Source: Candidatus Uhrbacteria bacterium
GTDB lineage: Bacteria; Patescibacteriota; Patescibacteriia; UBA9934
Length of the DNA stretch: 64,000 bases
Reading direction: 5' to 3'
Assembly: GCA_963822405.1 (NCBI GenBank)
Contig: CAWGHH010000002.1
Location: 266,766-330,765 of the forward strand
Positions 1 through 64,000 of the stretch are shown here, piece after piece; position 1 is the first letter of the stretch; each line of letters starts with the position of its first letter. The translations under genes and the position numbers were made by a program. The notes under the pieces are model-generated. The model worked only from the letters and a program-made list of their open reading frames with translations, had not been told where the DNA came from and did not search any database.

Positions 1-488
1 AACAACATCTTTAGGGTCGTTTGATTGTCGTCGATAACGGCAACAACGGTCTGTCCATTCTCAGCAGTAGATTGTTTCTTTATGACAACTATATCTCCGT
101 CAAAAATTCCCTCATCCACCATACTATCGCCAACTACCCGAAGAGCGAAATGTTTTTTTGGATCTGGGATACTATTTCCAACTACCGATACAGTCTCGCT
201 ATGGTCAACGATCGCTTCAATAGGCTTACCGGCAGCGATCTTGCCAATGATAGGAATCTCAATGATGGAACTAGGTAGATTTTTCGGTGTAAGACTTCTA
301 GCTAGATTGTCATCTTTCGATAAATATCCCTTTTCTATAAGCGCATGAATATGCTCATGCACAGTGGAAACGGCTTTAAGACCAAATTTGTTCCGCGTTT
401 CTTCGATAGTAGGAGAGATTCCGTTATCATTGATATACAATTTAACAAAATCAAATATTTCCTTCTGTTTCTTGGTTAGGGACGGCAT
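1..488 (-). CDS. lexA: LexA repressor, partial (C-terminus cut by window start)
   Basis: Minus-strand translation from ATG at 486-488: MPSLTKKQKEIFDFVKLYINDNGISPTIEETRNKFGLKAVSTVHEHIHALIEKGYL... (winged-HTH). S24 peptidase motifs VVGDSMVDEGIFDGDIVVI (catalytic Ser) and QTTLKML (Lys). ORF is open at the window edge, so it is absent from the M-to-stop track. Confidence 0.8.
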   Translation of the reverse strand, partial: MPSLTKKQKEIFDFVKLYINDNGISPTIEETRNKFGLKAVSTVHEHIHALIEKGYLSKDDNLARSLTPKNLPSSIIEIPIIGKIAAGKPIEAIVDHSETVSVVGNSIPDPKKHFALRVVGDSMVDEGIFDGDIVVIKKQSTAENGQTVVAVIDDNQTTLKML

Positions 489-676
489 AGTTTATTGAAA
501 ATTCTATTTCGCTGCATTTGCAGTATACCCGAAAAGAAACCGAAACTTGCAGCTTTTCCACAGACGATACAACAGAACCCTTCCGCATGATGCGTTGAGG
601 CTTTGTTGTGATGACGATGGTTTAACGAGAACCGTGATCATGGTACGATAAATTTATAACTATCCATGAAGATAAT

Positions 677-838
677 ATGGCAATCTTTACGCACAAGCGA
701 TTGTTTTGGTTTTTCCTGGTTTTGGGAATGATCGGTTTATTGGAGAATGGCAGTGTGGGGCGTGTTATTCCGACGGTTGACAGCGGTATTGTTTCAATAA
801 TTATAGCTATGCCTTTCATGTATATTTTTGGTTCGTGA
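677..838 (+). CDS. Small hydrophobic protein, 53 aa
   Basis: ATG 677 to TGA 838, below track cutoff. MAIFTHKRLFWFFLVLGMIGLLENGSVGRVIPTVDSGIVSIIIAMPFMYIFGS has two predicted TM segments. Divergent from lexA, in an AT-rich stretch. Confidence 0.3.
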   Translation: MAIFTHKRLFWFFLVLGMIGLLENGSVGRVIPTVDSGIVSIIIAMPFMYIFGS

Positions 839-954
839 CATAGCCGCCACAATTGGTGTTTTGGTGAACATCCTTTTAAGCTTCTCGATTATTTGGTTGG
901 GTATAGCTTGGTATGAGTATTACCGGATGAAAAAACAGACCAAAACTTAGTACT

Positions 955-1203
955 ATGTCCAATTTTTGGGAAATATTAAAGAAACTCTGGTATAGACTTG
1001 GAGCTCTAGCTATCGCGTCCATGATTGTGGCTGGATTTTTAACATTCGGTGGATATGGCTGTGTATCAGATGACCCGATTTATGGTCAATCTAATTGCGA
1101 GGGTTACCACGAAGGGACGCCGCTTCAATTCCTAACACGGTCATTTGGTTTCTATGTATTCGGATATTTCTCATACCTCCTGCTTAATCAAAAGGACGAA
1201 TAA
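955..1203 (+). CDS. Small membrane protein with Cys/His motif, 82 aa
   Basis: Track ORF. TM segment LGALAIASMIVAGFLTFGG, then GYGCVSDDPIYGQSNCEGYHEG. Same-strand cluster with 4-31 nt gaps. Confidence 0.4.
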   Translation: MSNFWEILKKLWYRLGALAIASMIVAGFLTFGGYGCVSDDPIYGQSNCEGYHEGTPLQFLTRSFGFYVFGYFSYLLLNQKDE

Positions 1204-1214
1204 TATATTTAGGT

Positions 1215-1856
1215 ATGGCCATTTATACACCACGAGGCTTAAAAATTAGGATCAAAACTGATCATGCGTTTGCGTTGTTGGCGAGAATATATCCCCAAAC
1301 CTCCGCATTCCAGGTATTAAAAACAACGGAAGGAATTGAACTAATTCCGGCTTTCCTCGGTGTGGTAGCTGGTATCGTTAGTTTTGTATTCGGGGCATCA
1401 AATTTAGAAATTCTATTGTTGGCAAGTGCGGTTACAGTTATTGGTTCCGCAATGAATATGTTTGGGTTTTTCATCCCCGGAATTGTTTGGCTCACGACAA
1501 TTTATAGCTACCTTTCGGGTTATGGGATTTATTTTATTTCTATTGTCATCATCGGTTTAATCACGGTTGGATGGCAAGGAACCGCCTGTTATTTTCTAGG
1601 TAGACTGATAGGAATGGGATTAAGTCTATTGGTGGGCACTATAAACATGAAGCGCGTTTACAATAAGACAGGCATTGTACTTTCACAATCCGAAATAAAT
1701 TTCTTTAACGCCTATCGCATTTACGCTCGACGACAAAAAACCAGCGAAAACCAAACACCATCCGAAGAAGAGCTACAGATGAACAATTGGAGCCCATGTT
1801 TAGAGCATCTTGTGACGAATTGGCCTCAAGTAGTAGCGCGATTTACGGATGATTAA
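1215..1856 (+). CDS. Polytopic membrane protein, 213 aa, unknown function
   Basis: Track ORF with 4-5 hydrophobic helices (GVVAGIVSFVFGASNLEILLLASAVTVIGSAMNMFGFFIPGIVWLTTIY...). 11 nt after the previous gene. Confidence 0.5.
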   Translation: MAIYTPRGLKIRIKTDHAFALLARIYPQTSAFQVLKTTEGIELIPAFLGVVAGIVSFVFGASNLEILLLASAVTVIGSAMNMFGFFIPGIVWLTTIYSYLSGYGIYFISIVIIGLITVGWQGTACYFLGRLIGMGLSLLVGTINMKRVYNKTGIVLSQSEINFFNAYRIYARRQKTSENQTPSEEELQMNNWSPCLEHLVTNWPQVVARFTDD

Positions 1857-1862
1857 TCAATT

Positions 1863-2066
1863 TTGCTTCTTACTATGCAACTAACAAAGAGACGGCGGTA
1901 CGTACTACAGGCAATTGTTGGATTTCTGATATTGATCGTGGCAAACAGAATTGACAGCTTATTCGACGGCGATAATTTTGCAGTGTCTACAGTTGTGGCA
2001 TTATTAAACATCACCGGTATCATCTGTCTATTAATGGGAATCTCAAAAGGTGTCAGCAAGCAGTAA
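1863..2066 (+). CDS. Small membrane protein, 67 aa
   Basis: Track ORF with two hydrophobic segments (LQAIVGFLILIVA; VVALLNITGIICLLMGI). 6 nt after the previous gene. Confidence 0.4.
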   Translation: MLLTMQLTKRRRYVLQAIVGFLILIVANRIDSLFDGDNFAVSTVVALLNITGIICLLMGISKGVSKQ

Positions 2067-2096
2067 TACGCTCACTTTTACTATTCATTCATTTTT

Positions 2097-2336
2097 ATGA
2101 AAATACTTCTATCCATTCTCGGCCTGGTGCTTCTCACCGGATCAGGATGTCTTGCTGAGGAGGATTATTCTGGTGGCGAAGACTTCAACGGCTATCCTTG
2201 CACAGAAGATTGTAGTGGGCACGAGGCTGGATATTCGTGGGCGGAAGATAACGACATCGACGATATCGATAACTGCGAAGGAAAGTCAGATTCATTTATT
2301 GAGGGTTGTCAATCGTACGTTGAAGAAAATTACTAA
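2097..2336 (+). CDS. Secreted or lipid-anchored acidic Cys-rich small protein, 79 aa
   Basis: Signal peptide MKILLSILGLVLLTGSGC, then a D/E-rich mature part with 5 Cys (YPCTEDCSGHEAGY...DNCEGKSDSFIEGCQSY). Strong terminator follows. Confidence 0.5.
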   Translation: MKILLSILGLVLLTGSGCLAEEDYSGGEDFNGYPCTEDCSGHEAGYSWAEDNDIDDIDNCEGKSDSFIEGCQSYVEENY

Positions 2337-2342
2337 TTAAGA

Positions 2343-2379
2343 AGAGCCCCTTCGCATACTGCGTTGGGGCTCTTTTTGG
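2343..2379 (+). terminator. Rho-independent terminator
   Basis: agagcccc...ggggctct stem followed by TTTTTGG. Confidence 0.6.
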
Positions 2380-2389
2380 TGACGTGGAC

Positions 2390-2728
2390 TCACGGGGCGT
2401 TCTCACGGACCAGACGGGCGACGACCACGGCCGCTACTCGACGACAGGCATCAATGAACCGTTGGATAGAGCGTGGGAGAACATGGTCATAGTCCTCGCG
2501 CGGCAGAATGAGAGAACGCCGCTGGGAGGTAATTCTGTCCTCGACCAGCTGAACCACGAGTTGGTTAGCGTCGTTCATACCGTAGTAGATCAGCAGAGTC
2601 TGTTCTGCGTCTTCAAGGTCACCGGTGATGTCTACAACCTTGAGCGTCACGGCTTCACCGCCGTTCGCATCCTTCATGACTTCCTCATATTCCCCTGACC
2701 CAAGTACATCGGCCAAAACTCCCTCCAC
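2390..2728 (-). CDS. Hypothetical protein, 112 aa, GC-rich
   Basis: Track ORF MEGVLADVLGSGEYEEVMKDANGGEAVTLKVVDITGDLED.... Local GC is clearly above neighbours. No family recognised. Confidence 0.3.
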   Translation of the reverse strand: MEGVLADVLGSGEYEEVMKDANGGEAVTLKVVDITGDLEDAEQTLLIYYGMNDANQLVVQLVEDRITSQRRSLILPREDYDHVLPRSIQRFIDACRRVAAVVVARLVRENAP

Positions 2729-2869
2729 ACCCCCTCTAGTTGAGAAGGCCTACAATGAGGTTACAATAGGCGGACTAACTGGGCAACCCGGTGGCTCTAA
2801 ACGAAAAAGCCCCCAGTACGGACGTATCCGTACAAGGGCCTCTTTCATAGTGATGGTAGGATACCATAC

Positions 2870-2985
2870 AGTTTTGTCATTGCGAGGGATCTCCGTAGCT
2901 TCGAGCGAAGGAGATGCCCGAAGCAACCTCACGAGATTGCTTCGACTCAAACGATTACGTTTGGTCTCGCAAAGACTGAAATACT
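2870..2985 (+). repeat. Structured interspersed repeat, copy A (cloverleaf-like, about 110 nt)
   Basis: gtcattgcgagggatctccgtagcttcgagcgaaggagatgcccgaagcaacctcacgagattgcttcgac...tggtctcgcaaagac. Near-identical to 14676-14783 except the third hairpin. Terminal inverted repeat gtcattgcgag / ctcgcaaagac. Ends 17 nt before the uvrD start. Confidence 0.6.
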
Positions 2986-3001
2986 AATCACCAGCAATTG
3001 T

Positions 3002-5932
3002 ATGTCTGATCTTCTCGAAGGCCTGAACCCAGAACAACTCGCGGCCGTGACCCATGGCGAAGGTCCGCTCATGATTATTGCGGGGGCGGGAACGGGGAAG
3101 ACAAAGGTGGTGACCACGCGCATTGCGTGGTTGATTGACCAGAAACTCGCCGAGCCGAATGACATTCTCGCGCTGACGTTTACTGACAAGGCAGCGAATG
3201 AAATGGAGGAACGAGTCGACCGTCTTTTGCCGATGGGTTATCTCGATCTCAACATTTCCACCTTTCACTCTTTTTGCGAAAAGGTTTTGCGTGAACATGG
3301 AATTCATATTGGTATTCCGTCGGACTTCAAGTTGTATACCGAGGTTGATTGTTGGTTGCTCATGCGTCGCAACCTTGATAGATTCGAGCTCGACTATTTC
3401 AAACCGCGTGGTTCGCCAACAAAATTCTTGCGACAACTACTTTCTCATTTTTCGAAGTGTAAGGACGAGGGTATCTCCCCCGAGAAATATTCTATTGCAG
3501 TTGAAGAACTCGCAAAGGTTTTGTCGAAGGGTCCAGCAATGCTCGACGAGGACAAGCTCGAAATACAAAAATGGCAGGAACTATCCGGCGCTTACGCCAT
3601 GTACGAGACACTCTTATCCGAACAGCACGCTATCGATTTCGGCGGCTTGCTTCTATTAGCGCTTGAGTTATTCAGAACTCGACCAAATGTCCTAGCGGAA
3701 TATCTCGCGCGATTCAAGTACGTTATTGTCGACGAGTTTCAAGACACAAACAGCATTCAATATGCGCTCGTCAAATTGTTAACTGGTCCAAAGCGCAATG
3801 TTACGGTCGTGGGCGACGACGATCAAGCAATCTACAAGTTTCGTGGCGCCGCCCTCGCCAATATTTTAGAGTTTAGAACTGACTACCCGGATACAGCGCG
3901 TGTTGTGCTTACCAGAAACTATAGAAGTGGCGCGACAATTCTCGACGCTGCACATAAACTTATTCAGACGAATAATCCTCATCGTTTAGAAGCGAGCGAA
4001 GGTTTATCAAAAAAACTACAATCGCAAATTGAACATGCAGGTCTCGTCCATCACCTTCACTGCGCAACAGCTGTCGAGGAAGTCGAATCCGTCATCAACG
4101 AAATTATTGCTAAGCACGAAAACGGGGAAGGGGACTGGAACGATTTTGTAATTCTCGCACGCTCGAATGATGCAGCTGATCCGTTTCTCGAAGCCCTTGA
4201 GCGAGTTGGCGTTCCGTATCACTTCGTGGCCATGTCTGGTTTGTACACGAAACCGATTATCCTAGACTCGATGGCTTACATGCGCGTAGTGTACGAGCCG
4301 TATAACTCGCCAGCGATGTATCGAATCCTGAGTCATCCTCGTCTCGGCCTCACCGAGTCCGATCTTTCAGCGTTAATGCAATATGTGCGCAAGAAAAATG
4401 GCGCAGCAATTATTGACGGCATGCGTTCGCTCGGTCAGGAAGCTGGAGTGTCACTCGATGGGTCAACTCGACTAAACGAGATTGTTCGAATTATCGAAAA
4501 CCTACGGGACAAAGCAAAGCGTTTGCCAGTCACCGAGCTGTTCGTTTCGGTTCTCAAAGATACCGGTCTACTCGGCGACATGCGAATCATGCCTGAAGCT
4601 GATCAGCAGGAAGTATTCCGACACCTAGAAGGTTTCCTGGCTCGCCTGAAGCGCTACGTTGTCGCCAGTCCGGACAATAAGCTGTTACCCGGCTTCTTAG
4701 AGGAGTTCGACGCTGAACGCGAGGCAGGGGAGGCTGGTGGTTTGAAGGCTGACACCGAGGAGGGGCCCGATGTCGTCAATGTCATGACTATTCACGCCGC
4801 GAAGGGCCTCGAGTTCAAATATGTGTTTGTGGTGAACATGATCGAGCAACGTTTCCCCTCAGTTTCGCGCTCCGACCAACTTCCTCTCCCCCCAACGCTC
4901 GTCCGCAAAGTCGATGCCGCTCTGGACGATCACGTCGCCGAGGAACGTCGTCTGTTCTATGTGGCCATGACTCGCGCTAAGCAGGGTTTGTATTTATGTT
5001 CGGCGGAAGATTACGGCGGTACTCGTAAGCGAAAACCGTCGAGGTTCCTCGCCGAGTTAGGTTACGAAGTGCAACCGACCGAAAAGAAAAAGAAAATGAG
5101 CACGGACGATATTCTCGATGAACGAGGCAAGATTGTAACCAGTTCCGGCGAGGCCGATATCAAATTGCCGACAAAATTCTCTTTCTCTCAAGTCGCCGCT
5201 TTCGGTTCATGTCCTCTCCAGTACAAGTACGCTCATATTCTCAAAATCCCGACGTTTGGCCGTCATCAGTTCAGCTTCGGCCAAAGCATGCACTTAACCC
5301 TTGAAAAGTTCGTCAAAGAAATGCTCCCCGCAGAATCAACAACCCTTTCTAGCCCTTTATTGCCCTTTCGAACCTTTCCTTCACTCCGTCAGCTTCTCGA
5401 TATGTACGCTGCATCATTCATCGACGAATGGTACCCAGATTCGAAGACTCGTGAACAGTATCGTCAGCAGGGCGTCGATTCTCTCACAGAGTTCCATCGT
5501 AAAGTGGTCGAGAATCAACCTAAGCCGATTATCCTTGAGGCCGGCTTCACTCTAAAGATCGGCGACATCTTGATGAAAGGACGTATCGACAGAATCGACG
5601 CGGTCGAAGGTGGCGTTGAGATTATCGACTACAAGACCGGCCGGTTCAAAGAAAAGCTGGATTGGGATGACCGTCGCCAGCTGATCTTGTACGCTCTGGC
5701 CGCTGAGCAATGTTTCAATCCGCCCCTCGTCGTCAAAGCGCTAACGTACTATTATGTTGAGACAAACGAAACGATGAGTTTTGCCCCAACTGACAAGGAC
5801 AAGGAAAAACTACTAGACGAGATCAAAGAAACCGTCGGCGCAATTAGAACGAGTACGTTCGAGCCGAAACCGGGACCATTTACTTGTAAGTATTGTGACT
5901 TTAAGGACATTTGCCCGTTTTCGCAACAATAA
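3002..5932 (+). CDS. UvrD/PcrA-family helicase fused to a C-terminal PD-(D/E)XK (RecB/Cas4/AddB-like) Fe-S nuclease domain
   Basis: 976 aa. Walker A AGAGTGKT, VDEFQDTN, VGDDDQAIYKFRGA and TRNYRSG helicase motifs. C-terminal nuclease core DRIDAVEGGVEIIDYKTG plus Cys cluster GSCPLQY...CKYCDFKDICPF. Confidence 0.85.
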   Translation: MSDLLEGLNPEQLAAVTHGEGPLMIIAGAGTGKTKVVTTRIAWLIDQKLAEPNDILALTFTDKAANEMEERVDRLLPMGYLDLNISTFHSFCEKVLREHGIHIGIPSDFKLYTEVDCWLLMRRNLDRFELDYFKPRGSPTKFLRQLLSHFSKCKDEGISPEKYSIAVEELAKVLSKGPAMLDEDKLEIQKWQELSGAYAMYETLLSEQHAIDFGGLLLLALELFRTRPNVLAEYLARFKYVIVDEFQDTNSIQYALVKLLTGPKRNVTVVGDDDQAIYKFRGAALANILEFRTDYPDTARVVLTRNYRSGATILDAAHKLIQTNNPHRLEASEGLSKKLQSQIEHAGLVHHLHCATAVEEVESVINEIIAKHENGEGDWNDFVILARSNDAADPFLEALERVGVPYHFVAMSGLYTKPIILDSMAYMRVVYEPYNSPAMYRILSHPRLGLTESDLSALMQYVRKKNGAAIIDGMRSLGQEAGVSLDGSTRLNEIVRIIENLRDKAKRLPVTELFVSVLKDTGLLGDMRIMPEADQQEVFRHLEGFLARLKRYVVASPDNKLLPGFLEEFDAEREAGEAGGLKADTEEGPDVVNVMTIHAAKGLEFKYVFVVNMIEQRFPSVSRSDQLPLPPTLVRKVDAALDDHVAEERRLFYVAMTRAKQGLYLCSAEDYGGTRKRKPSRFLAELGYEVQPTEKKKKMSTDDILDERGKIVTSSGEADIKLPTKFSFSQVAAFGSCPLQYKYAHILKIPTFGRHQFSFGQSMHLTLEKFVKEMLPAESTTLSSPLLPFRTFPSLRQLLDMYAASFIDEWYPDSKTREQYRQQGVDSLTEFHRKVVENQPKPIILEAGFTLKIGDILMKGRIDRIDAVEGGVEIIDYKTGRFKEKLDWDDRRQLILYALAAEQCFNPPLVVKALTYYYVETNETMSFAPTDKDKEKLLDEIKETVGAIRTSTFEPKPGPFTCKYCDFKDICPFSQQ

Positions 5933-5934
5933 CT

Positions 5935-6246
5935 ATGCGCACCTTCGGCAGTCTCACAGACTCGGTTCTCGCTCGCCATGGAATTGGCAAGCAGGTTTTG
6001 GCTGCGCAAGTTGTGCGGAAGGGGAATGAGAAACTGCTCGCCCTTATCCCACAGGAAATTCAACGCGACATAAAGGTTCTAAGCTATAAGGACAACGAGT
6101 TAACTATCGCGTGCCAAAACCCAACCGCGCGTTACGAGGCCGACGCTGTCGCGCCTAAGCTCGCACGCGCACTAGAGGAAGACTTCCCGTCGCTTTCTCT
6201 GGTTTGTGTGGCTAAGCTTCGTCCCGAGGCGTTTATGGATATATAA
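5935..6246 (+). CDS. Possible DUF721/DciA-like small protein
   Basis: Internal Met start MRTFGSLTDSVLARHGIGKQVLAAQVVRK...ELTIACQNPTARYEADAVAPKLARALEEDFP. Pattern is reminiscent of DUF721, weak. The track ORF starts earlier at 5911 and overlaps the uvrD end. Confidence 0.35.
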   Translation: MRTFGSLTDSVLARHGIGKQVLAAQVVRKGNEKLLALIPQEIQRDIKVLSYKDNELTIACQNPTARYEADAVAPKLARALEEDFPSLSLVCVAKLRPEAFMDI

Positions 6247-6256
6247 TGCGGGTGCT

Positions 6257-6649
6257 ATGAACCTTCGACAGTACATCACCATCTTGGCTCTTGGCACCTT
6301 TGTCGCTCTAGCAGCGTGGGGTGTGACGTTAACGTCGATCGACCCATTCACCGCTGGCCCACTCGCGCTCGTCATCTTCTATGTCACACTCGGCAGCGGG
6401 CTTGTCGGCCTTCTCACGATTATCGGTACGGTTTTACGAGCAAGCCGTTTCCCCGAAGCCGGCGCAAGCGTGGCCGTTATTCGCTCATTCCGCCAGGGCG
6501 TATTTCTTAGTGGTTTAATTCTCGTTTCACTTGTTCTCATGAGCCTTGGGATGTTCTCGACGCCCGTCCTTCTTGTCATGATCGGTATCCTGGCGCTCCT
6601 TGAATTTTTCTTTCTCATTTTTCAAGACAGGAGAACGATTGAATCTTAG
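6257..6649 (+). CDS. Membrane protein, about 130 aa
   Basis: MNLRQYITILALGTFVALAAWGVTL... with 4 hydrophobic helices. Chosen start is internal to track ORF 6206. Confidence 0.45.
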   Translation: MNLRQYITILALGTFVALAAWGVTLTSIDPFTAGPLALVIFYVTLGSGLVGLLTIIGTVLRASRFPEAGASVAVIRSFRQGVFLSGLILVSLVLMSLGMFSTPVLLVMIGILALLEFFFLIFQDRRTIES

Positions 6650-6705
6650 CCACAGGCCTTCTTGTTCAGGATGCTAGGCCATGGTGAAATGCGAACGACC
6701 GAACT

Positions 6706-7746
6706 ATGTTTAGTCGAATTTTTGGGCGGTTTTCAAAGGATATTGCGATTGACCTGGGAACGTCTAATACCAGGGTTTTTGTGCGTGAGCGCGGCATCGT
6801 CATGCACGAGCCGTCGATTGTGGCGGTTAATACTCGAACAAATCACATTTTGGCGGTTGGGACATCGGCCAAAGACATGCTCGGCAAGACGCCACCGCAC
6901 ATTGTGACCACTCGACCACTTACAAAGGGTGTTATTTCGGACTTCGAGGTAACAGAAAAAATGTTGAAATATTTCGTCGACAAGGTTCACGAAGATACTT
7001 TTACTTTAGTACCTCGACCACGCATGGTGATGACCGTGCCACTTGAAATTACCGAAGTAGAACGCAAGGCGGTAGAAGATGCTGCTCTTTCGGCTGGCGC
7101 ACGTGAAGCATTTCTAGTCGAGGCACCACTCGCGGCCGCTATTGGTGCCGGCTTACCGGTCGAGGATTCCGTTGGCAGCATGATTGTGGACATTGGCGGG
7201 GGGACGACTGAAATCGCTGTTGTCGCGCTTGGCGGTATTGTCACATGGAAATCGCTAACGGTTGCTGGCGACGAGATGACGAAGAGTGTCACTCAATACG
7301 CCCGTGATGTTTTCAATTTATTAATTGGTGAACGAGTGGCGGAAGAAATTAAGTGGCGAATCGGCACAACGATGGATCTTGGTACGCCGATGGAAATGGA
7401 AATGCGTGGACGATATTTGATTAATGGATTGCCACGGCAAGTGATGGTCACCGACGCGCAAATTCGTGAGGCAATCTATCGCAATGTACAGATGATTGTT
7501 GAAAACATTAAAGCGACTATTGAGGTTACGCCTCCAGAAATTGTCGCCGATATTTATGAACGAGGCATCGTGCTTGCTGGTGGTGGGGCACTATTAAAAG
7601 GCATCGACAAAACCATCGCTAGAGAAACCGACATCCCAGTTCGGATTGCTGATGATCCATTGACTTGCACTGTTCGAGGTGCCGGCGCATTGCTTGATAG
7701 ACCTGAATTCTTGAAAGATATTTCTCTGCCCACTGCTAATAACTAG
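6706..7746 (+). CDS. mreB: Rod shape-determining protein MreB
   Basis: 346 aa. Actin-fold motifs IDLGTSNTRV, VDIGGGTTEIAV, LAGGGALLKGIDK. Confidence 0.95.
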   Translation: MFSRIFGRFSKDIAIDLGTSNTRVFVRERGIVMHEPSIVAVNTRTNHILAVGTSAKDMLGKTPPHIVTTRPLTKGVISDFEVTEKMLKYFVDKVHEDTFTLVPRPRMVMTVPLEITEVERKAVEDAALSAGAREAFLVEAPLAAAIGAGLPVEDSVGSMIVDIGGGTTEIAVVALGGIVTWKSLTVAGDEMTKSVTQYARDVFNLLIGERVAEEIKWRIGTTMDLGTPMEMEMRGRYLINGLPRQVMVTDAQIREAIYRNVQMIVENIKATIEVTPPEIVADIYERGIVLAGGGALLKGIDKTIARETDIPVRIADDPLTCTVRGAGALLDRPEFLKDISLPTANN

Positions 7747-7751
7747 CGCAT

Positions 7752-8555
7752 GTGATTGAGCAACCAACATTATGGTCTAGGTTGAAGCCTGTCGCCGTTT
7801 TCCTTGCGGCGATTTTGGTCTATTTTTTAGCTCAGCGTTTACCAGTAGTTGGCGGCGTACTTAGAGCAGGCGAGGGGACTTTGGCCAAAGCTGGGGCGGG
7901 AATAGCGAGAGCAGTTTCTAGATTCTTCGAATCTGAAAGCTCGCTCACAGTGAAACTCAAGGCGTGCACGGACGACAGAACCGCGCTCGCCCGCGATGCC
8001 GTTGAATTCGAAAAATTAAAAGATGAAAATGCTGAGCTACGAGAAGAACTTAAATACAAAGAGAGTGTTAGCGTGGGCGGAATGGCTGCTCGACTAATTG
8101 CCAGATCGTTACCAGAAGATCCAATGCGCGTAGTGATTGATAGGGGCAGCGCAGACGGCGTGAAAGATGGATCAATTGTAGTTGTAGGACAAGGTGTAGT
8201 ACTTGGTACTATTCATGACATTAATGAACACACTAGCGTAGTCACTCTTTTGACTGCGATTGATAGCAAAATCCCGGTAGCAATTATCGGGAAACAACGA
8301 ACCGTCGGTATTGCTGAAGGCAGAAACGGCGTAGTGATGACCATGAACTTCATTCCAAGAGATGCGGACGTTGCGCGGGGGGACATTGTTACCACAAGTG
8401 GGCTTGACGGACGCATTCCAGAGGGCTTATTGCTCGGCACCGTGACCGAAGTAATTGATTTACCAAGCGCCCCATTTAAGAGCGCTTTGCTCGAACCTTT
8501 TGCAGATCCGCTTGAATGGTCAGCTGTCCTTATTCTTCCGCCAGTTTCATCCTAA
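7752..8555 (+). CDS. mreC: Rod shape-determining protein MreC
   Basis: GTG start. N-terminal TM, coiled coil (KLKDENAELREELKYKE), C-terminal beta domain GDIVTTSGLDGRIPEGLLLGTV. Directly follows mreB. Confidence 0.85.
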   Translation: MIEQPTLWSRLKPVAVFLAAILVYFLAQRLPVVGGVLRAGEGTLAKAGAGIARAVSRFFESESSLTVKLKACTDDRTALARDAVEFEKLKDENAELREELKYKESVSVGGMAARLIARSLPEDPMRVVIDRGSADGVKDGSIVVVGQGVVLGTIHDINEHTSVVTLLTAIDSKIPVAIIGKQRTVGIAEGRNGVVMTMNFIPRDADVARGDIVTTSGLDGRIPEGLLLGTVTEVIDLPSAPFKSALLEPFADPLEWSAVLILPPVSS

Positions 8556-8558
8556 ATT

Positions 8559-9074
8559 ATGTTGGCCGGAATTCTTTCAGCCATAATCATGCTCGCCACC
8601 TTTCTGTTAGAAGAAACAGTGTTTGGTATTCTCCCCCTACCTTGGAGATTGATTCCGATAGCTCTCATCCTTGCGTTGTCGCTCATGCACCGCGTGTCTT
8701 TTGAAATGGGAGCAGTTTTTTTACTTGTTTCGACACTTGCTGGGGTATTTTCTGGACTTGCTCCAGTAGCCACCGTTGCTGTAGCTCTGGTTTGTATAGC
8801 CACTTCTTACGCCATGACTGCGCGAGTATTTGCCCGTCGATCACTGGTAGCTTTTGCTGGCTTGTCACTAGCCACTGGTTTAATCTATTTTCTCTTACGC
8901 TTTGGCGTAGTTTCTCCAGTGCCTGGATTTTTTCCGTGGATGTACTTATTTTCTGCTTTGCTAACGGCCTTACTTGCAATTATTTCTTCCTTGGCTCTCG
9001 AATGGATTCTGACCGGGTTTGGAAAAAGCTTTGTCACCAAAAATCAGACCTATGAAGTCCACTCGGAACGATAA
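8559..9074 (+). CDS. mreD: Rod shape-determining protein MreD (putative)
   Basis: 171 aa polytopic membrane protein in the mreBCD position, immediately upstream of PBP2. Confidence 0.6.
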   Translation: MLAGILSAIIMLATFLLEETVFGILPLPWRLIPIALILALSLMHRVSFEMGAVFLLVSTLAGVFSGLAPVATVAVALVCIATSYAMTARVFARRSLVAFAGLSLATGLIYFLLRFGVVSPVPGFFPWMYLFSALLTALLAIISSLALEWILTGFGKSFVTKNQTYEVHSER

Positions 9075-10968
9075 CGATCCAGGGATTTTTGGTCTGGGCG
9101 AAACGCCGGGCAACTGGGGCATTTCTGGTCCTGGAAATGTTGATGACGTCATGGCCGATCCGCAATCAGCGCTCTCTCGCTCAACTGTTGGTTCGCCAAT
9201 TGAGAGGCGTAGATTTCTTTGGGGTGTAGCGGCTTTTTGTCTGGTCTCAATATTATTCGTTGGTAAGAGCGCGTACCTCCAAATTTTGAACGGCGCTCAT
9301 TATCGCGCCCTAGCTGAGGCGAACAGGATTCGCACCTACACCATTCCTTCACATCGTGGGATTCTGACGGATCGTAACGACATCCCGTTGGCGGAAAATC
9401 TTCCGTCTTTTAGATTGGTTGGTTTTGCCTCTGCTTTGCCAAAAGATTCAATTGGTTGGAATTGGCCTTTCATCACTACTCGAAATGATATTTTTGTCGA
9501 AGCAGCTGAAACCTTCGGTCTTAAAGTTGAAGATATAGCAAAAGCCGCAAAAGATGCCGGTAATGTAGAAGAAATTTTGCTAGCCAAAGATTTGCCGTAT
9601 GAAAAAGTTTTAGCTTTCATGGGGTCAGGAAAAACGATTGCCGGTTTGTCCGTTGAGCTTGCTGAAGAACGAGGTTATCCAACGGACGCCATCCCTTCGC
9701 TTTCTCACGTTATTGGATACACTTCGGGAGTGAGTGAGAAAGAATACGCCGTGTTAAAAGATGAAGGTTATCGGTCTTTTGATACCGTAGGCAAGCAAGG
9801 AGTTGAGTCTTCCCATGAAGCAGATCTTCGAGGGACTTTTGGTGAAGACGTATTTGAGGTAAACGCTCAAGGCGCTCCTCTTAGAATTCTTTCGCATACA
9901 GATCCAGTTGACGGTAAAAATTTAAAACTAACTATTGACGCTCGGTTGCAGGCCTACACAGAACTTGTGCTGGCCGAGAAACTTAAAACTAGATCTGTAA
10001 AACGAGCCGCAGTAGTAGCTATTAATCCACAAAATGGGGAAGTGCTCGCTCTTGTTTCTTATCCATCTTTTGATGCAAACGATTTTTCAAAGGGAATTTC
10101 GCAGGACGAGTATGACAAGCTTGTCAATGATCCGAATGCCCCATTATTCCCCAGGGCAACCGCCGGCACGTATCCATCGGGCTCGACTATCAAACCATTT
10201 TTCGCTACGGCTGCCCTCACCGAAGGAATCATCACTCCGCAGACAACATTTTTGTCGACTGGTGGCCTGCAGCTTGGTGATCGCTTCTTCCCTGATTGGC
10301 GACCAGGCGGTCACGGTATTACGAATGTCTATCACGCAATTGCTGATTCAGTGAACACCTTCTTTTACATGATCGGTGGAGGCAACGAATCATTCAAGGG
10401 TCTTGGTATTGAAAAGCTGATGGACTGGGCTAGAAGGTTCGGGCTTGGTCGAAAAACAGGAATCGATCTACCCGGTGAAGCTGACGGTTTCTTGCCGAGT
10501 AAAGAATGGAAGCAGGAGGCGAAGGGCGAGCCATGGTATATCGGCGACACTTACAACGCTTCTATCGGCCAAGGCGATATTCTAGTTACTCCATTACAAA
10601 TGGCTCGAGCCACGGCTGTTGTTGCTAACGGCGGACTCTTGGTGAATCCTCATCTCGTTATTGGGGGCGATACTTCTTCAGTCAGAGTAGCTGACGAGAA
10701 AATCGAAACAGTTGTTCGGGATGCCATGCGCACCACGGTGACAAACGGTACGGCTAGCTCGCTCCAATCATTACCAGTGCCAGCAGCCGGTAAAACGGGT
10801 ACCGCCCAATGGAACTCAGCCAAGGTTCCGCACTCCTGGTTTACCGGTTTTGCCCCCTTTGATAACCCAACTATCGTTATTGCCGTAATCATTGAAGAAG
10901 GCGGGGATGCTACCCTGGCCACGCCGGTCGCCAGGGAAATACTTCAGTGGTACTTGACGCCTCGCTAA
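9019..10968 (+). CDS. mrdA: Penicillin-binding protein 2 (transpeptidase)
   Basis: TM anchor, dimerisation domain, transpeptidase motifs GSTIKPF (SxxK), SVN and GKTGTA. Start is uncertain; an alternative Met is at 9052. Confidence 0.9.
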   Translation: MEKALSPKIRPMKSTRNDNDPGIFGLGETPGNWGISGPGNVDDVMADPQSALSRSTVGSPIERRRFLWGVAAFCLVSILFVGKSAYLQILNGAHYRALAEANRIRTYTIPSHRGILTDRNDIPLAENLPSFRLVGFASALPKDSIGWNWPFITTRNDIFVEAAETFGLKVEDIAKAAKDAGNVEEILLAKDLPYEKVLAFMGSGKTIAGLSVELAEERGYPTDAIPSLSHVIGYTSGVSEKEYAVLKDEGYRSFDTVGKQGVESSHEADLRGTFGEDVFEVNAQGAPLRILSHTDPVDGKNLKLTIDARLQAYTELVLAEKLKTRSVKRAAVVAINPQNGEVLALVSYPSFDANDFSKGISQDEYDKLVNDPNAPLFPRATAGTYPSGSTIKPFFATAALTEGIITPQTTFLSTGGLQLGDRFFPDWRPGGHGITNVYHAIADSVNTFFYMIGGGNESFKGLGIEKLMDWARRFGLGRKTGIDLPGEADGFLPSKEWKQEAKGEPWYIGDTYNASIGQGDILVTPLQMARATAVVANGGLLVNPHLVIGGDTSSVRVADEKIETVVRDAMRTTVTNGTASSLQSLPVPAAGKTGTAQWNSAKVPHSWFTGFAPFDNPTIVIAVIIEEGGDATLATPVAREILQWYLTPR

Positions 10969-11045
10969 CCTGGGGCATAATGGTTCCATAACGCGAAACC
11001 ACTTGAGCCGACTCTGTTGGCGGTGGGCGCGTCTTTTCTTCATTT

Positions 11046-11507
11046 ATGGAAAACCACGCTACGTACATTTCTGCAACCGGGCTGGCTGATATCACTAAGG
11101 AACTGGCCCAGCGAATCAAAGTAACCAGACCAGAAATTGCCCAGCGTATTAGTGAGGCTAAAGAAATGGGCGATCTATCAGAAAACTTTGCGTATCATGA
11201 AGCCCGTGAACAGCAAGGTTTGAATGAAAGCCGAATTATTGAAATCACTGACATCCTGTCTACGGCTGTTGTAGTCGAAGAAAAGAAAGGCGGCAGTATT
11301 GGTCTTGGTTCATCCTTCAAGGTAAAGATCGATGGCAAAGAAAAGACATATGAGGTTGTTGGCGAAAATGAGGCCAACCCAATGGAGGGAAAAATCAGCA
11401 ATGTTTCACCGCTTGGTAGTGCTTTTCTTGGTAAGGGCGTAGGCGAGATCGTAGAAGCCAAAGTTCCTTCCGGCACCATGACGTACGAAATTATTTCTAT
11501 TGAATAA
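11046..11507 (+). CDS. greA: Transcription elongation factor GreA
   Basis: 153 aa. GDLSENFAYHEAREQQ coiled-coil finger and C-terminal FKBP-like domain. Confidence 0.9.
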   Translation: MENHATYISATGLADITKELAQRIKVTRPEIAQRISEAKEMGDLSENFAYHEAREQQGLNESRIIEITDILSTAVVVEEKKGGSIGLGSSFKVKIDGKEKTYEVVGENEANPMEGKISNVSPLGSAFLGKGVGEIVEAKVPSGTMTYEIISIE

Positions 11508-11511
11508 GTGT

Positions 11512-13002
11512 ATGACCCGCGAAGAACAAGACCGGCTTACTCGGTTACAGTCTCTTGCGACGAATAACGTGAACGCCTATCCGGATAACGCCGGACGAAC
11601 ACACTTAGTGGCTGACGCTCTAGCATCTTTCGAGTCACTCGAAAAATCCGAAGAGACCATTGTGGTCTGTGGTCGAGCCATGGCCATTCGGGATATCGGC
11701 GCGCTGTCATTTCTCAAATTACAGGACGACTCTGGCGTGATGCAGGTGGTTCTTCGTAAGGCTGACCTTGAGGCTGACTACAGTTTCTTTTTGTCACATG
11801 CTGACGTTGGTGACATTCTTGAAGCTAAGGGTCGGGCGTATGTGACGAAGACGGGCGAAAAGTCCGTCTTGGTAACTTCGATCAGAATTTTGTCCAAAGC
11901 TCTAAAACCGTTGCCAGAAAAGTGGCACGGTTTGTCTGACGTTGAAACCCGCTACCGCGAACGCGAGCTTGATCTAATCGTAAACCCGGCGGTTCGGGAA
12001 CGTTTCCGTATCCGCTCAAAGATCGTCTCTGGAATGCGCGCTTTCTTAGATACTAGAGGATTCCTGGAGGTTGAAACACCAATGTTGCAACCTATTCCTG
12101 GTGGCGCAAATGCTCGTCCGTTCGTTACGCATCACAACGCGCTCGGGGCAGATTTATTTCTACGCATCGCTCCTGAGCTCTACTTGAAGCGTTTGGTGGT
12201 TGGTGGCTTCGAAAAGATTTACGAAATCGGTCGTTGTTTCCGTAATGAAGGAATTGATTACTCGCACAATCCAGAATTCACCATGCTTGAGCTCTATTGG
12301 GCTTATGTCAATAAGGACGCATTCATTTCGTTCATGGAAGAATTGCTGGTGACAGTGATTGCCGAAAGTCTCGGCACATTAAAAGTCACGACGAGTGAAG
12401 AAGGAAGATCGATTGATTTCACTGGTCCGTGGCCACGTAAAACTTTTCGCGAAGCAATCTTGGAAGCTTGCGGAATTGATATTGACGAACTAGCTACGGT
12501 TGCCGATGTAAAGGCTGCAGTCAAAGCGAAGAAAGTTAAAGTAGATTTCGCAAAGTGCGTTGGCCTCGGTGAACACTTGGACGAGCTCTGGAAGAAAACT
12601 GCTCGACCAAAGATTACGAATCCAGTTTGGATTTTTGACTACCCGGTCGATCTCAAGCCACTCGCAAAAACTCATCCAGTCGACAAAACAAAAAGCTCAA
12701 CTGTTCAATTAGTAATTGAAGGCGCCGAAGTTATTAACGCGTATTATCACGAGCTTAATGATCCGATTGACCAACGTGCTCGGTTCGTCGCTCAGGAAAC
12801 TTTGCGTGAGCAGGGAAGTGAGGAGGCTCAACACTTGGACGAGGCATTCCTGTCGGCCCTTGAACACGCCATGCCACCAACGAGTGGTTTTGGCATCGGT
12901 ATTGATCGATTCATCGCTTTCTTGACCGGTGTGCCAAACTTAAAAGAAGTTATTCTGTTCCCAACTCTTAAACCGGACACCGGACAACGGAAACCGGAAT
13001 AA
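11512..13002 (+). CDS. lysS: Lysine--tRNA ligase (class II)
   Basis: OB-fold N-terminus. Class II motifs FLEVETPML, FRNEGIDYSHNPEFTMLELYWAY, GFGIGIDR. The track ORF begins at TTG 11500; ATG 11512 is preferred. Confidence 0.95.
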   Translation: MTREEQDRLTRLQSLATNNVNAYPDNAGRTHLVADALASFESLEKSEETIVVCGRAMAIRDIGALSFLKLQDDSGVMQVVLRKADLEADYSFFLSHADVGDILEAKGRAYVTKTGEKSVLVTSIRILSKALKPLPEKWHGLSDVETRYRERELDLIVNPAVRERFRIRSKIVSGMRAFLDTRGFLEVETPMLQPIPGGANARPFVTHHNALGADLFLRIAPELYLKRLVVGGFEKIYEIGRCFRNEGIDYSHNPEFTMLELYWAYVNKDAFISFMEELLVTVIAESLGTLKVTTSEEGRSIDFTGPWPRKTFREAILEACGIDIDELATVADVKAAVKAKKVKVDFAKCVGLGEHLDELWKKTARPKITNPVWIFDYPVDLKPLAKTHPVDKTKSSTVQLVIEGAEVINAYYHELNDPIDQRARFVAQETLREQGSEEAQHLDEAFLSALEHAMPPTSGFGIGIDRFIAFLTGVPNLKEVILFPTLKPDTGQRKPE

Positions 13003-13004
13003 AT

Positions 13005-13406
13005 ATGAAGACCGTCCTAATATTTGGTTCGTTTGACGGGATTCATCCCGGTCATGAGTTCATGATGAAACAGGCTAGACGGCACGGCGAACGGGTCGTC
13101 GCGGCTCTGGCGCCGGACAATGTTATCGAGCGCCTGAAGGGACGCATGCCAAAGTATTTATTCGAGGAACGCCGGGACTCGTTAGCCGTTAGTGGACTAG
13201 TCGACGAAATTACTACCAGTGATAAAGACGAGGGTTCGTACCGAGTAGTTGGCCGAGTTCAGCCAGATGTTGTCGCGTTCGGCTATGATCAAGACGCCCT
13301 CAAAGAAAGTTTTTTGAAGTTTCTTGAAAGAACAGGCAAACAGATAAAAGTTGTCACTCTTCCATCTTTTGAACCAGAGAAATACAAGTCATCAAAACTA
13401 GTATGA
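13005..13406 (+). CDS. Cytidylyltransferase-like (HxGH nucleotidyltransferase) protein, TagD/RibL-like
   Basis: 133 aa. VLIFGSFDGIHPGHEFMMKQAR has the H-x-G-H motif of the nucleotidyltransferase superfamily. Length and pattern resemble glycerol-3-phosphate cytidylyltransferase. Confidence 0.55.
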   Translation: MKTVLIFGSFDGIHPGHEFMMKQARRHGERVVAALAPDNVIERLKGRMPKYLFEERRDSLAVSGLVDEITTSDKDEGSYRVVGRVQPDVVAFGYDQDALKESFLKFLERTGKQIKVVTLPSFEPEKYKSSKLV

Positions 13407-14668
13407 TCGACATGAAATTGTTCCGTGAGAATCCAAACTCTTTCCGTGATGCCTCACGCGCTAAGAATATTGAAATCGATGTTGATCGAATTCTTGAACT
13501 CGATCGTCGCGTTCGCCTCTTGAAGACTGAACTTGAAGGTATCAGCGCTCAGAAGAACAATGTTTCAAAGCTCATTCCAAAGGCTTCGGCTGACGAGCGT
13601 AAACAGTTGATCGAAGAAATGCGCGGAGTCGACGGTCGAGCCGACAAGCTCGCCTCAGAACTCGCCCCAATCGAAACTGAACTCGAGGATTTGCTTTATC
13701 ACATCCCGAACCCTTCTCTCTCTGACGTTAAAATTGGTAAGAGCGAAGATGAAAATGAAGTCTTGCGCGAGGTCGGCGAAAAGCCGGTTTTCGATTTTCC
13801 GATTAAGGATCATCTTGAACTCGGCGAGGCGTTGGGCATTATCAACGTTGAGCAAGCTGCAAAGGTTAGTGCGTCTAGATTCAACTATTTTATCGGCGAC
13901 GGAGCCATGCTTGCGTATGCAATTCAGCAGTACGCTATGGGCGCCGCAATGAAGAAAGGCTTTGTGCCAGTTGTTGTTCCACACCTGGTGAACGCGCACA
14001 CCATGCGTGCAATGGGCTACCTCGAACATGGGGGACACGATGAGATTTACTACTTTCCGAAAGATAACTTGTATTTGATCGGCACAGCCGAACAGCCACT
14101 TGGCGGTTTGCACATGGATCAAATGCTGAGCGAAAAAGAATTACCACTTCGCTACGTTGGTCTCTCAACTGCGTTCCGTCGCGAAGCCGGTAGTTACGGT
14201 AAGGACACAAAGGGTATCATCCGCATGCACGAATTCCAGAAGGTCGAAATGTTCAGCTGGACCACTCCCGAAAACTCAGACGCAGAACACGAACTATTGT
14301 TGTCGATCGAGGAAGATCTAGTAAAGGGCCTTGGCGTGCCATACCGTGTTATCAAGCAATGTACCGGTGACCTTGGTCTCCCAGCTGCTCGAAAGTATGA
14401 CATCGAATCCTGGATGCCGACCCAGAATACGTATCGCGAGACGCATTCGACTAGCACCTGCACAGACTTCCAATCCCGTCGCTTGAACACCCGCTACAAG
14501 AATGGGGAAGGGGAGACAAAACTAGTCCATACGCTTAACGGCACCGCGTTCGCTATTGGCCGGATCATGGCCGTCATTCTAGAAAACTTCCAGAATGCAG
14601 ACGGATCAGTAACTATTCCTGAAGCCTTGAGACCATTTATGGGAGGGAAGTCGGTTCTAAAGAAATAG
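13403..14668 (+). CDS. serS: Serine--tRNA ligase
   Basis: 421 aa. N-terminal coiled-coil arm and class II core (FRREAGSYGKDTKGIIRMHEFQKVEMF, GTAFAIGR). Confidence 0.95.
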   Translation: MIDMKLFRENPNSFRDASRAKNIEIDVDRILELDRRVRLLKTELEGISAQKNNVSKLIPKASADERKQLIEEMRGVDGRADKLASELAPIETELEDLLYHIPNPSLSDVKIGKSEDENEVLREVGEKPVFDFPIKDHLELGEALGIINVEQAAKVSASRFNYFIGDGAMLAYAIQQYAMGAAMKKGFVPVVVPHLVNAHTMRAMGYLEHGGHDEIYYFPKDNLYLIGTAEQPLGGLHMDQMLSEKELPLRYVGLSTAFRREAGSYGKDTKGIIRMHEFQKVEMFSWTTPENSDAEHELLLSIEEDLVKGLGVPYRVIKQCTGDLGLPAARKYDIESWMPTQNTYRETHSTSTCTDFQSRRLNTRYKNGEGETKLVHTLNGTAFAIGRIMAVILENFQNADGSVTIPEALRPFMGGKSVLKK

Positions 14669-14675
14669 TATTGTC

Positions 14676-14783
14676 AGTCATTGCGAGGGATCTCCGTAGC
14701 TTTGAGCAAAGGAGATGCCCGAAGCAACCTCACGAGATTGCTTCGACCCAGCTGGATACAGCTGGTCTCGCAAAGACGGAAAA
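14676..14783 (+). repeat. Structured interspersed repeat, copy B
   Basis: gtcattgcgagggatctccgtagctttgagcaaaggagatgcccgaagcaacctcacgagattgcttcgacccagctggatacagctggtctcgcaaagac. Fills the serS-alr intergenic region and ends 4 nt before the alr ATG. Confidence 0.6.
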
Positions 14784-14787
14784 AATT

Positions 14788-15933
14788 ATGCATCACCGAA
14801 CTTGGGTTGAAATCAGTGGCCCGGCGCTTCAGCATAATGTTTCGGAGCTGAAACGAACGCTGAATCCCGGCGTTCGTTTTTGTGCGATCGTAAAAGCGAA
14901 CGCGTATGGGCATGGTTTGGCCGAGGTCATATCGATTCTCAAGAACGAAGAGGTCGAACTTTTCGGCGTCGATTCCGTTGACGAAGCACTAACCGTGCGT
15001 GCACTCTGCCCAGAAGCAACAATTTTTGTCATGGGCGCAACTATTCCCGAGCGGCTCGCCGACATTGTCAGAGGTCGAATGATCCAAATGGTTTCCGGTG
15101 TCGCCGAGCTCAAAGCAATCCGCGAGGTTGCGCGCGAGTTACATTTGCCAGCAATGATCACGCTTGAGATCGAAACCGGACTACATCGGCTGGGCACGGA
15201 AGGCAGGGAACTGGCCGCTATACTCGACGAACTGAAATTTTCGTGCGGACTCGTCTACGTCGTCAGCGTCGCCTCGCATCTCTCGAGCGCCGAGGATCAA
15301 TCGTTGGCTCGCATCACCACCGGTCAGTACGACAAGTTTTGGAAGGCCGTCAGCGACATAACCGCAAAAGGCCATCAGCCAGAGCATCTACACATTGCTT
15401 GCTCGGCCGCGGGCATCATGCATGAGCTCGACCATGGGACACATGTAAGATTCGGGATCAATATGTACGGCCTATGGCCTTCAAGCGACGTCAAACGAGC
15501 AGGAACACTCGGCAAACGCCATGCTGATGTTAAGCCGGTGCTTTCGTGGAAGACATCAATTGCTCAAGTCAAAGAAGTCCATCCCGGCGACGCCATTGGT
15601 TACGGTCCAACAGTTATTGTAAATCGGCTAACTCGCGTAGCCGTCCTGCCGGTCGGGTACTACGACGGTTTTGACCGAGGATTTTCGAATATTAGCGCTG
15701 TTGTTATTCACGGGGTTCGTTGTCCCGTACTTGGTCGCGTGTGCATGAACATGACCATGGTGGACGTGTCGGCAGTTCCTGGAGTTCTTTCCTCGCAAAC
15801 TCCCGTGACTCTCCTTGGTCGCGACGGCGTACAGACAATTACCGCTGACGAACTGGCCGAGAAAATTGGAACGATCAACTACGAGGTCGTCACGCGCATT
15901 AATCCACTTCTCCCACGGGTTATAGTAAGTTAA
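14788..15933 (+). CDS. alr: Alanine racemase
   Basis: MHHRTWVEISGPALQHN start. PLP-lysine motif AIVKANAYGHG. C-terminal beta domain. The track ORF begins at 14671, but its first 39 codons only translate the repeat. Confidence 0.9.
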   Translation: MHHRTWVEISGPALQHNVSELKRTLNPGVRFCAIVKANAYGHGLAEVISILKNEEVELFGVDSVDEALTVRALCPEATIFVMGATIPERLADIVRGRMIQMVSGVAELKAIREVARELHLPAMITLEIETGLHRLGTEGRELAAILDELKFSCGLVYVVSVASHLSSAEDQSLARITTGQYDKFWKAVSDITAKGHQPEHLHIACSAAGIMHELDHGTHVRFGINMYGLWPSSDVKRAGTLGKRHADVKPVLSWKTSIAQVKEVHPGDAIGYGPTVIVNRLTRVAVLPVGYYDGFDRGFSNISAVVIHGVRCPVLGRVCMNMTMVDVSAVPGVLSSQTPVTLLGRDGVQTITADELAEKIGTINYEVVTRINPLLPRVIVS

Positions 15934-15942
15934 AATTATTTC

Positions 15943-16812
15943 ATGCGTGATTTTTTTAGAGCCTCAATTGCGAAGGGGAGGGAAGAGCAGGGGAGAGCCA
16001 ATCCCCTATTCCCAACTCCTAAAATCCCGCGCTGGAAACGGTTACTTTTCGGCTCGGCAATAATTATTGTTCCTTTTGGTGGCGGATATTTTGGGGTTCG
16101 TGCTTTGTCACAGCCACAGTTCATCCTCTCGAACATTGAAATCTCGGGTAACGCCTGTCTTGATCAAAGCGTGGTCAAAAAAGAAATTGATTCTGCCCTT
16201 GCAGAGCGTGCAGGCCTATTTTTTACTCGAGCTAATACCCTACTCTTTAATTCTAAAGTTTTTGCCGATCGATTAATGAGCGCCCTCCCTATCGATCACA
16301 TTGAAACAACAGTCAGTGGCAATACACTTCATGTAGCTATTCAAGAAGAAGTTGTCATGGTTCTAATTCATTCGTCTGATAGTTGGCTTCTATCTGACCT
16401 CGACGGTCACATTCTGCGATCACTTTCGACCGATGAAATTGCCCTAATCGACTCGCCGACCGATGGCGTGTCACTACCCTTCGATAAAATTCCAAAAATT
16501 TTACTAAGCGAATCGCTACCTGCTGATTTCAAAGAGGTTGTTTATCCGGCAAATAGACTGAACGCTTTGGGCGAACTTGATAAAAGCTTGCGATTGCTTG
16601 GTCTGACGCCAGATCGATACATGCTCGAAAAACGTAAGGATACTTGGCTGACGGTCACTACAAAAGAAAAGCCATATCTCCTGTACTTTGACTTAGAAAA
16701 CCCTTTATCTTCGCAAATAAAGATCCTTTCATCTATTCTTAGTCAAAAAGAGGAAGTGCCCGGAGTATCATATATTGATCTGCGGTTTGGCAATCGCGTT
16801 TACATGAAGTAA
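15943..16812 (+). CDS. FtsQ/DivIB-like cell-division protein (POTRA domain), putative
   Basis: 289 aa. N-terminal TM (LLFGSAIIIVPFGGGYFGV), then POTRA-like ILSNIEISGNACLDQSVVKKEI. Architecture typical of FtsQ. Confidence 0.5.
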   Translation: MRDFFRASIAKGREEQGRANPLFPTPKIPRWKRLLFGSAIIIVPFGGGYFGVRALSQPQFILSNIEISGNACLDQSVVKKEIDSALAERAGLFFTRANTLLFNSKVFADRLMSALPIDHIETTVSGNTLHVAIQEEVVMVLIHSSDSWLLSDLDGHILRSLSTDEIALIDSPTDGVSLPFDKIPKILLSESLPADFKEVVYPANRLNALGELDKSLRLLGLTPDRYMLEKRKDTWLTVTTKEKPYLLYFDLENPLSSQIKILSSILSQKEEVPGVSYIDLRFGNRVYMK

Positions 16813-16823
16813 AGTAAAAAAGT

Positions 16824-17192
16824 ATGAACGAGTTTGTTCTTCTACCGGCCGGTTATTCTGAAGATCGTCCGTGGGGACAGTTTATTGTGTTAGAAGATAC
16901 GCCCAGCCATAAAGTGAAGCGGCTCATCCTTCATCCTGGCAAGCGCATCTCATATCAACGACACACGCAACGAACCGAACATTGGGTGGTCATTGCCGGC
17001 ATTGCGGATATCACGATAGACGACGTAACAAGCCGGCAAATTCCCGGCGACACAATTCTCATCGTCCAAGGCTCCAAGCACCGACTCGCAAATCCCGGCG
17101 ACGAGCCACTCATGGTGATCGAGGTACAGCGCGGTACGTATTTTGGCGAAGACGACATAGAAAGATTTGATGACGATTTTGGCAGAAAATAA
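16824..17192 (+). CDS. Cupin-domain protein (mannose-6-phosphate isomerase type II C-terminal-like)
   Basis: 122 aa. Cupin motifs ISYQRHTQRTEHWVVIAG and GSKHRLANPGDEPLMVIEV. Confidence 0.6.
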   Translation: MNEFVLLPAGYSEDRPWGQFIVLEDTPSHKVKRLILHPGKRISYQRHTQRTEHWVVIAGIADITIDDVTSRQIPGDTILIVQGSKHRLANPGDEPLMVIEVQRGTYFGEDDIERFDDDFGRK

Positions 17193-17228
17193 CGACCGAT
17201 TTAAATGCGCTAGGTTAAACCATAGGTA
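17193..17228 (+). repeat. 36-bp direct repeat, copy 1 (immediately upstream of bcp ATG)
   Basis: cgaccgatttaaatgcgctaggttaaaccataggta, versus copy 2 at 18161-18196 cgaccgatttaaatgcgctgtgttaaaccatgggta (33/36 identical). Confidence 0.7.
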
Positions 17229-17231
17229 CAT

Positions 17232-17705
17232 ATGCACCCCTTAGAACAAAACTCTGCACCAGCCTTTTCTCTGATCGACCAGGACGGCAAGACACACACC
17301 TTCGACATGTATAAAAATAAATGGATCGTCCTATATTTTTATCCAAAGGACATGACGCCTGGCTGTACGGTAGAAGCCTGTTCCTTCCGCGACACTTATG
17401 GAGACCTCACGGCACGTGGCGCAATAGTCCTAGGCGTATCCGGAGACGATCAATCCAGCCACGGAAAGTTTGCCTCAAAGCACAAGCTAAAATTTCCGTT
17501 ACTCGTTGACACTGATAATCTAGTTGCTAAAGCCTACGGTGCATATGGACAGAAGAAATTCATGGGCCGTAATTTTGAAGGTACTTACCGTAATACCTAT
17601 CTTATCGATCAGAAGGGAACGATTAAGAAAGTTTACCAAGGCGTAAAACCTGCTGAACATGTTCATGAAGTATTAGAAGACCTCAAGATGTTCCAAAGTG
17701 AATAA
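17232..17705 (+). CDS. bcp: Thiol peroxidase Bcp (peroxiredoxin, AhpC/TSA family)
   Basis: 157 aa. Peroxidatic Cys motif KDMTPGCTVEAC. Confidence 0.85.
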   Translation: MHPLEQNSAPAFSLIDQDGKTHTFDMYKNKWIVLYFYPKDMTPGCTVEACSFRDTYGDLTARGAIVLGVSGDDQSSHGKFASKHKLKFPLLVDTDNLVAKAYGAYGQKKFMGRNFEGTYRNTYLIDQKGTIKKVYQGVKPAEHVHEVLEDLKMFQSE

Positions 17706-17725
17706 ACTGGTAGGGGAGTGAAAAA

Positions 17726-17759
17726 CAAAAAACAGCGCCTTAACCGGTCGCTGTTTTTG
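17726..17759 (+). terminator. Rho-independent terminator after bcp
   Basis: acagcg-ccttaaccggt-cgctgt hairpin, then TTTTT. Confidence 0.6.
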
Positions 17760-18160
17760 GTATGAATACTGATCCGTAAACAATTCTCCGATCAAATGTA
17801 AAAACACGAAAAACATAGATAGCTCCAAACTGTCAGCGAACGCTCGTACGACAAAACTTCATATACATAGAGAGTGGGGGATTTGAGTTTGAACGGTAAC
17901 TCGGATCGCCACGGCTATATTGACCATGATTGACTATGTTGCGTGGCGTCGCACAATATATCTTCTACGACGCATGTGTGTTAAAACTATTGAATACACT
18001 CACTAGTCGTATCACAACATCCTTACCAACATATCAACCAAGCAACATTCCCTGTACACAGTAACTGCTCGACAAACGAATTACTTTACTCGTTATCTAT
18101 ACAGATCCGGGTCTTTTCGCGAAGCAATCATCAGTCGATATACATAACGACCAAAATACC

Positions 18161-18196
18161 CGACCGATTTAAATGCGCTGTGTTAAACCATGGGTA
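18161..18196 (+). repeat. 36-bp direct repeat, copy 2 (just downstream of the M23 peptidase stop)
   Basis: See copy 1. The copies bracket bcp plus a 450-bp ORF-free AT-rich segment. Confidence 0.7.
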
Positions 18197-18206
18197 TGAT
18201 ACACCT

Positions 18207-19409
18207 CTATTTCGGTAAAAATGGAAGAGGGTTTACTGGGATGCCTCCTTTGCGTACTTCGAAGTGTAAGTGAGGACCAGTTGAAAGCCCCGCGCCTTGT
18301 GCGCCAGGTTTACCACCGGACAATCCGATGATGTCGCCACGTCTAATTATTTGATCTTGCTTAACATTAAACTTAGATAAATGCGCGTACAAAGTTGCTA
18401 AACCATTTGTATGAATAATCATTACGTAGTTGCCGTAATCTTTTCCAGTTCGCGTCCAAGCAACTACACCAGGTGCAGCGGCTTCAATTGGTGTTCCAAC
18501 AGGTACTGCTATATCTAGACCCGGGTGTTCAAATAAGTACCTAAATGGATAGGTAGTGTCGTGAAATAATGTTGTAATAATTCCACGAGTAGGCCAAGTA
18601 ATGGCACTTGGATCAGGGTCATTAGCATCTATACTTGAGTCTACCGAGTTCTGTAACTCATTAATCCTATTTGTAATTGACTGCTGTTCCTGACGCAGGT
18701 CATTTACCAGTTCCCTATACTGGTCTTCGGAACTTGCAGTTTGTGCTGCCAACACCTCTTTGGCCATCTTCTTGTCTTCAAGCTGGCGAACCTGAACTTC
18801 CAATTTAACTCTCATCTCATCAAGGCCCTTAAGTTTATCTGTTTGGGTTACCAAGTCATCTTCCAGTGCGCCACGGGTAGTCTTAGTAGCGGCAACTGTT
18901 TTTCTAAGATCTCCGTTAACTGAATTCAAATCGGCCGCGGCCTTAAATACTTCGTCAAAGCTCTTAGCATTGATTAGAAGTTCCAGTGGGCTACCTTCGG
19001 CATCCTGCTTATGGATAGCAAGCAACATGCCGGCCAGCAAATCTCGTTCATGGGCTAGCTTGGCGTTTGTTTCATCAATATGACCATTGACGATTTGTAG
19101 CTCGAGTTGCGCGGTATCAATTTCCGTTTGAGTAGCGAGTACATCAAGTTGACCCATAGCTGAGTCATTTTCAATAAGCGCGATCTCATTCATTAGTGAC
19201 GATGATTTTTTTGCGTACTCGGAAATCTTCTTTTTATAGTCGCTAAGTTTTGAATTGATCGTCTGGATCTGCGCCTTACGATCCGCAATTTCTTTTTGGA
19301 GCTGAGTAGGATCAACTGCTGCGCCCTCCGCGTATAGCAAAGTCGGGCTTGCAAAGCTTGCAAGCAGGGCAGTCAGCATCATTGCCTCCCCTATCCCCCA
19401 TCGACGCAT
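18207..19409 (-). CDS. M23 family metallopeptidase with N-terminal coiled coil (EnvC/LytM-like)
   Basis: 400 aa. Signal anchor, about 250 aa coiled coil, C-terminal M23 motifs HPGLDIAVPVGTPI, YGNYVMIIH, GPHLHFEV. Confidence 0.85.
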   Translation of the reverse strand: MRRWGIGEAMMLTALLASFASPTLLYAEGAAVDPTQLQKEIADRKAQIQTINSKLSDYKKKISEYAKKSSSLMNEIALIENDSAMGQLDVLATQTEIDTAQLELQIVNGHIDETNAKLAHERDLLAGMLLAIHKQDAEGSPLELLINAKSFDEVFKAAADLNSVNGDLRKTVAATKTTRGALEDDLVTQTDKLKGLDEMRVKLEVQVRQLEDKKMAKEVLAAQTASSEDQYRELVNDLRQEQQSITNRINELQNSVDSSIDANDPDPSAITWPTRGIITTLFHDTTYPFRYLFEHPGLDIAVPVGTPIEAAAPGVVAWTRTGKDYGNYVMIIHTNGLATLYAHLSKFNVKQDQIIRRGDIIGLSGGKPGAQGAGLSTGPHLHFEVRKGGIPVNPLPFLPK

Positions 19410-19473
19410 ATGACCACTAGGTTACGGGTTGCTGGTTGCAGGCTACAATTCAACCAACAAGTGTCGCAAAACG

Positions 19474-20937
19474 TTAGTCGAGTCGCGCAATTGCCAGGTT
19501 AATTCGTCGTACTGCTTCTTCCTTGCCAAGTGCCCACAAGAGCTCAAACGGGCTAGCTGACTTTTCTGCGCCAGACAATGACACTCTAAGCGGCCACAAT
19601 ACATTTCCAGCCGAGAGTTCCTTGCCAGTAATATACTCTTTAATTGTCTTCTCGAGAACCGAAATATCCGCAAAGGTGATTTCGTTGAGTGTTTGTATAA
19701 ACTCACCAACGTCTGTCAGCTGTTTCTTTGCGTCGGCAACATCAGCTTTTTTCCAAACAAGTATGGTCGAATTGTACTCTGGCAAAGTAAGCCGACTCTT
19801 AGCAGCAAGTGCCAAATCGTCGAGCGTGTTCGAGCGTGGCTTCTCAATAATAACAGCGCGACGAGTTGTCTCGTCCGCAAGATCAAGAGCTGGCGCGAAT
19901 TTTGCCAATACACTAATCAACGCCACGTCGGTCATGGCATTCAGGTAGTGATGGTTCATCCAATCGAGCTTCTCATGATTAAGGACCGCGCCACTCTTGT
20001 TTACACGACTCACATCGAACAGCTCAATCAGCTCAGTTAGTGCGTATAATTCTTGATCAGATTTCGGGTTGAACCCAAGCGTTCCAACGAAGTTAATCAG
20101 CGTCTGTGGCAGATAGCCCTTGTTCAAATAGTCCTCAACAGCCACATCGCCCTGACGCTTAGAAAGCTTAGTCTTATCGGCGTTCAAGAGTAATGGCAAG
20201 TGACCAAACTCCGGCGCCTTCCAGCCGAACATATCGTAAAGCAAGGTCTGCTTTGGAGTTGACGGTAGCCATTCTTCACCACGCAAAACGTGAGTGATGT
20301 CCATCAGGTGATCGTCGACAACAACTGCTAGGTGATAGGTTGGAAAACCGTCTGTCTTCAAAATTACTTGGTCGTCAATTTCATTGTGACTAATGGTCAC
20401 GTCACCACGAACCAGATCGTGGAATGTGGTCGAGCCTTCTGGAATCTTCATGCGCAGTACGGAAGTTTCGCCAGCAGCCGTCTTAGCCTGCACTTCCTCC
20501 GGCGACAAACTCAAACACCGACGATCATACTTTGGCGTTTGCTTAGCAGCTGTTTGAGTAGCGCGCATTTCTTCGAGTCGCTCGGCCGTACAAAAACAAC
20601 GGTACGCGTGACCGGCGTCGAGCAATTGCATTGCGTGTCTCGTGTAGAGTTCGAGGCGCTGTGACTGCACATACGGACCGAACGCACCCTTCTCACTCAA
20701 GGTTCCGTCAGCTTGCAAAATTGGACCTTCGTCATGCGTCAGTCCCAAGCTAGCAAATGTCTTCAGGAAGCCCTCGACCGCACCCGGAACAAGCCTTTTT
20801 TGATCTGTGTCTTCAATACGAATCATGAACTCACCTCCGTACTTACGAGCATAAAAGTAATTGAAGAGCGCTGTGTGAAGCGTTCCAATGTGCATGTAAC
20901 CAGTAGGCGAAGGAGCAATACGGGTTCGGACGGACAT
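19474..20937 (-). CDS. gltX: Glutamate--tRNA ligase
   Basis: 487 aa. APSPTGYMHIGTLHTA (HIGH) and TKLSKRQG (KMSKS). Confidence 0.95.
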   Translation of the reverse strand: MSVRTRIAPSPTGYMHIGTLHTALFNYFYARKYGGEFMIRIEDTDQKRLVPGAVEGFLKTFASLGLTHDEGPILQADGTLSEKGAFGPYVQSQRLELYTRHAMQLLDAGHAYRCFCTAERLEEMRATQTAAKQTPKYDRRCLSLSPEEVQAKTAAGETSVLRMKIPEGSTTFHDLVRGDVTISHNEIDDQVILKTDGFPTYHLAVVVDDHLMDITHVLRGEEWLPSTPKQTLLYDMFGWKAPEFGHLPLLLNADKTKLSKRQGDVAVEDYLNKGYLPQTLINFVGTLGFNPKSDQELYALTELIELFDVSRVNKSGAVLNHEKLDWMNHHYLNAMTDVALISVLAKFAPALDLADETTRRAVIIEKPRSNTLDDLALAAKSRLTLPEYNSTILVWKKADVADAKKQLTDVGEFIQTLNEITFADISVLEKTIKEYITGKELSAGNVLWPLRVSLSGAEKSASPFELLWALGKEEAVRRINLAIARLD

Positions 20938-20969
20938 AGAGCAAGTTGAGGAGTTGTAAAGTTGTAAAG

Positions 20970-21809
20970 CTATCTGAAGAGTTCCTGAACGACTCGCCGC
21001 ACCGCGATGCCAAATCGTTTACGCATTAGCGCCTCCCAAGCGACGACGATCGGAAAAACAACTACTGCTCGACCGATTCGTTGCCAACGCCAGGGCTGCT
21101 TGATTAACCTCCATAACCATTCTACTCCGCGTTTGCGCCAAGCGGGAGGCGGGATCAGATTTGGATGAGACAACGTGTGGATGGCGCCGCCTACCCCAAT
21201 AAACAATCTAACCGAGGGAATTCTATCTTTCATCGCCATTATCACCTTTTCTTGCTTGCCTTGCCTACGTCCCCTCCCCTGTCCAAGAGCCACCGCGACG
21301 ACAACTGGTTCAAGCGAACCAACTCGCGCCAGACTTGCCTCAGATAATCTTGGTGTTACGTCGTCAACTATGCCGGGATCGAGCGGAACAACATCAAGGG
21401 TTGGAAATTTCTGTTTGAAGAGCGCGCCTACAGTTTCCGGTTCCTTACCAGAACCGCCGAGCAGTAGTAATCGTTTGCCTTCAAGCGAACAAAGTTCCGC
21501 TAAAAGCTCAAGTGTCGCAACTCCAGTATGACGAGATTGCAAAACTTCACCGTCCTCAAGAGCCGCGCTCGCAAACCGAAGTCCAGTGCCGTCAGGAATT
21601 GCCAAATCAGCATGATCAAGAATTGATCTGAACTCAGGATCCCCCATGGCTGACAATAACATCTCTGGATTTGGAGTCACTACTACTGCCGTTTGATCCC
21701 CTCGAATAATTGAAAGCAATTTCTCCCGTAATTCAACGCTCGTAAGATCGTCAATTTTGACGCCGAGAAGTTTGTGTTGATTAGCTGCCATAGTTGCGTC
21801 GTAAAACAC
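20970..21809 (-). CDS. WecB/TagA/CpsF-family glycosyltransferase
   Basis: 279 aa. LLGVKIDDLT..., VTPNPEML, LAIPDGTGL, RLFIGVGG..., C-terminal WRLIKQPWRWQR. Family-typical pattern. Confidence 0.75.
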   Translation of the reverse strand: MFYDATMAANQHKLLGVKIDDLTSVELREKLLSIIRGDQTAVVVTPNPEMLLSAMGDPEFRSILDHADLAIPDGTGLRFASAALEDGEVLQSRHTGVATLELLAELCSLEGKRLLLLGGSGKEPETVGALFKQKFPTLDVVPLDPGIVDDVTPRLSEASLARVGSLEPVVVAVALGQGRGRRQGKQEKVIMAMKDRIPSVRLFIGVGGAIHTLSHPNLIPPPAWRKRGVEWLWRLIKQPWRWQRIGRAVVVFPIVVAWEALMRKRFGIAVRRVVQELFR

Positions 21810-22240
21810 TAGTTCTTGCGTCTCAAAATAAGCGTTGAAATTATAACGAACGTTCCCGCGCCAAGTACATCCATCAGCAGGTCTTTCATGGTGTCAGCTA
21901 CTCCCGGCTGCATAGGAATAAACGAAACGAATTCTCTGGCGTGGAGTACATCAAGCAGAAACTCATGCCACTCCCAAGCGATTCCAATAAACGACGCAAA
22001 GCCAATCATGGCAATTGCTTTAATTAGTAACGGTATACTATCCATGACCTTCTTTTCATAAAGACCTAACCCCTTATCCCAAGCGACATAGGCCAACCAA
22101 GCAATAGTGACCCCGCCCAAAAAGTGCATCGGGATATCAAACCACTTCCAGACGCCATAAAGACCGCTCGTGACAGCCAAAAAATTTATTCCGTAGACTA
22201 ACGCCGCCGGACCAAAGAGCTTGAAAAGTGTTTTTATCAT
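21809..22240 (-). CDS. Membrane protein, 143 aa, unknown function
   Basis: Four hydrophobic helices. 1-nt overlap with the downstream gene. Confidence 0.45.
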   Translation of the reverse strand: MIKTLFKLFGPAALVYGINFLAVTSGLYGVWKWFDIPMHFLGGVTIAWLAYVAWDKGLGLYEKKVMDSIPLLIKAIAMIGFASFIGIAWEWHEFLLDVLHAREFVSFIPMQPGVADTMKDLLMDVLGAGTFVIISTLILRRKN

Positions 22241-22283
22241 AAAATGGCTTATCTATTGTACAAAAATGACGGGGAAAAACAAG

Positions 22284-22324
22284 TTGACATAGATTATTTA
22301 GCACTCTAAAATGATGAGTGCTAA
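22284..22324 (+). promoter_or_regulatory. sigma-A-type promoter overlapped by a perfect CIRCE (HrcA operator) upstream of clpB
   Basis: -35 TTGACA (22284-22289), 17-bp spacer, -10 TAAAAT (22307-22312). CIRCE TTAGCACTC-N9-GAGTGCTAA at 22298-22324 matches the consensus exactly. Confidence 0.85.
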
Positions 22325-22364
22325 CCCTCGGCTTTCGCCTACGGGCAAGCCCGCACCCCCACAT

Positions 22365-24995
22365 ATGACGCCCAACAATTTTACCAGCAAATCCCAAGAA
22401 GCAATCCAAAGCGCGCAAATGATTGCGAACGCTAACGGCCAGCAAGGCGTTGAGCCTATTCACCTTCTTACTTCTCTAGTTGCTCAAGAAGAAGGGTTTG
22501 TAGTTACAGTTCTTAAAAAAATGGAAGTTTCTATTCCGGCTCTCCGAGCTGATATTGGTCGAGTGCTTGAATCACTCCCAAAAGTCAGCACGCTTGAACG
22601 TGGTCCTAACGGCCAGGTCATGCTCACTCCCCCGCTTGCCCAAGCCCTTCAGGTAGCCACCCAAAAAGCTTCCGGCTTTGGCGACGATTACATCTCTACC
22701 GAGCATCTCTTCTTAGGTCTTATTGGCGATCGTCTACTTCATGATCTCCTCTCTGTGCACGCTATCACGGAAGACGCAGTACTCGCTGCTCTCAAGGAAC
22801 TACGCGGTAGCCAGAAAGTTGATTCAGCTGAACCGGAAACAAAGTTTCAAGCAATAGAGAAGTACAGCATGAACCTCACGGAACGTGCTCGTCATGGCAA
22901 GCTTGATCCAATTATTGGTCGAGACGAGGAGATTCGCCGCGTCATGCAGGTACTGTCTCGCCGCACAAAAAATAACCCCGTGCTTATTGGCGAGGCTGGC
23001 GTCGGCAAAACTTCTATTGTCGAGGGTTTGGCTCAGCGCATAGTTGCCGGCGACGTTCCCGAAACACTCAAAAACAAGGAGGTCGTCTCTCTGGATCTTG
23101 GAGCGTTGATCGCCGGCACAAAGTTCCGCGGCGAATTCGAAGAACGCCTCAAGGCCGTCATGCGCGAGATCCAACAGGCTTCCGGCAAGTACATTTTGTT
23201 TATCGACGAATTACACATGCTCGTCGGTGCCGGCAAAAGCGACGACTCCCCAATGGACGCAAGCAACCTACTCAAGCCCGCACTCTCCCGTGGTGAGCTG
23301 CGAGTGATTGGCGCGACGACTACGAAGGAATATCACAAACACATTGAAAAGGACCAAGCACTCGAACGTCGGTTCCAGCCGATTTTTGTACACGAGCCGA
23401 ACATTCCTGACGCCATTGCCATGTTGCGCGGTCTCAAAGAAAAGTATGAGCTTCATCACGGCGTGCGCATTTCCGATGGCGCCATTGTTTCAGCCGTCGA
23501 ACTTTCCGCTCGGTATATCTCTGATCGTCAGCTCCCTGACAAGGCAGTTGACTTGATCGACGAGGCTGCGAGTGCCCTCCGACTACAAATCGAATCAATG
23601 CCCGAAGAACTCGATAGATTCAAGCGCGAAGAAATGCGACTTGATATTGAGCGTCGCGCCCTACTCAAGGAAGAGGACGATGATTCAAAAACTCGCCTCA
23701 AAGATATCGAACGTTTACTAGCCGACGCCAAAGAAAAATCGGCATCTCTTGAAATTCGCTGGAAGGGCGAAAAAGACATTATTGGAAAGATTCGTGACGT
23801 GAAAGCAGAGATCGACAGATTGACGAGCGAGGCGGATTTCGAGGAGCGTCGAGGTAACTTGGAAATCGTCGCCGAGATTCGGTACGGCAACATTCCTGCG
23901 CAACGGGCAGAATTCGAAAAGCTAGAAAATGAACTCCGCAAGTTTCAAGCCGAACGCGGTCTCTTGAAAGAAGTCATCACCGAGGAAGACATTGCGCACG
24001 TTGTCGCTCGCTGGACGAATATTCCCGTCTCGAAAATGCTCGAAAGTGAAATGACGAAGCTCACGCGCATGGAAGATGAGCTGAAGCAACGAGTAGTTGG
24101 CCAAGCAGAGGCCATCACCGCCGTCTCAAACGCGCTCAGACGTTCCCGCGCCGGCATCAGTGAAGAGAAGCGACCTATCGGTTCCTTCATCTTCCTGGGA
24201 CCAACGGGCGTCGGCAAGACTGAACTTGCAAAAGCCCTCGCTAGCTTCATGTTCAATGACGAGAAGTCGCTCATCAGACTCGACATGAGCGAATACATGG
24301 AACGTCACAGCGTCAGCAAAATGATCGGCTCCCCTCCTGGCTACATTGGCTATGACGAGGGCGGTCAGCTGACGGACATGGTGCGTAGACATCCCTACGC
24401 CGTCGTACTGTTCGACGAGATCGAAAAAGCACATCCCGAAGTCTTTAACTTGCTCTTACAGATTCTTGAAGATGGTCGGTTAACGGACGCTAAAGGACGC
24501 GTGGTCAACTTCAAAAACACCATCGTCATCATGACGAGCAATCTTGGATCCGACGCGATTCTCTCTAATGGCAAACTCGATGGTATTGGGTTCGGTGAAT
24601 TGAAGACGGACAAAGTCGACATCACCAAGAACAAAATCATGGAGTTGCTCAAAGAACAGTTCCGTCCCGAGTTCTTGAACCGTATTGACGACATCATCGT
24701 CTTCCACGCGCTCAGCGCAGAAAATATCGAGGGTGTAGTCGAACTCCAACTGCAACTCATCGCCGACCGTCTCATGGAACAGCGTAAAATTTCGCTCAAG
24801 GTTACTGATCGAGCAAAAAAGTTGCTCGCAGAAAAAGGGTACGATCCGCATTATGGCGCTCGGCCTCTCAAGCGCGTCATTCAACACATGATCCTTGATC
24901 CTCTCGCCATGAAGATCGTCTCCGGCGAAGTAAAGGAGGATGGATCCGTAACGGTCGACGCAAAGAAAGACGAAATAGAAATCAAAACCAAGTAA
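22365..24995 (+). CDS. clpB: Chaperone ClpB (two AAA+ modules)
   Basis: Clp N-domain, Walker A GEAGVGKT and GPTGVGKT, middle coiled coil. Start set at [15 protein letters not shown] because the track start at 22311 lies inside the CIRCE operator. Confidence 0.95.
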
Positions 24996-25003
24996 ACAGA
25001 AAA

Positions 25004-25030
25004 GAGGCTCAGGGGAAGCCTCTTTTTCTT
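25004..25030. terminator. Hairpin terminator between convergent clpB and the 102-aa ORF
   Basis: gaggctc-agggga-agcctc then TTTTTCTT. Confidence 0.5.
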
Positions 25031-25337
25031 ATGTTGCTGGTTTGAAAACCAACCTGTGATCATTCGCGAACTTGTCGAGTCGTTCCTCAACAAATCCCTT
25101 AGAAGCCATCTGTGTGTCCATTTTCTTTTCGACACTGTCCAACTTATTCTCAACCCGACCCAATCGAACCTCCACGCTATCTATACGGCTGTGGATAAGA
25201 TCGAACTGAGGGATGAGATTGTGTTCCATGATACTCGAGAATTTCTCATCGAAGATCCTAGGTACATGTTCCTCAATAACCTCAACAATCACAGCTTTTA
25301 TCTCTAACAAATCCTGTTTATTCATACATTCAAACAT
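25029..25337 (-). CDS. Hypothetical coiled-coil protein, 102 aa
   Basis: Track ORF with heptad-like C-terminal part (RIDSVEVRLGRVENKLDSVEKKMD). No family recognised. Its stop overlaps the terminator hairpin. Confidence 0.3.
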   Translation of the reverse strand: MFECMNKQDLLEIKAVIVEVIEEHVPRIFDEKFSSIMEHNLIPQFDLIHSRIDSVEVRLGRVENKLDSVEKKMDTQMASKGFVEERLDKFANDHRLVFKPAT

Positions 25338-25371
25338 TAAGAATTAGATCTCACGTACTGGGGAGTTATTT

Positions 25372-26515
25372 CTATTTTATCACACCACTCCCAACCGCCT
25401 CTTTAACATTCCTGAACCCATCTCTTCGTAGTAGCTCAGCGAGTCCTTTATTAATTTCGCCGATTACCTGCGGAACCTTGGAAAATCATCCCAGTGATCA
25501 GCTGGACGAGTGAGGCGCCTCGACAAATCTTCGCGTAGGCGTCTTCGGCCGTGAAGATTCCGCCGGTGCCGATGATGACGAATCGGTTGCCGGTCGTTTT
25601 ATATAAATGCTCAATCAGGGCGAGGGACGCATCAGAAGTTGGCTTGCCGCTGATTCCGCCTTTAGTGATGCCGGCAATTTCTGTCTGATCGATTTCCGGA
25701 CGATCGCGCTTCTTAGTTAGGTTCGACAAAATGATTCCGTGTACGCGATGTCGTTTGCAGACGTCGACCAAACCGTCCAGCTCCCCCGTCAGCAAATCCA
25801 CCGGCATCTTGATGAAGATTGGTTTACTAGTAGCAATCTTGTCGAGTTCAGTCATTAACAGTTCGAGTCGTTCAGGAGTTGTGAAAGGCTCTCCCCCGCA
25901 CGTGTTCGGACAACTAATGTTGATCGTAAAAAATTGCCCGATGTCGACAAACGCTCTGAACGCCTTGGCGTAGTCGTTGATGCCGTCCTGCAGTTCAACG
26001 GTCGACGCGTCATTGGTCTTCGCTACACTTATCCCAATCGGCAGCGGGAAGGTCTTACCCTTAAGCCTCGACGAGATTGCTTCTGCTCCATCGTTCTTCA
26101 GTCCGTAGTAGACGACTAGCCCTTTACTCTTTGGTAACCGCCATAATCGAGGTCTCGGATTCCCCGCGCACGCCTCCCCCGTGATAGAGCCAACTTCCTC
26201 AAAGCCAAAACCTACCGCCGCCATCACGTTTGGCAACTGCGCGTTCTTATCGAACCCCGCCGACAAGCCAACTGGATTCGCAAAATGTATTCCAAGAATG
26301 TTCTGTTCAAGGATCGCGTCGTCATAACGGTAATTCAAGCGCGCGAGCCCTCGCAATGGTGCAACCGAGCCAATTACTCGACCAGCCAACGTAAACGCAT
26401 CATGGACATCTTCTGGGTCGCGTTTAAAAATAATCGGCTTTAATATATTTTGATAAGCCCAGGCCTGAAGTTTTGTGGCGAACATATTACAAACGACCGA
26501 GATCGAACTTTCCAT
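25372..26515 (-). pseudogene. pyrD: Dihydroorotate dehydrogenase (quinone, class 2) with apparent 1-nt frameshift near the 3' end
   Basis: Class 2 DHODH motifs GFGFEEVGSIT, NISCPNT, IGTGGI. The annotated frame ends prematurely (...ITGMIFQGSAGNRRN, stop at 25451). Shifting 1 nt at about 25472 restores a canonical C-terminus GPQVIGEINKGLAELLRRDGFRNVKEAVGSGVIK ending at 25372. Confidence 0.7.
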
Positions 26516-27227
26516 TCACTGTACACTTCTCTTTTATTTGTTTGGCAAGACTCTGAATATCGTCCTCAAACAAACTTGAATATTCTTCTTCCTCAAATAA
26601 CTTCATCACAATCCCAATCATTTCTTGGTAGAAATTCGCGTCACCTGTAAGTCTCTCCCAAAAATCCTGACCAACATAGATTGGAATATGTGGTTGTTGA
26701 CCGATTGTCTCGTCGTGAATCTTCTTGTAATGCCCGCTAATCTGGTCGAGTGTTCCGTACGTAATCCCAATTGCAAAAGTCGGGATAGTCGCCGCTCTAT
26801 TCTGAAGCAATAATCTATAGGCCGTCTTCATCTCATCCAATATCGGCTTCACATCACCTGCATTGATCGTATTTGGACCAGACTTCAGCTGCATGACTAT
26901 CCTTCCACCCTCTTTCTTGTTCTCAAATTCAATATCCATTCCAGCTGTGCTCGAAGCTTGCGCACCAAGCTGTTGAGTGCAGAGTCTCTGCATCATGTCC
27001 CCAAAAGTTGTGCTAACCGACGTCCCGAATACTCGAGGATACAAGAGAGCCTTCGCGACATTCTCTGGGGTGCACTCCCCCAAAATACCGCTAGACAACG
27101 CAGCTATAGCGAATGGATTTACGTTAAACTTTGATAGCTTGTGCCCACTTTCTAATTTTGCTCGAAGTACATCAGCGAATTCAATTTTGAAATACTCACG
27201 AATCACCTTTTCGGTTTGTTTATCCAT
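26487..27227 (-). CDS. Putative type II restriction endonuclease (PD-(D/E)XK-like), partner of the adjacent m5C methyltransferase
   Basis: 246 aa. Divergently arranged against an m5C MTase, sharing an 82-bp promoter region. Candidate nuclease motif GMDIEFEN...VMQLKSG (D...QxK). Family not recognised; the call rests on context. Confidence 0.45.
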   Translation of the reverse strand: MDKQTEKVIREYFKIEFADVLRAKLESGHKLSKFNVNPFAIAALSSGILGECTPENVAKALLYPRVFGTSVSTTFGDMMQRLCTQQLGAQASSTAGMDIEFENKKEGGRIVMQLKSGPNTINAGDVKPILDEMKTAYRLLLQNRAATIPTFAIGITYGTLDQISGHYKKIHDETIGQQPHIPIYVGQDFWERLTGDANFYQEMIGIVMKLFEEEEYSSLFEDDIQSLAKQIKEKCTVNGKFDLGRL

Positions 27228-27273
27228 AATGGAAAAGCATAGACCTTTGGTACATTTTTGTCACTTATGAACA

Positions 27274-27302
27274 AGTAACCACTGCATAAGGCAATGGTTA
27301 CT
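27274..27302. promoter_or_regulatory. Near-perfect 29-bp palindrome in the R/M divergent promoter, candidate operator for the MTase N-terminal HTH
   Basis: AGTAACCACTGC-ataag-GCAATGGTTACT (11/12 arm match). Sits directly upstream of TATACT and the methyltransferase ATG at 27310. Confidence 0.55.
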
Positions 27303-27309
27303 ATATACT

Positions 27310-28548
27310 ATGTCTGCTATGCCAAAACTTCTTTCGGTTATCGAAGCTTCACTCCGGATCGGCGTCTCCTCTGACACTATTCGTCGCTGGGACAAAAAAG
27401 GATTAATCAAAGCCCAACGCTCCCCGCTTAATCATCGTCTATTCGATTTCGATGAAATCATGCGTTTGCATAACAAAATATCAGGCACAAGTAGTGGAAA
27501 CAACTACAAAGTACTTAGAACAAACAAGAAATCGGGATATACGGCTATTGAACTATTCGCCGGAGCAGGCGGAACTGCCCTAGGATTCGACAACGCTGGG
27601 ATCGACCATACTCTCCTCACCGATTGGGACAAAGACTCGACCGACACGTTAAAATTCAACAAACCAAATTGGAACGTTGTTCGTGATGACGTGCGAAACA
27701 TCGACTTTTCAAAAAAAGACGCAGATATAGTAGAAGGCGGCTTCCCTTGTCAATCCTTCAGCTTCGCCGGCAAGAAACTCGGCTTCAGCGATATACGAGG
27801 AACAATGTTTTTCGAATTCGCACGTTGCCTTAAAGAAGTCCAACCAAAAATTGCCATGGGTGAAAATGTTCGTGGCCTCCTCGCGCACGAAGACGGACGA
27901 ACCCTCAAAACGATCATCGGCATCATGAAGGACTTAGGCTATAACGTCGCTTACAAAATTCTCCGCGCTCAATATCTCGATGTTCCGCAAAAACGCGAGC
28001 GCCTCATCATTATCGGCATTCGCAAGGATCTCGATCTCCCGATTCTCTTCCCGCGAGAAAGAGATTACACAATCTCAATGAAGGAAGCGTTGGCCGAATG
28101 TCCACTTTCAGACGGACAATCATATCCAGATAAAAAACGAGCGGTCATGGAATTGATACCAGCGGGTGGGTATTGGAAAGACTTGCCAGTACCGATGCAA
28201 AAAAAATACATGGGAGCTAGCTATTACATGGGCGGTGGAAAAACCGGCATGGCTCGTCGCCTCTCTTGGGATGAACCGAGCCTCACGCTTACCTGCGCGC
28301 CAGCACAAAAACAAACCGAGCGTTGTCATCCGAGCGAGACTCGACCCCTCACGGTTCGCGAGTACGCCCGTATTCAAACCTTTCCCGATTCTTGGGACTT
28401 CTCAGGCTCGACCACATCCCAATATAAGCAGATAGGAAATGCTGTCCCCGTAAACCTCGGATTCCATATCGGCACATGTCTAAAAGCATCCCTCAATGGC
28501 AATGCCGACGAGAAAACCATGGAACTTGCTGAACCAATCGAAAACTAA
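27310..28548 (+). CDS. DNA (cytosine-5)-methyltransferase with N-terminal MerR-type HTH domain
   Basis: 412 aa. N-terminal LLSVIEASLRIGVSSDTIRRWDKKGLIKAQR (MerR-like HTH). m5C motifs I ELFAGAGG, IV GFPCQSFSFAGK, VI ENVRGL, VIII QRRERLIIIG. Confidence 0.9.
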   Translation: MSAMPKLLSVIEASLRIGVSSDTIRRWDKKGLIKAQRSPLNHRLFDFDEIMRLHNKISGTSSGNNYKVLRTNKKSGYTAIELFAGAGGTALGFDNAGIDHTLLTDWDKDSTDTLKFNKPNWNVVRDDVRNIDFSKKDADIVEGGFPCQSFSFAGKKLGFSDIRGTMFFEFARCLKEVQPKIAMGENVRGLLAHEDGRTLKTIIGIMKDLGYNVAYKILRAQYLDVPQKRERLIIIGIRKDLDLPILFPRERDYTISMKEALAECPLSDGQSYPDKKRAVMELIPAGGYWKDLPVPMQKKYMGASYYMGGGKTGMARRLSWDEPSLTLTCAPAQKQTERCHPSETRPLTVREYARIQTFPDSWDFSGSTTSQYKQIGNAVPVNLGFHIGTCLKASLNGNADEKTMELAEPIEN

Positions 28549-28560
28549 TCAACACAAAAA

Positions 28561-28587
28561 CACGAGCCACTTAGACTCGTGTTTTAT
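28561..28587. terminator. Bidirectional hairpin terminator
   Basis: aaaaacacgag-ccacttaga-ctcgtgtttt, with T-runs on both strands, between the MTase (+) and the Cas2-like gene (-). Confidence 0.55.
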
Positions 28588-28685
28588 GTTACTAACATCC
28601 AATGTATATTTCATTTCTCATTGGTTTCGCATGGCTCAAACACGGTCTACGAATGTATGCCACGACCAACCAGAAGAAATTATTG

Positions 28686-28958
28686 CTATGTATTTCGCAA
28701 CCAGTTAACAACAGCTTCCGGCATTCTATATCCTGCCCAATCAGATGAAACTTCTGTCACGAATATTCGATCGTTAGAGTCTACAGCCGCAATCAAACGA
28801 TTAATAATCGCCACAGAAGAGTCGTCAGTTCTAATCAACCACAAAGATTCCATTGGCTTAGCCCAAAATCTATAACTTTTTATCAACTCAAACAACCTAG
28901 CGTAATCGAGACTTGTTTCTGGTCGAATCAAGTCGTAAGTAATTAAATATACTTTCAT
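28686..28958 (-). CDS. Small Cas2-like (ferredoxin-fold) protein, 90 aa
   Basis: MKVYLITYDLIRPETSLDYARLFELIKSYRFWAKPMESLWLIRTDDSSVAIINRLIAAVDSNDRIFVTEV. Beta1 hhLITYDh, ESLWLI and DSNDRIFV follow the Cas2 pattern (hhLVTYDV...NSVFEC...DSLRIY). Inferred from pattern only. Starts 2 nt after the PIN gene stop. Confidence 0.35.
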   Translation of the reverse strand: MKVYLITYDLIRPETSLDYARLFELIKSYRFWAKPMESLWLIRTDDSSVAIINRLIAAVDSNDRIFVTEVSSDWAGYRMPEAVVNWLRNT

Positions 28959-28960
28959 AA

Positions 28961-29944
28961 CTATGGATTTACTTCCTGCGCATCTTCATTTCGCATAGAT
29001 GAACTGGCGGAATGAGGCGTCTGTATATTCTCGGTCTCCTTTATCGCGGAACTCCCCGACGAAAGATCGGCGTCATTCTGCGAATCTTCGTTGGTAACAA
29101 TAGTGTCCGAATCTCGTCCCAACACCTTTATTTCTTCGATGGTGCCCTGACTTATGCTAGCACCGTTCTTCCCGGCCTCCACAAGAAAGCTTTCGAGCGT
29201 ATACATCACAAAATTCACATTTGCCTCCTTTTTGATTTCGCGTTTCAACTCAATTCGAGGACCAATCTTATAACCACCCAAACCAATTTCCCACCAATCA
29301 TCCTTACTATCATTTGTCACAAAGATAATTGGCTTATTAATACCCTTAGCGTACTCCATCATCTGTTTCCAACCAAGAAAATCACCTGGTCGTTTATCTC
29401 GAAATCCTGGTGGGGTCTGAATGCTCATGCGATACTTTCCCTCTTTCTTCTTGTCTTCCAGCTGTTCCGTACTATATGGACTCCCGACACGACCTTCAAA
29501 TAATACATCAAATTCAGTTCTAATGGGGTCGGCAATGTACCAATCGATTTCTTTCTCGGCCTCTTCTAATTCTTTAGTGGCGGAATCTAAAGCGGCCTTT
29601 AATTTCGTCAAAATACGATCTTGTTTTTCTGATGGAAGTCGCAACCGTTCGTTCTCAATATGTCGAACACTTTCGTGAATCCATCCCCATAGCTCTCTTC
29701 TTCTCACAAGTTGTTCTGTAATCACTTTTTGACGATTCTGTTGATACTCGAGTGCGAACTGATGAGGAATCCAAATTGATTCCTTACGATCAGAAAGAAA
29801 TTTAATGAACTCAGTTTTTGCTGTTAACGAATATCGATACACTTCCAATAAAATATTGGCATCAAAAACAAAGACTCCTTCAGACCACCATGACTTGAGA
29901 TCCGTCTCTGATATCGGATAATGGTCAGGAAAGATATCCTTCAT
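28961..29944 (-). CDS. PIN-like domain nuclease (DUF4935-like) with acidic disordered C-terminal tail
   Basis: 327 aa. PIN acidic motifs VFVFDANILLEVYRY, HQFALEYQQN, KPIIFVTNDSKDDWWE. C-terminal 60 aa is S/D/E-rich and low-complexity. Confidence 0.6.
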   Translation of the reverse strand: MKDIFPDHYPISETDLKSWWSEGVFVFDANILLEVYRYSLTAKTEFIKFLSDRKESIWIPHQFALEYQQNRQKVITEQLVRRRELWGWIHESVRHIENERLRLPSEKQDRILTKLKAALDSATKELEEAEKEIDWYIADPIRTEFDVLFEGRVGSPYSTEQLEDKKKEGKYRMSIQTPPGFRDKRPGDFLGWKQMMEYAKGINKPIIFVTNDSKDDWWEIGLGGYKIGPRIELKREIKKEANVNFVMYTLESFLVEAGKNGASISQGTIEEIKVLGRDSDTIVTNEDSQNDADLSSGSSAIKETENIQTPHSASSSMRNEDAQEVNP

Positions 29945-29952
29945 ACAAATTA

Positions 29953-30459
29953 CTACGCCTTAGCTCTCTCCATCCCTTCAACAATCAACTTCTTTGCAGC
30001 GGCTGCATCTTGCCAACCTTCTATCTTTGTCATCTTCTTCTCTAGGATCTTGTAGGACTCGAAGAAAAATGAAATCTCATCCTTCATGTGTTGTGACACG
30101 TCAGCGAGGTCATTAATGTGCTTGAAACGTGGGTCGTCCTTTGCAACGGCGAGAATCTTCTCGTCTTGTCCCTTGTCATCGCTCATGACGAGAACGCCAA
30201 TTGGGCGAACGTCGACAGCAACGCCTGGGAACAACGGGTTCGTCACAAGTACCAACACGTCGAGCGGATCGCCATCGCCTCCTAGGGTCTCTGGGAAGAA
30301 ACCATAATCAGCCGGATAGAACATTGGCGAAAAGAGAACGCGATCAAGCTTGATGATCCCCTGCTCTTTATCAAACTCGTACTTGTTCTGCGATCCCTTT
30401 GGAACCTCGATAATTGCCTGACAGACTTCTGGAGCCTTCGAACCGATAGAAAGTTGCAT
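29953..30459 (-). CDS. ppa: Inorganic pyrophosphatase (family I)
   Basis: 168 aa. DGDPLDVLVL and YPADYGFFPETLGGDGDP motifs. Confidence 0.9.
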   Translation of the reverse strand: MQLSIGSKAPEVCQAIIEVPKGSQNKYEFDKEQGIIKLDRVLFSPMFYPADYGFFPETLGGDGDPLDVLVLVTNPLFPGVAVDVRPIGVLVMSDDKGQDEKILAVAKDDPRFKHINDLADVSQHMKDEISFFFESYKILEKKMTKIEGWQDAAAAKKLIVEGMERAKA

Positions 30460-30468
30460 AAGATAAAT

Positions 30469-30897
30469 TTATTGTCCAAATACTACCTGAGTCGTCATTG
30501 ATTTGTCACGCGCCGGATCACCAGATGGATTGTCATTATGGAACACTAGTGAACCGATCGACCCAACCGGCTGGGTCGGGAACTCGATCGTCGCTGTAAA
30601 TGGCACAAAGTCTTCAGTCATCCAATCGCTATCTGCCCGTGCCTGACCTCCACCGATTTCTTGCCCGACAGAATTAAGTACCTTTACGGGAAAAACTGCC
30701 TCAAAATACCAAGGCCCTTTTGCTGCCCCATGGATAACGTACGGACTCGTAAATGGCTCAGAACTAAATGTCGCGTGAAAATCTTCTGAGCTAATAGTTG
30801 ACTGCGCGTCCGGCGACCGAGTCACGGGTGTCGACGCAACACAACCAGCACCGAAAAGAGCCAAGCTTAATGAAACAATAAGCATTTTCTTGAACAT
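30469..30897 (-). CDS. Lipoprotein with Gmad2/GerMN-like immunoglobulin-like domain
   Basis: Start MFKKMLIVSLSLALFGAGCV (lipobox). Mature domain about 120 aa. The track ORF extends to 30954, but the upstream Met lacks signal-peptide context. Confidence 0.5.
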   Translation of the reverse strand: MFKKMLIVSLSLALFGAGCVASTPVTRSPDAQSTISSEDFHATFSSEPFTSPYVIHGAAKGPWYFEAVFPVKVLNSVGQEIGGGQARADSDWMTEDFVPFTATIEFPTQPVGSIGSLVFHNDNPSGDPARDKSMTTQVVFGQ

Positions 30898-30945
30898 ATA
30901 GGTCAAAGTATACGGGAAACTACTAATTTTGTATACTGCGGTTAT

Positions 30946-32343
30946 ATGCAGCATTCAAAGATGTTCGCCTTTTTGTTAGCAGCTGGCTTCCTCTTCTCCC
31001 CCGCCGCAAAAGCTCTAGCTTTCGATCCAAACTACATCATCTCCGACGACGAGATGCGAGATTCGACTACAATGGATTTTCCACAGATTGTCGCGTTCTT
31101 ATCGCGTGGTTATTTGTCGACATATCGAACTGAAGACGTAAACGGACTCTACAGAAACGCAGCCCAGATTATTTACGCAACTAGCCAAACGTACGGCATC
31201 AATCCACAGGTTCTGCTCGTCCTTCTACAAAAAGAACAAAGCCTAGTTACAGATGACTCCCCCTCACGCGGACAACTAGACTGGGCCACTGGTTACGGCG
31301 TGTGTGACAGCTGTCATGTGGGCGATGGAACAATGGCGCGTTTTCAAGGCTTTGCCAAACAAGTAAACTCGGCCGCTTTGCAATTCATCGAAGGCTACAT
31401 GGCGGATATGGACTCACGCGGAGTGACGGCCGGTAAGTACGGCCCAGGTCTACCGGTGAATATCGACGGCACCGCAGTCACCCCAGCCAACGCGGCCACC
31501 GCTGCGCTCTACGCTTACACCCCGCACCTACACGGCAACCAAAACTTCGCCGCCCTGTGGAATGCTTGGTTTGGTCGAGATTATCCAGATGGCACGCTCA
31601 TGCAAGTCCCTGGTGAATCTGGTGTTTGGCTGATGCAAGACGGCTATCGCAGGCCAATCACTAGCCAATCCGCACTTCGCTCGCGCTTTAACACGAGCTT
31701 GATCGTTTCGATCTCGAAAACTACTCTCGAGCGTTTCGCAGTTGGCAAAGCAATCAGTCTGCCGAATTACACACTCGTCAAAGATGAATCCGGCAACATC
31801 TCGCTCTTAGTCGACGACTCGCTTAGAAAGATAGACAGCATGGCAACTTTTCACGCTATCGGTTTCTCGGAGGATGAGATAATCGACATTACAAACAACG
31901 ACGCCGCCAACTACGACACCGGCGAGGCCATCACCTCAACCGCACTCTACCCTCAAGGTCGCTTGCTCCAGCTGAAAACTAACGGCGCAGTTTTTTACAT
32001 TGAAAATGGAACTCGCCACGCCGTCCTGGACAAGAGCGTTCTCAAAGCCAGATTCCCAAATGACACATTGTTCCCAGCGGCGCCAATTGAAGTAGAACAG
32101 TACAAAGAAGGTAAAGCGGTTGGTCTAAATGATGGAACGCTGGTGAAGGTTGCGGACAATCCAACGGTCTATGTAATTTCTGATGGTTTGCGTCGCGCTA
32201 TTCCTACAGAATCTGTCTTCACGTCTTTTGGCTACAGCTGGAAAAATATTATTACCGTCACACAGAGCGTTTTAAACTTACACCCGCTCGGTGATCCATT
32301 GCAGTCAGCAACGGAAGATACGGTCAAAGCAGCGTCAAAATAA
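30946..32343 (+). CDS. Secreted protein with three about 50-aa C-terminal repeats
   Basis: 465 aa. Signal peptide MFAFLLAAGFLFSPAAKALA. Repeated module (GVWLMQDGYRRPITSQSAL / AVFYIENGTRHAVLDKSVL / TVYVISDGLRRAIPTESVF). Confidence 0.5.
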   Translation: MQHSKMFAFLLAAGFLFSPAAKALAFDPNYIISDDEMRDSTTMDFPQIVAFLSRGYLSTYRTEDVNGLYRNAAQIIYATSQTYGINPQVLLVLLQKEQSLVTDDSPSRGQLDWATGYGVCDSCHVGDGTMARFQGFAKQVNSAALQFIEGYMADMDSRGVTAGKYGPGLPVNIDGTAVTPANAATAALYAYTPHLHGNQNFAALWNAWFGRDYPDGTLMQVPGESGVWLMQDGYRRPITSQSALRSRFNTSLIVSISKTTLERFAVGKAISLPNYTLVKDESGNISLLVDDSLRKIDSMATFHAIGFSEDEIIDITNNDAANYDTGEAITSTALYPQGRLLQLKTNGAVFYIENGTRHAVLDKSVLKARFPNDTLFPAAPIEVEQYKEGKAVGLNDGTLVKVADNPTVYVISDGLRRAIPTESVFTSFGYSWKNIITVTQSVLNLHPLGDPLQSATEDTVKAASK

Positions 32344-32346
32344 TCT

Positions 32347-33105
32347 ATGCTAGTCTTTGCCGGCTTTGTTCCTAACTCCCCCTTGCTCATGCCAGGGATC
32401 AATACCTCGCGTTTGAGCGAGGCTGAAGAAACCGTGCATGCACTCCATGAACTAGGTGATGACCTGTATGCCGCGCATCCAGACACCATAATCCTCTTGT
32501 CACATGGCACGGCAGTGTACGAGGAAGCTTTTTCCGTAAATGTTGCTGATCCGTACACTACGGATCTTTCCGCGGTCGGCGACCTTGATTATCGCAAAGA
32601 ATATCACCCAGATTTTGGATTCATTGATGCTCTCCAGCGTTTCGCCCGCAAGAATTCTATTCCCATGTCTTTGTCGACAGATGAAAAACTCACTTTTCCG
32701 TCAGCCGTTCCGCTCCACTATCTAACTGCTCATCTAAAAAATGTTCGAGTTGTCCCAGTTGCTCCATGTTCACTTGATGGCAAGGCACACTTTTCTTTCG
32801 GTAACACGCTTCAACACATCATCATGCAAAGTGACAAGCGCGTGGCCATCATCGCTTCTGGAGACATGGGGCATGCAGAAAATGCCGGTGACTTTGACGA
32901 AAAATTACTGACCTTCTTCAAAGAACGAAACAGCTCTGGCCTTCTTCAAGTAGACCCAGACCTAATTACTCAAGCACAAGACACATCGTACCGACAGATT
33001 TGTATGCTTTTTGGCGCTCTAGACGGAATACATGTAACTCCAGAAATTCTTAACTACGCAAAACCTTTCGGCGTCGGCTACGCTGTAGTGAATTTTGTCC
33101 TGTGA
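32347..33105 (+). CDS. MEMO1 / AmmeMemoRadiSam system protein B family
   Basis: 252 aa. Pattern consistent with MEMO1/extradiol-dioxygenase-B-like fold (LLSHGTAVYEE..., IIASGDMGH). Confidence 0.55.
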   Translation: MLVFAGFVPNSPLLMPGINTSRLSEAEETVHALHELGDDLYAAHPDTIILLSHGTAVYEEAFSVNVADPYTTDLSAVGDLDYRKEYHPDFGFIDALQRFARKNSIPMSLSTDEKLTFPSAVPLHYLTAHLKNVRVVPVAPCSLDGKAHFSFGNTLQHIIMQSDKRVAIIASGDMGHAENAGDFDEKLLTFFKERNSSGLLQVDPDLITQAQDTSYRQICMLFGALDGIHVTPEILNYAKPFGVGYAVVNFVL

Positions 33106-34898
33106 TCGCTGAAGTGATTCCTAGCCTAAAACTCCCCCGCCGTTTTTCGTTTTTTGATTATCAAATTCCTGACTCAATGGAAGTTGGCATTGGCGACCTG
33201 GTCAATGTTCTGTTTCATGGTCGAGAAATTGTCGGCGTTGTCCGTGGTCTAAAACTAACGTCAGAGGCGCGGAAACTCGCGCCCGTCCGCTCCGTCGCCT
33301 TGCGCGAATGGTGTAGTCTTCGTGACGTCGAGCGGCTCGAAACAATTTCCTCGGCCATCGCCCAATCACCCTCAAGCCTACTACACACAATCGGTCCGTC
33401 AGGAATGGCTCCCCCTCCACGTAGTGGAGGGGGTAAGGGGGGCGGGCAAGGTCCGATCACCGTGAAACGCTCCGACGTCTCTCACGTCACCGAAATTCTC
33501 AAAGACACCGCTCCCGTCCAAGCCCTCATCGGCGACTTCGCATTAGGCGTGGTTCTCGTCCACGCTCTCGCAAAGTCAGCGACCGATCAAGTCCTCGTCC
33601 TCGTCCCAACTGAGCGCGACGTCGAACTCGTCGGTGCAGGAGTCATGTTACATGGGCACACAAAGCCACGAGAGAGAACATCGATTGCATCAGCCTGGCG
33701 AAAGGGCGAAATCAAACTCCTCGTCTCTACCCGTCTCGCATCCCTTCTCCCCGCTAAAAAAATCTCCGCTATCGTCGTCCTTGACTCCGGTAATGACGAA
33801 CACGCCAGCACCCGCCGTAACCCCCGTTTCGACGCCCGCGAAGCCGCAAAGCTTTTAGCCGCCCAACACAAAGCAAGGCTATTCTTCATTGACCCCTTGC
33901 CCCGACTAGAAGAACTGGTAGGGACGGATGACATACTCCCCCTTCTTACCAAAAAGGGGGCCGGGGGGAAGTCTGACGGCGGCCATCCGCCGCCTCAGCT
34001 CATCTCCCTCAAGCACCCTCTCGAACGCTCCGGCATCGATCTGGTTTCTACGTCTCTCCTCGACAGCATCGAACGCTCTTTACTTGAGCGTAAAAAAGTG
34101 CTACTTTTTTTGAACCGAAAAGGCGTTGCCAAGCGTCTACAGTGCGGTGCCTGCGGACATATTCCACTCTGTGGAACCTGTGGCAATGTGCCGAGCGTCC
34201 GCAAGGATGACTTAGTCTGCGCTAGCTGTGGCACGGAAATGTGGTTGCCTGAAACATGCCCGTCATGCGGTAAGGCCAAGATTCATTTTCGCGGTATCGG
34301 TGGCGCAAAGGTTGCCGATGACTTGCAAACAAAGTTTCCAAACGCAAAAGTCGGCGTTATTGAAAAAGGCAAAGTAACTAACAGCGACGCTGACATTCTC
34401 CTAGTCACTGAATACTTCTGGAGTTCTTTTCAAAAACCGTTTCTAAAGATGAACTTCGGCGTAGTGGCTGATTTAGCCGCAGATCTTGGTCTGCAAAGCG
34501 ATGATTTCCGAAGTGCGGAACATATTGCCAGAAAGCTATCTCGTCTTATACTATTTGCTAAGCGTGAAAACGCTGAGTGCATTCTCCAAACCTGGCTGCC
34601 AGATATCATCTCGCCAATGTTAGATCTGCCTAGGTTCATAGCGTCCGAACGCGAGCTCCGCGAACGCTACAAACTCCCGCCTTTCTCCTCCCGTTATATT
34701 CTCGAAGGCGCCACACTCGACGAACTACCAGAATCAATCAAACAGCTCGCTCGCCAACATGGCGATGCAATCGAAATCAGATTCCCCTCGGCGTACAGAC
34801 AAGGCGGCGCCTTGTCCCTACACCTACTTCCCGACTCCATCAAAATCACCCCCGACACTTCTTATGCCCCCAATGACTGTCCTCCACAATCCGAATAA
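33102..34898 (+). CDS. priA: Primosomal protein N' (PriA) homologue with degenerate Walker A
   Basis: 598 aa. N-terminal 3'BD-like strand (DLVNVLFHGREIVGVVRG). PriA Cys-rich zinc module CGACGHIPLCGTCGNVPS...CASCGTEM...CPSCGK. No GxxxxGK[ST] where the helicase Walker A is expected (ALIGDFALGVVLVHALAKSA). DEEH-like motif is NDEH. Confidence 0.8.
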   Translation: MIAEVIPSLKLPRRFSFFDYQIPDSMEVGIGDLVNVLFHGREIVGVVRGLKLTSEARKLAPVRSVALREWCSLRDVERLETISSAIAQSPSSLLHTIGPSGMAPPPRSGGGKGGGQGPITVKRSDVSHVTEILKDTAPVQALIGDFALGVVLVHALAKSATDQVLVLVPTERDVELVGAGVMLHGHTKPRERTSIASAWRKGEIKLLVSTRLASLLPAKKISAIVVLDSGNDEHASTRRNPRFDAREAAKLLAAQHKARLFFIDPLPRLEELVGTDDILPLLTKKGAGGKSDGGHPPPQLISLKHPLERSGIDLVSTSLLDSIERSLLERKKVLLFLNRKGVAKRLQCGACGHIPLCGTCGNVPSVRKDDLVCASCGTEMWLPETCPSCGKAKIHFRGIGGAKVADDLQTKFPNAKVGVIEKGKVTNSDADILLVTEYFWSSFQKPFLKMNFGVVADLAADLGLQSDDFRSAEHIARKLSRLILFAKRENAECILQTWLPDIISPMLDLPRFIASERELRERYKLPPFSSRYILEGATLDELPESIKQLARQHGDAIEIRFPSAYRQGGALSLHLLPDSIKITPDTSYAPNDCPPQSE

Positions 34899-35344
34899 AG
34901 AACTCCGCGTCGTTTCTGAAGCCGTGGATATTTCGCGTTTGGGTACCAAGGAATTCAAAAAACTTATCAGTGACCTAAAGATGACCATGGAGGAAGAAAA
35001 CGGCGTCGGCATCGCCGCTCCGCAGGTGGGCGTACATGACCGCGTGATCATTGCGGAGACAAAAGATCGGACCAACGGCCTTTATCAATCCAGAGATCAC
35101 TGAGCGGGCCTTTAAACTCATTGACGGAGAGGAAGGCTGTCTATCAGTGCCGGGCATTTGGGGCATTGTAAAGCGCCACCGATCAGTCACCGTCAAAGCA
35201 CTGCTAGATGACGGCAAGCAGGTCACAGTTAAGGCTACAGGATTACTCGCCATTATTTTCCAACATGAAATCGACCACCTTGACGGCATCCTTTTTATTG
35301 ACCGAGCCACAGAGTTGCGAAAGACCGGAAAAAGCCGGATCTAA
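34864..35344 (+). pseudogene. def: Peptide deformylase with apparent +1 frameshift
   Basis: Frame A: MPPMTVLHNPNKELR...GVGIAAPQVGVHDRVIIAETKD (motif 1), stop at 35103. Frame B from about 35071: PTAFINPEI...EGCLSVPGI (motif 2)...HEIDHLDG (motif 3), stop at 35344. Removing one base in cggaccaacgg restores ...ETKDRPTAFINPEI. Confidence 0.75.
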
Positions 35345-36209
35345 ACTCCGCGTCGCCTTCTTTGGCACGCCGGAATTCGCCTCACGGTTCCTCTCGGGTC
35401 TAATCGATGACTCGTATTTCAAGATTGTCGGCGTCGTTACTCAACCGGATGAACCAGTTGGCCGAAAAAAGATTTTGACTGCGCCTCCAGTAAAAACACT
35501 CGCGCTTGAGAAATGTATTCCCGTTTATCAGCCTTCTAAATTAAAAGACGAATTTTTCTTAAACGCAATTCAAGGACTTAAGGCCGATATTTTTGTTATT
35601 GTCGCTTATGGTCGAATCCTGCCACAGGCACTCCTCGACATGCCACGCTTGGGTTGTATAAATGTACATCCGTCAATGTTGCCGAAGTACCGCGGTCCGT
35701 CGCCTATGCAAGCCGCCATCGCAGCGGGTGACGAACAGACAGCCGTGACAATCATGAAAATCGACGCTCAGATGGACAGCGGTCCCATCCTCGCCCAAGA
35801 AACAATCGACCTCGTTAATGACGAAACCGTCGCCACACTCACCGAAAAAGTTGTAACTCTCGGAGATCCGCTTCTTCGAAACACTCTTAAGGCATTTCAC
35901 GAAGGCAACATCATCCCCCGCGAACAGGATCACTCAGCCGCCACTTTCTGCAAAATCCTCACGCGCGATGACGGCAGAATTGATTTGTCGAGCGACCCCA
36001 AGGTACTCGACCAAAAAATCCGCGCCTATAATCCCTGGCCAGGAACCTGGACAATGATTCAGCATGACGGCAAAGAATTGCGCGTTAAAATTTTGAAAGC
36101 AAAACTAGTCGAGGGGAAACTCGAAATCCTAGAAGTCCAGCCAGAAGGCGGAAAACCAATGACAACCGCAGATTTTACACGCGGATACGGAAAAGCATTG
36201 ACTTTCTAG
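35298..36209 (+). CDS. fmt: Methionyl-tRNA formyltransferase
   Basis: LRVAFFGTPEFA, NVHPSMLPKYRGPSPMQ, C-terminal domain. No ATG near the N-terminus; candidate TTG at 35298 overlaps the def end. Start is uncertain (the track ORF begins at 35208). Confidence 0.85.
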   Translation: MTEPQSCERPEKAGSKLRVAFFGTPEFASRFLSGLIDDSYFKIVGVVTQPDEPVGRKKILTAPPVKTLALEKCIPVYQPSKLKDEFFLNAIQGLKADIFVIVAYGRILPQALLDMPRLGCINVHPSMLPKYRGPSPMQAAIAAGDEQTAVTIMKIDAQMDSGPILAQETIDLVNDETVATLTEKVVTLGDPLLRNTLKAFHEGNIIPREQDHSAATFCKILTRDDGRIDLSSDPKVLDQKIRAYNPWPGTWTMIQHDGKELRVKILKAKLVEGKLEILEVQPEGGKPMTTADFTRGYGKALTF

Positions 36210-36259
36210 CGAAAGCGGGTATCATTTGAGCCCTGTTTCCCCGCCACTCAGCCCCAGAG

Positions 36260-36520
36260 GTGCCCGTGTTCCTCACTAGCCATCCAGCGTTCAATAACGC
36301 CCTCATCGTCCTCAGCGCTTTTGGATTCTTTGGAGTCGGACTCGTGGACTTTGCCGTCCAGGTTTCCTATTGCGCGGAAATCGCCAAAACGATTCAAGCC
36401 GCTGATCGCGAAAAAAAGATCGATTCTCTGAAAACCACGCGCCTGGTTCTCCAGATATTCTGTCTCATATGCGGTTACGCCCTCTTTTCCCTCATCATCA
36501 CCTCGTCCGGGGTGAAGTGA
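36260..36520 (+). CDS. Possible small membrane protein, 86 aa
   Basis: GTG-start track ORF with two hydrophobic segments. Weak support. Confidence 0.2.
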   Translation: MPVFLTSHPAFNNALIVLSAFGFFGVGLVDFAVQVSYCAEIAKTIQAADREKKIDSLKTTRLVLQIFCLICGYALFSLIITSSGVK

Positions 36521-38126
36521 CCAACTTGCCGAGCCCCGCCTGCCCAACACGAATCCCGGGTAGCACGTGCTCGGTTTTCGTTTTCTCGCGTTTTGATTCG
36601 TCGAAGGAGAGGAAGATCAGAGGAAGAAGTAACAACGAAATTCCCAGAGGGTGATTCAAGTAAGGCGTGAAGATGTGAACTGTTAGGACGAAAATCGACG
36701 AACAAAACAACCCGACCACTATCCAACTATCGTCGAGTCCTTTTCGTAAATGCGACAGAGTCGCGTTAGCAAAAGACAGGCCGATGAGAAGGACACCGAG
36801 TAACCCGAGAACGCCGGTTTTCAACCAAAGATCCTGATAGCCCCATTCAAAACGATAGGTCGTCCACTCGCCAGTGCCGTTAATGGCCCGGACTCGAGGG
36901 TCATCAGATATAAAAGTAACTTCTTTCCCAAATCCCGACCCAATAATCGGCGACTTCATTATCTCCGTCATCATTGGTGGCAAAAGATTCCAGCGGCTCG
37001 ACACAGCCAGGTTTCGATCCTGACCGGCGTCGGACTTATAAAACGCAGACTGCGTGAAGTCTGGTCGGAAAGGTAGAGGGAAGATAATTGTGAGCCAGAC
37101 GAACACTACGCTCGCGACGATGCCCACGAATAATACTGACTTCCTTCTAACCCGTTCCCAAAGTTGTTTAGGTTGCCAGAGAGAATACACGATAAGAATC
37201 GCCCCCGCTGGTAGCGCAGCAATCACGAAACTCCGCGACAAACCGGCAAGCAAGGCCGACAGACATAGCGCAAGAATAGCCGAACCAAGTAGTTTTTCTT
37301 TTAAGGTTGTTTGAACAGACACGACGCCGGATAGAAATAGAATAAAAAATGACGCAATGACGATCTGACTCTGACCGAATACTCGGAAATACCATGCCCC
37401 ATTCGGGAACAACACGGCCATTTTTGCCGGCGCGGTCAGCAAAGTGATCTCGAACAGTCGTGCATCGCGCACGAACGTGTACACGTGTGCGAGGACTTTC
37501 CCTGGCAAGTGCGTGAACGCGAACATGAGACCGAGGGTCGTCGCTGATACCCACACTGCTGACACCGCGAGTGTCATGAGCATGAGACGCTTCTTCTCAT
37601 TGTCCCATTTGATCGACAAAATCGGCAACGCGTAGAGAATCGGCAAATAAGAATTGAAATCGTCGAACGCGTTTCCTTTGTTGTTCTGCAAAAAGCCGAC
37701 CAAGCCACCTAGCAAAACGGCTAGTCCAAAAACCACCCACGGAATGTCCCGTCGCGGGCTCCATTGCCATGCAGTCATCCTGAGCCCGTTTGACGGGCGA
37801 AGGATCTGAATGGTAAAGGCAACCATCACTCCCAAAAAAATCGCAATACGAACAGACAACGGCACGCCAATCGACGACAGATCAAACAAGTGTCCGTGCC
37901 CGCCAACGAAGATCTCGAGAAACGCAAAGGCAATGCCCCACTCAAGTCGTTTCATCGACAAAACAAACGCCACGATCCCAGCTGCTGCAACTGGCACAAT
38001 CGACACCCACGAATGCTGCACCAACGCCGCCAAAATATGCGCGACGAGTAGTCCCGCGAGCACGTACCACGAATTTTTGTCGAAGAATTGTTTGATCATA
38101 AAATTACCAAGATCCTCCCCCACCAC
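36498..38126 (-). CDS. O-antigen ligase/polymerase-like (Wzy_C-type) polytopic membrane protein
   Basis: 542 aa with at least 10 TM helices and a large extracytoplasmic loop. Sits next to the glycosyltransferase/flippase locus. Contains an embedded palindromic repeat (see findings). Confidence 0.55.
   Translation of the reverse strand: MVGEDLGNFMIKQFFDKNSWYVLAGLLVAHILAALVQHSWVSIVPVAAAGIVAFVLSMKRLEWGIAFAFLEIFVGGHGHLFDLSSIGVPLSVRIAIFLGVMVAFTIQILRPSNGLRMTAWQWSPRRDIPWVVFGLAVLLGGLVGFLQNNKGNAFDDFNSYLPILYALPILSIKWDNEKKRLMLMTLAVSAVWVSATTLGLMFAFTHLPGKVLAHVYTFVRDARLFEITLLTAPAKMAVLFPNGAWYFRVFGQSQIVIASFFILFLSGVVSVQTTLKEKLLGSAILALCLSALLAGLSRSFVIAALPAGAILIVYSLWQPKQLWERVRRKSVLFVGIVASVVFVWLTIIFPLPFRPDFTQSAFYKSDAGQDRNLAVSSRWNLLPPMMTEIMKSPIIGSGFGKEVTFISDDPRVRAINGTGEWTTYRFEWGYQDLWLKTGVLGLLGVLLIGLSFANATLSHLRKGLDDSWIVVGLFCSSIFVLTVHIFTPYLNHPLGISLLLLPLIFLSFDESKREKTKTEHVLPGIRVGQAGLGKLVTSPRTR
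37774..37813. repeat. Short palindromic repeat embedded in-frame in the O-antigen-ligase-like gene
   Basis: gtcatcctgagc-ccgtttgacggg-cgaaggatctgaatgg. Shares gtcatcctgagc and gcgaaggatctga with 42451-42483 and the gtcat..gag / gcgaagga core with the 110-nt repeat family. Confidence 0.5.
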
Positions 38127-39807
38127 CGCCCGAACCTCCTCCCGATGATCCTCCTGACATTCCGCTTGAATGTGGAGTGGCGGCTGTCACAGCCTGGCTA
38201 AAAGCGCCATTAAACTGTTGGAGATTCGTAATTAATAATGTACTTGAAAATGCGTGATTCGACTGGTCTTCGTACCAACTGGGTGTAGATTGATACAGTC
38301 CTTCAAACTTCTTCGCCCACTGACTTTCTACGCCAAGTGCCATGGCGAATGGCAAGAATTTCTCGAACGTCTCTGGCTCTAACTTTGGTGCATTCAGCAA
38401 CTCGAGCTTATCCTTTTCGGTTAGCTGTAAGAATTCCTTGAATCCCGCAATATCCGCCTGTGCCTGCGTTCCTTTAGGAGTGAATTGCTTGGCCATCTTA
38501 GCTGCTCCGGCCATTCGAATGATGATATAAATGATCCCCGGGAAGGCTAGGACGACTCCAAGCCCACTAGTGATAATTGATAATGCGAACGCTCCAAAAA
38601 TAACAGCCACTAAGGCAATCGCTAATTTTGTGACAAGTTTATCAGCTGCCTCCTTTGAGGCCTTATCGTAATATCCCTGGTCTCGAAGATAATCATCAGT
38701 TTCTGTTTTCACCCGCTCAATCTCTTCATGAAAAGTATCTTTGTCCTCTAGTAACGCGCTCAACGAAACCGCCTTCCCTCCCCCAAAAAATAAATTCCAA
38801 ATAATTTTTTCCCCTGGATGCTTGAGCGCGGATCCATCCTTCAGCTGAACAAATTCAAAATCTTTTTTATCGGGCCAAAACTTAATTACTTGGACAGTGT
38901 ATTTAATCTTGATGTAACCGCGAACGGCTAAATCTAAAATAACTGAAGAAATATCTTTTGTATCAACTGATTGGTCGAGTATTGCCCCAACATCAAGCGG
39001 AGTCAGTCCCTTCGGTGGCTGATACTGTGTCACGACCGGTCCTCGGTAACCCTGCTTCTTAAATACTCTTGATAAAACAGTAACAATCATGGTGATGATG
39101 ATGACAACAAAGAACAACGGAACCAACAGAAACAACCAATCGCCTCCAGACAAGGTAACGTCAGACGAAGAGCCAGAATCAGCATTCGCAACTACCGTGT
39201 CATTAACAATACCAAGCGGAATGCTCGCTGCAATCGTCAAACCTTCGCCAACGTCTAGCGCCTTTGTCGTATGGTAACCGGCTCCCCCTAAGTTATAACC
39301 GAAAGTACAGTTCCGTTCTGTGCTCCCCTGCGCGCCGGTATAACAGTTCATGTCAATCTTCGTCTCTTGGCCGGGTACAATCACCATCGCTTCTGCTTTT
39401 TCGATCGGTACCTGCCAACCATTACCAGTCACGTTCCAGTACAACTCGTCATGATCTTCGAATGGTCGAATTACATTCGTAACCGTGTAATCGATAACAT
39501 AAGTGTGCAACCCACTGATAGTTTCGTTTGCATCCCCAATTTTAATGTCGAGGTTTCCATTGTTCGTAGACTCGACGTAATGATAGGCTCGACCATTCTC
39601 ATCCTTCACGCTATTAACGGTTATGCCGATGTCTGGACCGTCGACGGCAGAGAGCGGGATATCGCGAAAAATTCCGTGTCTTTGATTATCGCTAAAATTA
39701 TAATTGATTCTTTCGTTCACCCCAACCGAGCCATTCTCGTTCAAGGTAATAGTCGAGTAGAAACTATCAATCTTTTCAAGTGACATATTACTTTTCGAAA
39801 GAAACAT
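38104..39807 (-). CDS. DUF2207-family membrane protein (LemA partner) with C-terminal Gly/Ser tail
   Basis: 567 aa. N-terminal extracytoplasmic domain, TM helices, C-terminal GMSGGSSGGGSGGGGGGSW. Directly downstream of and overlapping lemA. Confidence 0.7.
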   Translation of the reverse strand: MFLSKSNMSLEKIDSFYSTITLNENGSVGVNERINYNFSDNQRHGIFRDIPLSAVDGPDIGITVNSVKDENGRAYHYVESTNNGNLDIKIGDANETISGLHTYVIDYTVTNVIRPFEDHDELYWNVTGNGWQVPIEKAEAMVIVPGQETKIDMNCYTGAQGSTERNCTFGYNLGGAGYHTTKALDVGEGLTIAASIPLGIVNDTVVANADSGSSSDVTLSGGDWLFLLVPLFFVVIIITMIVTVLSRVFKKQGYRGPVVTQYQPPKGLTPLDVGAILDQSVDTKDISSVILDLAVRGYIKIKYTVQVIKFWPDKKDFEFVQLKDGSALKHPGEKIIWNLFFGGGKAVSLSALLEDKDTFHEEIERVKTETDDYLRDQGYYDKASKEAADKLVTKLAIALVAVIFGAFALSIITSGLGVVLAFPGIIYIIIRMAGAAKMAKQFTPKGTQAQADIAGFKEFLQLTEKDKLELLNAPKLEPETFEKFLPFAMALGVESQWAKKFEGLYQSTPSWYEDQSNHAFSSTLLITNLQQFNGAFSQAVTAATPHSSGMSGGSSGGGSGGGGGGSW

Positions 39808-40396
39808 TTACTACTTCTTTTTCTTTCTCGTCTGCACCAAAAAACTCGAGCCTAGTGAAACCGAGCATCGGGGCAATAAGGTTCGACGGAAAGACTTGAA
39901 CCGCATTGTTCATCTCACGAACGGTCGCGTTGTAATAGCGTCGAGCAGATTGAATGTCATCTTCGAGCGTCACCAGTTGAGCTTGAAGTTGCTTAAAGTT
40001 TTCTGACGCCTTAAGCTCGGGATACGCCTCAGCCACCGCAAAGAAGCTCTTGAGAGCACCTGAAAGCGCCGTTTCTGCCACCGCTCGGGCAGCTACCCCG
40101 CCTCGCTCAACACTAATAGCCGCCATACGCGCCTTCGTCACCTCCTCAAGCACTGTCGCCTCATGTTGCTGGTATCCTTTCACAGTTTCGACAAGGTTCG
40201 GCACCAAATCATAACGTCTTTTTAACTGTACATCTATATCTGACAACGCATTCTTTGCTCGATTATTATTACTAACTAGTCCATTAAAAATGTACACAAC
40301 ACCGCCAATAACTCCAACGACGATCAGTAATATTAATAGAGGCATATATTGAGTGTTAATTTCGCTTAAGCCAAGCAGAAACGTAGGCGAGAACAA
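39788..40396 (-). CDS. lemA: LemA family protein
   Basis: 202 aa. N-terminal TM. LemA motifs LKRRYDLVPNLVETVKGYQQHE and ENFKQLQAQLVTLEDDIQSARRYYN. Confidence 0.85.
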   Translation of the reverse strand: MFSPTFLLGLSEINTQYMPLLILLIVVGVIGGVVYIFNGLVSNNNRAKNALSDIDVQLKRRYDLVPNLVETVKGYQQHEATVLEEVTKARMAAISVERGGVAARAVAETALSGALKSFFAVAEAYPELKASENFKQLQAQLVTLEDDIQSARRYYNATVREMNNAVQVFPSNLIAPMLGFTRLEFFGADEKEKEVVNVSFEK

Positions 40397-41222
40397 TAAA
40401 CTTTGGAGTACATGCCCAAAGTATAAGCCACGGAATAAGCCCGTGATGCTTTTTCATATACTTGCGTAAACTAGTGCGAATCCATTTCTGCTTTCTGATC
40501 GTCGCCACTTTATTAAAACTGTGGCCTTTGTGATGAATAACCTCGCAGTCACCATATGATCGAACTTTGAACCCAGCGTCGACCGTCATTTTGCAATAAT
40601 CTACCTCCTCAAACCAAATGAAATATCGCTCGTCGAGCAAGCCAATCTTATCCATGACTTCGCGACGAATAACCATAAACGCGCCCATGATGGAATCAAC
40701 ATCCTGCGTTTTCAACGGATCGACATCCCGCATCATGTATTTGTCGACGGCTTTCAAATGCTTGAACACGTGCGGCAACTTGAACAATATTTCGAGCTGA
40801 TCGACGAGCGTCGGGAAGCGACGAATACTCTCCTGGTGTGAACCATCGGGATAGCGAATAACACAACTACCAATGCCAACTTCTTTATCAGCATCGAGGT
40901 GATCAATCATGCGCTGCATAACCCCCGGCGGGACAATCGCATCCGGGTTCAAGAGCAGGGCGTAGCGACCGGTCGTCTGCTTGAGACCAACATTAACCGC
41001 AGCGGCAAACCCTCTATTCTGCTCGTTCACAATCACTTGCGCCTCGGGCAAAATTTCATGTACAAAACTTGGCATCTTCTTGTCGTTCGCGTTATCTACA
41101 ACTACTACATCAAAATTCACATCATGCGCTGCTGCCAAACTCATAAAACATGCCCGCAAAACTTCGGGGTCTGTCTTGTAGGTAACGATCACTATTGTTA
41201 CGTCTCTTAGTTCAGTGTTCAT
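40356..41222 (-). CDS. Glycosyltransferase family 2
   Basis: VTIVIVTYKTD..., VVVVDNANDK, NRGFAAAVN, DxD in LLNPDAIV. Confidence 0.8.
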   Translation of the reverse strand: MNTELRDVTIVIVTYKTDPEVLRACFMSLAAAHDVNFDVVVVDNANDKKMPSFVHEILPEAQVIVNEQNRGFAAAVNVGLKQTTGRYALLLNPDAIVPPGVMQRMIDHLDADKEVGIGSCVIRYPDGSHQESIRRFPTLVDQLEILFKLPHVFKHLKAVDKYMMRDVDPLKTQDVDSIMGAFMVIRREVMDKIGLLDERYFIWFEEVDYCKMTVDAGFKVRSYGDCEVIHHKGHSFNKVATIRKQKWIRTSLRKYMKKHHGLIPWLILWACTPKFIVLAYVSAWLKRN

Positions 41223-41926
41223 AGATGATGTTTCTCTGCAATTATCTCACGCGCTGCCTCATATTTCTTAATGCTCACCGGTTTCCATGGCGACAACCTC
41301 CACGGCAATTGATAGGCCAGTTTAGGCAACCAGGTCGAGCCGATTCTTGACTCCCCGTGAATACCAACGTGGAATAACACTTCTGGCACAAGGACGCCAA
41401 CCTTTCCACGCTCGAGCATCGTTAACCACACATCCCAATCTTGTAGTCGCTTAATGGCATTGTCGAATCCTGGAAAATCAGCTCGACGAACAAGCGAAGT
41501 AGTATGCACGAAGTTCATCTTCTTGAGTTTATCTACGTTAAACGTCGTACCCCAAAAAGTCTTCCAACCAAACGTAAAACCGGAATACGCATAGCTCGAT
41601 TCCGGATGCGCATCAAGTAACTTCGCCATCTTCTCAAGCATTTCTTTCTCCATGATCACATCCGCGTCGACGAAAATTACGAACTCCCCCTTCGCCTCCT
41701 TGAATCCCCTATTTCTCGCCGGGTTAGATCCTTGGTTCTCTTGCTTAATAGAAATTATCTTTCCCTCGTACTTCTTCAGAACCTCCTGCGTATTATCCGT
41801 CGAGCCATCATCAACCACGATCACCTCGATGGGGCTGTATGTCTGCGCAAAAACCGAATCCAAACAAGCCGAGATAGAATCGGCGTGTTGAAACGTAGGA
41901 ATGATAACGGAAATCATTGATTGCAT
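41219..41926 (-). CDS. Glycosyltransferase family 2
   Basis: ISVIIPTFQHADSI, VIVVDDGSTDNT, NPARNRGFKEAKGEFVIFVDADV. Confidence 0.8.
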   Translation of the reverse strand: MQSMISVIIPTFQHADSISACLDSVFAQTYSPIEVIVVDDGSTDNTQEVLKKYEGKIISIKQENQGSNPARNRGFKEAKGEFVIFVDADVIMEKEMLEKMAKLLDAHPESSYAYSGFTFGWKTFWGTTFNVDKLKKMNFVHTTSLVRRADFPGFDNAIKRLQDWDVWLTMLERGKVGVLVPEVLFHVGIHGESRIGSTWLPKLAYQLPWRLSPWKPVSIKKYEAAREIIAEKHHL

Positions 41927-43026
41927 ATTTCCTTTAGTTTTCCCATCTGCTCTTCTCTCGTAAACTGCTCAAGCACTCGCACTCTCCCCCGCGAACCCAT
42001 GGAGGCGCGCAGTTCAGGGCTGTCAATGAGTATCTGCAAGCCCTTCACAAGGTCATCGGTAGTGTCATCGACGAGCACGCCCGTCTTGCCGTCTACTATC
42101 GCTTCAGCCACTCCCCCGGTGCGTGTACCAACGACAGGGAGGCCGAACAGATTCGCTTCGAGGTACACGATACCAAACCCTTCACGATCAATACTCGATT
42201 GCGTGGTCGGCATGACAAAAATATCTGCGTCAGCGTAAATTTCAGGCAAGGTTAAGTCATCAGCATCCGTAATCATCGTTACGCGCTCTCCGAGTCCAAG
42301 CTCAATGATCTTCGCCTTAATCTTCTCTTTCATTGGCCCGTCACCTACGATCGTGTATTTCGTATTCGACAGCTTAGTCATCGCGTCGAGCACCTTCAAA
42401 TGCCCCTTACGCTCTACAAGCCGGGCGACGGTCAATAACGTTACGTGTTTGTCATCCTGAGCAGAGCGAAGGATCTGATTGGTTGGCACAGGGAGGCCAA
42501 TCGCCCCAGCCGCCAGTTTCGCCAAATCCCTCAAATCAGTCCATCCTTTTCCCTTCCTCACTCCCTTTGACGCCTCAACTAACGCATCCGCCACCGGCGG
42601 ATATATGCATAGTACGGGCCGACTTCTATGTCGGCCCTCTCTCAGGCTCTCGACCTCACTTTTCAATGCCTCCGAATTTACTACAACCGCCTCCGCTCCC
42701 CTCAGGATTCTCCCGGTCAACCACCTCTTCCACGCATTTCTCCTCGCCAAATCAAAATCCATGCCGTGCAAAAATATCACGTAAGGCTTTGATCCCATCA
42801 TCTTTGCTAACCACGCCACAGTTCCTACTGGCAAAATCTCATGTATAAAATACAGATCTGTCACTTGATTACTCTGCCAAAAAATCGGAAAAATTAATTC
42901 ATAACTTGGTCGAGCAATCCGTTCAATAGCAACAGACGGATAAGTCAAAACAATCGCGTCAATATACCGCGCAATACCGCCACGAGCACCCTCTTTTTGA
43001 AGTGTTGGAATAGCTACTCGTTTCAT
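41914..43026 (-). CDS. Glycosyltransferase family 4 (GT-B)
   Basis: 370 aa. C-terminal EGFGIVYLEANLFGLPVVGTRTGG (E-x7-E motif region). A repeat-derived QILRSAQDDK segment lies between the two Rossmann halves. Confidence 0.85.
   Translation of the reverse strand: MKRVAIPTLQKEGARGGIARYIDAIVLTYPSVAIERIARPSYELIFPIFWQSNQVTDLYFIHEILPVGTVAWLAKMMGSKPYVIFLHGMDFDLARRNAWKRWLTGRILRGAEAVVVNSEALKSEVESLREGRHRSRPVLCIYPPVADALVEASKGVRKGKGWTDLRDLAKLAAGAIGLPVPTNQILRSAQDDKHVTLLTVARLVERKGHLKVLDAMTKLSNTKYTIVGDGPMKEKIKAKIIELGLGERVTMITDADDLTLPEIYADADIFVMPTTQSSIDREGFGIVYLEANLFGLPVVGTRTGGVAEAIVDGKTGVLVDDTTDDLVKGLQILIDSPELRASMGSRGRVRVLEQFTREEQMGKLKEICNQ
42451..42483. repeat. Short palindromic repeat embedded in-frame in the GT4 glycosyltransferase gene
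   Basis: gtcatcctgagcagagcgaaggatctgattgg. Encodes QILRSAQDDK in the inter-domain linker on the minus strand. Confidence 0.5.
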
Positions 43027-44486
43027 ACGGAAGAAACTTCTTCGGCAATCCCATTTTGTCTAAAACGAGGGACAATTGCCCAGAGCGCGCGCAGATGTTC
43101 AACCGTCAGTGACTTCGTGGAAAACGCAACAATGAAGAAGACTACTGCGCCAAGCGGAATAGTCAAAATCCAAGGAATAAACGCTTTAGAAATCATCACT
43201 ACTCCGGCCATCACCGCTCCACTCGCCAGCGAGCCACCAATGAATGGAATGAGATCAAAGAACGGAACTTTGATTACGCGCTGAAGCATGATGTACCCAA
43301 CCGTGAACATAAATGAAAAACTAATAAACGCCGCTACGCCAGCACCTTCTATTCCAAGTCGTGGAACTAGAATTAAATTAGATACGATGTTAATCACCAT
43401 GGTCGCGCCCATAATTGCTGTTTTAGTAGACTGTCGACCAGTGGCATTGAGGAGCGAACCAACTGGATAGTCAAGAAAAATAAATAACAACGCGAACACG
43501 AGAATCTGCAGCGTCGGCGCAGCTTCTGCAAATTTAGAAGTATAAATGAAATTAATAAAGTCTGGAGCCAGGGCGAACAAGCCAAAAACAACTGGAGCCG
43601 CTAACAAAGCCATGTACCACTCAGCATTCAAAAAAGTATTTTTTAGCTTGTCTGGTTCGTTCGCCTGTGCACTCATGGTCGGATACAGCGCACCGATGAA
43701 CGCCAATGGAAGGAACTGGAACGCGTACGTGAGCTTGTACGCCACCGCGTATACGCCCACTGCCGCCTGTCCGTAGACCATGTTAATAGTGAACGAATCG
43801 ACGTACGAATATATTTTCACGAAGACTGCCGCCAAGAAAAACATAAAAGACATCTTGAGTGGCTTCAGTCCCTCGGAGAACTCCGGAACTATCGCCTTCC
43901 AACCTAATCGACGAACAACCTGGCTCACCGAAAAAATTGCGTTCCAAGCACTACCAGCAATAAGCGCAACAATCAGTAGTGTCAGATCCGTCGAATTGGT
44001 CAAAAGAACCGTCGCCCCGATAATCGTAGTGATAGTCTGGCCGACGAATATTCCGATCGACTCGTACTTCAAGTTCTGAAACCCTCGCAAAACACCAAAG
44101 TACGCCAGCGAAACGGTGTCGAGTAACATGATAGCAATTGCAATATGCGTCAGCCTCGCTGCCTCTGCATCAAATCCTAATAATGGTGGCAAAACTATCG
44201 CCAGCACAATCGTCACCGGAATTGTCAGCAACTTATTCGCGAGTACATTCCTCACATGCTTCAACGCACGATCATTCTCACGCGCCACCTCTCGTATCAG
44301 CACCGAGGTAAGACCGACGTCGCCAAAAACACCAATAGTCGTAGTTAGTCCCAAGGCCAAAAAGTAAGAGCCGAGTGCTGCGTCCCCAATTGTTCTAGCA
44401 ACCACCGCAAAGTACAGAAACGCAATCGCCTTCTGCCCGACAGACGCCACCGTTAAAAGGAACGTATTCCTTGCAAGTTGGGACAT
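43023..44486 (-). CDS. Polysaccharide flippase (Wzx / MOP superfamily)
   Basis: 487 aa, 12-14 TM helices, typical Wzx N-terminal pattern. Confidence 0.8.
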   Translation of the reverse strand: MSQLARNTFLLTVASVGQKAIAFLYFAVVARTIGDAALGSYFLALGLTTTIGVFGDVGLTSVLIREVARENDRALKHVRNVLANKLLTIPVTIVLAIVLPPLLGFDAEAARLTHIAIAIMLLDTVSLAYFGVLRGFQNLKYESIGIFVGQTITTIIGATVLLTNSTDLTLLIVALIAGSAWNAIFSVSQVVRRLGWKAIVPEFSEGLKPLKMSFMFFLAAVFVKIYSYVDSFTINMVYGQAAVGVYAVAYKLTYAFQFLPLAFIGALYPTMSAQANEPDKLKNTFLNAEWYMALLAAPVVFGLFALAPDFINFIYTSKFAEAAPTLQILVFALLFIFLDYPVGSLLNATGRQSTKTAIMGATMVINIVSNLILVPRLGIEGAGVAAFISFSFMFTVGYIMLQRVIKVPFFDLIPFIGGSLASGAVMAGVVMISKAFIPWILTIPLGAVVFFIVAFSTKSLTVEHLRALWAIVPRFRQNGIAEEVSSV

Positions 44487-44587
44487 ATTTACCCCACATC
44501 ATACGCTAAATGCCCCTAAAAAACAAAGAGCGCGCCCAACCGGTGGCAGCGTGTCAGACGACACTCTCTGTTCCACTCGGGGACGCG

Positions 44588-45064
44588 CTACGACTTAACG
44601 AACTTCACGTAATCCTTTGCGGAATCACGCTCGATCTCGATCATCTCCTCAAAGGTGCCGATCGTGATGTAGATGTTGAGCTCCAGCCCCCCGTTCTCAA
44701 GCAACAGGTGGCACCGATCCATGATCGCGGTGGCCACCGCCTGCGGATCGAAGATCGACACATCCGATCCAGGCTCCCCCTCACCGGTCAGGAATTCGAT
44801 GATGTCGCTTTGTCGATCCTGGTAGATCTCCGATAGACCAACGAGCATCCCCACTTCATAGTGATCATGGGACTTTTCCTTCGGGTTCCAAATGAGGAGC
44901 GAAAAATCCACCATGTCGTTAACCTCATTGATCTGCACTCGAAAGTGCACACCTTCTTTCACTTTCACCTTACGTATCACCACGTTCGTGATGAACTTAC
45001 CCTCATCAGAAAGCATTTCCGACTGCTCTGGAATCTTCATGACACCCTCCGTCCAAGTGGACAA
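44588..45064 (-). CDS. Hypothetical cytoplasmic protein, 158 aa
   Basis: Track ORF. Own transcription unit between rpsI and the flippase gene, with a terminator-like hairpin and T-run downstream at about 44500-44560. No family recognised. Confidence 0.4.
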   Translation of the reverse strand: MSTWTEGVMKIPEQSEMLSDEGKFITNVVIRKVKVKEGVHFRVQINEVNDMVDFSLLIWNPKEKSHDHYEVGMLVGLSEIYQDRQSDIIEFLTGEGEPGSDVSIFDPQAVATAIMDRCHLLLENGGLELNIYITIGTFEEMIEIERDSAKDYVKFVKS

Positions 45065-45143
45065 ATGATCCTAACACCCCAAAACATTCTCGTCAAAACA
45101 AAAACCCCCCGATTGCTCGAGGAGTTCTTGGTTTGATAGTTGA

Positions 45144-45548
45144 TTAACGCTTTCTCCACTGTGGGGAACGGCGGGCACCGCGCTTACCTGGTTTCTTGCG
45201 TTCCTTCTTGCGAGGATCGCGAGTGAGCAAGTGAGCTGCTTTGAGCGCTGGGCGCAAAGCGATTTCAAGGATGATCAAGGCGCGAGCAATGGCCAAACGC
45301 GCAGCGTCTGACTGGCCAATGATACCGCCACCGGAAGTCTTCAAAGAGACATCCACTTTTTCAGTCATACCAACCTCTTTGAGAGGGCGCATAACCATAC
45401 CGCGGAGAGCTTCCGTGGTGAAAAACTCTTCAAACTTTTTGCCGTTTACAGTGATGATGCCGGAACCGCCTGGAGTGAGGCGAGCCTGACAGACCGATGT
45501 CTTACGACGACCAAGTGCTTGGAAATATTTTTCGGCCATATTATTCAA
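45144..45548 (-). CDS. rpsI: 30S ribosomal protein S9
   Basis: GRRKTSVCQARL...GGGIIGQSDAARLAIARAL, basic C-terminus. Confidence 0.9.
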   Translation of the reverse strand: MNNMAEKYFQALGRRKTSVCQARLTPGGSGIITVNGKKFEEFFTTEALRGMVMRPLKEVGMTEKVDVSLKTSGGGIIGQSDAARLAIARALIILEIALRPALKAAHLLTRDPRKKERKKPGKRGARRSPQWRKR

Positions 45549-45897
45549 CAGTCAAGCGAATCATCCGTGGTGTCCGGTGCTTGTTCTTAGGAAGCATTCT
45601 GGAAACTGCCATACGGAGAACTTCCGTTGGATCTTTCTTCCACATGTCCTTCAAGGACTTTGTGCGAAGACCACCTGGATGAGCGGTGTGGTGATGATAA
45701 ACCTTCTGTTCCATCTTTTTACCGGTCCACTTCATCTTGCCGGCGTTTTTGACGATGACAAAATCTCCAGCGTCAACGTTCGGCTGGTAAGCAACAGAAG
45801 TCTTACCCATGAGGGCACGAGCAATCTGCGAAGCCAAGCGGCCTGGAATCTTATCCGTAGCATCGAAGCTAACGGTTTTTCGGGTAATGGTCGTCAT
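45541..45897 (-). CDS. rplM: 50S ribosomal protein L13
   Basis: MTTITRKTVSFDATDKIPGRLASQIARALMGK. Start moved to the internal Met; the track ORF extends to 45951 and would overlap rplQ. Confidence 0.9.
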   Translation of the reverse strand: MTTITRKTVSFDATDKIPGRLASQIARALMGKTSVAYQPNVDAGDFVIVKNAGKMKWTGKKMEQKVYHHHTAHPGGLRTKSLKDMWKKDPTEVLRMAVSRMLPKNKHRTPRMIRLTVE

Positions 45898-45898
45898 A

Positions 45899-46249
45899 TT
45901 AGACAAGTTCAATGAGAGCTGTTTCCGCGCGATCGCCCTGGCGAGTGCCAAGCTTCGTCAAACGGACATAACCACCAGTGCGGGTCATGAAACGAGGACC
46001 AATAACTTCCAAGAGCTTCTTCACCGGCTGTTCCGTTGTGAAAAAACCAAGAAGGTAACGGCGGGAAGCTAGATCATTGCGTTTAGCAACGGTGATTAGC
46101 TTTTCAATGAGCGGGCGGGCAACTTTAGCACGGCCAAGGGATGTTTCGATCCGCTCGTACGTAATTAAAGCAGTCGCAAGATCCCTAAGAAGGGCTTTGC
46201 GGGCTGGTGACTTCCGGCTCAATTTCTTATTCTTATCTCGATGGCGCAT
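45899..46249 (-). CDS. rplQ: 50S ribosomal protein L17
   Basis: MRHRDKNKKLSRKSPARKALLRDLATALITYERIETS. Confidence 0.9.
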   Translation of the reverse strand: MRHRDKNKKLSRKSPARKALLRDLATALITYERIETSLGRAKVARPLIEKLITVAKRNDLASRRYLLGFFTTEQPVKKLLEVIGPRFMTRTGGYVRLTKLGTRQGDRAETALIELV

Positions 46250-46251
46250 AC

Positions 46252-47001
46252 TTACTCTTCCTTAGGCGCTTCCTCCGATGCGCGGTTGATTTGTTCGGTT
46301 AATTCGGAGTTGTTCAACTGGCTCTGGATCCATGTGAAGTGGTTCAACATGATCTTCGTGGCCTGCTCAACAGCTTCCTGTGGCGTGATGGAACCGTCTG
46401 TCTCAATAGTCATGAGCAACTTATCGTAGTTCGTGATTTCTCCAACGCGAGTGTTCTCTACTTTGAGACCCACCGTGCGAACTGGGGAAAACATGGCATC
46501 GATAGCAATTACTCCAATTTCTGTAGGAGCCTCTTCACGCTCTTCTGTTGGGAGATACCCACGGCCTTTGGAAACCGTAATTTCCATGTCCAGAGTGACT
46601 TTCTCATCCGTCAGAGTAGCAATGACTAGGTCAGTATTAACAATTTCTACGTCTGCATTGGCCGTGATGTCAGCAGCAGTGACTGGACCTTCGCCCTTCT
46701 TCTGCAACTTGAGAACCACTGGCTCATCAGAGTGGACACGCATGCGGAGCTTTTTCAAGTTCAGCATGATGTCTAACACATCTTCCTTAACGCCAGACAC
46801 CGCAGAAAACTCGTGCTGTGCGCCTTTTACCTTCATGGCCGTAACGGCTGCACCCGGGAGTGATGAGAGCAGGACGCGACGGAGCGCGTTACCTACTGTT
46901 GTTCCGTACCCGTGGTGAAGCGGTTCTATAGTGAGTACAGCCTCTGACACCGTGGTGCCTGGAGTGAAGTACATCTTTGAAGGGAGGAAAATGGTCTCCA
47001 T
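46252..47001 (-). CDS. rpoA: DNA-directed RNA polymerase alpha subunit, N-terminal domain only (no alpha-CTD)
   Basis: 249 aa. Alpha-NTD motifs EPLHHGYGTTVGNALRRVLLSSLPGAAVT. Ends ...NRASEEAPKEE 3 nt before rplQ. No HhH C-terminal domain is encoded. Confidence 0.85.
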   Translation of the reverse strand: METIFLPSKMYFTPGTTVSEAVLTIEPLHHGYGTTVGNALRRVLLSSLPGAAVTAMKVKGAQHEFSAVSGVKEDVLDIMLNLKKLRMRVHSDEPVVLKLQKKGEGPVTAADITANADVEIVNTDLVIATLTDEKVTLDMEITVSKGRGYLPTEEREEAPTEIGVIAIDAMFSPVRTVGLKVENTRVGEITNYDKLLMTIETDGSITPQEAVEQATKIMLNHFTWIQSQLNNSELTEQINRASEEAPKEE

Positions 47002-47031
47002 ACATCGTATATAAGCGGTAAGCTTTAAGGC

Positions 47032-47655
47032 TTAGCGCATTGAATAAAATTCGACGACGAGTTTCGGGTCATACGCTTCCTTGAGGTCCTCTCCTGCTGG
47101 AATGCTGACTACCTTTCCCTTCATAGCTTCCTCACGGCTGAGCCAACCCGGAACGTTATGTGTCTTCTGGCGTTCAGCAAGATCGGCAAAGAGCTTCTTA
47201 GCCTGCTTGGTTGGACGGATTTCCACAATATCACCAACGCTGACCTGGTAAGAAGGGATATTCACCTTTCCACCGTTAACGCTAATCATACAATGGCTAA
47301 CCATCTGACGAGCCTGAGGACGAGTCTTCGCAATTCCCATGCGGAAGACAACGTTATCAAGACGCAACTCCAAGAAACGCGCCAAGAATTCTCCGGTGTT
47401 ACCGGTGAGTTTCTTAGATTTCTCAAAGTAGTTACGGAACTGGCGTTCCATAATACCGTAAAGACGCTTAGCCTTCTGCTTTTCGCGAAGCTGAGTGCCG
47501 TATGCGCTCACCTTAGGTGGTCGCATGCCTGGCTTACCGTGCACACCTGGTGAGTACGGTCGCTTCTGCATCACTTTGAGGATGCTAGAGCTCGTAGAAA
47601 GCGGAACGCCTTCCCGACGGCTCATTTTGCCCATTGGTTTAAGAGTTTTTCCCAT
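47032..47655 (-). CDS. rpsD: 30S ribosomal protein S4
   Basis: 207 aa. RLDNVVFRMGIAKTRPQARQMVSH and S4 domain. Confidence 0.95.
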   Translation of the reverse strand: MGKTLKPMGKMSRREGVPLSTSSSILKVMQKRPYSPGVHGKPGMRPPKVSAYGTQLREKQKAKRLYGIMERQFRNYFEKSKKLTGNTGEFLARFLELRLDNVVFRMGIAKTRPQARQMVSHCMISVNGGKVNIPSYQVSVGDIVEIRPTKQAKKLFADLAERQKTHNVPGWLSREEAMKGKVVSIPAGEDLKEAYDPKLVVEFYSMR

Positions 47656-47664
47656 AGGTAGTAA

Positions 47665-48135
47665 TTACACGCGGCGAGCCCGACGTGGGCGGCAGCCGTT
47701 ATGCGCAACTGGAGTCAAGTCTTTGATTGAAAGCACATTGAAACCGCTGCCGTTCAAGGCGCGCAAAGCACCGTCACGACCATTCCCGATACCCGTCACA
47801 AAGACATGAATGTCCTTGAGGCCGAATAAGTTAGCTTTATCAGAAGCCTTCTTAACCACCACCGAGGCAGCATAAGGAGTAGCTTTCTTAGGACCCTTGA
47901 ATCCGCAGTTTCCAGCGGATGCCCAGGCGATAAGATTACCGTTCGGATCCGTGAGGGACACGATGGTGTTGTTAAAGCTAGCATGAATGTAAGCGCGACC
48001 AGCTGGGATTGGGCGCAAAGTGCGCTTCTTACCCTTAGCTGTCATCATCTTATCTGACTTTGGCTTAGCGCTAGTAACGACGGCTTCTCCAGCGCCATCT
48101 AATACGGGAGCGTCGATTTTTTCTTCTTCAGTCAT
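47665..48135 (-). CDS. rpsK: 30S ribosomal protein S11 (with about 29-aa N-terminal extension, or start at 48048)
   Basis: AYIHASFNNTIVSLTD...GFKGPKKATPYAA...VTGIGNGRDGALRAL. An alternative internal Met start is at 48048. Confidence 0.9.
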   Translation of the reverse strand: MTEEEKIDAPVLDGAGEAVVTSAKPKSDKMMTAKGKKRTLRPIPAGRAYIHASFNNTIVSLTDPNGNLIAWASAGNCGFKGPKKATPYAASVVVKKASDKANLFGLKDIHVFVTGIGNGRDGALRALNGSGFNVLSIKDLTPVAHNGCRPRRARRV

Positions 48136-48141
48136 AGGAGA

Positions 48142-48528
48142 TTAGGTCTTTGCTAGAACACGACGACCGCTACCGGCTGTCTTTCTGACGTTACCACGCG
48201 TAGTGCGGGAATTGGACTTTGTGCGCTGGCCACGAACCGGGAGGTTCTTTGAGTGGCGGATACCGCGACGAGCACCAATATCCTTTAGACGCTTAATGTT
48301 TGAAAGCTTTTCGCGGCGAAGTTCACCTTCTACGCGGAAATCTTTTTCAACGATAACGCGGATAGCGTTCTCTTGATCAAGAGTCAAGTCCTTAGCGCGG
48401 GTCTCTTCTGAGACACCTGCTTTCTTCAAAACGTCATGGGCGCGTGTCTGACCAACTCCATAAATGTATTGGAGTCCAATGACAATGCGCTTCTGAGCTG
48501 GGATTGTGACACCGGCGATTCTAGCCAT
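48142..48528 (-). CDS. rpsM: 30S ribosomal protein S13
   Basis: MARIAGVTIPAQKRIVIGLQYIYGVG. Confidence 0.95.
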   Translation of the reverse strand: MARIAGVTIPAQKRIVIGLQYIYGVGQTRAHDVLKKAGVSEETRAKDLTLDQENAIRVIVEKDFRVEGELRREKLSNIKRLKDIGARRGIRHSKNLPVRGQRTKSNSRTTRGNVRKTAGSGRRVLAKT

Positions 48529-48530
48529 AG

Positions 48531-48644
48531 TTAGCCTTGGCGCTGCTTATGCTTAGGAATTTTGCAAACTACGCGAACGCGGCCTTCCCGACGGATGACC
48601 TTGCAATCGCGACAGATTTTCTTAACAGATGAACGTACTTTCAT
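48531..48644 (-). CDS. rpmJ: 50S ribosomal protein L36
   Basis: Hand-translated: [37 protein letters not shown] (37 aa). Below the track cutoff. Confidence 0.85.
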
Positions 48645-48721
48645 AAAATTTCCCTTTATGTTACGCAAAATCATCCGGAAAACTCCAAGGATGATTCTGT
48701 AGAAGCTAGAGATGCCGTTCG

Positions 48722-48937
48722 CTAGAAGCGGAACGTTATTCGAGCCTTGGTGAGATCATAGGGGCTGATCTCACACTTGACGTCATCACCGGGCATTACC
48801 CGGATGCGGTTCTTACGGAGTTTGCCCGCAAGGTGACCAATGACTTCCATGTCTGTTTCGAGTTTGATGCGGAAAGCTCCACCAGGAAGCGATTCCAACA
48901 CCTCACCACGCATTTCTAGAAAATCTTTTTCGGCCAT
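48722..48937 (-). CDS. infA: Translation initiation factor IF-1
   Basis: [71 protein letters not shown] (72 aa). The track ORF is extended upstream. Confidence 0.9.
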
Positions 48938-49028
48938 AGCCGTATTAATATACCAGAGTGCGCTTGGATTAAACAAGAAACCTCTACACAGAAATGCGGG
49001 GGAAGTGTACTCGTCCACCGCGGGAGTG

Positions 49029-50006
49029 TCAAGAAACACGGTGGATAGCGAATTCAACGATCTTCTTGGCTACGTCTAGCCCCGTTACCCGTTCTAGCTC
49101 CTTAAACCCAGGATTTGCGTTCACCTCCATTATTAGCGGTCCACGATTTGATCGAAGTATATCAACGCCGGCAATATCAAGTTTCATCGCCTGCGTTGCC
49201 TGAAGCGCAAGCTTGCGCTCTTCGTCGGTAAGTTCCGCTTGCTGTTCGGTCCCGTCTGGACTGCCGTTACTTCTAACCTCGCCAGACGCGGCATCGAACC
49301 GAATAGCTGCAACCACATCTTCGCCCACCACAAATGCTCGAACCGTCGATCTATTCGCTTCGTTAATGAACTCCTCGACCAGCACCGGATTACCGTCTCT
49401 AACTGCAAGATAATCTGCTATAGGAAAAAGAGTCTCTTTATTTTCAACGTAAAAAACTCCCGTACCCTTTGCTCCAAAAGCTACCTTCAACATGACAGGA
49501 TAGCCAATTACGTTCGCGGCCTCCACACAAGCCTTATAACCAAAAGCTATAGACCAATGAGGAATTGAAATGTTTGCAACGTGCAAGACGGCTCGCTGTA
49601 GAAGTTTATTCTTTGTTCTCAATATCCCTTCCCCACCATTCACCAGTTTGTATCCGGCCGTTTTTAATAAATCGTAAACAGCCTGATGCTGAGAGGGCTC
49701 CTCAATAAAATTCGCTCGAACAATAATCACATCAATCTCACCTAACGCAACCCCATCATTAAAAACAGCCACTGTGCCTTTTTGCTCTTCAAATCTTAAA
49801 TGTCCCTCTAACAATCTTACAGATTCATGCCCTAGCCCCAAAATAGCCTCTTCTAATCTTAAGGTCGAACTCAAAGCCCCAGTCGTCTCAACAGAATTCA
49901 AAATCCCGACGCGCATATGGTCTAACCGTAGCGCATCGGGATACTGTTTGGCAATAAGTGAGTTACTCGAGTTCAGGACATTGGAATTCTGGAACCTTGC
50001 CTCCAC
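49029..50006 (-). CDS. rimK: RimK-family ATP-grasp alpha-L-glutamate ligase
   Basis: C-terminal half closely follows E. coli RimK ([14 protein letters not shown]..., [22 protein letters not shown]). Overlaps the upstream gene by 44 nt. Confidence 0.8.
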
Positions 50007-50598
50007 TCGGAGTAGCCGATTTCACACCAACATCCTTCGTGCCGGCGTTGAAAATATACGAGTAAGGTCGCACAGCTTCTGTGAAGGCCGAATGATCGAT
50101 ATCCGTGCCCAACGCTGCATACTTCTGCAAAACAGCCGAAAGACCATGCGCTGCATTCACCGTAAGGAGATAAGGCTCGCTTAATTTGTCATCTTCCAAA
50201 AGAGCAATAAGTTGATTGAACTTTGTGTCCTGTTTCTTGATGAACGCGTAGTCCTCAGCAAATGTTGGTGCACTCTCCGCATCTCCTCTCATGAAAAAAC
50301 CATTAAACATGCCCTCGATATCGACAATCAAACACATCGCATCATTACTCACGAAGGCTGATGGATATGCATAATTTGAAGTGTCAGCCTGATTGTTCTT
50401 TGCGATTCCAGCATTAAGCGCTGCGATGACGGATGCGGAAAGTGGCTTGTTAGATCCCAACTCACGAGCAATGTCTGCACTCGTAACAGCATGCGGAATC
50501 TGACTCGCCACAAGTAATGACCCGAAGGCTAGACCAACAACCGAACCAAGCAACATGCCCGGAATAAAGTGGGCGAGGAAATGAGATTTTGATTCCAT
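49963..50598 (-). CDS. Signal-anchored extracytoplasmic protein, 211 aa (paralogous N-terminus with next gene)
   Basis: MESKSHFLAHFIPGMLLGSVVGLAFGSLLVASQIPH, then a non-repetitive domain. N-terminal 36 aa is near-identical to that of 50600-51412. Confidence 0.5.
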   Translation of the reverse strand: MESKSHFLAHFIPGMLLGSVVGLAFGSLLVASQIPHAVTSADIARELGSNKPLSASVIAALNAGIAKNNQADTSNYAYPSAFVSNDAMCLIVDIEGMFNGFFMRGDAESAPTFAEDYAFIKKQDTKFNQLIALLEDDKLSEPYLLTVNAAHGLSAVLQKYAALGTDIDHSAFTEAVRPYSYIFNAGTKDVGVKSATPSGGKVPEFQCPELE

Positions 50599-50599
50599 A

Positions 50600-51412
50600 T
50601 TAATTCATCATGCTAGCCTCAACGTCCACGGTCTCATTGTCCGTCCAACCGTTCATCATCCAGGCCTCGCCAAAAGAAGTGTGAATAGGGCCGTCGCCTT
50701 TATAGCCACCAAATGTCCTGGTCTTCATGTCGAAGATCCACAAAATACCTCGTTCTGACATGGCGTTACCAAGAGCAGCTACAACGGCGATCTTAGAACC
50801 GTCAGGTGAGAACTTAGCGTCGAACTGCGTGTAATGCTGATCCGGGAGAGCGTATGTTTGAACATCGTTCGCGTCATCAATCGCTCGAATCTGCAACGAG
50901 ATCGTCGGTCCGATATCTTGGAAAAACTGTGCCAAGTATTTTTCGTCCGGGGAAATGTCGAGCCCCTGGCGAATACCCCCCTGTCCGAAAGTCGGATCAA
51001 GCAGTCGATCAACCTTACCAGTACAAGTATTCACTCGAATCATGTCATATGTCACTGGATACAAAATGTAACCGCCAAGGCCATCTGGATTAAAATCAAG
51101 ATAGGCATTTATAGAAGCAGAATTAACTTGATAAAAGTTCCCAGCATTAAAGAGACCGTTCGGAAAATCTACTTCAGAAATTTTCTTGTCCTTCAAATAT
51201 ATACCAAAGTTGTGTTCGTCGAGAGCCTTCCAGGAAAGATCCTTAAACGAACCAACACAATCACTCGTCACAGCACCACCTTGCGCCAACTGCTTGGTTG
51301 CAGAATGTGGAATCTGACTCGCTACAAGCAACGAACCAAACGCGAGACCAACAACTGAACCGAGAAGAATGCCGGGAATAAAGTGAACGAGAAAATGGGA
51401 TTTGGATTGCAT
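50600..51412 (-). CDS. Signal-anchored protein with WD40-like (TolB-type) beta-propeller repeats
   Basis: MQSKSHFLVHFIPGILLGSVVGLAFGSLLVASQIPH anchor. Repeats DISPDEKYLAQFF and FSPDGSKIAVVAALG typical of TolB-like propellers. Confidence 0.55.
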   Translation of the reverse strand: MQSKSHFLVHFIPGILLGSVVGLAFGSLLVASQIPHSATKQLAQGGAVTSDCVGSFKDLSWKALDEHNFGIYLKDKKISEVDFPNGLFNAGNFYQVNSASINAYLDFNPDGLGGYILYPVTYDMIRVNTCTGKVDRLLDPTFGQGGIRQGLDISPDEKYLAQFFQDIGPTISLQIRAIDDANDVQTYALPDQHYTQFDAKFSPDGSKIAVVAALGNAMSERGILWIFDMKTRTFGGYKGDGPIHTSFGEAWMMNGWTDNETVDVEASMMN

Positions 51413-51500
51413 ATACTAGGAAGTATACACGATCCAATATCCCATTTTTAGGCCTTTCGCCTACGCTCAAGGACTTTATGTGCACCATCTCATTCAAATA

Positions 51501-53277
51501 CTATCCGAGTATCGCCTTAATCCGTCTCACGCCCGAAGACACCGCCTCTTCTTTTTGGATCTTGAATCCGCCAAGCTCGCCGGTATGAGTGACGTGCGGG
51601 CCGCCGCAGATTTCTTTAGAATAGTCGCCGACAGAATAGACGTTGATCTTGCCACCTATGTTCGCATACTTATCTTCGAACAAACCAATTGCCCCGCTGG
51701 CTTTCGCTTCCTCAACGGTTAGTTGCTCGGCTTTCACTGGCATGTCTTTCTTGATCTGTTCGTTCACTATGGCCTCGACCTTCGCAATTTCTTCCGGCGT
51801 CATCTTGGTGTTATGCGAAAAATCGAAACGCAAACGTTCGGCAGTGATGTTACTGCCCTTTTGTTCAACATGAGGGCCGAGGACGTCGCGAAGTGCTTGA
51901 TGCAAAATATGCGTCGCGGTGTGTAGGCGAGTAGTTTCAACAGAGTGATCAGCGAGTCCGCCGGCAAATTTCTTTTCAGCGCCTTGTCGAGATAGATCCT
52001 GGTGCTTCTTGAATTCAGCGGCGAATGCCTCGCGGTCGACTTCTTGGCCCTGCTCATGTGCGAGCTCGTGAGTTACTTCGAGCGGGAAACCGTAAGATTG
52101 ATAAAGATTAAACGCGTCTTCACCAGAAATAGCTTTGTTCTTTTCAAACATCTTCTGGAATTCTCGAAGGCCCTGCGCAAGTGTCTTCTCGAATTTCATT
52201 GCCTCGGTGCTCAGACCGGAAACGATCAGCTCGCGCTTCTCGACCAACATTGGATACGCCTCGCCGAGTGAAGCGACGATCTCGTCGACAACTGGACCGA
52301 TCAATTTCTGCGTGTCGATTCCGAGTTTCTTGGCGTGACGGATTGCTCGACGGATTAATCGACGGAGAATATATCCCTGGTCTTTATTAGAAGGTTCGAC
52401 GCCATCCATGAACATGATAGACGCGGCGCGAAGATGGTCAGCAATAATGCGCATTGACTTCATAGTCTCTGGCGCAGCCGCATATTCGAAACCGGATAAT
52501 TCCTCAAGCTTCTTCAAAATGTTCGTGAACAGCTCAGTCTCATACACGTTCGCGCGATGCTGGAGAGCGACGATCGTACGCTCCATGCCCATGCCAGTAT
52601 CCACGCTACCATGTTCAAGCGGCATCAAAGTGCCATCTTCTTGTTTATTGAATTGCATGAACACGTTATTCCAAATTTCCATCCAACGCTTGTCCTTTGG
52701 ATCATAAATAGCCGGTGGCTCCTCAGAACTCGTCCAATAAAAAATTTCCGTGTCTGGTCCGCACTGGTCCAGTCTTCCCCGCCGGTCCCCACCAGTTGTC
52801 TTCTTTTCCGAGCCTCGCGATCCGGTCGGCCGACACACCAAGACGAATCCAATGATCGTATGCTTCTTGATCGAACGGTGTATTCGCGTCTCCCTCGAAC
52901 ACCGTGAACGACAAATGTGTAAGAGGAATATTCAACCAATCTTTACTCGTCAAAAATTCAAAAGACCATTCTATAGATTCTTTCTTAAAATAATCGCCAA
53001 GGGACCAGTTACCCAACATGGTAAAAAATGTGAGGTGCGTGTTGTCGCCCACGTCATCAATGTCGCCGGTTCTAATGCAGCGTTGATAATCGACTAGTCG
53101 CTTCCCCGCTGGATGCGGCTCGCCCAAAAGATACGGCACAAGCGGATGCATACCCGCGGTCGTAAACAGAACAGTCGGATCATTTACCGGCACAACGGAA
53201 GCCGATGGAATTTCGACATGATTCTTTGATTTGAAGAACTCGACGTATTTCTTTCGGAGGTCGTTGGCGGTTATCAT
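51501..53277 (-). pseudogene. alaS: Alanine--tRNA ligase, split into two ORFs by an apparent 1-nt frameshift
   Basis: N-terminal ORF from [15 protein letters not shown], ...[26 protein letters not shown]...[12 protein letters not shown]-terminal ORF 51501-52841 resumes GPDTEIFYW...editing domain (HTATHILH, CGGPHV). Removing a g at about 52763 gives the canonical [11 protein letters not shown]. Confidence 0.8.
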
Positions 53278-53362
53278 AGATGGGAAAATGGTAACGTATT
53301 TGAGAAACTTTCGCAATAAAACATAAGCCGCCGGGGAATACCCGACGGCACATACGAAGTGC

Positions 53363-53548
53363 TCACCATCCGAACCGCTCGACGACCTTTCCAACCAACC
53401 AAGATCCCAACAGGGCGACACCAATGATGATCGGAAAAGCCACACACATGACACCGATGTCAGTCCAAGTAGTTGGACCAGAAGCGTCCTCGCCCCGACC
53501 AATGAGGTCAGGAAATGCATTCGCAACCGAGACTAAAAAGAACAACAT
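53363..53548 (-). CDS. Small membrane protein, 61 aa
   Basis: Track ORF with two hydrophobic segments. SD-like GGAGGTG 3 nt upstream of the ATG on the minus strand. Confidence 0.35.
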
Positions 53549-53584
53549 TCACACCTCCGCGCCAGAGGGTAACAGAATACAAAA

Positions 53585-55207
53585 TTATGTACCAGCTGGA
53601 CCCATGTCCCCAACTTCGGCCGGCTGGGCGGCTTTGAGGAATTTTCTTTGTAAGCCAGCCGTGATGCTTCGTAGCTCGGGGCTCTTCAAGAAATAGGCCG
53701 CTAACAAGTAGACGCCTCCACCAACCAAACTCGCCACTGAAAATTGCAAAAAGACATTCGCAAAAGTATCAAGCGTGATGTAACGCACAATCGCGTACTT
53801 TGCACCTTGAGTAGCAAAGGCTGAAAGAATACCGGAGAGCGAAAAGACAAAAACAGAATAGAGAATCTTCTTTTCATCAAGTCCGCCAATTTTGTGATGA
53901 AGAAATACCCAGAGAAAAGCCGTCTGGATCATAGCCGCACCAGTGAAAGCAATGGCCAGACCGAATAACCCGTAAGCGTGCGAAAGTGGAAAAGCAACTG
54001 CCACCGCTAACGCTCCACCAAATAGTGCAATGATAAACGGCGTCAAAGTGTCTTCAAGCGCGTAATACATTCTGACCAGAATAAAATTTGCCGCTTGTGC
54101 AAAAAAACTGATCGCAAAAATGGCGAGCGTATCTGCAATTAACACCGTCGACGTCCAATCCAAACCATCTGCGCCGTAGACCACACGCACTAACTGCGCT
54201 CGCAAAAGCAAAAATAGTACAGTTGCTGGAATCATGTAAAACATTACCTGGCGCATGGTGAGAGAAAATGAAGCGCGCATACCGGCTATGTCATTAACTG
54301 CGGCGCGTTCACAAAAAGTTGGATAGGCGGCAATAGCGTAAGAAACTGCCACAATACCAATCGGGACAAAGTTCAAAGTGTAAGCAAGATTAAAATCTCG
54401 AACAGCGCCATCGGCAATAGTTGTGGCAATCACGCTCATGAGCAAGAACTCGACCTGATTCACCGCCAAACCAAGAACCCGCGGAACCGTCTGTTTGGCC
54501 GTCAGCACCAAATCTGGATCTCGAAGTTTCAAGTATGGCTGGTAACGGTAACCAACTGAAATTGCGCCAACAAGCTGGACGAGCATGTGTAAAAATGAAC
54601 CAAGCACTACGCCCCAAGCCAAACCAATCGGACCAGTGATTGGCACAATGAACAAGGCACCGAGAATGATACCGGCGTTATAAACAATTGGCGCAAAGGC
54701 CGGAAGAAAAAACCTTTTAGTTCCTTGAAGAATCGAACCAAAAACAATCGACGCTGCAAAAAACAATTGACCCAAGAAAATAATTCGCGTCATCTGCGCC
54801 ACCGCCGCCTGTTTTTCAGGTGACCAAGTTGGGGCGAGAGCCGGCGCAATCCACGGAGCGAACGCAATAACAAAACCAGAAATGACAATGAAAATTAATA
54901 GAACCAAGTGAAGAACATTATTCGTATACTTCCAAGCACGCGCCTTATCATCACTAGCCCAAGCCTTAGTGAACACCGGAATGAAACTTGCAGAAATTGC
55001 CCCGACAACTAGCAGCTGAAACAGCAAATCTGGCAAGCGAAAAGACTGATAATAAACGTCTAGCACATTGGCCGATTGCCCGTTGAATGCCCCGATCAGC
55101 ACACGATCGCGAATAAGACCCGCCACGCGAGACAACAGAGACATTGCTCCTACAATAAAAGCAGCGGAAGCTACAGTAGATGACGCACTAAACAATTTCC
55201 TGATCAT
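53585..55207 (-). CDS. murJ: Lipid II flippase MurJ (MviN)
   Basis: 540 aa, 14 TM. MOP-family pattern with conserved Arg/Asp in TM1-2 region ([11 protein letters not shown]). Confidence 0.85.
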
Positions 55208-56490
55208 ACCTCTTGTAGGCGACGAAGGCGGTAGATGTAGATAAGAAGAGCAAGCAAGAGCAAGACAAGCAGAGAAAGCACTAGATCAACGAGCGGGTTA
55301 CCAAGATGAAAGAACGAAATGTTAATCATCTGCGAATCAGTAAACATTTTACCGCCATCCGTAGCCACCGCCAGAGTCACTTTGTAATCACCAGAACGTG
55401 GGAATACATGAGTCACTTTGCTTTCAACACTAGTCGAACCATCACCAAAGTCCCAGCCGAATGCCCCAGCCACCTCGCCTTGTGGCTTAGCGTTAAACTC
55501 ATAAGTTCGCCAATCTATCTGTCTATAACTAAATCGAGCGTCTGGAGAAAGTTTGAGATTTCCCAAGGTAATTGGAGTGGCAGCGTCTTCAGTGGCGGAG
55601 TTAGGCGACACCAAATCCGTACCTAACACACCCGAAGAAATATCAGCCACTGCCAGATCAGTTCCGCCGTTATCCGGTGTGCTCGATTCAACCGGGTCAG
55701 CGCCTCCCTGCTCGTCAGTGATTCCGGCAACTACTGGAACAGGATTCTTTGCGGGAGTCGTCACGTGAGTTGGAGTTGGCCCGCCGGTCGAACTTCCACT
55801 AGACGATCCGTTCGAGCTTCCACCAGGAGCCACTGCCACAACAACCGGCGGCGGGTTAGTTGAACGTGTTGAATCAAGCGGAAAAGCATCGCTTCCGTCA
55901 GGTGAACCGTCACCATCAGTATCCGGATTAGTTGGCGAAGTTCCGTTCGCAATTTCAGTTGTATCAGGGGTGCCATCGTTGTCATCATCACTGTCACAAG
56001 CATTGCCGGCACCGTCATGATCAGTATCAAGCTGATCAGCGTTAGAAATATTTGGGCAATTATCTGTGTCATCAGCTATCCCGTCATGATCGCCATCAAT
56101 AATTGGCGTATAGAGCGGAGTCATAGCCTCATCATTAGCAGCTACTACATCCGCCGGATCTTGTCCCTGAATTCTCGCAAGAATATTAAACGGACTTTGC
56201 GGAACAATATAGTCCACAAAAACATCGTCACCGTTACCACCGGCCACAACCGAAACTATCTGGCTAGTGCCAACTAATTGACTACCTTGATAAAAAAATA
56301 CCTGAGCTGTCATGTCTACCTCGCCCTCATTTTTAATAGTGGCGTAGATACGGATGTGATCTCCGGCGTACAAAGTACTCTTTGAGAAGTGAATGCTCGA
56401 GGCCTTGATTGAAAGGTCAGGTGACGCAGCTAAAGCCGAAAACGGCAGAAGCGTCAGACACATGACGACAAGCGAAAGAAAATATCGCAT
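55204..56490 (-). CDS. Cell-surface protein: CARDB-like N-domain, thrombospondin type-3 Ca-binding repeats, PKD domain, C-terminal TM anchor
   Basis: Signal peptide. TSP3 repeats [41 protein letters not shown] motif WDFGDGSTS...[15 protein letters not shown]-terminal [18 protein letters not shown]. Confidence 0.7.
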
Positions 56491-56518
56491 AGTTGTATAT
56501 TTCCTTTATTGTAGCACG

Positions 56519-57238
56519 TTATGCCTCATTTTGCTTCTTGTAGCCAAACTCGTATTTAAACCAATTATGACGAATGGGACCAAGGAAAAGGATGTGAAGT
56601 TCAGCAATGAGATACTTTGCCACCGTCGTCAATCCCCCATCGCGAGTCAATCTACGATTCGTCACGCCAATTTTCACGCCATTAATTACTCCGAACGGCA
56701 TAATTTTGTTCGCTCGCTTCCCGTAATCATTATCTTCGCAAAATAAAACCGACGGATCAAATCCGTTAACCGCCTCGTGCACACTTCGACGCACTAAAAT
56801 ACATCCGCCCATCACGTGCGAGTTACGTGCGCCCCACATACGTACATACGCGTTGTAAACTTTGTGACCAAAGTGTTCCAAGAACGAACCGTGAACTAGT
56901 TGCAGGTCGAATGTCCCGACCCCTAACTGTCGCTTTTCAAAATCTGCAATTGCAATTTCGAAAAACTTTGGATCAGGCAAAACTATGTCTGCGTCAATAA
57001 AAAATATCAAATCGCTCTTCGTTACTTGCGCCCCAGCATTTCTTCCTGGCCCGGGTAAACCACCTTCAACAACCCGCATCCCCGCCGCCTCCGCAATCTG
57101 CGTAGTTCGGTCTGTGGAGCCCGCGTCCGCGAGCACGATCTCACTTGGCTGCAAAGTCTGCAGTTTCAATGACTCAATCAAATCTGGCAAATACTCTTCC
57201 TCGTTCTTAGTTGGAATCACGACGACGAATGTTGGCAT
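56519..57238 (-). CDS. Glycosyltransferase family 2
   Basis: FVVVIPTKNEEEYL, EIVLADAGSTDRT, DADIVLP. Confidence 0.75.
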   Translation of the reverse strand: MPTFVVVIPTKNEEEYLPDLIESLKLQTLQPSEIVLADAGSTDRTTQIAEAAGMRVVEGGLPGPGRNAGAQVTKSDLIFFIDADIVLPDPKFFEIAIADFEKRQLGVGTFDLQLVHGSFLEHFGHKVYNAYVRMWGARNSHVMGGCILVRRSVHEAVNGFDPSVLFCEDNDYGKRANKIMPFGVINGVKIGVTNRRLTRDGGLTTVAKYLIAELHILFLGPIRHNWFKYEFGYKKQNEA

Positions 57239-57257
57239 AGAATGGTTTTAAACTTTC

Positions 57258-57334
57258 TGGTGCGCTCAGGACGATTCGAACGTCCGACCCCTTCCTTCGG
57301 AGGGAAGTACTCTATCCAGCTGAGCTATGAGCGC
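57258..57334 (-). tRNA. tRNA-Arg (anticodon CCG), CCA encoded
   Basis: Minus-strand GCGCTCATAGCTCAGCTGGATAGAGTACTTCCCTCCGAAGGAAGGGGTCGGACGTTCGAATCGTCCTGAGCGCACCA. Cloverleaf with anticodon loop CTCCGAA. Close to E. coli tRNA-Arg(CCG). Confidence 0.9.
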
Positions 57335-57753
57335 GTCATTATGTACATTGCCACACCTGAAGCGACCGATACATTGAGCGATTGTTTCTTCGCCATGGGA
57401 ATCGTCACGAGTCCGTCGAGCAGTCCTCGAGCCACCTCGTCTATTCCCTCAACTTCGTTTCCAAGCACAAGAGCAATCTTCTGTGCCGTCGTGTTTTCGA
57501 TCGGCCGGCCACCCGTTTCCAAACCAAGAACAGAATAACCCGCTTCCTTGAGTTTCGCAATAATGTCGGTCAGCTCCCCCGTCTCCCAACTTACCAACTG
57601 TTCAGCGCCAAGCGCTACTTTTGCTATCTCTTTTCTGGGCGGAGTTGCCGTAAAACCAGTTAAGTACAGTTTCTCAATACCAAAGGCTGCAGCGTTTCTA
57701 AAGATTGATCCAATATTATGCAGGCTTCTAATGTTATGCGCGATGATAATCAT
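57325..57753 (-). CDS. SpoU/TrmH-family RNA 2'-O-methyltransferase
   Basis: 142 aa. IIIAHNIRSLHNIGSIFRNAAAFG, LVLGNEVEGI, SLNVSVASGVAMY (SPOUT knot motifs). Last 10 nt overlap the tRNA 5' end. Confidence 0.7.
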   Translation of the reverse strand: MIIIAHNIRSLHNIGSIFRNAAAFGIEKLYLTGFTATPPRKEIAKVALGAEQLVSWETGELTDIIAKLKEAGYSVLGLETGGRPIENTTAQKIALVLGNEVEGIDEVARGLLDGLVTIPMAKKQSLNVSVASGVAMYIMTRS

Positions 57754-57790
57754 ATTTTTTGTTATATTGAGTTTTTCACACTTTTATCTT

Positions 57791-58174
57791 ATGCTCAAGG
57801 TGGCTCAGCAAAGGAGGGCCACCATGGATGGGTCACCAACGCCCGCTCCGCCGGTTTCTCCGGTAGACATGGAAGAGCTGAAGAGCATCTGCTCCCTGAT
57901 CCAGGCAGGACGAATTACCTGGGATGACATTGTCGCGCTCCACGAGCTCGGACTGGTGAAGAGGCACGCAGCCTTCATACCCGCCGCAGCCCGTTCAAAG
58001 GACGAACAGGAACTCGCCCTAAAAGTGCACGACGTCCTCATGGCTAAACACGGCCAAGAGATTCAATTCCCGAGCGTCATGGACACGCTCATCACCCTTC
58101 TCTTCGATCGCCCGATCGGCCGACTCCCGAATCTCTTCAAGAAATTCGTCGAAGAAGCCAAAAAAGCGGCGTAG
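57791..58174 (+). CDS. Hypothetical protein, about 127 aa, GC-rich
   Basis: Internal start MLKVAQQRRATMDGSPTPAPP... of track ORF 57548. The upstream part of that ORF looks non-coding. No family recognised. Confidence 0.35.
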   Translation: MLKVAQQRRATMDGSPTPAPPVSPVDMEELKSICSLIQAGRITWDDIVALHELGLVKRHAAFIPAAARSKDEQELALKVHDVLMAKHGQEIQFPSVMDTLITLLFDRPIGRLPNLFKKFVEEAKKAA

Positions 58175-58287
58175 GAGACATGCCTAGGCATGCAACCGTC
58201 ACCACGCGTCCGCGCGGCTATAGGCCCCGCGGACGCTTCCCTTTTAGATTGACTTTCCCAAAAAAATTAGCTATCCTCAGCAAATCT

Positions 58288-59439
58288 ATGAAATGTCCTA
58301 ATCCCGAACGTTGCGGCTCTTGTGGCTGGTCTCATATCTCCTACGAGAAACAGCTCAAGCAAAAGCTCTCTGATATCAACGGTTCTTTTGCCATTAAAAA
58401 ATTAGATTTGAAGGTCGAGGAAATCGCCGCCTCTCCTATCACCCATCACTACCGTAATCGAATGGATTTTGTAATTGATTGGCAGGGCAACGTCGGCCTG
58501 CGTGAAAAGGGCAAGTGGTGGAGCGTGATCGACAATCATCCTTGTTTCATTGCTGACCAAAAAATCGAAGACGCGTTTTTCATCACCCGCGACTGGGCAA
58601 AGAAATGTGGTCTATCGTTCTGCGACCGAAAAGCTAACACTGGGTTCTTGCGCTACGCCGTCATTCGTTCAACGACTCTCGGCGAAACCATGATCATCAT
58701 CGTCACCAGCGCACCAAAGGATGCGGACGAAGAAGCAGCCGCCAAAAAAGCGCTCGAGGAATTAACTGTCTTATCGAAAGCAACCACGGTGGTCTGGTCA
58801 ATCAACCACACCATTAGCGATGTATCGTTCGGCGACGAACTTAGAACCATCTCTGGTCCTGGTGTTATCGAGGAAACAATTGCCGGTTATCGCTACAAGA
58901 TCTCTCCAAACGCGTTCTTCCAAACCAACCCACACGGTGCGGCGCAATTATTGGATACTGTTCGCGAATACGCGACCAGTGGGTCGACAGAGACGTCGAC
59001 CCCTACATCGGAACAAACGTTATTGGATCTCTACTGCGGAACTGGGTTCTTCGCTGTTGCCCTGGCCGCCTCATTCAAGAAAACAATCGGCGTAGAAATG
59101 GTCAAGGAAGCGATCGTGGACGCTAAAGTCAACGCAGAATTGAACAATGCAATGGTCGAGTTTCACGACGTAAAAACCGAAGACTTCGACTGGATGAAAA
59201 TTGGTGCTGACGTTGTCATCCTTGATCCACCACGTGGTGGCATGGTGGACAAAGCCCTCCAGGATATAATTGCCGCCAAGCCCGAAACCATTGTCTACGT
59301 CTCCTGTAACTACAAAAACTTCGCCCGCGAAATGGTGATCCTGCAAAAGTACTACGACGTCGAAGCCATGCGAGCTATAGACATGTTCCCCCACACGCCA
59401 CATGTGGAGCTGGTAACTAAGCTTGTGCGTAAGGTCTAG
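58288..59439 (+). CDS. 23S rRNA (uracil-5)-methyltransferase RlmD/RumA family
   Basis: Start MKCPNPERCGSCGW (Fe-S Cys cluster). SAM motifs LLDLYCGTGFF and ILDPPRGG. Contains a repeat-derived SGSTETSTPTSEQ insert. Confidence 0.8.
   Translation: MKCPNPERCGSCGWSHISYEKQLKQKLSDINGSFAIKKLDLKVEEIAASPITHHYRNRMDFVIDWQGNVGLREKGKWWSVIDNHPCFIADQKIEDAFFITRDWAKKCGLSFCDRKANTGFLRYAVIRSTTLGETMIIIVTSAPKDADEEAAAKKALEELTVLSKATTVVWSINHTISDVSFGDELRTISGPGVIEETIAGYRYKISPNAFFQTNPHGAAQLLDTVREYATSGSTETSTPTSEQTLLDLYCGTGFFAVALAASFKKTIGVEMVKEAIVDAKVNAELNNAMVEFHDVKTEDFDWMKIGADVVILDPPRGGMVDKALQDIIAAKPETIVYVSCNYKNFAREMVILQKYYDVEAMRAIDMFPHTPHVELVTKLVRKV
58980..59011. repeat. GGGTCGAC-hairpin repeat, copy inside rlmD coding sequence
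   Basis: tgggtcgacagagacgtcgacccctacatcgg, versus tgggtcgacagaggcgtcgacccctactctg at 61040-61070 (28/31 identical). Internal 8-bp palindrome GGGTCGAC/GTCGACCC. Confidence 0.6.
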
Positions 59440-59450
59440 CCTCTCGGCGT

Positions 59451-59581
59451 AAGGGTTTGGCTCGCCCGTAGGGCTACGCCCGAGGGCGCCGCCAAACCCT
59501 TAACACCAAAACCCCGGAGTAAAATCCGGGGTTTTGGTTTGTAAATAGAAAAACCCCCCTCGGCGTATGCTCAGAGGGGGG
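59451..59581. terminator. Cluster of three strong hairpins (terminators for convergent rlmD and uppS)
   Basis: 11-bp stem aagggtttggc/gccaaaccctt enclosing two GC hairpins. aaaaccccgga-gtaaaa-tccggggtttt. cccccctc-ggcgtatgctca-gagggggg. Confidence 0.6.
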
Positions 59582-60213
59582 TTGAGGTATTCTTGCCTGT
59601 TGTTCGTGCCTTTCGTCGGCCATGGTCAGGTGACCAACCTCCGTCAGTGGAGGCTTTCTCGAATTGTTTTCGCATCGCATGATGCTCAATGACTTTCGTC
59701 AGAACTTCACGCGATCGAAGGGTGAGAATAGACGGCCCCCGTAGAGGCTCAACCCGCATAGTTGGTGCATTGGCCTCCAACCTTTATGCGCACGTCTTCT
59801 TGAGACGGCGGGGACTGGCGCTGTCCATTAGGACCAACGTTCCGCGAACTAATTTGACCCGGCAGAGTTATTCATGAAGTGATAGTTCGTCGGGTTTTGG
59901 ACCCGAGAATCGCTGCTAGCAGCCGAACCATCGCTCTTCTGCTGACTCGATCTCGAACTCGACTCTCGAGCTCGGACACGCGCCCTGGCACAGCCCTGGC
60001 GGCGCATTCTGTCTTCGACGTTCTTGAACGCAGGCCTTGATCACGAGGTATTGCTCCCCGCACAAATAGGCAATACTGCGCTTTGCTCAAGTCCGCTTTA
60101 TGGTCGTTCCACGCCACGGACAAAAAGTAGCATACACCAAAATAGCACTTTTGTCAAATAAATACAGTATAAATAGCCAAAGAAAGTTGAAAAAGTTAAA
60201 AAGGTTAAAAACG

Positions 60214-60996
60214 TTATTTCCCGAATCGGCGCTGTCTCGCTTGGAACGATCGAAGCGCTCGAAGAAAATCTATTCGTCTAAAAGCTGGCCAGTTTACGTC
60301 GAGGAAATAGTATTCGGAGTAGGCGGCTTGCCAAAGGAGGAAACCGGAAAGCCGAACCTCGCCGCTCGTGCGAATAATAAAGTCAGGATCGGGCACGTTG
60401 CCGCTGTATAGATGCGTCGAAAGTGATTCCTCGGTCAGTCCGTCGATCGCGTTGCGTAATGACTCCCCCGCTTTTTCAGCCGTCGACAAATACGCCTTAG
60501 CCGCGTCGACAATCTCCTCGCGTCCACCGTAACCGAGAGCCAGCTGAACGAGCATGCCCTTGCGGTTGGCGGTTGTTTGTTCGAGCTTCGCTAACGCCTC
60601 ACGTACTTCGGTCGGCATTAAATCAATTCGACCGATAGCTCTCACTCGAATATCGTTCTTTATAAAATCTTCATCCACCATCATCGCCTTAGCTTGCTCG
60701 ATAATAAGATCCATCAGTCCTTTTACTTCTGCTGGTTCTCGCGAAAAATTTTGCGTGCTAAATCCCCAAACTGTGACGACGGGAATCTTAAATTCAATAC
60801 ACCAAGAAAATAGTTGTTTCACTTTCTTCGCCCCATACTTATGTCCTTCGGCTACCGGTAGACCGAGCGACTTGGCGTAGCGTCGGTTACCGTCAAGAAT
60901 AACTCCAAGATGCTTCGGCGCTGGACCGAGCAGAAGTTTCTTGGCGAGACGTTTCTCGTAAACTAGGTAGAGAATGTACTTGAGTATTTGTTTCAT
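60214..60996 (-). CDS. uppS: Undecaprenyl-diphosphate synthase (isoprenyl transferase)
   Basis: HLGVILDGNRRYAKS, VTVWGFSTQNFSR, RTSGEVRLSGFLLWQAAYSE. Start set at MKQ; the track ORF begins at TTG 61038. Confidence 0.9.
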   Translation of the reverse strand: MKQILKYILYLVYEKRLAKKLLLGPAPKHLGVILDGNRRYAKSLGLPVAEGHKYGAKKVKQLFSWCIEFKIPVVTVWGFSTQNFSREPAEVKGLMDLIIEQAKAMMVDEDFIKNDIRVRAIGRIDLMPTEVREALAKLEQTTANRKGMLVQLALGYGGREEIVDAAKAYLSTAEKAGESLRNAIDGLTEESLSTHLYSGNVPDPDFIIRTSGEVRLSGFLLWQAAYSEYYFLDVNWPAFRRIDFLRALRSFQARQRRFGK

Positions 60997-61039
60997 AGAA
61001 GAAGGCCCGGCAGGTTTCCCCACCAGGCCCTTCATCAAA

Positions 61040-61070
61040 TGGGTCGACAGAGGCGTCGACCCCTACTCTG
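61040..61070. repeat. GGGTCGAC-hairpin repeat, copy in the uppS 5' leader
   Basis: See 58980-59011. Lies 1-2 nt upstream of the uppS track start. Confidence 0.6.
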
Positions 61071-61074
61071 AAAA

Positions 61075-61938
61075 CTAGGAATTCATCGCAGCTTCCATCG
61101 CGCTTGCGCGGGAGACGGACAACTTGCGGTAGGCCAAAGCGTAAGATAGGAAACCACCAATAGATACAAGAACCATCCAACAGAACAAGGCAACTCCAAG
61201 AATCAAACCTACAAGACCCATGAGAATTACACCAATTGTAGCCATCTTCATCAAAGCGAGAACGCCCATGAGCATGACGACGACACCGAAAATTTCGTAG
61301 GCTGGCAAAATTGCAATGTAAGCAATGAGTGCAATAGCTGCAGAAAGAAGAGCGATGCTCAAGAGATCGCCGTTCGTTAGAGCCCAGCTAGCCTTAAGAG
61401 CTTGCACTGGGCCAACGTCTTTTCTGTCCACGATGGTGAAGAGAGCAAAAGTACAGCCAAGACCAATCATGATGCCTGGGATAACAAGGACTACGAGACC
61501 AACGGCTACCGCTACGAGATACAAAACGTAAGTCAAAATAGCCACGCCAATCAACTTACCGTCAAAAGCAAAAATCTCATTGATCGAGAGCTTCTTACCG
61601 TCTACTACGGCTAGAGACAAACGAATCGCGCCAACACCAACCGCCAAAGAGAATAAAACCAGCAACACGAATGACAACATGCTAACGAGCCATCCCGGAA
61701 GAATTGCTCCGAGGATAGCTGAAACGATCACGATTGCCAGGAAACCAGCACAAGTTACAATAACGAATTTTACGAACTGACCCCATGTCTTAACCGCTAG
61801 CTCAACACCCTGAGTTGCGAGCTGTCCCGGTGAAAGTGTCTCGGCCTGTTTCCAGGTAAAATTCATGTTCATAGAAATCATTAAAGATTTGCTATAGTTT
61901 ACTACAGATTCTGGTGAGTCGCAACCAAAGTTGTACAA
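61075..61938 (-). CDS. Polytopic membrane protein, unknown function
   Basis: 287 aa, about 6 TM helices. Confidence 0.45.
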   Translation of the reverse strand: MYNFGCDSPESVVNYSKSLMISMNMNFTWKQAETLSPGQLATQGVELAVKTWGQFVKFVIVTCAGFLAIVIVSAILGAILPGWLVSMLSFVLLVLFSLAVGVGAIRLSLAVVDGKKLSINEIFAFDGKLIGVAILTYVLYLVAVAVGLVVLVIPGIMIGLGCTFALFTIVDRKDVGPVQALKASWALTNGDLLSIALLSAAIALIAYIAILPAYEIFGVVVMLMGVLALMKMATIGVILMGLVGLILGVALFCWMVLVSIGGFLSYALAYRKLSVSRASAMEAAMNS

Positions 61939-61970
61939 AACTCAAATCTTCTGTATCATCTAGCCCTTAT

Positions 61971-62822
61971 ATGAAATCTGGATTCGTCGCTATCATTGGC
62001 CGTTCTAACGTGGGTAAATCCACGCTTCTTAACGCGCTCGTAGGTTCTAAGGTGGCCATCACTACCCCAAAGCCTCAAACTACCCGTCAGCCTATTCAAG
62101 GCGTTATCTCTTCCCCTCGTGGTCAGGCTGTTATGGTTGATACCCCAGGTATCATGCAGAAAGCTCGTGACCAGCTAACCAAACGTCTTCTCCAGTACGC
62201 TAAAGATTCGCTAAAAGAAGTAGATGCGATCTTGTACGTTGTGGATCCAACTCGTGCGGTAGGCGACGAAGAAAAACAAGCTTTCAAATTAATTGAACAC
62301 GCTACCCAACCAAAACTTTTAGTCATTAACAAAGTTGATGACAAGGACGCTCGTAGATATATTGACTACTATCGTGACTTAGCAAAACAGTTTGACGCTT
62401 ACGCTGAAGTTTCAGCCAAAGCTGGAACGGACATGGACATGGTGAAGAACTGGATCTTTGATCAGCTCCCAGAAGGCGAATACATGTACCCTGAGTTCCA
62501 AGTAACAAACCAAAGCAATGAAACCTGGATGGCCGAGCTCATCCGCGAAAAATTGTTCTTGCGTCTGCGTGAAGAAGTTCCATACTCTACTCACGTAGAA
62601 GTCAACGAAATCACAACTCGCAAAGATGGCACTGTTTATGTGAACGCCACCATCTTTACCAGCGCTGAACGCTATAAGCCGATGATCATTGGTGCCGGTG
62701 GACGTGGCATTAAAGAAATTGGCCAATCAACTCGCCGGGAACTTGAGGCCGTAGGCAACAAGAAGTATTTCCTGGACCTACATGTAGAAGTTGATCCGCA
62801 GTGGTTTGATAAGATCACGTAG
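61971..62822 (+). CDS. era: GTPase Era
   Basis: MKSGFVAIIGRSNVGKSTLLN (G1), DTPG (G3), NKVD (G4), C-terminal KH domain. The track ORF starts upstream at 61914. Confidence 0.9.
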   Translation: MKSGFVAIIGRSNVGKSTLLNALVGSKVAITTPKPQTTRQPIQGVISSPRGQAVMVDTPGIMQKARDQLTKRLLQYAKDSLKEVDAILYVVDPTRAVGDEEKQAFKLIEHATQPKLLVINKVDDKDARRYIDYYRDLAKQFDAYAEVSAKAGTDMDMVKNWIFDQLPEGEYMYPEFQVTNQSNETWMAELIREKLFLRLREEVPYSTHVEVNEITTRKDGTVYVNATIFTSAERYKPMIIGAGGRGIKEIGQSTRRELEAVGNKKYFLDLHVEVDPQWFDKIT

Positions 62823-62823
62823 C

Positions 62824-62906
62824 AAAACAAAACAGTCAGTACTGCTTCGGAAATGGAGTCGGATTACCTCCTGGCATTTCCTCAGCAGTACTGACTGTTT
62901 TGTTTT
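62824..62906. terminator. 22-bp perfect inverted repeat (bidirectional terminator) between era and a convergent lipoprotein gene
   Basis: aaaacaaaacagtcagtactgc ... gcagtactgactgttttgtttt, with a 39-nt loop containing a nested ggaaatg/catttcc pair. A/T runs on both sides. Confidence 0.7.
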
Positions 62907-62909
62907 ACC

Positions 62910-63824
62910 TTATTCCACGAGTTCATTCGGCCGTTGCATTGTGACGCTCGTGATTGAATAACCAAGATCATTTTTAAGCTCGGATAGTGACGTGAACATC
63001 CCTGGACCAAGTGCCCATGGCAATAACGCAACCTTTAAGATAATCGGATTATCAGAGTTAGCTAGAATCGTATAGTTCGCGAAAGCGTTCGAAGCCTCGA
63101 TCGTTTTAACTTGAACGTCTACCCTATTTATTTTTAAATCATAACTCCCCCAATCGCCCTTAGCCGTTAATTTTGTAAAATCTTTATTAGTTGTTGGCGA
63201 GTCTGCAATCTTCCCCTGGAGTTTATCAAGTGCTGACTTGGCCGAGTCAGTGAAATCTAGCGCGTCCTTCAGTGTAGAGTCGAACAGCCCTAATTGGACG
63301 TGAGACGAACGAGTTGCGACCAACTCATCATACTGAGCCTTTGACAACCAAATTATACTGTCACTGGTTTGAGATACATCGTACTCATCTTCCGGCCAGT
63401 ATGATGGCAACAACAGACGTTCTGCGTTGCCGAGCGCATCGGTTCGAACCACTCCCTTGAGCGTCACTTGTTCATATACTGGCTCAGGAATTTTTGTCGC
63501 CTCACCCACTGGTGAATGAGTCATGGCGTATTCTCTGGCCGTTTTGCTGGCAGAAGTTTCTCGTTTCACATCCATCATCCAAGAAAGAACCGCAAAAACT
63601 CCAGCTTGGTGTTCTTCAACAGTAACATTCTTGACGGACGGCGCGTCACCAAGACCAAAAGAAAATGCGCTCTGAGAAATAGCGAATGAGTCGCCAACCA
63701 TTAAATCCAGCTTCTCAGCATCAAACTCTGGTAACTTTTCACCAAACGGCAAAGATACACATCCAGCGCCTAGGAAAAGCGGGGTTAACAACCCCGCCAT
63801 AGCGAGAATGAGTCGAGATCGCAT
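62910..63824 (-). CDS. Lipoprotein, unknown function
   Basis: Start MRSRLILAMAGLLTPLFLGAGCVS (lipobox). The track ORF extends upstream to 63926 across the preceding stop context. Confidence 0.5.
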   Translation of the reverse strand: MRSRLILAMAGLLTPLFLGAGCVSLPFGEKLPEFDAEKLDLMVGDSFAISQSAFSFGLGDAPSVKNVTVEEHQAGVFAVLSWMMDVKRETSASKTAREYAMTHSPVGEATKIPEPVYEQVTLKGVVRTDALGNAERLLLPSYWPEDEYDVSQTSDSIIWLSKAQYDELVATRSSHVQLGLFDSTLKDALDFTDSAKSALDKLQGKIADSPTTNKDFTKLTAKGDWGSYDLKINRVDVQVKTIEASNAFANYTILANSDNPIILKVALLPWALGPGMFTSLSELKNDLGYSITSVTMQRPNELVE

Positions 63825-63825
63825 A

Positions 63826-64000
63826 TTATTTCTTGCCGCTAGCCCATTCCATGATTTTTTCTTTGTTCGCTGATCCGCAGATGAATGCGTCTGTTTCCGT
63901 ATTGTGAAAAAATGGAACCCCGCCACATCTACCCTCGTCTACTGCTTCTAGCTTTTTCAAGTTATCCGCGTTATTCCAAACCTCGAGCTTTTCGATCTTC
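63826..64000 (-). CDS. Thioredoxin/glutaredoxin-like small protein, partial (N-terminus beyond window)
   Basis: Minus-strand ...KIEKLEVWNNADNLKKLEAVDEGRCGGVPFFHNTETDAFICGSANKEKIMEWASGKK-stop. GGVPxF...G pattern resembles the glutaredoxin C-terminal half. Confidence 0.3.
   Translation of the reverse strand, partial: KIEKLEVWNNADNLKKLEAVDEGRCGGVPFFHNTETDAFICGSANKEKIMEWASGKK

Follow-up and report, generated by a model that had tools for sequence, protein, structure and literature searches.

A variable island between alaS and infA in a Patescibacteria clade, with cassettes of predicted surface proteins beside a RimK-family ligase gene

Results

Overview of the locus

We analyzed a stretch of 64,000 nucleotides from a contig of Candidatus Uhrbacteria bacterium (the window), in which the gene of a RimK-family ligase follows two genes for membrane proteins that share their N-terminal module. 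The locus is best explained as part of a hypervariable island between alaS and infA, where the anchor cassettes and rimK are probably unrelated in function and owe their adjacency to an insertion hotspot combined with vertical inheritance. The variable island is confined to one clade of Patescibacteria of genus-to-family level.

The island has two conserved borders, both on the minus strand: alaS on the left (51501..53277) and infA on the right (48722..48937, start ATG 48937, Pfam eIF-1a), the latter 93-100% identical across relatives and forming a block with rpmJ (48534-48644) and rpsM (48142-48528) directly downstream. Between them are three co-directional minus-strand ORFs (50600-51412, 49963-50598 and, in the longest-ORF reading of rimK, 49029-50006). 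The first gene, P0004 (50600..51412), encodes a 270-aa protein with a glycine-zipper N-terminal anchor and a beta-propeller-type ectodomain (module A), and the second, P0001 (49963..50598), a 211-aa protein with the same kind of anchor and an orphan ectodomain (module B); both products are predicted to span the membrane once. The third gene is rimK (49029..49916), whose 295-aa product is assigned by Pfam and NCBIfam to the alpha-L-glutamate ligases (ATP-grasp) of the RimK family.

A previous reading of this DNA from the sequence alone (the sequence-only reading) had placed the gene trio directly before infA-rpmJ-rpsM, in agreement with our ORFs and Pfam matches, and had described overlaps of 44 nt and 1 nt between its members, which we had to correct. 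The genes of the 270-aa and 211-aa proteins are separated by a 1-nt gap at 50599, and the 44-nt overlap arose from taking GTG 50006 as the start of rimK. We rejected this start because the position of ATG 49916 (MRVGILNS...) is the start in all 21 rimK homologues compared and is the one chosen by gene callers, which leaves a spacer of 46 nt (49917..49962, minus strand) between the 211-aa gene and rimK. A longer infA ORF that runs into rimK is an artefact. The alaS gene is split in the assembly by a 1-nt insertion near 52764, and its pieces are two ORFs corresponding to Pfam tRNA-synt_2c positions 2-164 and 162-437; compared by tblastn and blastn with the unbroken AlaS (591 aa) of two relatives (L005 and L002), the alaS of the window shows a frame switch and one extra base. 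Searches with E. coli queries found no secY, adk, map or rpsF within the 64-kb window, in line with the earlier remark that secY-adk-map is absent from its place before infA. A promoter-like site (TTGACA-17-TACACT) lies at 49032-49004, near infA, and such sites are no commoner than chance in the region. Scans of the region for promoters and terminators gave nothing above shuffled expectation.

A duplicated N-terminal anchor module

The anchor-coding modules span codons 1-36 of the two genes on the minus strand, copy 1 at 51305..51412 (MQSKSHFLVHFIPGILLGSVVGLAFGSLLVASQIPH) and copy 2 at 50491..50598 (MESKSHFLAHFIPGMLLGSVVGLAFGSLLVASQIPH). The encoded residues are identical at 33 of 36 positions and the DNA at 81.5% over 108 nt, so that the near-identical N-termini and the nucleotide identity of about 80% reported earlier hold up; an independent repeat finder returned the same direct repeat (114 nt, 82%), and no anchor copies beyond these two were found in the window. 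Of the 18 codons that differ, 15 carry synonymous changes only. With 33 of 36 residues kept, the duplication is therefore old and the anchor under strong purifying selection.

The module opens with a short, presumably cytoplasmic stub (M-E/Q-S-K-S-H), in which K4 is the sole charged basic residue N-terminal to the helix, and continues with a hydrophobic stretch of some 22-25 residues. This stretch has the length of a transmembrane helix and bears a glycine zipper in perfect register (G14xxxG18xxxG22xxxG26); the hydropathy peak and the helix predicted by AF2 both fall at residues 12-32. Glycine zippers (GxxxGxxxG) occur in Romo1/Mgr2 and in small membrane proteins. The motif is the same here, but in the proteins of the window it anchors larger ectodomains, and profile matches of the anchor to Romo1 (E = 0.038) and to the thylakoid protein ssl2009 (E = 0.012) are not significant. 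We infer that the members of the anchor family are type II (N-in, C-out) single-pass surface proteins that escape cleavage by signal peptidase.

Known proteins with the anchor module number only about 20, and all of them come from a single small clade of Patescibacteria. A profile search that covered 1.84e9 representative proteins exhaustively retrieved around 16 credible members, a word-indexed search of 5.8e9 clusters 17, and a scan of metagenome DNA two loci, one of them new and located on a short contig. A mobile or phage origin of the anchor genes was discarded, as the viral scans returned no relatives of the anchor or of the propeller among viral contigs and the PADLOC defence models gave no hits. 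Anchor identity across genomes is 80-97%, comparable to that of core proteins. We also discarded the idea that conservation of the anchor exceeds that of housekeeping genes, because its carriers are closely related (most core proteins are 90-99% identical) and the divergence of the anchor follows that of the core.

Shuffled ectodomains behind a single anchor

Behind the 36-aa module stand at least six unrelated types of ectodomain. The genes always occupy the same locus, where they form tandem arrays of 1-3, and this pattern bears out the duplicated anchor cassette that had been offered as one of two possible explanations of the locus. All-against-all BLAST separated the ectodomains into modules A, C, D and E and the singletons B, F and P0015, and revealed chimeric combinations such as C+D, E+A and C+F. 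Most of these modules contain conserved cysteines, which is consistent with an extracytoplasmic location.

For the 270-aa protein, AF2 predicts a confident propeller-type ectodomain. The TolB-like propeller proposed earlier thus holds in a generic sense only: the fold is that of a beta-propeller, and neither TolB nor PD40 is matched in Pfam. Compared with the propellers of TolB, PD40 proteins and S9 peptidases, the ectodomain is smaller (around 220 aa) and only about 150 residues superpose; moreover, TolB is periplasmic and combines an N-terminal domain with a six-bladed PD40 propeller, whereas the 270-aa protein is membrane-anchored and lacks the TolB N-terminal domain. The 211-aa protein matches other proteins over its first 36-45 residues or so only, and sequence searches gave no match in Pfam, NCBIfam, PADLOC or the PDB. 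With no homologues for an alignment, its single-sequence AF2 model (pLDDT 42) is unusable. Its ectodomain was tested against the modules of the family as a frameshifted remnant of one of them, and this was ruled out.

The RimK-family ligase

The rimK product matches Pfam RimK (PF08443) at 5.6e-43 (147.2 bits, cutoff 21) and scores 184.6 bits against a cutoff of 143.4 for TIGR00768, which identifies it as an alpha-L-glutamate ligase of the RimK family. Residues K102, K104, K144, R193, R215, N217, D252, E264 and N266 are invariant in 22 homologues (alignment A1). The last five align to R211, N213, D248, E260 and N262 of E. coli RimK; R215 and N217 belong to the RSN motif, and D252, E264 and N266 we take to be the Mg/ATP-binding residues of ATP-grasp enzymes. 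The best solved relatives are the RimK of E. coli (5zct/4iwx, E ~3e-38) and that of Pseudomonas (7qyr/7qys), with a full-length alignment over residues 11-289. The enzyme is thus a RimK homologue, as the sequence-only reading had it, but not a close one: identity to E. coli RimK is about 32%, and the S6-specific equivalog of the E. coli/Pseudomonas type, NF007764, yields 147 bits against a cutoff of 331.

In E. coli and Pseudomonas, RimK is the L-glutamate ligase of ribosomal protein S6 (4iwx, 5zct, 7qyr, 7qys; PMC10092738, PMC4741518). The enzyme of the window belongs to the same ATP-grasp subfamily, with a similar size (~290 aa) and matched catalytic residues, but its gene lies in a different context (alaS/infA here, dus elsewhere in Patescibacteria), and none of the loci compared has an adjacent protease or phosphodiesterase gene that could provide RimA/RimB partners of the Pseudomonas type. 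LysX/ArgX, which act on amino-group carrier proteins, and MptN and CofF, which ligate glutamate to cofactors, share with it the fold and chemistry of the RimK superfamily; scores for LysX (135 bits, cutoff 275.6), MptN (124, cutoff 350) and CofF (65, cutoff 300) are far below threshold, and neither a LysW-like carrier (a small gene with a Zn ribbon or an acidic tail) nor cofactor pathway genes were found near rimK in the window. A graspetide-like RiPP system, in which a dedicated ATP-grasp ligase of the MdnB/C type is conserved next to the gene of a short precursor peptide, was rejected because the neighbours are membrane proteins of 200-340 aa, the ligase falls in the alpha-L-glutamate ligase subfamily, and the pairing of the genes is absent outside one clade.

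Two other RimK-bearing Patescibacteria have an S6 that is lengthened by an acidic stretch of about 85 aa and ends in ...DPKA or ...DEKEA and not in Glu-Glu, which weakens the analogy to S6 modification. RimK identity is only 54-59% between genomes that agree at ~88-99% in alaS, infA and the ribosomal-protein genes, and the RimK tree is incongruent with core-gene similarity. Such divergence is odd for a housekeeping modifier of the ribosome and makes rimK itself a part of the variable island.

The spacer upstream of rimK contains a conserved element, composed of TTGCCA (49954-49949), 18 nt, TACGGT (49930-49925) and 8 nt before the ATG. In an alignment of the window with nine related loci, TCCCGATGCGCTAC is conserved in the window and six loci, irrespective of the upstream gene, and blastn also detects a short conserved block at this place. 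The element may be a promoter or regulatory site of rimK's own.

A probable insertion hotspot between alaS and rimK

We compared eleven contexts in relatives, ten sequenced and one known from its gene table only. The gene order is alaS, 1-3 canonical anchor genes, rimK, 0-2 variable minus-strand genes and infA-rpsM; with diverged copies counted, the anchor genes number up to 3-4 per locus. HicAB, GIY-YIG and MazG genes are also found in the island of relatives. Wherever the context of an anchor copy could be read, the copy is flanked by alaS on one side and rimK on the other, with or without further anchor genes in between (11/11 informative contexts). That the family was never seen away from rimK counts against an unrelated function.

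Other observations point to cassette insertion as the best reading of this adjacency. In a sister genome (L091), alaS is followed after a 1-nt gap by rimK, with no anchor cassette. In other Patescibacteria, sampled from Uhrbacteria, Peregrinibacteria and Magasanikbacteria, about 70 loci with RimK orthologues have neither an anchor nor a propeller neighbour; dus, a gene of tRNA modification, lies directly upstream of the RimK orthologue in 25 of 80 loci, often overlapping it by 4 nt, and an Elp3-like gene lies upstream in others. Finally, RimK allele groups do not co-vary with the type of the adjacent ectodomain. The one distant homologue of the propeller, from Peregrinibacteria, is not encoded near rimK. 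Co-occurrence of rimK and anchor genes in related genomes, on which a link between them would depend, is therefore found within the narrow clade and breaks down outside it; within the clade, it could reflect vertical inheritance.

We propose that alaS was ancestrally followed directly by rimK, and that anchor cassettes, as well as the HicAB, GIY-YIG and MazG genes of relatives, would have been inserted into the alaS/rimK junction. The anchor would insert each protein into the membrane via Sec/YidC. As glycine zippers drive tight helix packing, the paralogues probably oligomerize or dock on one common membrane partner. The ectodomains (among them the beta-propeller, the orphan domain and several Cys-rich modules) are interchangeable and shuffled, and probably mediate contacts at the cell surface. 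RimK, in the cytoplasm, would add L-glutamate to the C-terminal carboxylate of an acceptor related to translation, by analogy ribosomal protein S6; the family membership of the enzyme, in contrast to this putative substrate, is shown by the profiles.

Discussion

The other possibility named in the sequence-only reading was a peptide-ligase system acting on the anchored proteins. A RimK-like ligase could act on their conserved N-terminal stub in the cytoplasm or, before export, on their C-terminus, or could make a glutamyl peptide that they bind or export. In most contexts rimK does follow an anchor gene on the same strand, with spacers of ~40-65 nt (otherwise with 1-2 genes in between), the ectodomains and RimK are both unusually divergent relative to the flanks, and the 211-aa protein ends in ...PELE. 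But rimK is present without anchor genes in L091 and at the roughly 70 other loci of Patescibacteria, it retains its own conserved upstream element, and it varies, in alleles that do not track the ectodomain, next to an anchor that hardly changes. The chemistry is also unfavourable. RimK enzymes ligate to a carboxylate, and the stub offers a single one, E2, in whose place several members have Q or P. The C-terminal residue differs widely across the family (N, E, R, Y, L, I, Q, S, D, K), and the predicted topology puts the C-termini outside the cell, a poor fit to the addition of glutamate to C-termini by RimK-type enzymes. We thus hold functional coupling to be unlikely. A further form of it seems very improbable, namely a single co-diversifying module in which deeply diverged RimK alleles, exchanged between nearly identical genomic backgrounds, glutamylate the anchor stub or a bound partner and thereby adjust how a variable surface array is assembled or turned over; if true, it would reveal a class of membrane-protein substrates for RimK-type ligases in episymbiotic Patescibacteria.

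Other explanations concern one half of the locus at a time. It is doubtful, though worth weighing, that the conserved module is a specialized, cleaved signal or sorting peptide, comparable to leaders of the YSIRK or ESPR type, which would direct a set of secreted proteins to one specific site of export instead of anchoring them permanently. Conservation extends past the hydrophobic core into V-A-S-Q-I-P, where small residues at -3/-1 could form a signal-peptidase I site, and the module is not just the generic leader of the organism, since a secreted PKD protein encoded nearby carries a different signal peptide of the ordinary kind. Yet the hydrophobic stretch is as long as a transmembrane helix and exceeds the usual core of a signal peptide, the four-glycine zipper is typical of helix-helix packing, and the diverged paralogues (L005 7186-8019; P0139) retain the glycine spacing without the VASQIP motif. 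As for rimK, its divergence from the flanking genes and its incongruent tree would suit a diversifying envelope or conflict gene of the island in place of a ribosome modifier, which might for instance attach an amino acid to a wall or surface polymer and exchange alleles along with the surface cassettes. A ddl gene in the island of relatives, the nearby murJ, PKD surface protein and divergent wzx flippase, and the S6 tails without Glu-Glu fit this idea, which we nevertheless judge improbable: by a wide margin, the best solved relatives are bona fide S6 ligases, the profile score lies above the cutoff of the alpha-L-glutamate ligase subfamily, PADLOC gave no matches, and the partners of the gene across Patescibacteria (dus, the Elp3-like gene, alaS) belong to tRNA biology and translation and not to the envelope.

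An insertion hotspot with shuffled surface proteins invites comparison with the Vsp/Vlp lipoproteins of Mycoplasma, whose genes stand in tandem and combine a strongly conserved 5' end, including the signal peptide, with divergent bodies. The anchor family displays the hallmarks of variable surface cassettes (a conserved 5' module, divergent bodies, tandem arrangement, a single locus). Both systems consist of tandem paralogues at one locus of a host-associated bacterium with a reduced genome, and both join a conserved N-terminal membrane-targeting module to variable, shuffled surface parts. They differ in that the anchor family has a glycine-zipper transmembrane helix in place of a lipobox Cys, and in that its variation is seen between genomes only. 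We searched the locus for a switching mechanism and found no significant inverted repeats, flanking ones included, no tandem repeats, internal ones included, no invertible promoters and no recombinase; the anchor duplication is the only repeat, and the saturation of its two copies with synonymous differences argues against recent gene conversion.

These findings are modest and do not overturn current understanding. They do call for caution when function is deduced from gene neighbourhoods, as co-occurrence in 11 of 11 contexts of a narrow clade can result from an insertion hotspot and vertical descent. They also show that RimK orthologues of Patescibacteria are consistently coupled to genes of tRNA biology and translation (dus, the Elp3-like gene, alaS), in two such genomes alongside an S6 that lacks the Glu-Glu tail. 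Little is known about the surface proteins of Patescibacteria, which are bacteria attached to host cells. As a family that is specific to one clade, joins a single invariant glycine-zipper anchor to freely shuffled ectodomains and is gathered at one hotspot, the anchor proteins provide a compact set of candidates for host contact or nutrient capture.

Two paralogous, predicted surface proteins between alaS and rimK

The genes studied here all lie on the minus strand, where murJ (53585-55207) is followed by alaS (about 51501-53277, split into two ORFs), a 270-aa ORF (50600-51412), a 211-aa ORF (49963-50598), a RimK-like ORF (49029-50006 as the longest ORF), and then infA, rpmJ (48534-48644), rpsM, rpsK, rpsD, rpoA, rplQ, rplM, and rpsI. 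The sequence-only reading described overlaps of 1 and 44 nt between the first three genes downstream of alaS, and neither is borne out. One base separates the 270-aa and 211-aa genes, and the 44-nt overlap requires that rimK start at GTG 50006, whereas 21 of 21 homologues in our RimK alignment start at the equivalent of ATG 49916 (MRVGILNS...), the start also chosen by gene callers. This leaves a 46-nt spacer between the 211-aa gene and rimK. With the boundaries corrected, the observation of a shared N-terminus beside rimK is real, and its interpretation as a duplicated anchor cassette was right. Residues 1-36 of the two proteins are identical at 33 of 36 positions, the corresponding 108 nt of DNA match at 81.5%, and 15 of the 18 differing codons are purely synonymous; a repeat finder independently picked up a 114-nt direct repeat (82%). 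Past residue 40 or so the proteins are unrelated. The window contains just these two copies of the anchor.

The split of alaS results from a single extra base (52760-52770, minus strand) that produces two overlapping ORFs; the window reads CCAGTGCGG where the related loci L002 and L005 read CCA-TGCGG, within the conserved GPCGPDTE motif. AlaS is intact in relatives (591 aa), and an independent Logan contig (L001) terminates exactly at this position. The split is likely an assembly or sequencing error, and a true pseudogene is unlikely because the gene is essential. At the other end of the locus, a long infA ORF (111 aa, TTG start, 48938-49057, overlapping rimK) was rejected as an artefact, the conserved InfA starting at ATG 48937 (MAEKDF...); a promoter-like TTGACA-17-TACACT lies at 49032-49004. 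The gene of a PKD/TSP3-type surface protein (55204-56490, minus strand), which combines a classical signal peptide with a C-terminal transmembrane helix, overlaps murJ by 4 nt, a pairing kept in all relatives.

A rare anchor with shuffled ectodomains

The anchor family is very small. Searching 5.8e9 clusters with the 211-aa protein returned 17 proteins, each matching solely through its N-terminal 36-45 residues or so. An exhaustive HMM search of 1.84e9 representatives with the anchor profile gave about 16 credible members and no match outside the family, and scans of metagenomes and viruses for the anchor added essentially no new members. The consensus, M-[EQ]-S-K-S-H-F-L-x-H-F-I-P-G-[IM]-L-L-G-S-V-V-G-[LM]-A-F-G-S-L-L-V-A-[ST]-Q-I-P, contains a perfect glycine zipper (G14, G18, G22, G26), and the AF2 model places a helix at residues 12-32. 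As a single Lys precedes this helix and cysteines occur in the ectodomain modules, we infer an N-in, C-out signal anchor; alternatively, the N-terminal module may be cleaved between VAS and Q. Because the PKD-domain protein encoded nearby carries a signal peptide of the ordinary kind, the anchor is not the generic leader of this organism.

All-against-all comparison defined the ectodomain modules that follow the anchor. The propeller module A is found in the 270-aa protein, P0002, P0007, P0010, P0138-140, and P0145; modules C and D are joined in P0011, P0013, and P0017, and D stands alone in P0003, P0012, and P0143; module E occurs in P0005, P0006, P0008, and P0009, and in P0014 is joined to part of an A module; module F is in P0016 and at the C-terminus of the L090 protein. 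The singletons are P0015 and module B, the ectodomain of the 211-aa protein. Module B is an orphan: no homologue, family match, or PDB match was found for it, and its structure model was unusable. That it might be a frameshifted copy of another family module was rejected on comparison. The sole distant homologue of module A, P0141 of Peregrinibacteria, is encoded with uvrB on one side and the ATP synthase operon on the other, away from rimK. Older module-A paralogues have diverged anchors (L005 7186-8019; L007 7544-8350, P0139; L092 596-1363 and 2136-2900) that partly keep the glycine spacing and have lost the VASQIP motif, and in one the transmembrane helix is unrelated. The anchor is thus not conserved throughout.

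The locus in relatives and in other clades

The relatives of the window carry the label "Patescibacteria group bacterium". Their common order is alaS, one to three canonical anchor genes (at most 3-4 when diverged copies are counted), rimK, 0-2 variable minus-strand genes (sometimes ddl), and infA-rpsM-rpsK-rpsD-rpoA-rplQ-rplM-rpsI. It was seen in ten sequenced contexts and in one more read from the gene table alone (window/L001, L002, L003/L004, L005, L006, L007/L008, L009, L090, L092, and a 586-kb JGI contig). The alaS-rimK gap also holds a HicAB toxin-antitoxin pair in L005 (9481-9931) and GIY-YIG and MazG-like genes in the JGI contig (8320-9025), and is therefore a general insertion hotspot. 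The key case is the sister genome L091, which keeps the wider synteny (SpoU, GT2, PKD, murJ, alaS ... rpsM) and where rimK follows alaS after 1 nt, without an anchor gene.

Outside the clade, GTDB species genomes were scanned for RimK, giving 80 loci, of which about 60-70 belong to Patescibacteria. Within 8 kb of rimK, none of the 80 carries alaS, infA, a module-A gene, or an anchor gene. The gene directly upstream of rimK, on the same strand, is dus (tRNA dihydrouridine synthase) in 25 of the 80, often with a 4-nt overlap; an Elp3-like radical-SAM/GNAT gene lies upstream in two (L017, L035) and a gene for an uncharacterised 249-aa protein in 6-8. The dus and Elp3 arrangements were seen in Uhrbacteria-like Patescibacteria (L010-L058, L079; e.g. 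L014 4580-5650, L010 6976-7944), and many dus- or Elp3-type loci have a divergent VKOR and thioredoxin-like pair upstream.

A fast-diverging RimK-family ligase

The ligase matches Pfam RimK (5.6e-43) and the RimK-family model TIGR00768 (184.6 bits, cutoff 143.4), and reaches only 147 bits against the E. coli-type equivalog model NF007764 (cutoff 331). Its top solved relatives are the RimK of E. coli (5zct/4iwx, E ~3e-38) and of Pseudomonas (7qyr/7qys), with LysX-type enzymes far behind. It is about 32% identical to E. coli RimK, and the ATP-grasp catalytic positions are invariant in our alignment. These matches place it firmly in the RimK alpha-L-glutamate ligase family, and S6 would be a candidate acceptor.

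E. coli RimK extends the Glu-Glu tail of S6, and this Glu-Glu is required. In two other RimK-bearing Patescibacteria (L022 about 8680-9233 and L033 about 12210-12770, both minus strand), S6 is extended at its C-terminus by an acidic stretch of about 85 aa with many Asp, Glu, and Lys residues, which ends in ...DPKA or ...DEKEA, without a Glu-Glu tail. In the lineage of the window, the acceptor of RimK may therefore be S6 or another molecule (for the RimK/S6 system, see PMC10092738).

While the core proteins of L002, L005, L006, L007, and L090 are about 88-99% identical to those of the window, RimK is only 54-59% identical in L002, L006, L007, L090, and L091, L005 being the exception (78%). The RimK of these near relatives is no closer to that of the window than the RimK of the much more distant L091. 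In the neighbour-joining tree, a monophyletic clade divides into deep allele groups at odds with core similarity. This points to deep allele classes or allelic exchange, and rimK therefore behaves like a component of the variable island between alaS and infA. A second variable gene related to the surface lies downstream of the ribosomal genes (43023-44486, minus strand); the Wzx-type polysaccharide flippase that it encodes shares only 67-68% identity with its counterparts in close relatives, against about 88-99% for their core genes.

Just before rimK (49917-49957) lies a conserved motif, about 40 nt long, that consists of TTGCCA, 18 nt including TCCCGATGCGC, TACGGT, 8 nt, and the ATG. It is kept in the window and six related loci whatever gene precedes it, which suggests that rimK has its own control region. 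The spacing of the motif would suggest a transcript that is leaderless or has a very short leader.

What the association with RimK means

The sequence-only reading also proposed a peptide-ligase system acting on the anchor proteins. This is not supported, as L091 has rimK without an anchor gene and the RimK loci of other clades also lack the anchor. We consider any functional tie between RimK and the surface proteins of the island very unlikely. The C-termini of the anchor family are heterogeneous and predicted to lie outside the cell, and E2, the sole carboxylate of the cytoplasmic stub, varies among members. Nor do the RimK allele classes track the adjacent ectodomain type: module A adjoins both major classes, and C+D, E+A, and C+F adjoin others. 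The constancy of the rimK-upstream motif, regardless of the preceding gene, also argues against a ligase-substrate pair. Phylum-wide, the conserved partners of RimK are tRNA and translation genes, a pattern consistent with a translation-related substrate and not with a surface protein.

The simplest history would start from an ancestral alaS-rimK pair whose junction turned into an insertion hotspot, where a clade-specific surface-protein family would then have expanded and been shuffled. The locus is a lineage-specific hotspot of variable, predicted surface proteins adjoining an ordinary-looking, fast-diverging RimK-family ligase.

Follow-up and report, generated by a model that had tools for sequence, protein, structure and literature searches.

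The alanyl-tRNA synthetase gene (alaS) of this Candidatus Uhrbacteria genome is deposited in two pieces. Judging from its sequence, it is almost certainly an intact and functional gene in the organism, and its frameshift a one-base insertion error in the consensus. Two further genes, pyrD and def, are broken in the same way within the window (the whole 64,000-nucleotide stretch that we analysed). It is very likely that all three frameshifts are artefacts of sequencing or assembly, and we give a probability of roughly 0.8 to long-read errors linked to methylation. The three insertions coincide with GGWCC sites, and the window carries the genes of a PmeII-family restriction-modification (R-M) system; for this reason we regard methylation-induced long-read basecalling errors as the best explanation. 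The window has 48% GC, and the best homologues of its proteins are Patescibacteria/Uhrbacteria-like.

One alaS gene and one extra base

The features of the alaS locus are as follows.
51501..53277, minus strand: alaS, encoding a short 591-aa alanyl-tRNA synthetase (AlaRS) once repaired; read here as one gene with a single spurious base
52764, minus strand: the extra base in alaS (gene strand G, plus strand C), which separates CCA (Pro) from TGC (Cys) within TGPCGP
52723..52841, minus strand: overlap of the 267-aa and 446-aa open reading frames (ORFs), the interval flagged in an earlier note on this DNA

In the ORF listing the deposited alaS is spread over two ORFs on the minus strand, one of 267 aa (52723..53526) and one of 446 aa (51501..52841), which overlap out of frame by 119 nt. 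The earlier note had attributed this split to a 1-nt frameshift, and both the ORF listing and the translation confirm it. The break that it placed at about 52763 is real, but the base concerned is 52764 and the extent of the two ORFs has to be trimmed. The true start is the ATG at 53277, and the upstream 83 codons of the 267-aa ORF are read-through from non-coding sequence. What remains of that ORF is 171 codons of AlaRS followed by 13 out-of-frame codons, and three-frame translation finds the correct continuation in the next frame past TGP. On the gene strand the DNA at the break reads ACT GGA CCA [G] TGC GGA CCA GAC; if the ancestral codon was CCG, the extra base might just as well be the A at 52765.

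Deletion of base 52764, with translation from the ATG at 53277, gives a 591-aa AlaRS. In Pfam searches the tRNA-synt_2c domain (PF01411) then runs continuously over residues 7-440 (E 1e-137), and tRNA_SAD (PF07973) follows at residues 544-586 of the same polypeptide. The deposited pieces match tRNA-synt_2c profile positions 2-164 and 162-437, placing the cut at about position 163, and it is only after the deletion that the AlaRS domain architecture, PF01411 and then PF07973 in one chain, is seen. The repaired protein agrees in length and architecture with its closest homologues among the short bacterial AlaRS of the Patescibacteria type (∼590 aa), which are without C-Ala; the window's gene differs from this type by the spurious base alone.

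Comparison with relatives singles out the same base. We aligned the alaS DNA of the window with that of five syntenic relatives (1777 columns, ∼79% nucleotide identity), and the sole gap column in the alignment is window base 52764, which is missing from all five. Each of the five reads ACTGG(T/C)CC(A/G)TGCGG(T/A)CC(A/G)GAC, encoding TGPCGPD, and the window carries this segment with one base added. Along its entire length (100%), the repaired AlaRS shares 92-93% identity with intact 591-aa proteins encoded on related metagenomic contigs. Against the closest relative, 93.8% of amino acids are identical ahead of the shift and 91.1% beyond it, so that neither half of the gene has decayed. A gene without function would not stay so conserved at 79% DNA identity, which argues against a pseudogene and also against a lineage-wide recoding site.

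The listed AlaRS homologues are single chains of about 586-640 aa, except for two full-coverage entries of 566 and 573 aa and one fragment, P0073. This 393-aa alaS fragment, 100% identical to the window, comes from an NCBI/ENA contig of 352,527 bp. It corresponds to the C-terminal part of the gene as annotated in the deposit, and the frameshift is therefore present in the public assembly.

Could the cell itself read through the break? Programmed +1 ribosomal frameshifting, or transcriptional slippage, would restore full-length AlaRS, since a single +1 shift at CCA-G-UGC restores the frame and all three events in the window need +1. We nevertheless place this among the least probable readings. 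At the alaS shift there is no slippery run, in-frame stop, rare codon or homopolymer, and CCA-G-UGC is without re-pairing potential. The shift occurs in none of the five close relatives and in no listed full-length homologue, so it is not conserved, and the only thing that the three contexts have in common is GGWCC, a signature at the level of DNA. The marks of a prfB- or antizyme-type +1 frameshift (a slippery or hungry-codon site, stimulators and conservation) are thus not those of the window's alaS.

We give equally little weight to a genuinely split enzyme. Nanoarchaeum equitans has a split, two-polypeptide AlaRS, and each of the two ORFs here bears part of the catalytic domain. Against this, the cut would interrupt the catalytic core within its conserved TGPCGP segment, and the downstream piece has no start codon where the two meet: its first ATG yields a 393-aa fragment that lacks 27 conserved residues. 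Moreover, an out-of-frame overlap of 119 nt is the pattern of a 1-nt indel, and the relatives are unsplit. Split aminoacyl-tRNA synthetases have independent starts and a split conserved within the lineage, and the window's alaS has neither.

Three insertions and a second assembly

Two more genes in the window are interrupted.
25372..26515, minus strand: pyrD, in which one spurious base at 25474/25475 makes GGAACC (plus strand 25472..25477) out of GGACC
34873..35344, plus strand: def, where a spurious C has been added at 35068, adjoining GGACC on its 5' side

The earlier note had counted alaS, pyrD and def as each broken by a single-base indel, with none of the three in a long homopolymer. Both statements stand, and can be made more precise: all three events are one-base insertions, repair restores frame and Pfam match in each case, and none lies in a run of more than two identical bases. 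The break in pyrD is near the C-terminus (gene strand CAA GGT [T]CC GCA). The frame runs to ...LITGMIFQG and then shifts, and the continuation PQVIGEINKGLAELLRRDGFRNVKEAVG is in the next frame. Repaired pyrD encodes 380 aa and matches DHO_dh positions 2-291 of 291 in Pfam, against 2-277 for the unrepaired version; the truncated product in NCBI/ENA protein sets is 354 aa. In def the DNA at the break is GAT [C] GGA CCA ACG, and the repaired gene encodes a full-length deformylase covering profile positions 4-155 of 156.

Searches for additional split genes found none among about 60 further window ORFs by Pfam scans, and none by tblastn with the relatives' ORFs, which spanned ∼42-62 kb of the window. 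Overlapping ORF pairs lacking Pfam matches revealed no convincing further frameshift, and nor did GGWWCC strings outside the parts covered by the second assembly described below. The indel rate in the window is thus about one per 20 kb.

A second assembly was available from Logan, in the form of k-mer contigs of the read run ERR12037365, which we found by exact-sequence look-up of window proteins. Several window proteins recur in these contigs, and P0073 and the truncated pyrD product occur in NCBI/ENA only. Seven Logan contigs were aligned, covering ∼45.5 kb of the window. They probably derive from the same or sibling reads, and are to be taken as an independent assembly rather than independent sequencing.
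10135-14703, L017: 100% identical to the window
16557-25472, L014: 100% identical to the window
25475-29349, L011: 100% identical to the window
29320-35785, L013: one difference, the C at 35068 being absent
37541-42480, L015: 100% identical to the window
42699-52764, L016: identical save at its very end
52765-59485, L012: differences at 53092, at 58733-58740 and at its alaS end

None of the three insertions is reproduced in these contigs. In L013, def is without the extra C and encodes an intact 156-aa deformylase. At the pyrD site L014 ends in ...CCTGCG and L011 begins (plus orientation) with GACCTTGG, the joint reading being CCTGCG and then GACCTTGG; the contigs meet end to end, lacking the k-1 overlap that is usual, and spell GGACC (..GGTC), not GGAACC. 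At the alaS site L012 ends in ..GGACCATG, with no extra base. This end, ...ACTGGACCATG, reads Pro-Cys in frame, and the un-inserted read evidence consists of the last two bases of L012 only. L016 starts at the same site with a third variant, GGTGCAGGACC. The Logan contigs therefore break exactly at the pyrD and alaS sites, with three variants at alaS, which indicates read-level heterogeneity and not a clean allele.

Besides the three insertions, window and Logan differ at only two places. At 53092, within alaS, L012 shows a synonymous C/T difference (GTC versus GTT, Val, in the context GTCGAT), which reflects either variation between strains or one more ambiguous pyrimidine call. At 58733-58740 there are two gaps and three mismatches between L012 and the window, and these split a trmA-like methyltransferase gene (58180..59439) in L012. 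Here the window's KDADEEAAAKKALEEL agrees with the relatives and the Logan version is the wrong one. Within the stretch that can be compared with Logan, then, the deposited sequence proves wrong solely at the three insertions. The garbled cluster in L012, together with the three variants at alaS, suggests error-prone long reads rather than Illumina data.

The sequence GCAGCCGCC in the 58733..58740 region holds two GCNGC strings, and this context may be a second error-prone, possibly modified, one in the reads.

These observations bear directly on whether the three genes are real pseudogenes, the products of genome decay or disabled alleles of a sub-population, perhaps arising at restriction sites. 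Such mutations would explain why the insertions are truly in the deposited record, with the 393-aa P0073 and the 354-aa pyrD product in NCBI/ENA, and the Logan breaks do show variant sequence in some reads at two of the sites. We find this highly improbable. Both alaS and def are normally indispensable, single-copy genes. A pseudogene is recognized by several disabling changes or by relaxed constraint, and alaS has a single indel: one gap in 1777 columns, no other defects, and amino-acid identity above 91% before as well as after the shift. Furthermore, the def insertion is missing from L013, the reads carry at least three alaS variants, as expected of noise rather than an allele, and no other gene is split among the ∼60 window ORFs scanned with Pfam.

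The earlier note had offered two readings of the pattern, systematic consensus errors in the assembly or unusual biology. The first is upheld by the absence of the extra alaS base from five relatives, the full length of the repaired genes and the Logan contigs without insertions. The second is disfavoured by the conservation on both sides of the shift, the clean def in Logan and the multiple alaS variants. Independent data confirming all three indels, which the note had named as grounds for abandoning the consensus-error reading, did not emerge: Logan points the opposite way, and its run may consist of the assembly's own reads.

GGWCC sites and a PmeII-family system

What the three insertions share is their position. 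Each is no more than 1 nt from a GGWCC site (3/3). The corrected 64-kb window has 50 such sites, and the fraction of positions that near to one is 0.00625, which cubed gives a chance probability of ∼2.4e-7. In the corrected sequence, GGACC encloses the pyrD insertion, and another GGACC begins directly 3' of the one in def. At alaS a GGTCC lies 1 nt from the insertion, with a second GGTCC 5 nt further on. Two sets of sites also stand out among the ends of the Logan contigs.
52756..52760 and 52766..52770: two GGTCC (GGWCC) sites that flank the extra base in alaS; L012 and L016 end here
35781..35785: a GGTCC site at which L013 terminates; the window is correct here, and the site is a trouble spot at the read level

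Altogether, 5 of the 14 Logan contig ends are at GGWCC sites. The ends at 14703, 16557, 37541, 42480, 42699 and 59485 have no GGWCC, and L011 and L013 overlap by exactly 30 nt (29320-29349), which marks a graph branch. At least 14 GGWCC sites are crossed by Logan contigs without trouble, and any effect of the motif therefore depends on the surrounding sequence; we found no longer common motif around the four troubled GGWCC sites. Base composition predicts ∼110 GGWCC and ∼102 GGSCC in the window, where 49 and 34 are observed; the corresponding Markov-model ratios of observed to expected are 0.71 and 0.58. This depletion of GGNCC is uninformative on restriction pressure because it is mild (0.58-0.71) and common to the relatives' loci.

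An R-M system lies beside pyrD, in the same window and 25 kb from alaS.
26487..27227, minus strand: type II endonuclease of the EcoO109I/PmeII family (Pfam RE_EcoO109I, E 2.5e-24, with a weak RE_TdeIII match)
27310..28548, plus strand: C5 cytosine DNA methyltransferase with an N-terminal MerR-type HTH (Pfam DNA_methylase, E 4.5e-79)

The system (26487..28548) consists of a 246-aa endonuclease and a divergently encoded 409/412-aa methyltransferase, situated between pyrD and a PIN_8-domain gene. The methyltransferase matches TIGR00675 (dcm) with E 3e-74, and M.HaeIII in the PDB over its full length. Its family is widespread in Patescibacteria, and versions of the R-M system at ≥90% identity are found on a 20,976-bp JGI contig. 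Homologues of the endonuclease at 36-55% identity carry the NCBI name 'PmeII family type II restriction endonuclease'. The PmeII-family name derives from these endonuclease homologues alone, the names of the methyltransferase homologues being generic. In a phmmer search of the PDB with the endonuclease, the solved chains of EcoO109I and AvaII were not among the matches, and no NCBIfam model matched it.

The PmeII name points to a recognition site. Anton et al. found that Pseudomonas mendocina DNA carries m5C at GGWCC, matching the PmeII site (PMC8112702). AvaII (G^GWCC) and EcoO109I (RG^GNCCY) are related enzymes with a common GGNCC core (PMC7337904). The window's endonuclease resembles this PmeII/AvaII/EcoO109I group in its RE_EcoO109I domain, its PmeII-named homologues and the divergent C5 methyltransferase beside it, but at only 36-55% identity to PmeII-named proteins its site is predicted rather than established. 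Its specificity is probably GGWCC. On the strength of the PmeII-family naming of its homologues, the PmeII site and the m5C motif, the organism itself very probably methylates GGWCC with 5mC. The probable common cause at GGWCC and the encoded PmeII-family R-M system are additions to what the earlier note had proposed.

How might a methylated motif lead to an extra base? The C5 methyltransferase of the R-M system would methylate GGWCC. In long reads of native DNA, most likely from Oxford Nanopore, 5-methylcytosine would perturb the signal over several bases around the motif, and reads would come into conflict at a purine/pyrimidine position beside or inside GGWCC. The assembler or polisher might then write the ambiguous position as two bases: A to AG in alaS, T to TC in def and G to GA in pyrD. 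Indeed, each inserted base is the transition partner of the neighbouring true base (AG in alaS, on the gene strand; TC in def; GA in pyrD), and from this pattern we infer that an ambiguous R/Y call was turned into two consensus bases. The missing homopolymer errors and the rate of about one indel per 20 kb fit a recent long-read chemistry used without short-read polishing.

Errors of a related kind are documented. Wick et al. (2019) traced ∼70% of the consensus errors in one Klebsiella nanopore assembly, with default models, to the 5mC motif CCWGG (PMC6591954). In R10.4.1 data, Lohde et al. (2024; PMC11610573) and Liu et al. (2024; PMC11610603) described purine/pyrimidine positions that are ambiguous, together with G-to-A and C-to-T errors that are strand-specific and persist after polishing. 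The window has much in common with these cases, in which errors gather at Dcm CCWGG or at R/Y positions. Its errors recur at one short palindrome, which a genome-encoded C5 methyltransferase probably modifies; they are not homopolymer-related and hit a subset of the motif copies; the read set is heterogeneous at the sites; and the wrong base is the transition partner. There is one difference. The methylation errors published for R10.4.1 are mainly substitutions (C to T, G to A) and not insertions (PMC11610573, PMC11610603), whereas those in the window are one-base insertions that cause frameshifts.

The same artefacts might owe nothing to methylation and stem from random polishing errors or strain mixtures, which we judge unlikely. 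Most GGWCC sites are free of error, as such an origin would predict. Moreover, the window-versus-Logan differences at 53092 and 58733-40 are not at GGWCC, and other error-prone or variable contexts must therefore exist. An origin of this kind, however, leaves the motif association unexplained: the probability that all three insertions fall within 1 nt of GGWCC by chance is ∼2e-7, and a 1000-fold correction for post hoc choice of the motif still leaves ∼2e-4. It also leaves aside the ends of Logan contigs at GGWCC (5/14), and the presence in the same window of a probable cognate, GGWCC-type R-M system with its C5 methyltransferase.

The motif association could also be accommodated if the insertions were real alleles carried by part of the population, with GGWCC sites acting as hotspots for one-base insertions. 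PmeII-type cleavage and repair, or 5mC-related damage, would create insertions even in essential genes, and the carriers would survive through community complementation or translational bypass. We give this very little credence.

Consequences and other features of the window

If the frameshifts are methylation-linked basecalling errors, as we favour, further errors of this kind at the motif are probable elsewhere in the 352-kb contig and in the genome at large. In this metagenome-assembled genome alaS, def and pyrD are not to be scored as pseudogenes or as absent functions, and the three genes need repair before any metabolic or essential-gene inference is drawn. The pattern is also of diagnostic use. 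Frameshifts clustered on one palindrome, beside a matching R-M system, flag methylation-induced errors and indicate the likely motif. The principle of motif-clustered errors is already published, and ours is not a new kind of finding.

Just upstream of alaS, on the minus strand, lies a 61-aa ORF (53363..53548) that has no Pfam match. Counterparts of 56-71 aa occupy the same position in the relatives and in the Logan contig, and its product looks like a small membrane protein. The window has one tRNA and no Rfam match.

A 976-aa ORF at 3002..5932 (plus strand) combines a UvrD-type helicase with a C-terminal PD-(D/E)XK/Cas4-like nuclease domain and is AddA/AddB-like. In the 1043-aa open frame 2801..5932, its matches cover residues 75-735 and 793-1039. 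Its exact product is absent from the contig index, in contrast to seven other window proteins that we looked up, all of them present. Apart from a 3'BD domain, a PriA-like protein of 598 aa (33102..34898, plus strand) gives only weak matches, to Helicase_C and a zinc ribbon. Its sequence has diverged strongly: the best relatives in genome_contigs are 23-43% identical, and the matches in metagenome_contigs are likewise distant. Finally, the minus-strand gene at 55204..56490 encodes a predicted surface protein of 428 aa with CARDB, thrombospondin type 3 and PKD domains; it is translationally coupled to murJ, an arrangement kept in all relatives.

Follow-up and report, generated by a model that had tools for sequence, protein, structure and literature searches.

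What occupies the 774 bp between two convergent genes, an rlmD-like gene on the plus strand and uppS on the minus strand, at positions 59440 to 60213 of the 64,000-nucleotide (nt) stretch of DNA analyzed here (the window)? The window belongs to a Patescibacteria (CPR) genome that lies close to Uhrbacteria-type metagenome-assembled genomes, and CPR genomes are tiny and densely packed. An earlier note on this DNA had described the gap as GC rich, with a cluster of hairpins and no credible open reading frame (ORF), and had offered an unrecognized noncoding RNA (ncRNA), a decayed gene, or the remnant of a mobile element as explanations. Here, we report that most of the gap is probably an independent, unannotated gene for a structured ncRNA (about 575 nt) that would be read from the minus strand, from about position 60121 to about position 59549.

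Known RNA families were searched with Rfam 15 (4,227 models, including RNase P, tmRNA, SRP, 6S, OLE, ROOL, GOLLD, HEARO, raiA, riboswitches, and ribozymes). Gathering mode returned no match on the window but missed a 63.8-bit tRNA and is thus unreliable, so E-value mode was relied on. Related loci were gathered with UppS as the anchor; all are from one narrow clade, and they hold 15 RNA genes. The ends of the RNA were predicted, the 5′ start from promoter geometry and the 3′ end from the terminator. Feature coordinates are collected in Table 1.

Table 1. Features of the uppS-rlmD gap and its two neighbors (window positions)
Feature	Positions	Strand	Basis or remark
rlmD-like/TrmA-family methyltransferase ORF	58180-59439	+	Pfam PF05958 on homologues
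Nested GC-rich hairpin	59450-59502	+	−38.4 kcal/mol, z −4.6; adjoins rlmD stop codon
Predicted bidirectional terminator (A-tract, 14-bp stem, T-tract)	59505-59538	both	−26.4 kcal/mol; z −5.2 (+), −5.9 (−)
Predicted intrinsic terminator of the RNA, CCCCCCUCUGAGCAUACGCCGAGGGGGG then UUUUU	59549-59581	−	Hairpin plus U5; fold versus shuffles
Small hairpin CCUCC-ACUGAC-GGAGG	59638-59653	−	High pair probability
Module 1 (stem-loop 59669-59719)	59664-59727	−	Covariance-model match, 76.2 bits, E 1e-14
Variable middle region, GC 0.56	59720-60090	−	Unalignable save for shared blocks
Predicted 5′ end (about 60121) and 5′-proximal hairpin GUCCG...CGGAC, preceded by leader ACUYUUYGU	60091-60121	−	Recurs in relatives
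Predicted −10 hexamer TATGCT (spacer 17 nt)	60129-60134	−	Same promoter prediction, score 10/12
Predicted −35 hexamer TTGACA	60152-60157	−	Promoter score 10/12
uppS	60214-61038	−	Pfam PF01255 on homologues

The GC content of the gap is raised, as had been said, but only mildly (0.523, or 0.555 once the AT-rich promoter end is excluded; the window as a whole has 0.481). On both strands, the gap holds only ORFs of at most 83 amino acids (aa), in agreement with the earlier reading. The hairpin cluster is real as well, with three strong hairpins at 59450 to 59583 that all fold far better than shuffled sequences; what had been overlooked is the role of the cluster in ending transcription, the strand of the unit, and the promoter. 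The nested hairpin next to rlmD has no U-run downstream. In L007 and L019 only the outer stem is present, and the window copy is about 28 nt longer, which suggests that a hairpin was inserted within a hairpin; the structure probably belongs to the 3′ end of rlmD, as a 3′-end stabilizer or a pause site. The second stem (59505 to 59538) has an A-run on one side and a T-run on the other, which marks it as a bidirectional terminator; it is kept as AAAACCCCGGA...TCCGGGG in L007, L018, L019, and L021 and would end rlmD transcripts while backing up the terminator of the RNA. The third hairpin (59552 to 59583; about −22 kcal/mol, −21.6 kcal/mol on the minus strand; z, −3.9 on the plus and −4.4 on the minus strand) has its U-run on the minus strand only, so a minus-strand transcript is the one that it would terminate, and equivalent terminators end every homologous RNA. 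A palindrome at 59626 to 59637, previously put forward as the closest candidate for an RNA signature, has a local fold z of −0.6, which is not significant.

At the other end of the gap, directly after the uppS stop codon, lies a predicted sigma-70-type promoter (TTGACA-17-TATGCT, 60157 to 60129); the region has three promoter-like sites in total, none of them on the plus strand. The candidate gene thus appears to have a promoter of its own and, on the same strand, a terminator of its own (hairpin plus U5), between which transcription would start and end. TTGAC[AG]-17-TAnnnT is kept in 14 of the 15 RNA genes, that is, in all 14 with a recognizable promoter after uppS (the −35 of L013 is degenerate), and 13 of these 14 promoters have an extended −10 (TGn), the exception being the window copy. 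In most relatives, a covarying hairpin with a T-run after it holds the −35 in its loop; this hairpin is evidently the uppS terminator, and termination of uppS and initiation of the RNA would therefore overlap. The window copy is missing this hairpin, and no clear uppS terminator is seen ahead of its promoter.

The pyrimidine-rich leader and the 5′ hairpin recur in L001b, L012, L021a, L001a, and L014, where the stems differ in sequence yet stay complementary. Folded as a whole, the transcript of about 575 nt has a z of −3.7 on the minus strand and −3.2 on the plus strand; since the plus strand folds almost as well, this value says little alone. The significance of the CCUCC/GGAGG hairpin is doubtful, as GGAGG is not enriched across the RNA family. 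A TTGAC-17 promoter of the type found at the RNA gene also lies upstream of rlmD in these genomes. As listed, the rlmD ORF is 419 aa long with an ATG at 58180, and its true start is probably an internal Met (MKCPNPERCGSC, about 58288); homologues begin at this Met, with a TTGAC-17-TATNNT promoter just upstream.

An RNA that always adjoins uppS in the same orientation and converges on rlmD could instead act in cis, as a long uppS 3′ untranslated region, a processed 3′-derived RNA, or an antisense regulator of rlmD made by terminator read-through, and in the window, where no obvious uppS terminator precedes the promoter, uppS transcripts could read through into the RNA. We consider such a cis-acting RNA very unlikely, given a dedicated and strongly conserved promoter, an uppS terminator hairpin just upstream of the RNA in most relatives, two consecutive terminators between the RNA and rlmD, and second tandem copies in L001 and L021 that are not beside uppS.

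The convergent arrangement of uppS and rlmD is kept in relatives, with gaps from 0 to 34 nt up to about 2.2 kb. Promoter, RNA, and terminator stand directly after uppS in 13 distinct loci, which together hold the 15 RNA genes (about 320 to 660 nt), and the order uppS-RNA-rlmD is seen in L001, L002, L003, L007, L012, L013, L014, L016, L018, L021, L023, and L024. Two tandem units are present in each of L001 and L021. At least five relatives are missing the unit (L004, L005, L022, L149, and the P0010 locus), including L149, although its UppS is 86% identical to that of the window. Absence from close relatives and tandem copies in others mark the gene as accessory rather than housekeeping; judged from these loci, lineages gain, lose, and duplicate it over short evolutionary spans. 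As wholes, the RNAs are unalignable even where UppS is 83 to 88% identical.

Several of these loci have additional features. In L001, a 249-aa gene (4851 to 5600, minus strand), the product of which is a probable secreted, Cys-containing protein, lies between uppS and the two tandem RNA copies (5631 to 6895), so the site accepts insertions. L004 (4645 to 4740) and L005 (2478 to 2568), neither of which has the RNA gene, carry an element of about 90 nt with 11-bp inverted repeats (GACCCTGAACG...CGTTCAGGGTC), the interior of which lies in opposite orientations in the two loci, and a hairpin related to this element precedes the RNA promoter in L024. Hypothetical proteins are annotated over the homologous RNA loci in L021 (4325 to 4690, 121 aa) and L024 (4362 to 4637, 91 aa); both ORFs are probably spurious.

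The Rfam covariance search that the earlier note had proposed was run, and it matched no known family in the region. In E-value mode (E up to 10, positions 59300 to 60350), there was no match in 59638 to 60213, and all matches at 59445 to 59637 (Termite-leu, ohsC, and rnk-leader) were at or below 30 bits, well below threshold. Because GC-rich stems and U-runs of terminators give weak Rfam leader and small RNA matches there, these three candidates were dismissed as terminator look-alikes at 59445 to 59581. In eight homologous loci searched at E up to 1, no match fell on the RNA. When the search was extended to the whole window (E up to 0.01), tRNA-Arg was the only match; this tRNA-Arg(CCG) (57261 to 57334, minus strand, 63.8 bits; 57258 to 57334 by ARAGORN) overlaps the last 10 nt or so of a SpoU-type methylase ORF (57325 to 57753, minus strand). 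ARAGORN found the same tRNA and no tmRNA in the whole window, and Rfam in E-value mode and ARAGORN together confirm that signatures of RNase P, tmRNA, and SRP RNA are lacking. The idea of a tRNA with a group I intron (PMC13011429) was rejected, with neither D-arm nor T-arm features at the ends of the RNA and no match to an intron or a tRNA. Searches of the literature found no description of the RNA.

Housekeeping RNAs are found in essentially every genome of a lineage, in single copy, and evolve slowly. CPR RNAs are often atypical, the size range of the present RNAs overlaps those of RNase P RNA and tmRNA, and RNase P, tmRNA, SRP, and 6S RNAs were not found elsewhere in the 64-kb window; these points would favor a highly divergent RNase P RNA, tmRNA, SRP RNA, or 6S RNA, missed by the standard models in this CPR lineage. 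Such an RNA is nonetheless exceedingly improbable, in view of the Rfam and ARAGORN results on the region and its homologues, the absence of the gene from five relatives, its duplication in two (L001 and L021), and a divergence far faster than that of any housekeeping RNA, such that the RNAs are unalignable at 85% UppS identity.

One hairpin of the RNA, module 1, is shared across lineages. In the window it reads UUCG-(variable stem)-A-GUUC-UGAC-GAAA-GUCA-UU-GAGC-A-(stem)-G-CGAA, and across the family it consists of UUCG, a variable stem, an A/A internal loop, GYUC-UGRC-loop-GYCA-UU-GAGY, the return strand, and G-CGAA. It is present in 9 of the 15 RNAs, in each of which independent minimum-free-energy folds give the same hairpin of about 50 nt; in the other six (L003, L007, L013, L018, L024, and L001b), it was not found even with search filters off. 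In alignment A3, 88.3% of cells form standard pairs, versus 23 to 38% with the partners slid by 1 to 3 columns; both sides have changed in 9 of 20 pairs, and none of 500 shuffles reaches the covariation observed among the nine sequences. The uppS strand is favored by G-U pairs, by folding of the window copy (−24.9 kcal/mol, versus −16.1 kcal/mol for the reverse complement), and by the covariance model (45 to 76 bits in sense, 9.5 bits in antisense). Compensatory change thus supports a conserved structure for module 1 only, the support for the other helices coming from inspection. An unrecognized ncRNA, one of the options raised at the outset, is supported by these results: a predicted promoter and terminator, both kept in 13 related loci, bracket the minus-strand region, and one hairpin within it covaries.

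Within module 1, the apical stem and the UU bulge are conserved in sequence, and the loop varies (GAAA, GAAG, UAAC, UACG, and others). Such a pattern, with stem and bulge conserved and the loop variable, typifies sites recognized by a protein or an RNA more than it does plain structural hairpins. A likeness of module 1 (AAGUUCUGAC, GCGAAA) to helix 70/71 of 23S rRNA was not used, as it covers about 10 nt only and is not colinear.

Module 1 also bears on whether the gap is largely a nonfunctional spacer, in which only the terminators and the promoter matter (for instance, by insulating the convergent uppS and rlmD), the rest is neutral filler with rapid turnover, and module 1 is incidental or of an attenuator type. 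The middle region is indeed unalignable between genomes with 83 to 88% UppS identity, RNA length ranges from 320 to 660 nt, 6 of the 15 copies have no module 1, and close relatives live without the whole unit. Neutral filler is still unlikely, however, as the pairing of module 1 is kept by compensatory changes across lineages with only 68 to 72% UppS identity, the module is more conserved between the window and L021 (88% identical) than the flanking coding DNA (72 to 81%), and other modules are also common to several lineages. Moreover, small CPR genomes seldom keep 500 nt of filler, and the site shrinks to 0 to 34 nt in relatives.

The other shared modules are distributed as a mosaic. A 35-nt block (59962 to 59996) is common to the window and L001b, GAAGACAG (60009 to 60016) to the window and L007, and CGGGUGNUCGGGAAC to L001a and L012. 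A hairpin with the form ACGUGU-loop-ACACGU, together with hairpins upstream of it, occurs in L001a, L002, L007, L012, L016, and L018, and the place of this block relative to module 1 is not constant, being 5′ in some RNAs and 3′ in others. The RNA family would accordingly be united by its promoter, its position, and overlapping modules and not by one common core.

Patchy presence, tandem copies, and mosaic content would all be explained if the gap were the remnant or landing pad of a mobile element (MITE- or REP-like palindromes, or the scar of a prophage or integrative element). The RNA unit is both present and absent among close relatives and is tandem in L001 and L021, an extra gene has been inserted at the L001 site, and this genome has small GC-rich palindromic insertions (a 27-mer at 58980 and 61040, and the hairpin within a hairpin at 59450 to 59502). 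Against a mobile element, which was among the options of the earlier note and which we judge quite unlikely, the conserved modules were found nowhere else in about 247 kb from these genomes, the 64-kb window included, and were not found in the phage and viral data searched. A BLAST search of 50,697 phage genomes gave no match. A pattern scan of IMG/VR for module 1 gave at least 120 matches at chance level, and none of the 80 loci listed scored above 19 bits with the model. The gap has no integrase, transposase, or reverse transcriptase signal, no terminal repeats surround the unit, and its position beside uppS is fixed in every genome. A dispersed REP or MITE repeat in particular was rejected, with a single copy of module 1 in the 64-kb window by the covariance model and modules 2 to 4 found at the locus only in the approximately 247 kb; there was no other similarity to the gap within the window.

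The 27-nt palindromic sequence TGGGTCGACAGAG[A/G]CGTCGACCCCTAC occurs twice in the window (58980 to 59006 and 61040 to 61066; 26 of 27 positions identical, 0 copies expected by chance). The first copy is in frame within rlmD, in a variable linker encoding ..SGSTETSTPT..., and the second is in the 36-nt gap just upstream of uppS. Among the other loci fetched, only L151, from the same organism as the window, has it. The 27-mer may be a small GC-rich palindromic insertion element, and the inner hairpin of 59450 to 59502 (about 28 nt) is a second case of a small palindromic insertion in this genome. The era GTPase gene is immediately followed by a 32-nt inverted repeat (94% complementary; 62824 to 62906) that probably forms a long hairpin terminator.

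A small protein gene or pseudogene remnant was also considered. ORFs on the presumed transcribed strand reach 83 aa, gene callers have placed ORFs of 91 to 121 aa over the homologous regions in L024 and L021, and in several copies one frame of the module 1 core translates as LTKVIEH or LANAIEH (L-[TA]-x-[VA]-I-E in 7 of 9), so that the core stretch, taken alone, could also be read as a peptide. Nevertheless, ORFs of the gap have no Pfam match above threshold and no similarity to window ORFs of at least 100 aa (tblastn). The protein and pseudogene search suggested in the earlier note was carried out, and the two longest minus-strand ORFs (69 aa and 83 aa) have no homologue among 5.8 billion proteins. 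Peptide similarity between homologous RNAs is found in all six reading frames and not in one, as nucleotide conservation alone predicts. In the module 1 frame, ORFs range from 19 to 106 aa with no Shine-Dalgarno-linked start, L014 and L023 lack any start, and L001a and L021b are frameshifted; spacings from the core to the invariant UUCG and CGAA differ by non-multiples of three, and the core varies at first and second codon positions, which are base paired to one another. A small protein or a decayed gene is thus highly improbable and already largely refuted.

A new, clade-restricted, accessory structured ncRNA is the best reading of the gap; a spacer, a cis-acting RNA, a mobile-element scar, a small protein, and a housekeeping RNA all fit the data less well. 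The RNA would consist of a 5′ hairpin, a fast-evolving middle of lineage-specific hairpin modules, and the conserved module 1 of about 50 nt; in the best-supported view, constraint falls on the promoter and terminator, on the 5′ hairpin, and on module 1. It may act in trans, with module 1 recognized by a protein or by a second RNA and the variable modules as a scaffold or decoy. This role is proposed from the recognition-site-like pattern of module 1, and that of a protein-binding scaffold is only a guess. More broadly, and at somewhat less than an even chance, we propose an undescribed class of large (320 to 660 nt) accessory ncRNAs in a Patescibacteria (Uhrbacteria-like) clade, in which a fixed promoter and terminator cassette beside uppS would express a string of hairpin modules, interchangeable and subject to shuffling, gain, and loss between close relatives, as a modular scaffold or decoy tuned to lineage-specific partners (a host, phage, or cellular protein).

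Few candidates for structured RNAs specific to CPR exist, and an RNA gene of 0.3 to 0.65 kb at this site would join them; our literature search found no paper on lineage-specific ncRNAs in Patescibacteria (CPR). The gene is kept at one locus with a consensus promoter, yet some relatives dispense with it, others have it in duplicate, and its content is mosaic. For a bacterial ncRNA, such a pattern of module shuffling is unusual, and it might reveal how new RNAs come to be assembled. The locus is now left blank or is misannotated as hypothetical ORFs, as in L021 and L024, and the covariance model of module 1 offers a direct way to find further members.

Among known systems, intrinsic and bidirectional terminators match the GC-rich stems with U-runs on the fitting strands at 59505 to 59538 and 59549 to 59581 but account for about 80 nt only and not for the approximately 540 nt upstream. 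Type I toxin-antitoxin loci are likewise intergenic, patchy, sometimes tandem, and highly structured at 300 to 500 nt, and the CCUCC/GGAGG hairpin of the window resembles Shine-Dalgarno sequestration; in contrast to them, the uppS-adjacent RNA has no conserved small hydrophobic ORF, no antisense promoter, and no enrichment of GGAGG (13 near the RNA 3′ end, versus 9 ± 3 expected, with no conserved small ORF downstream). With CsrB/CsrC and RsmX/Y/Z it shares an independent promoter and terminator, a string of hairpins, rapid turnover, and tandem copies in some genomes, whereas the conserved element here is a stem and bulge present once per RNA, not a loop motif, and the RNAs are longer. A Csr/Rsm-type sponge was rejected, as neither GGA (123 in the RNA family, versus 125 ± 9 in shuffles) nor ANGGA (36, versus 31.1 ± 5.3) is enriched and the GGAGG conservation seen by eye is not enriched either. 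OLE, ROOL, GOLLD, raiA, and HEARO are orphan large structured bacterial ncRNAs. The uppS-adjacent RNA differs from them in having no sequence or structure match in Rfam 15, a far narrower spread (one Patescibacteria subclade), a mosaic makeup with one helix set showing covariation, and a fixed site after uppS instead of in prophages or beside tRNAs, but it resembles them in being several hundred nucleotides long, ORF free, built of multiple hairpins, and patchily distributed, with a function that is not evident from its context.
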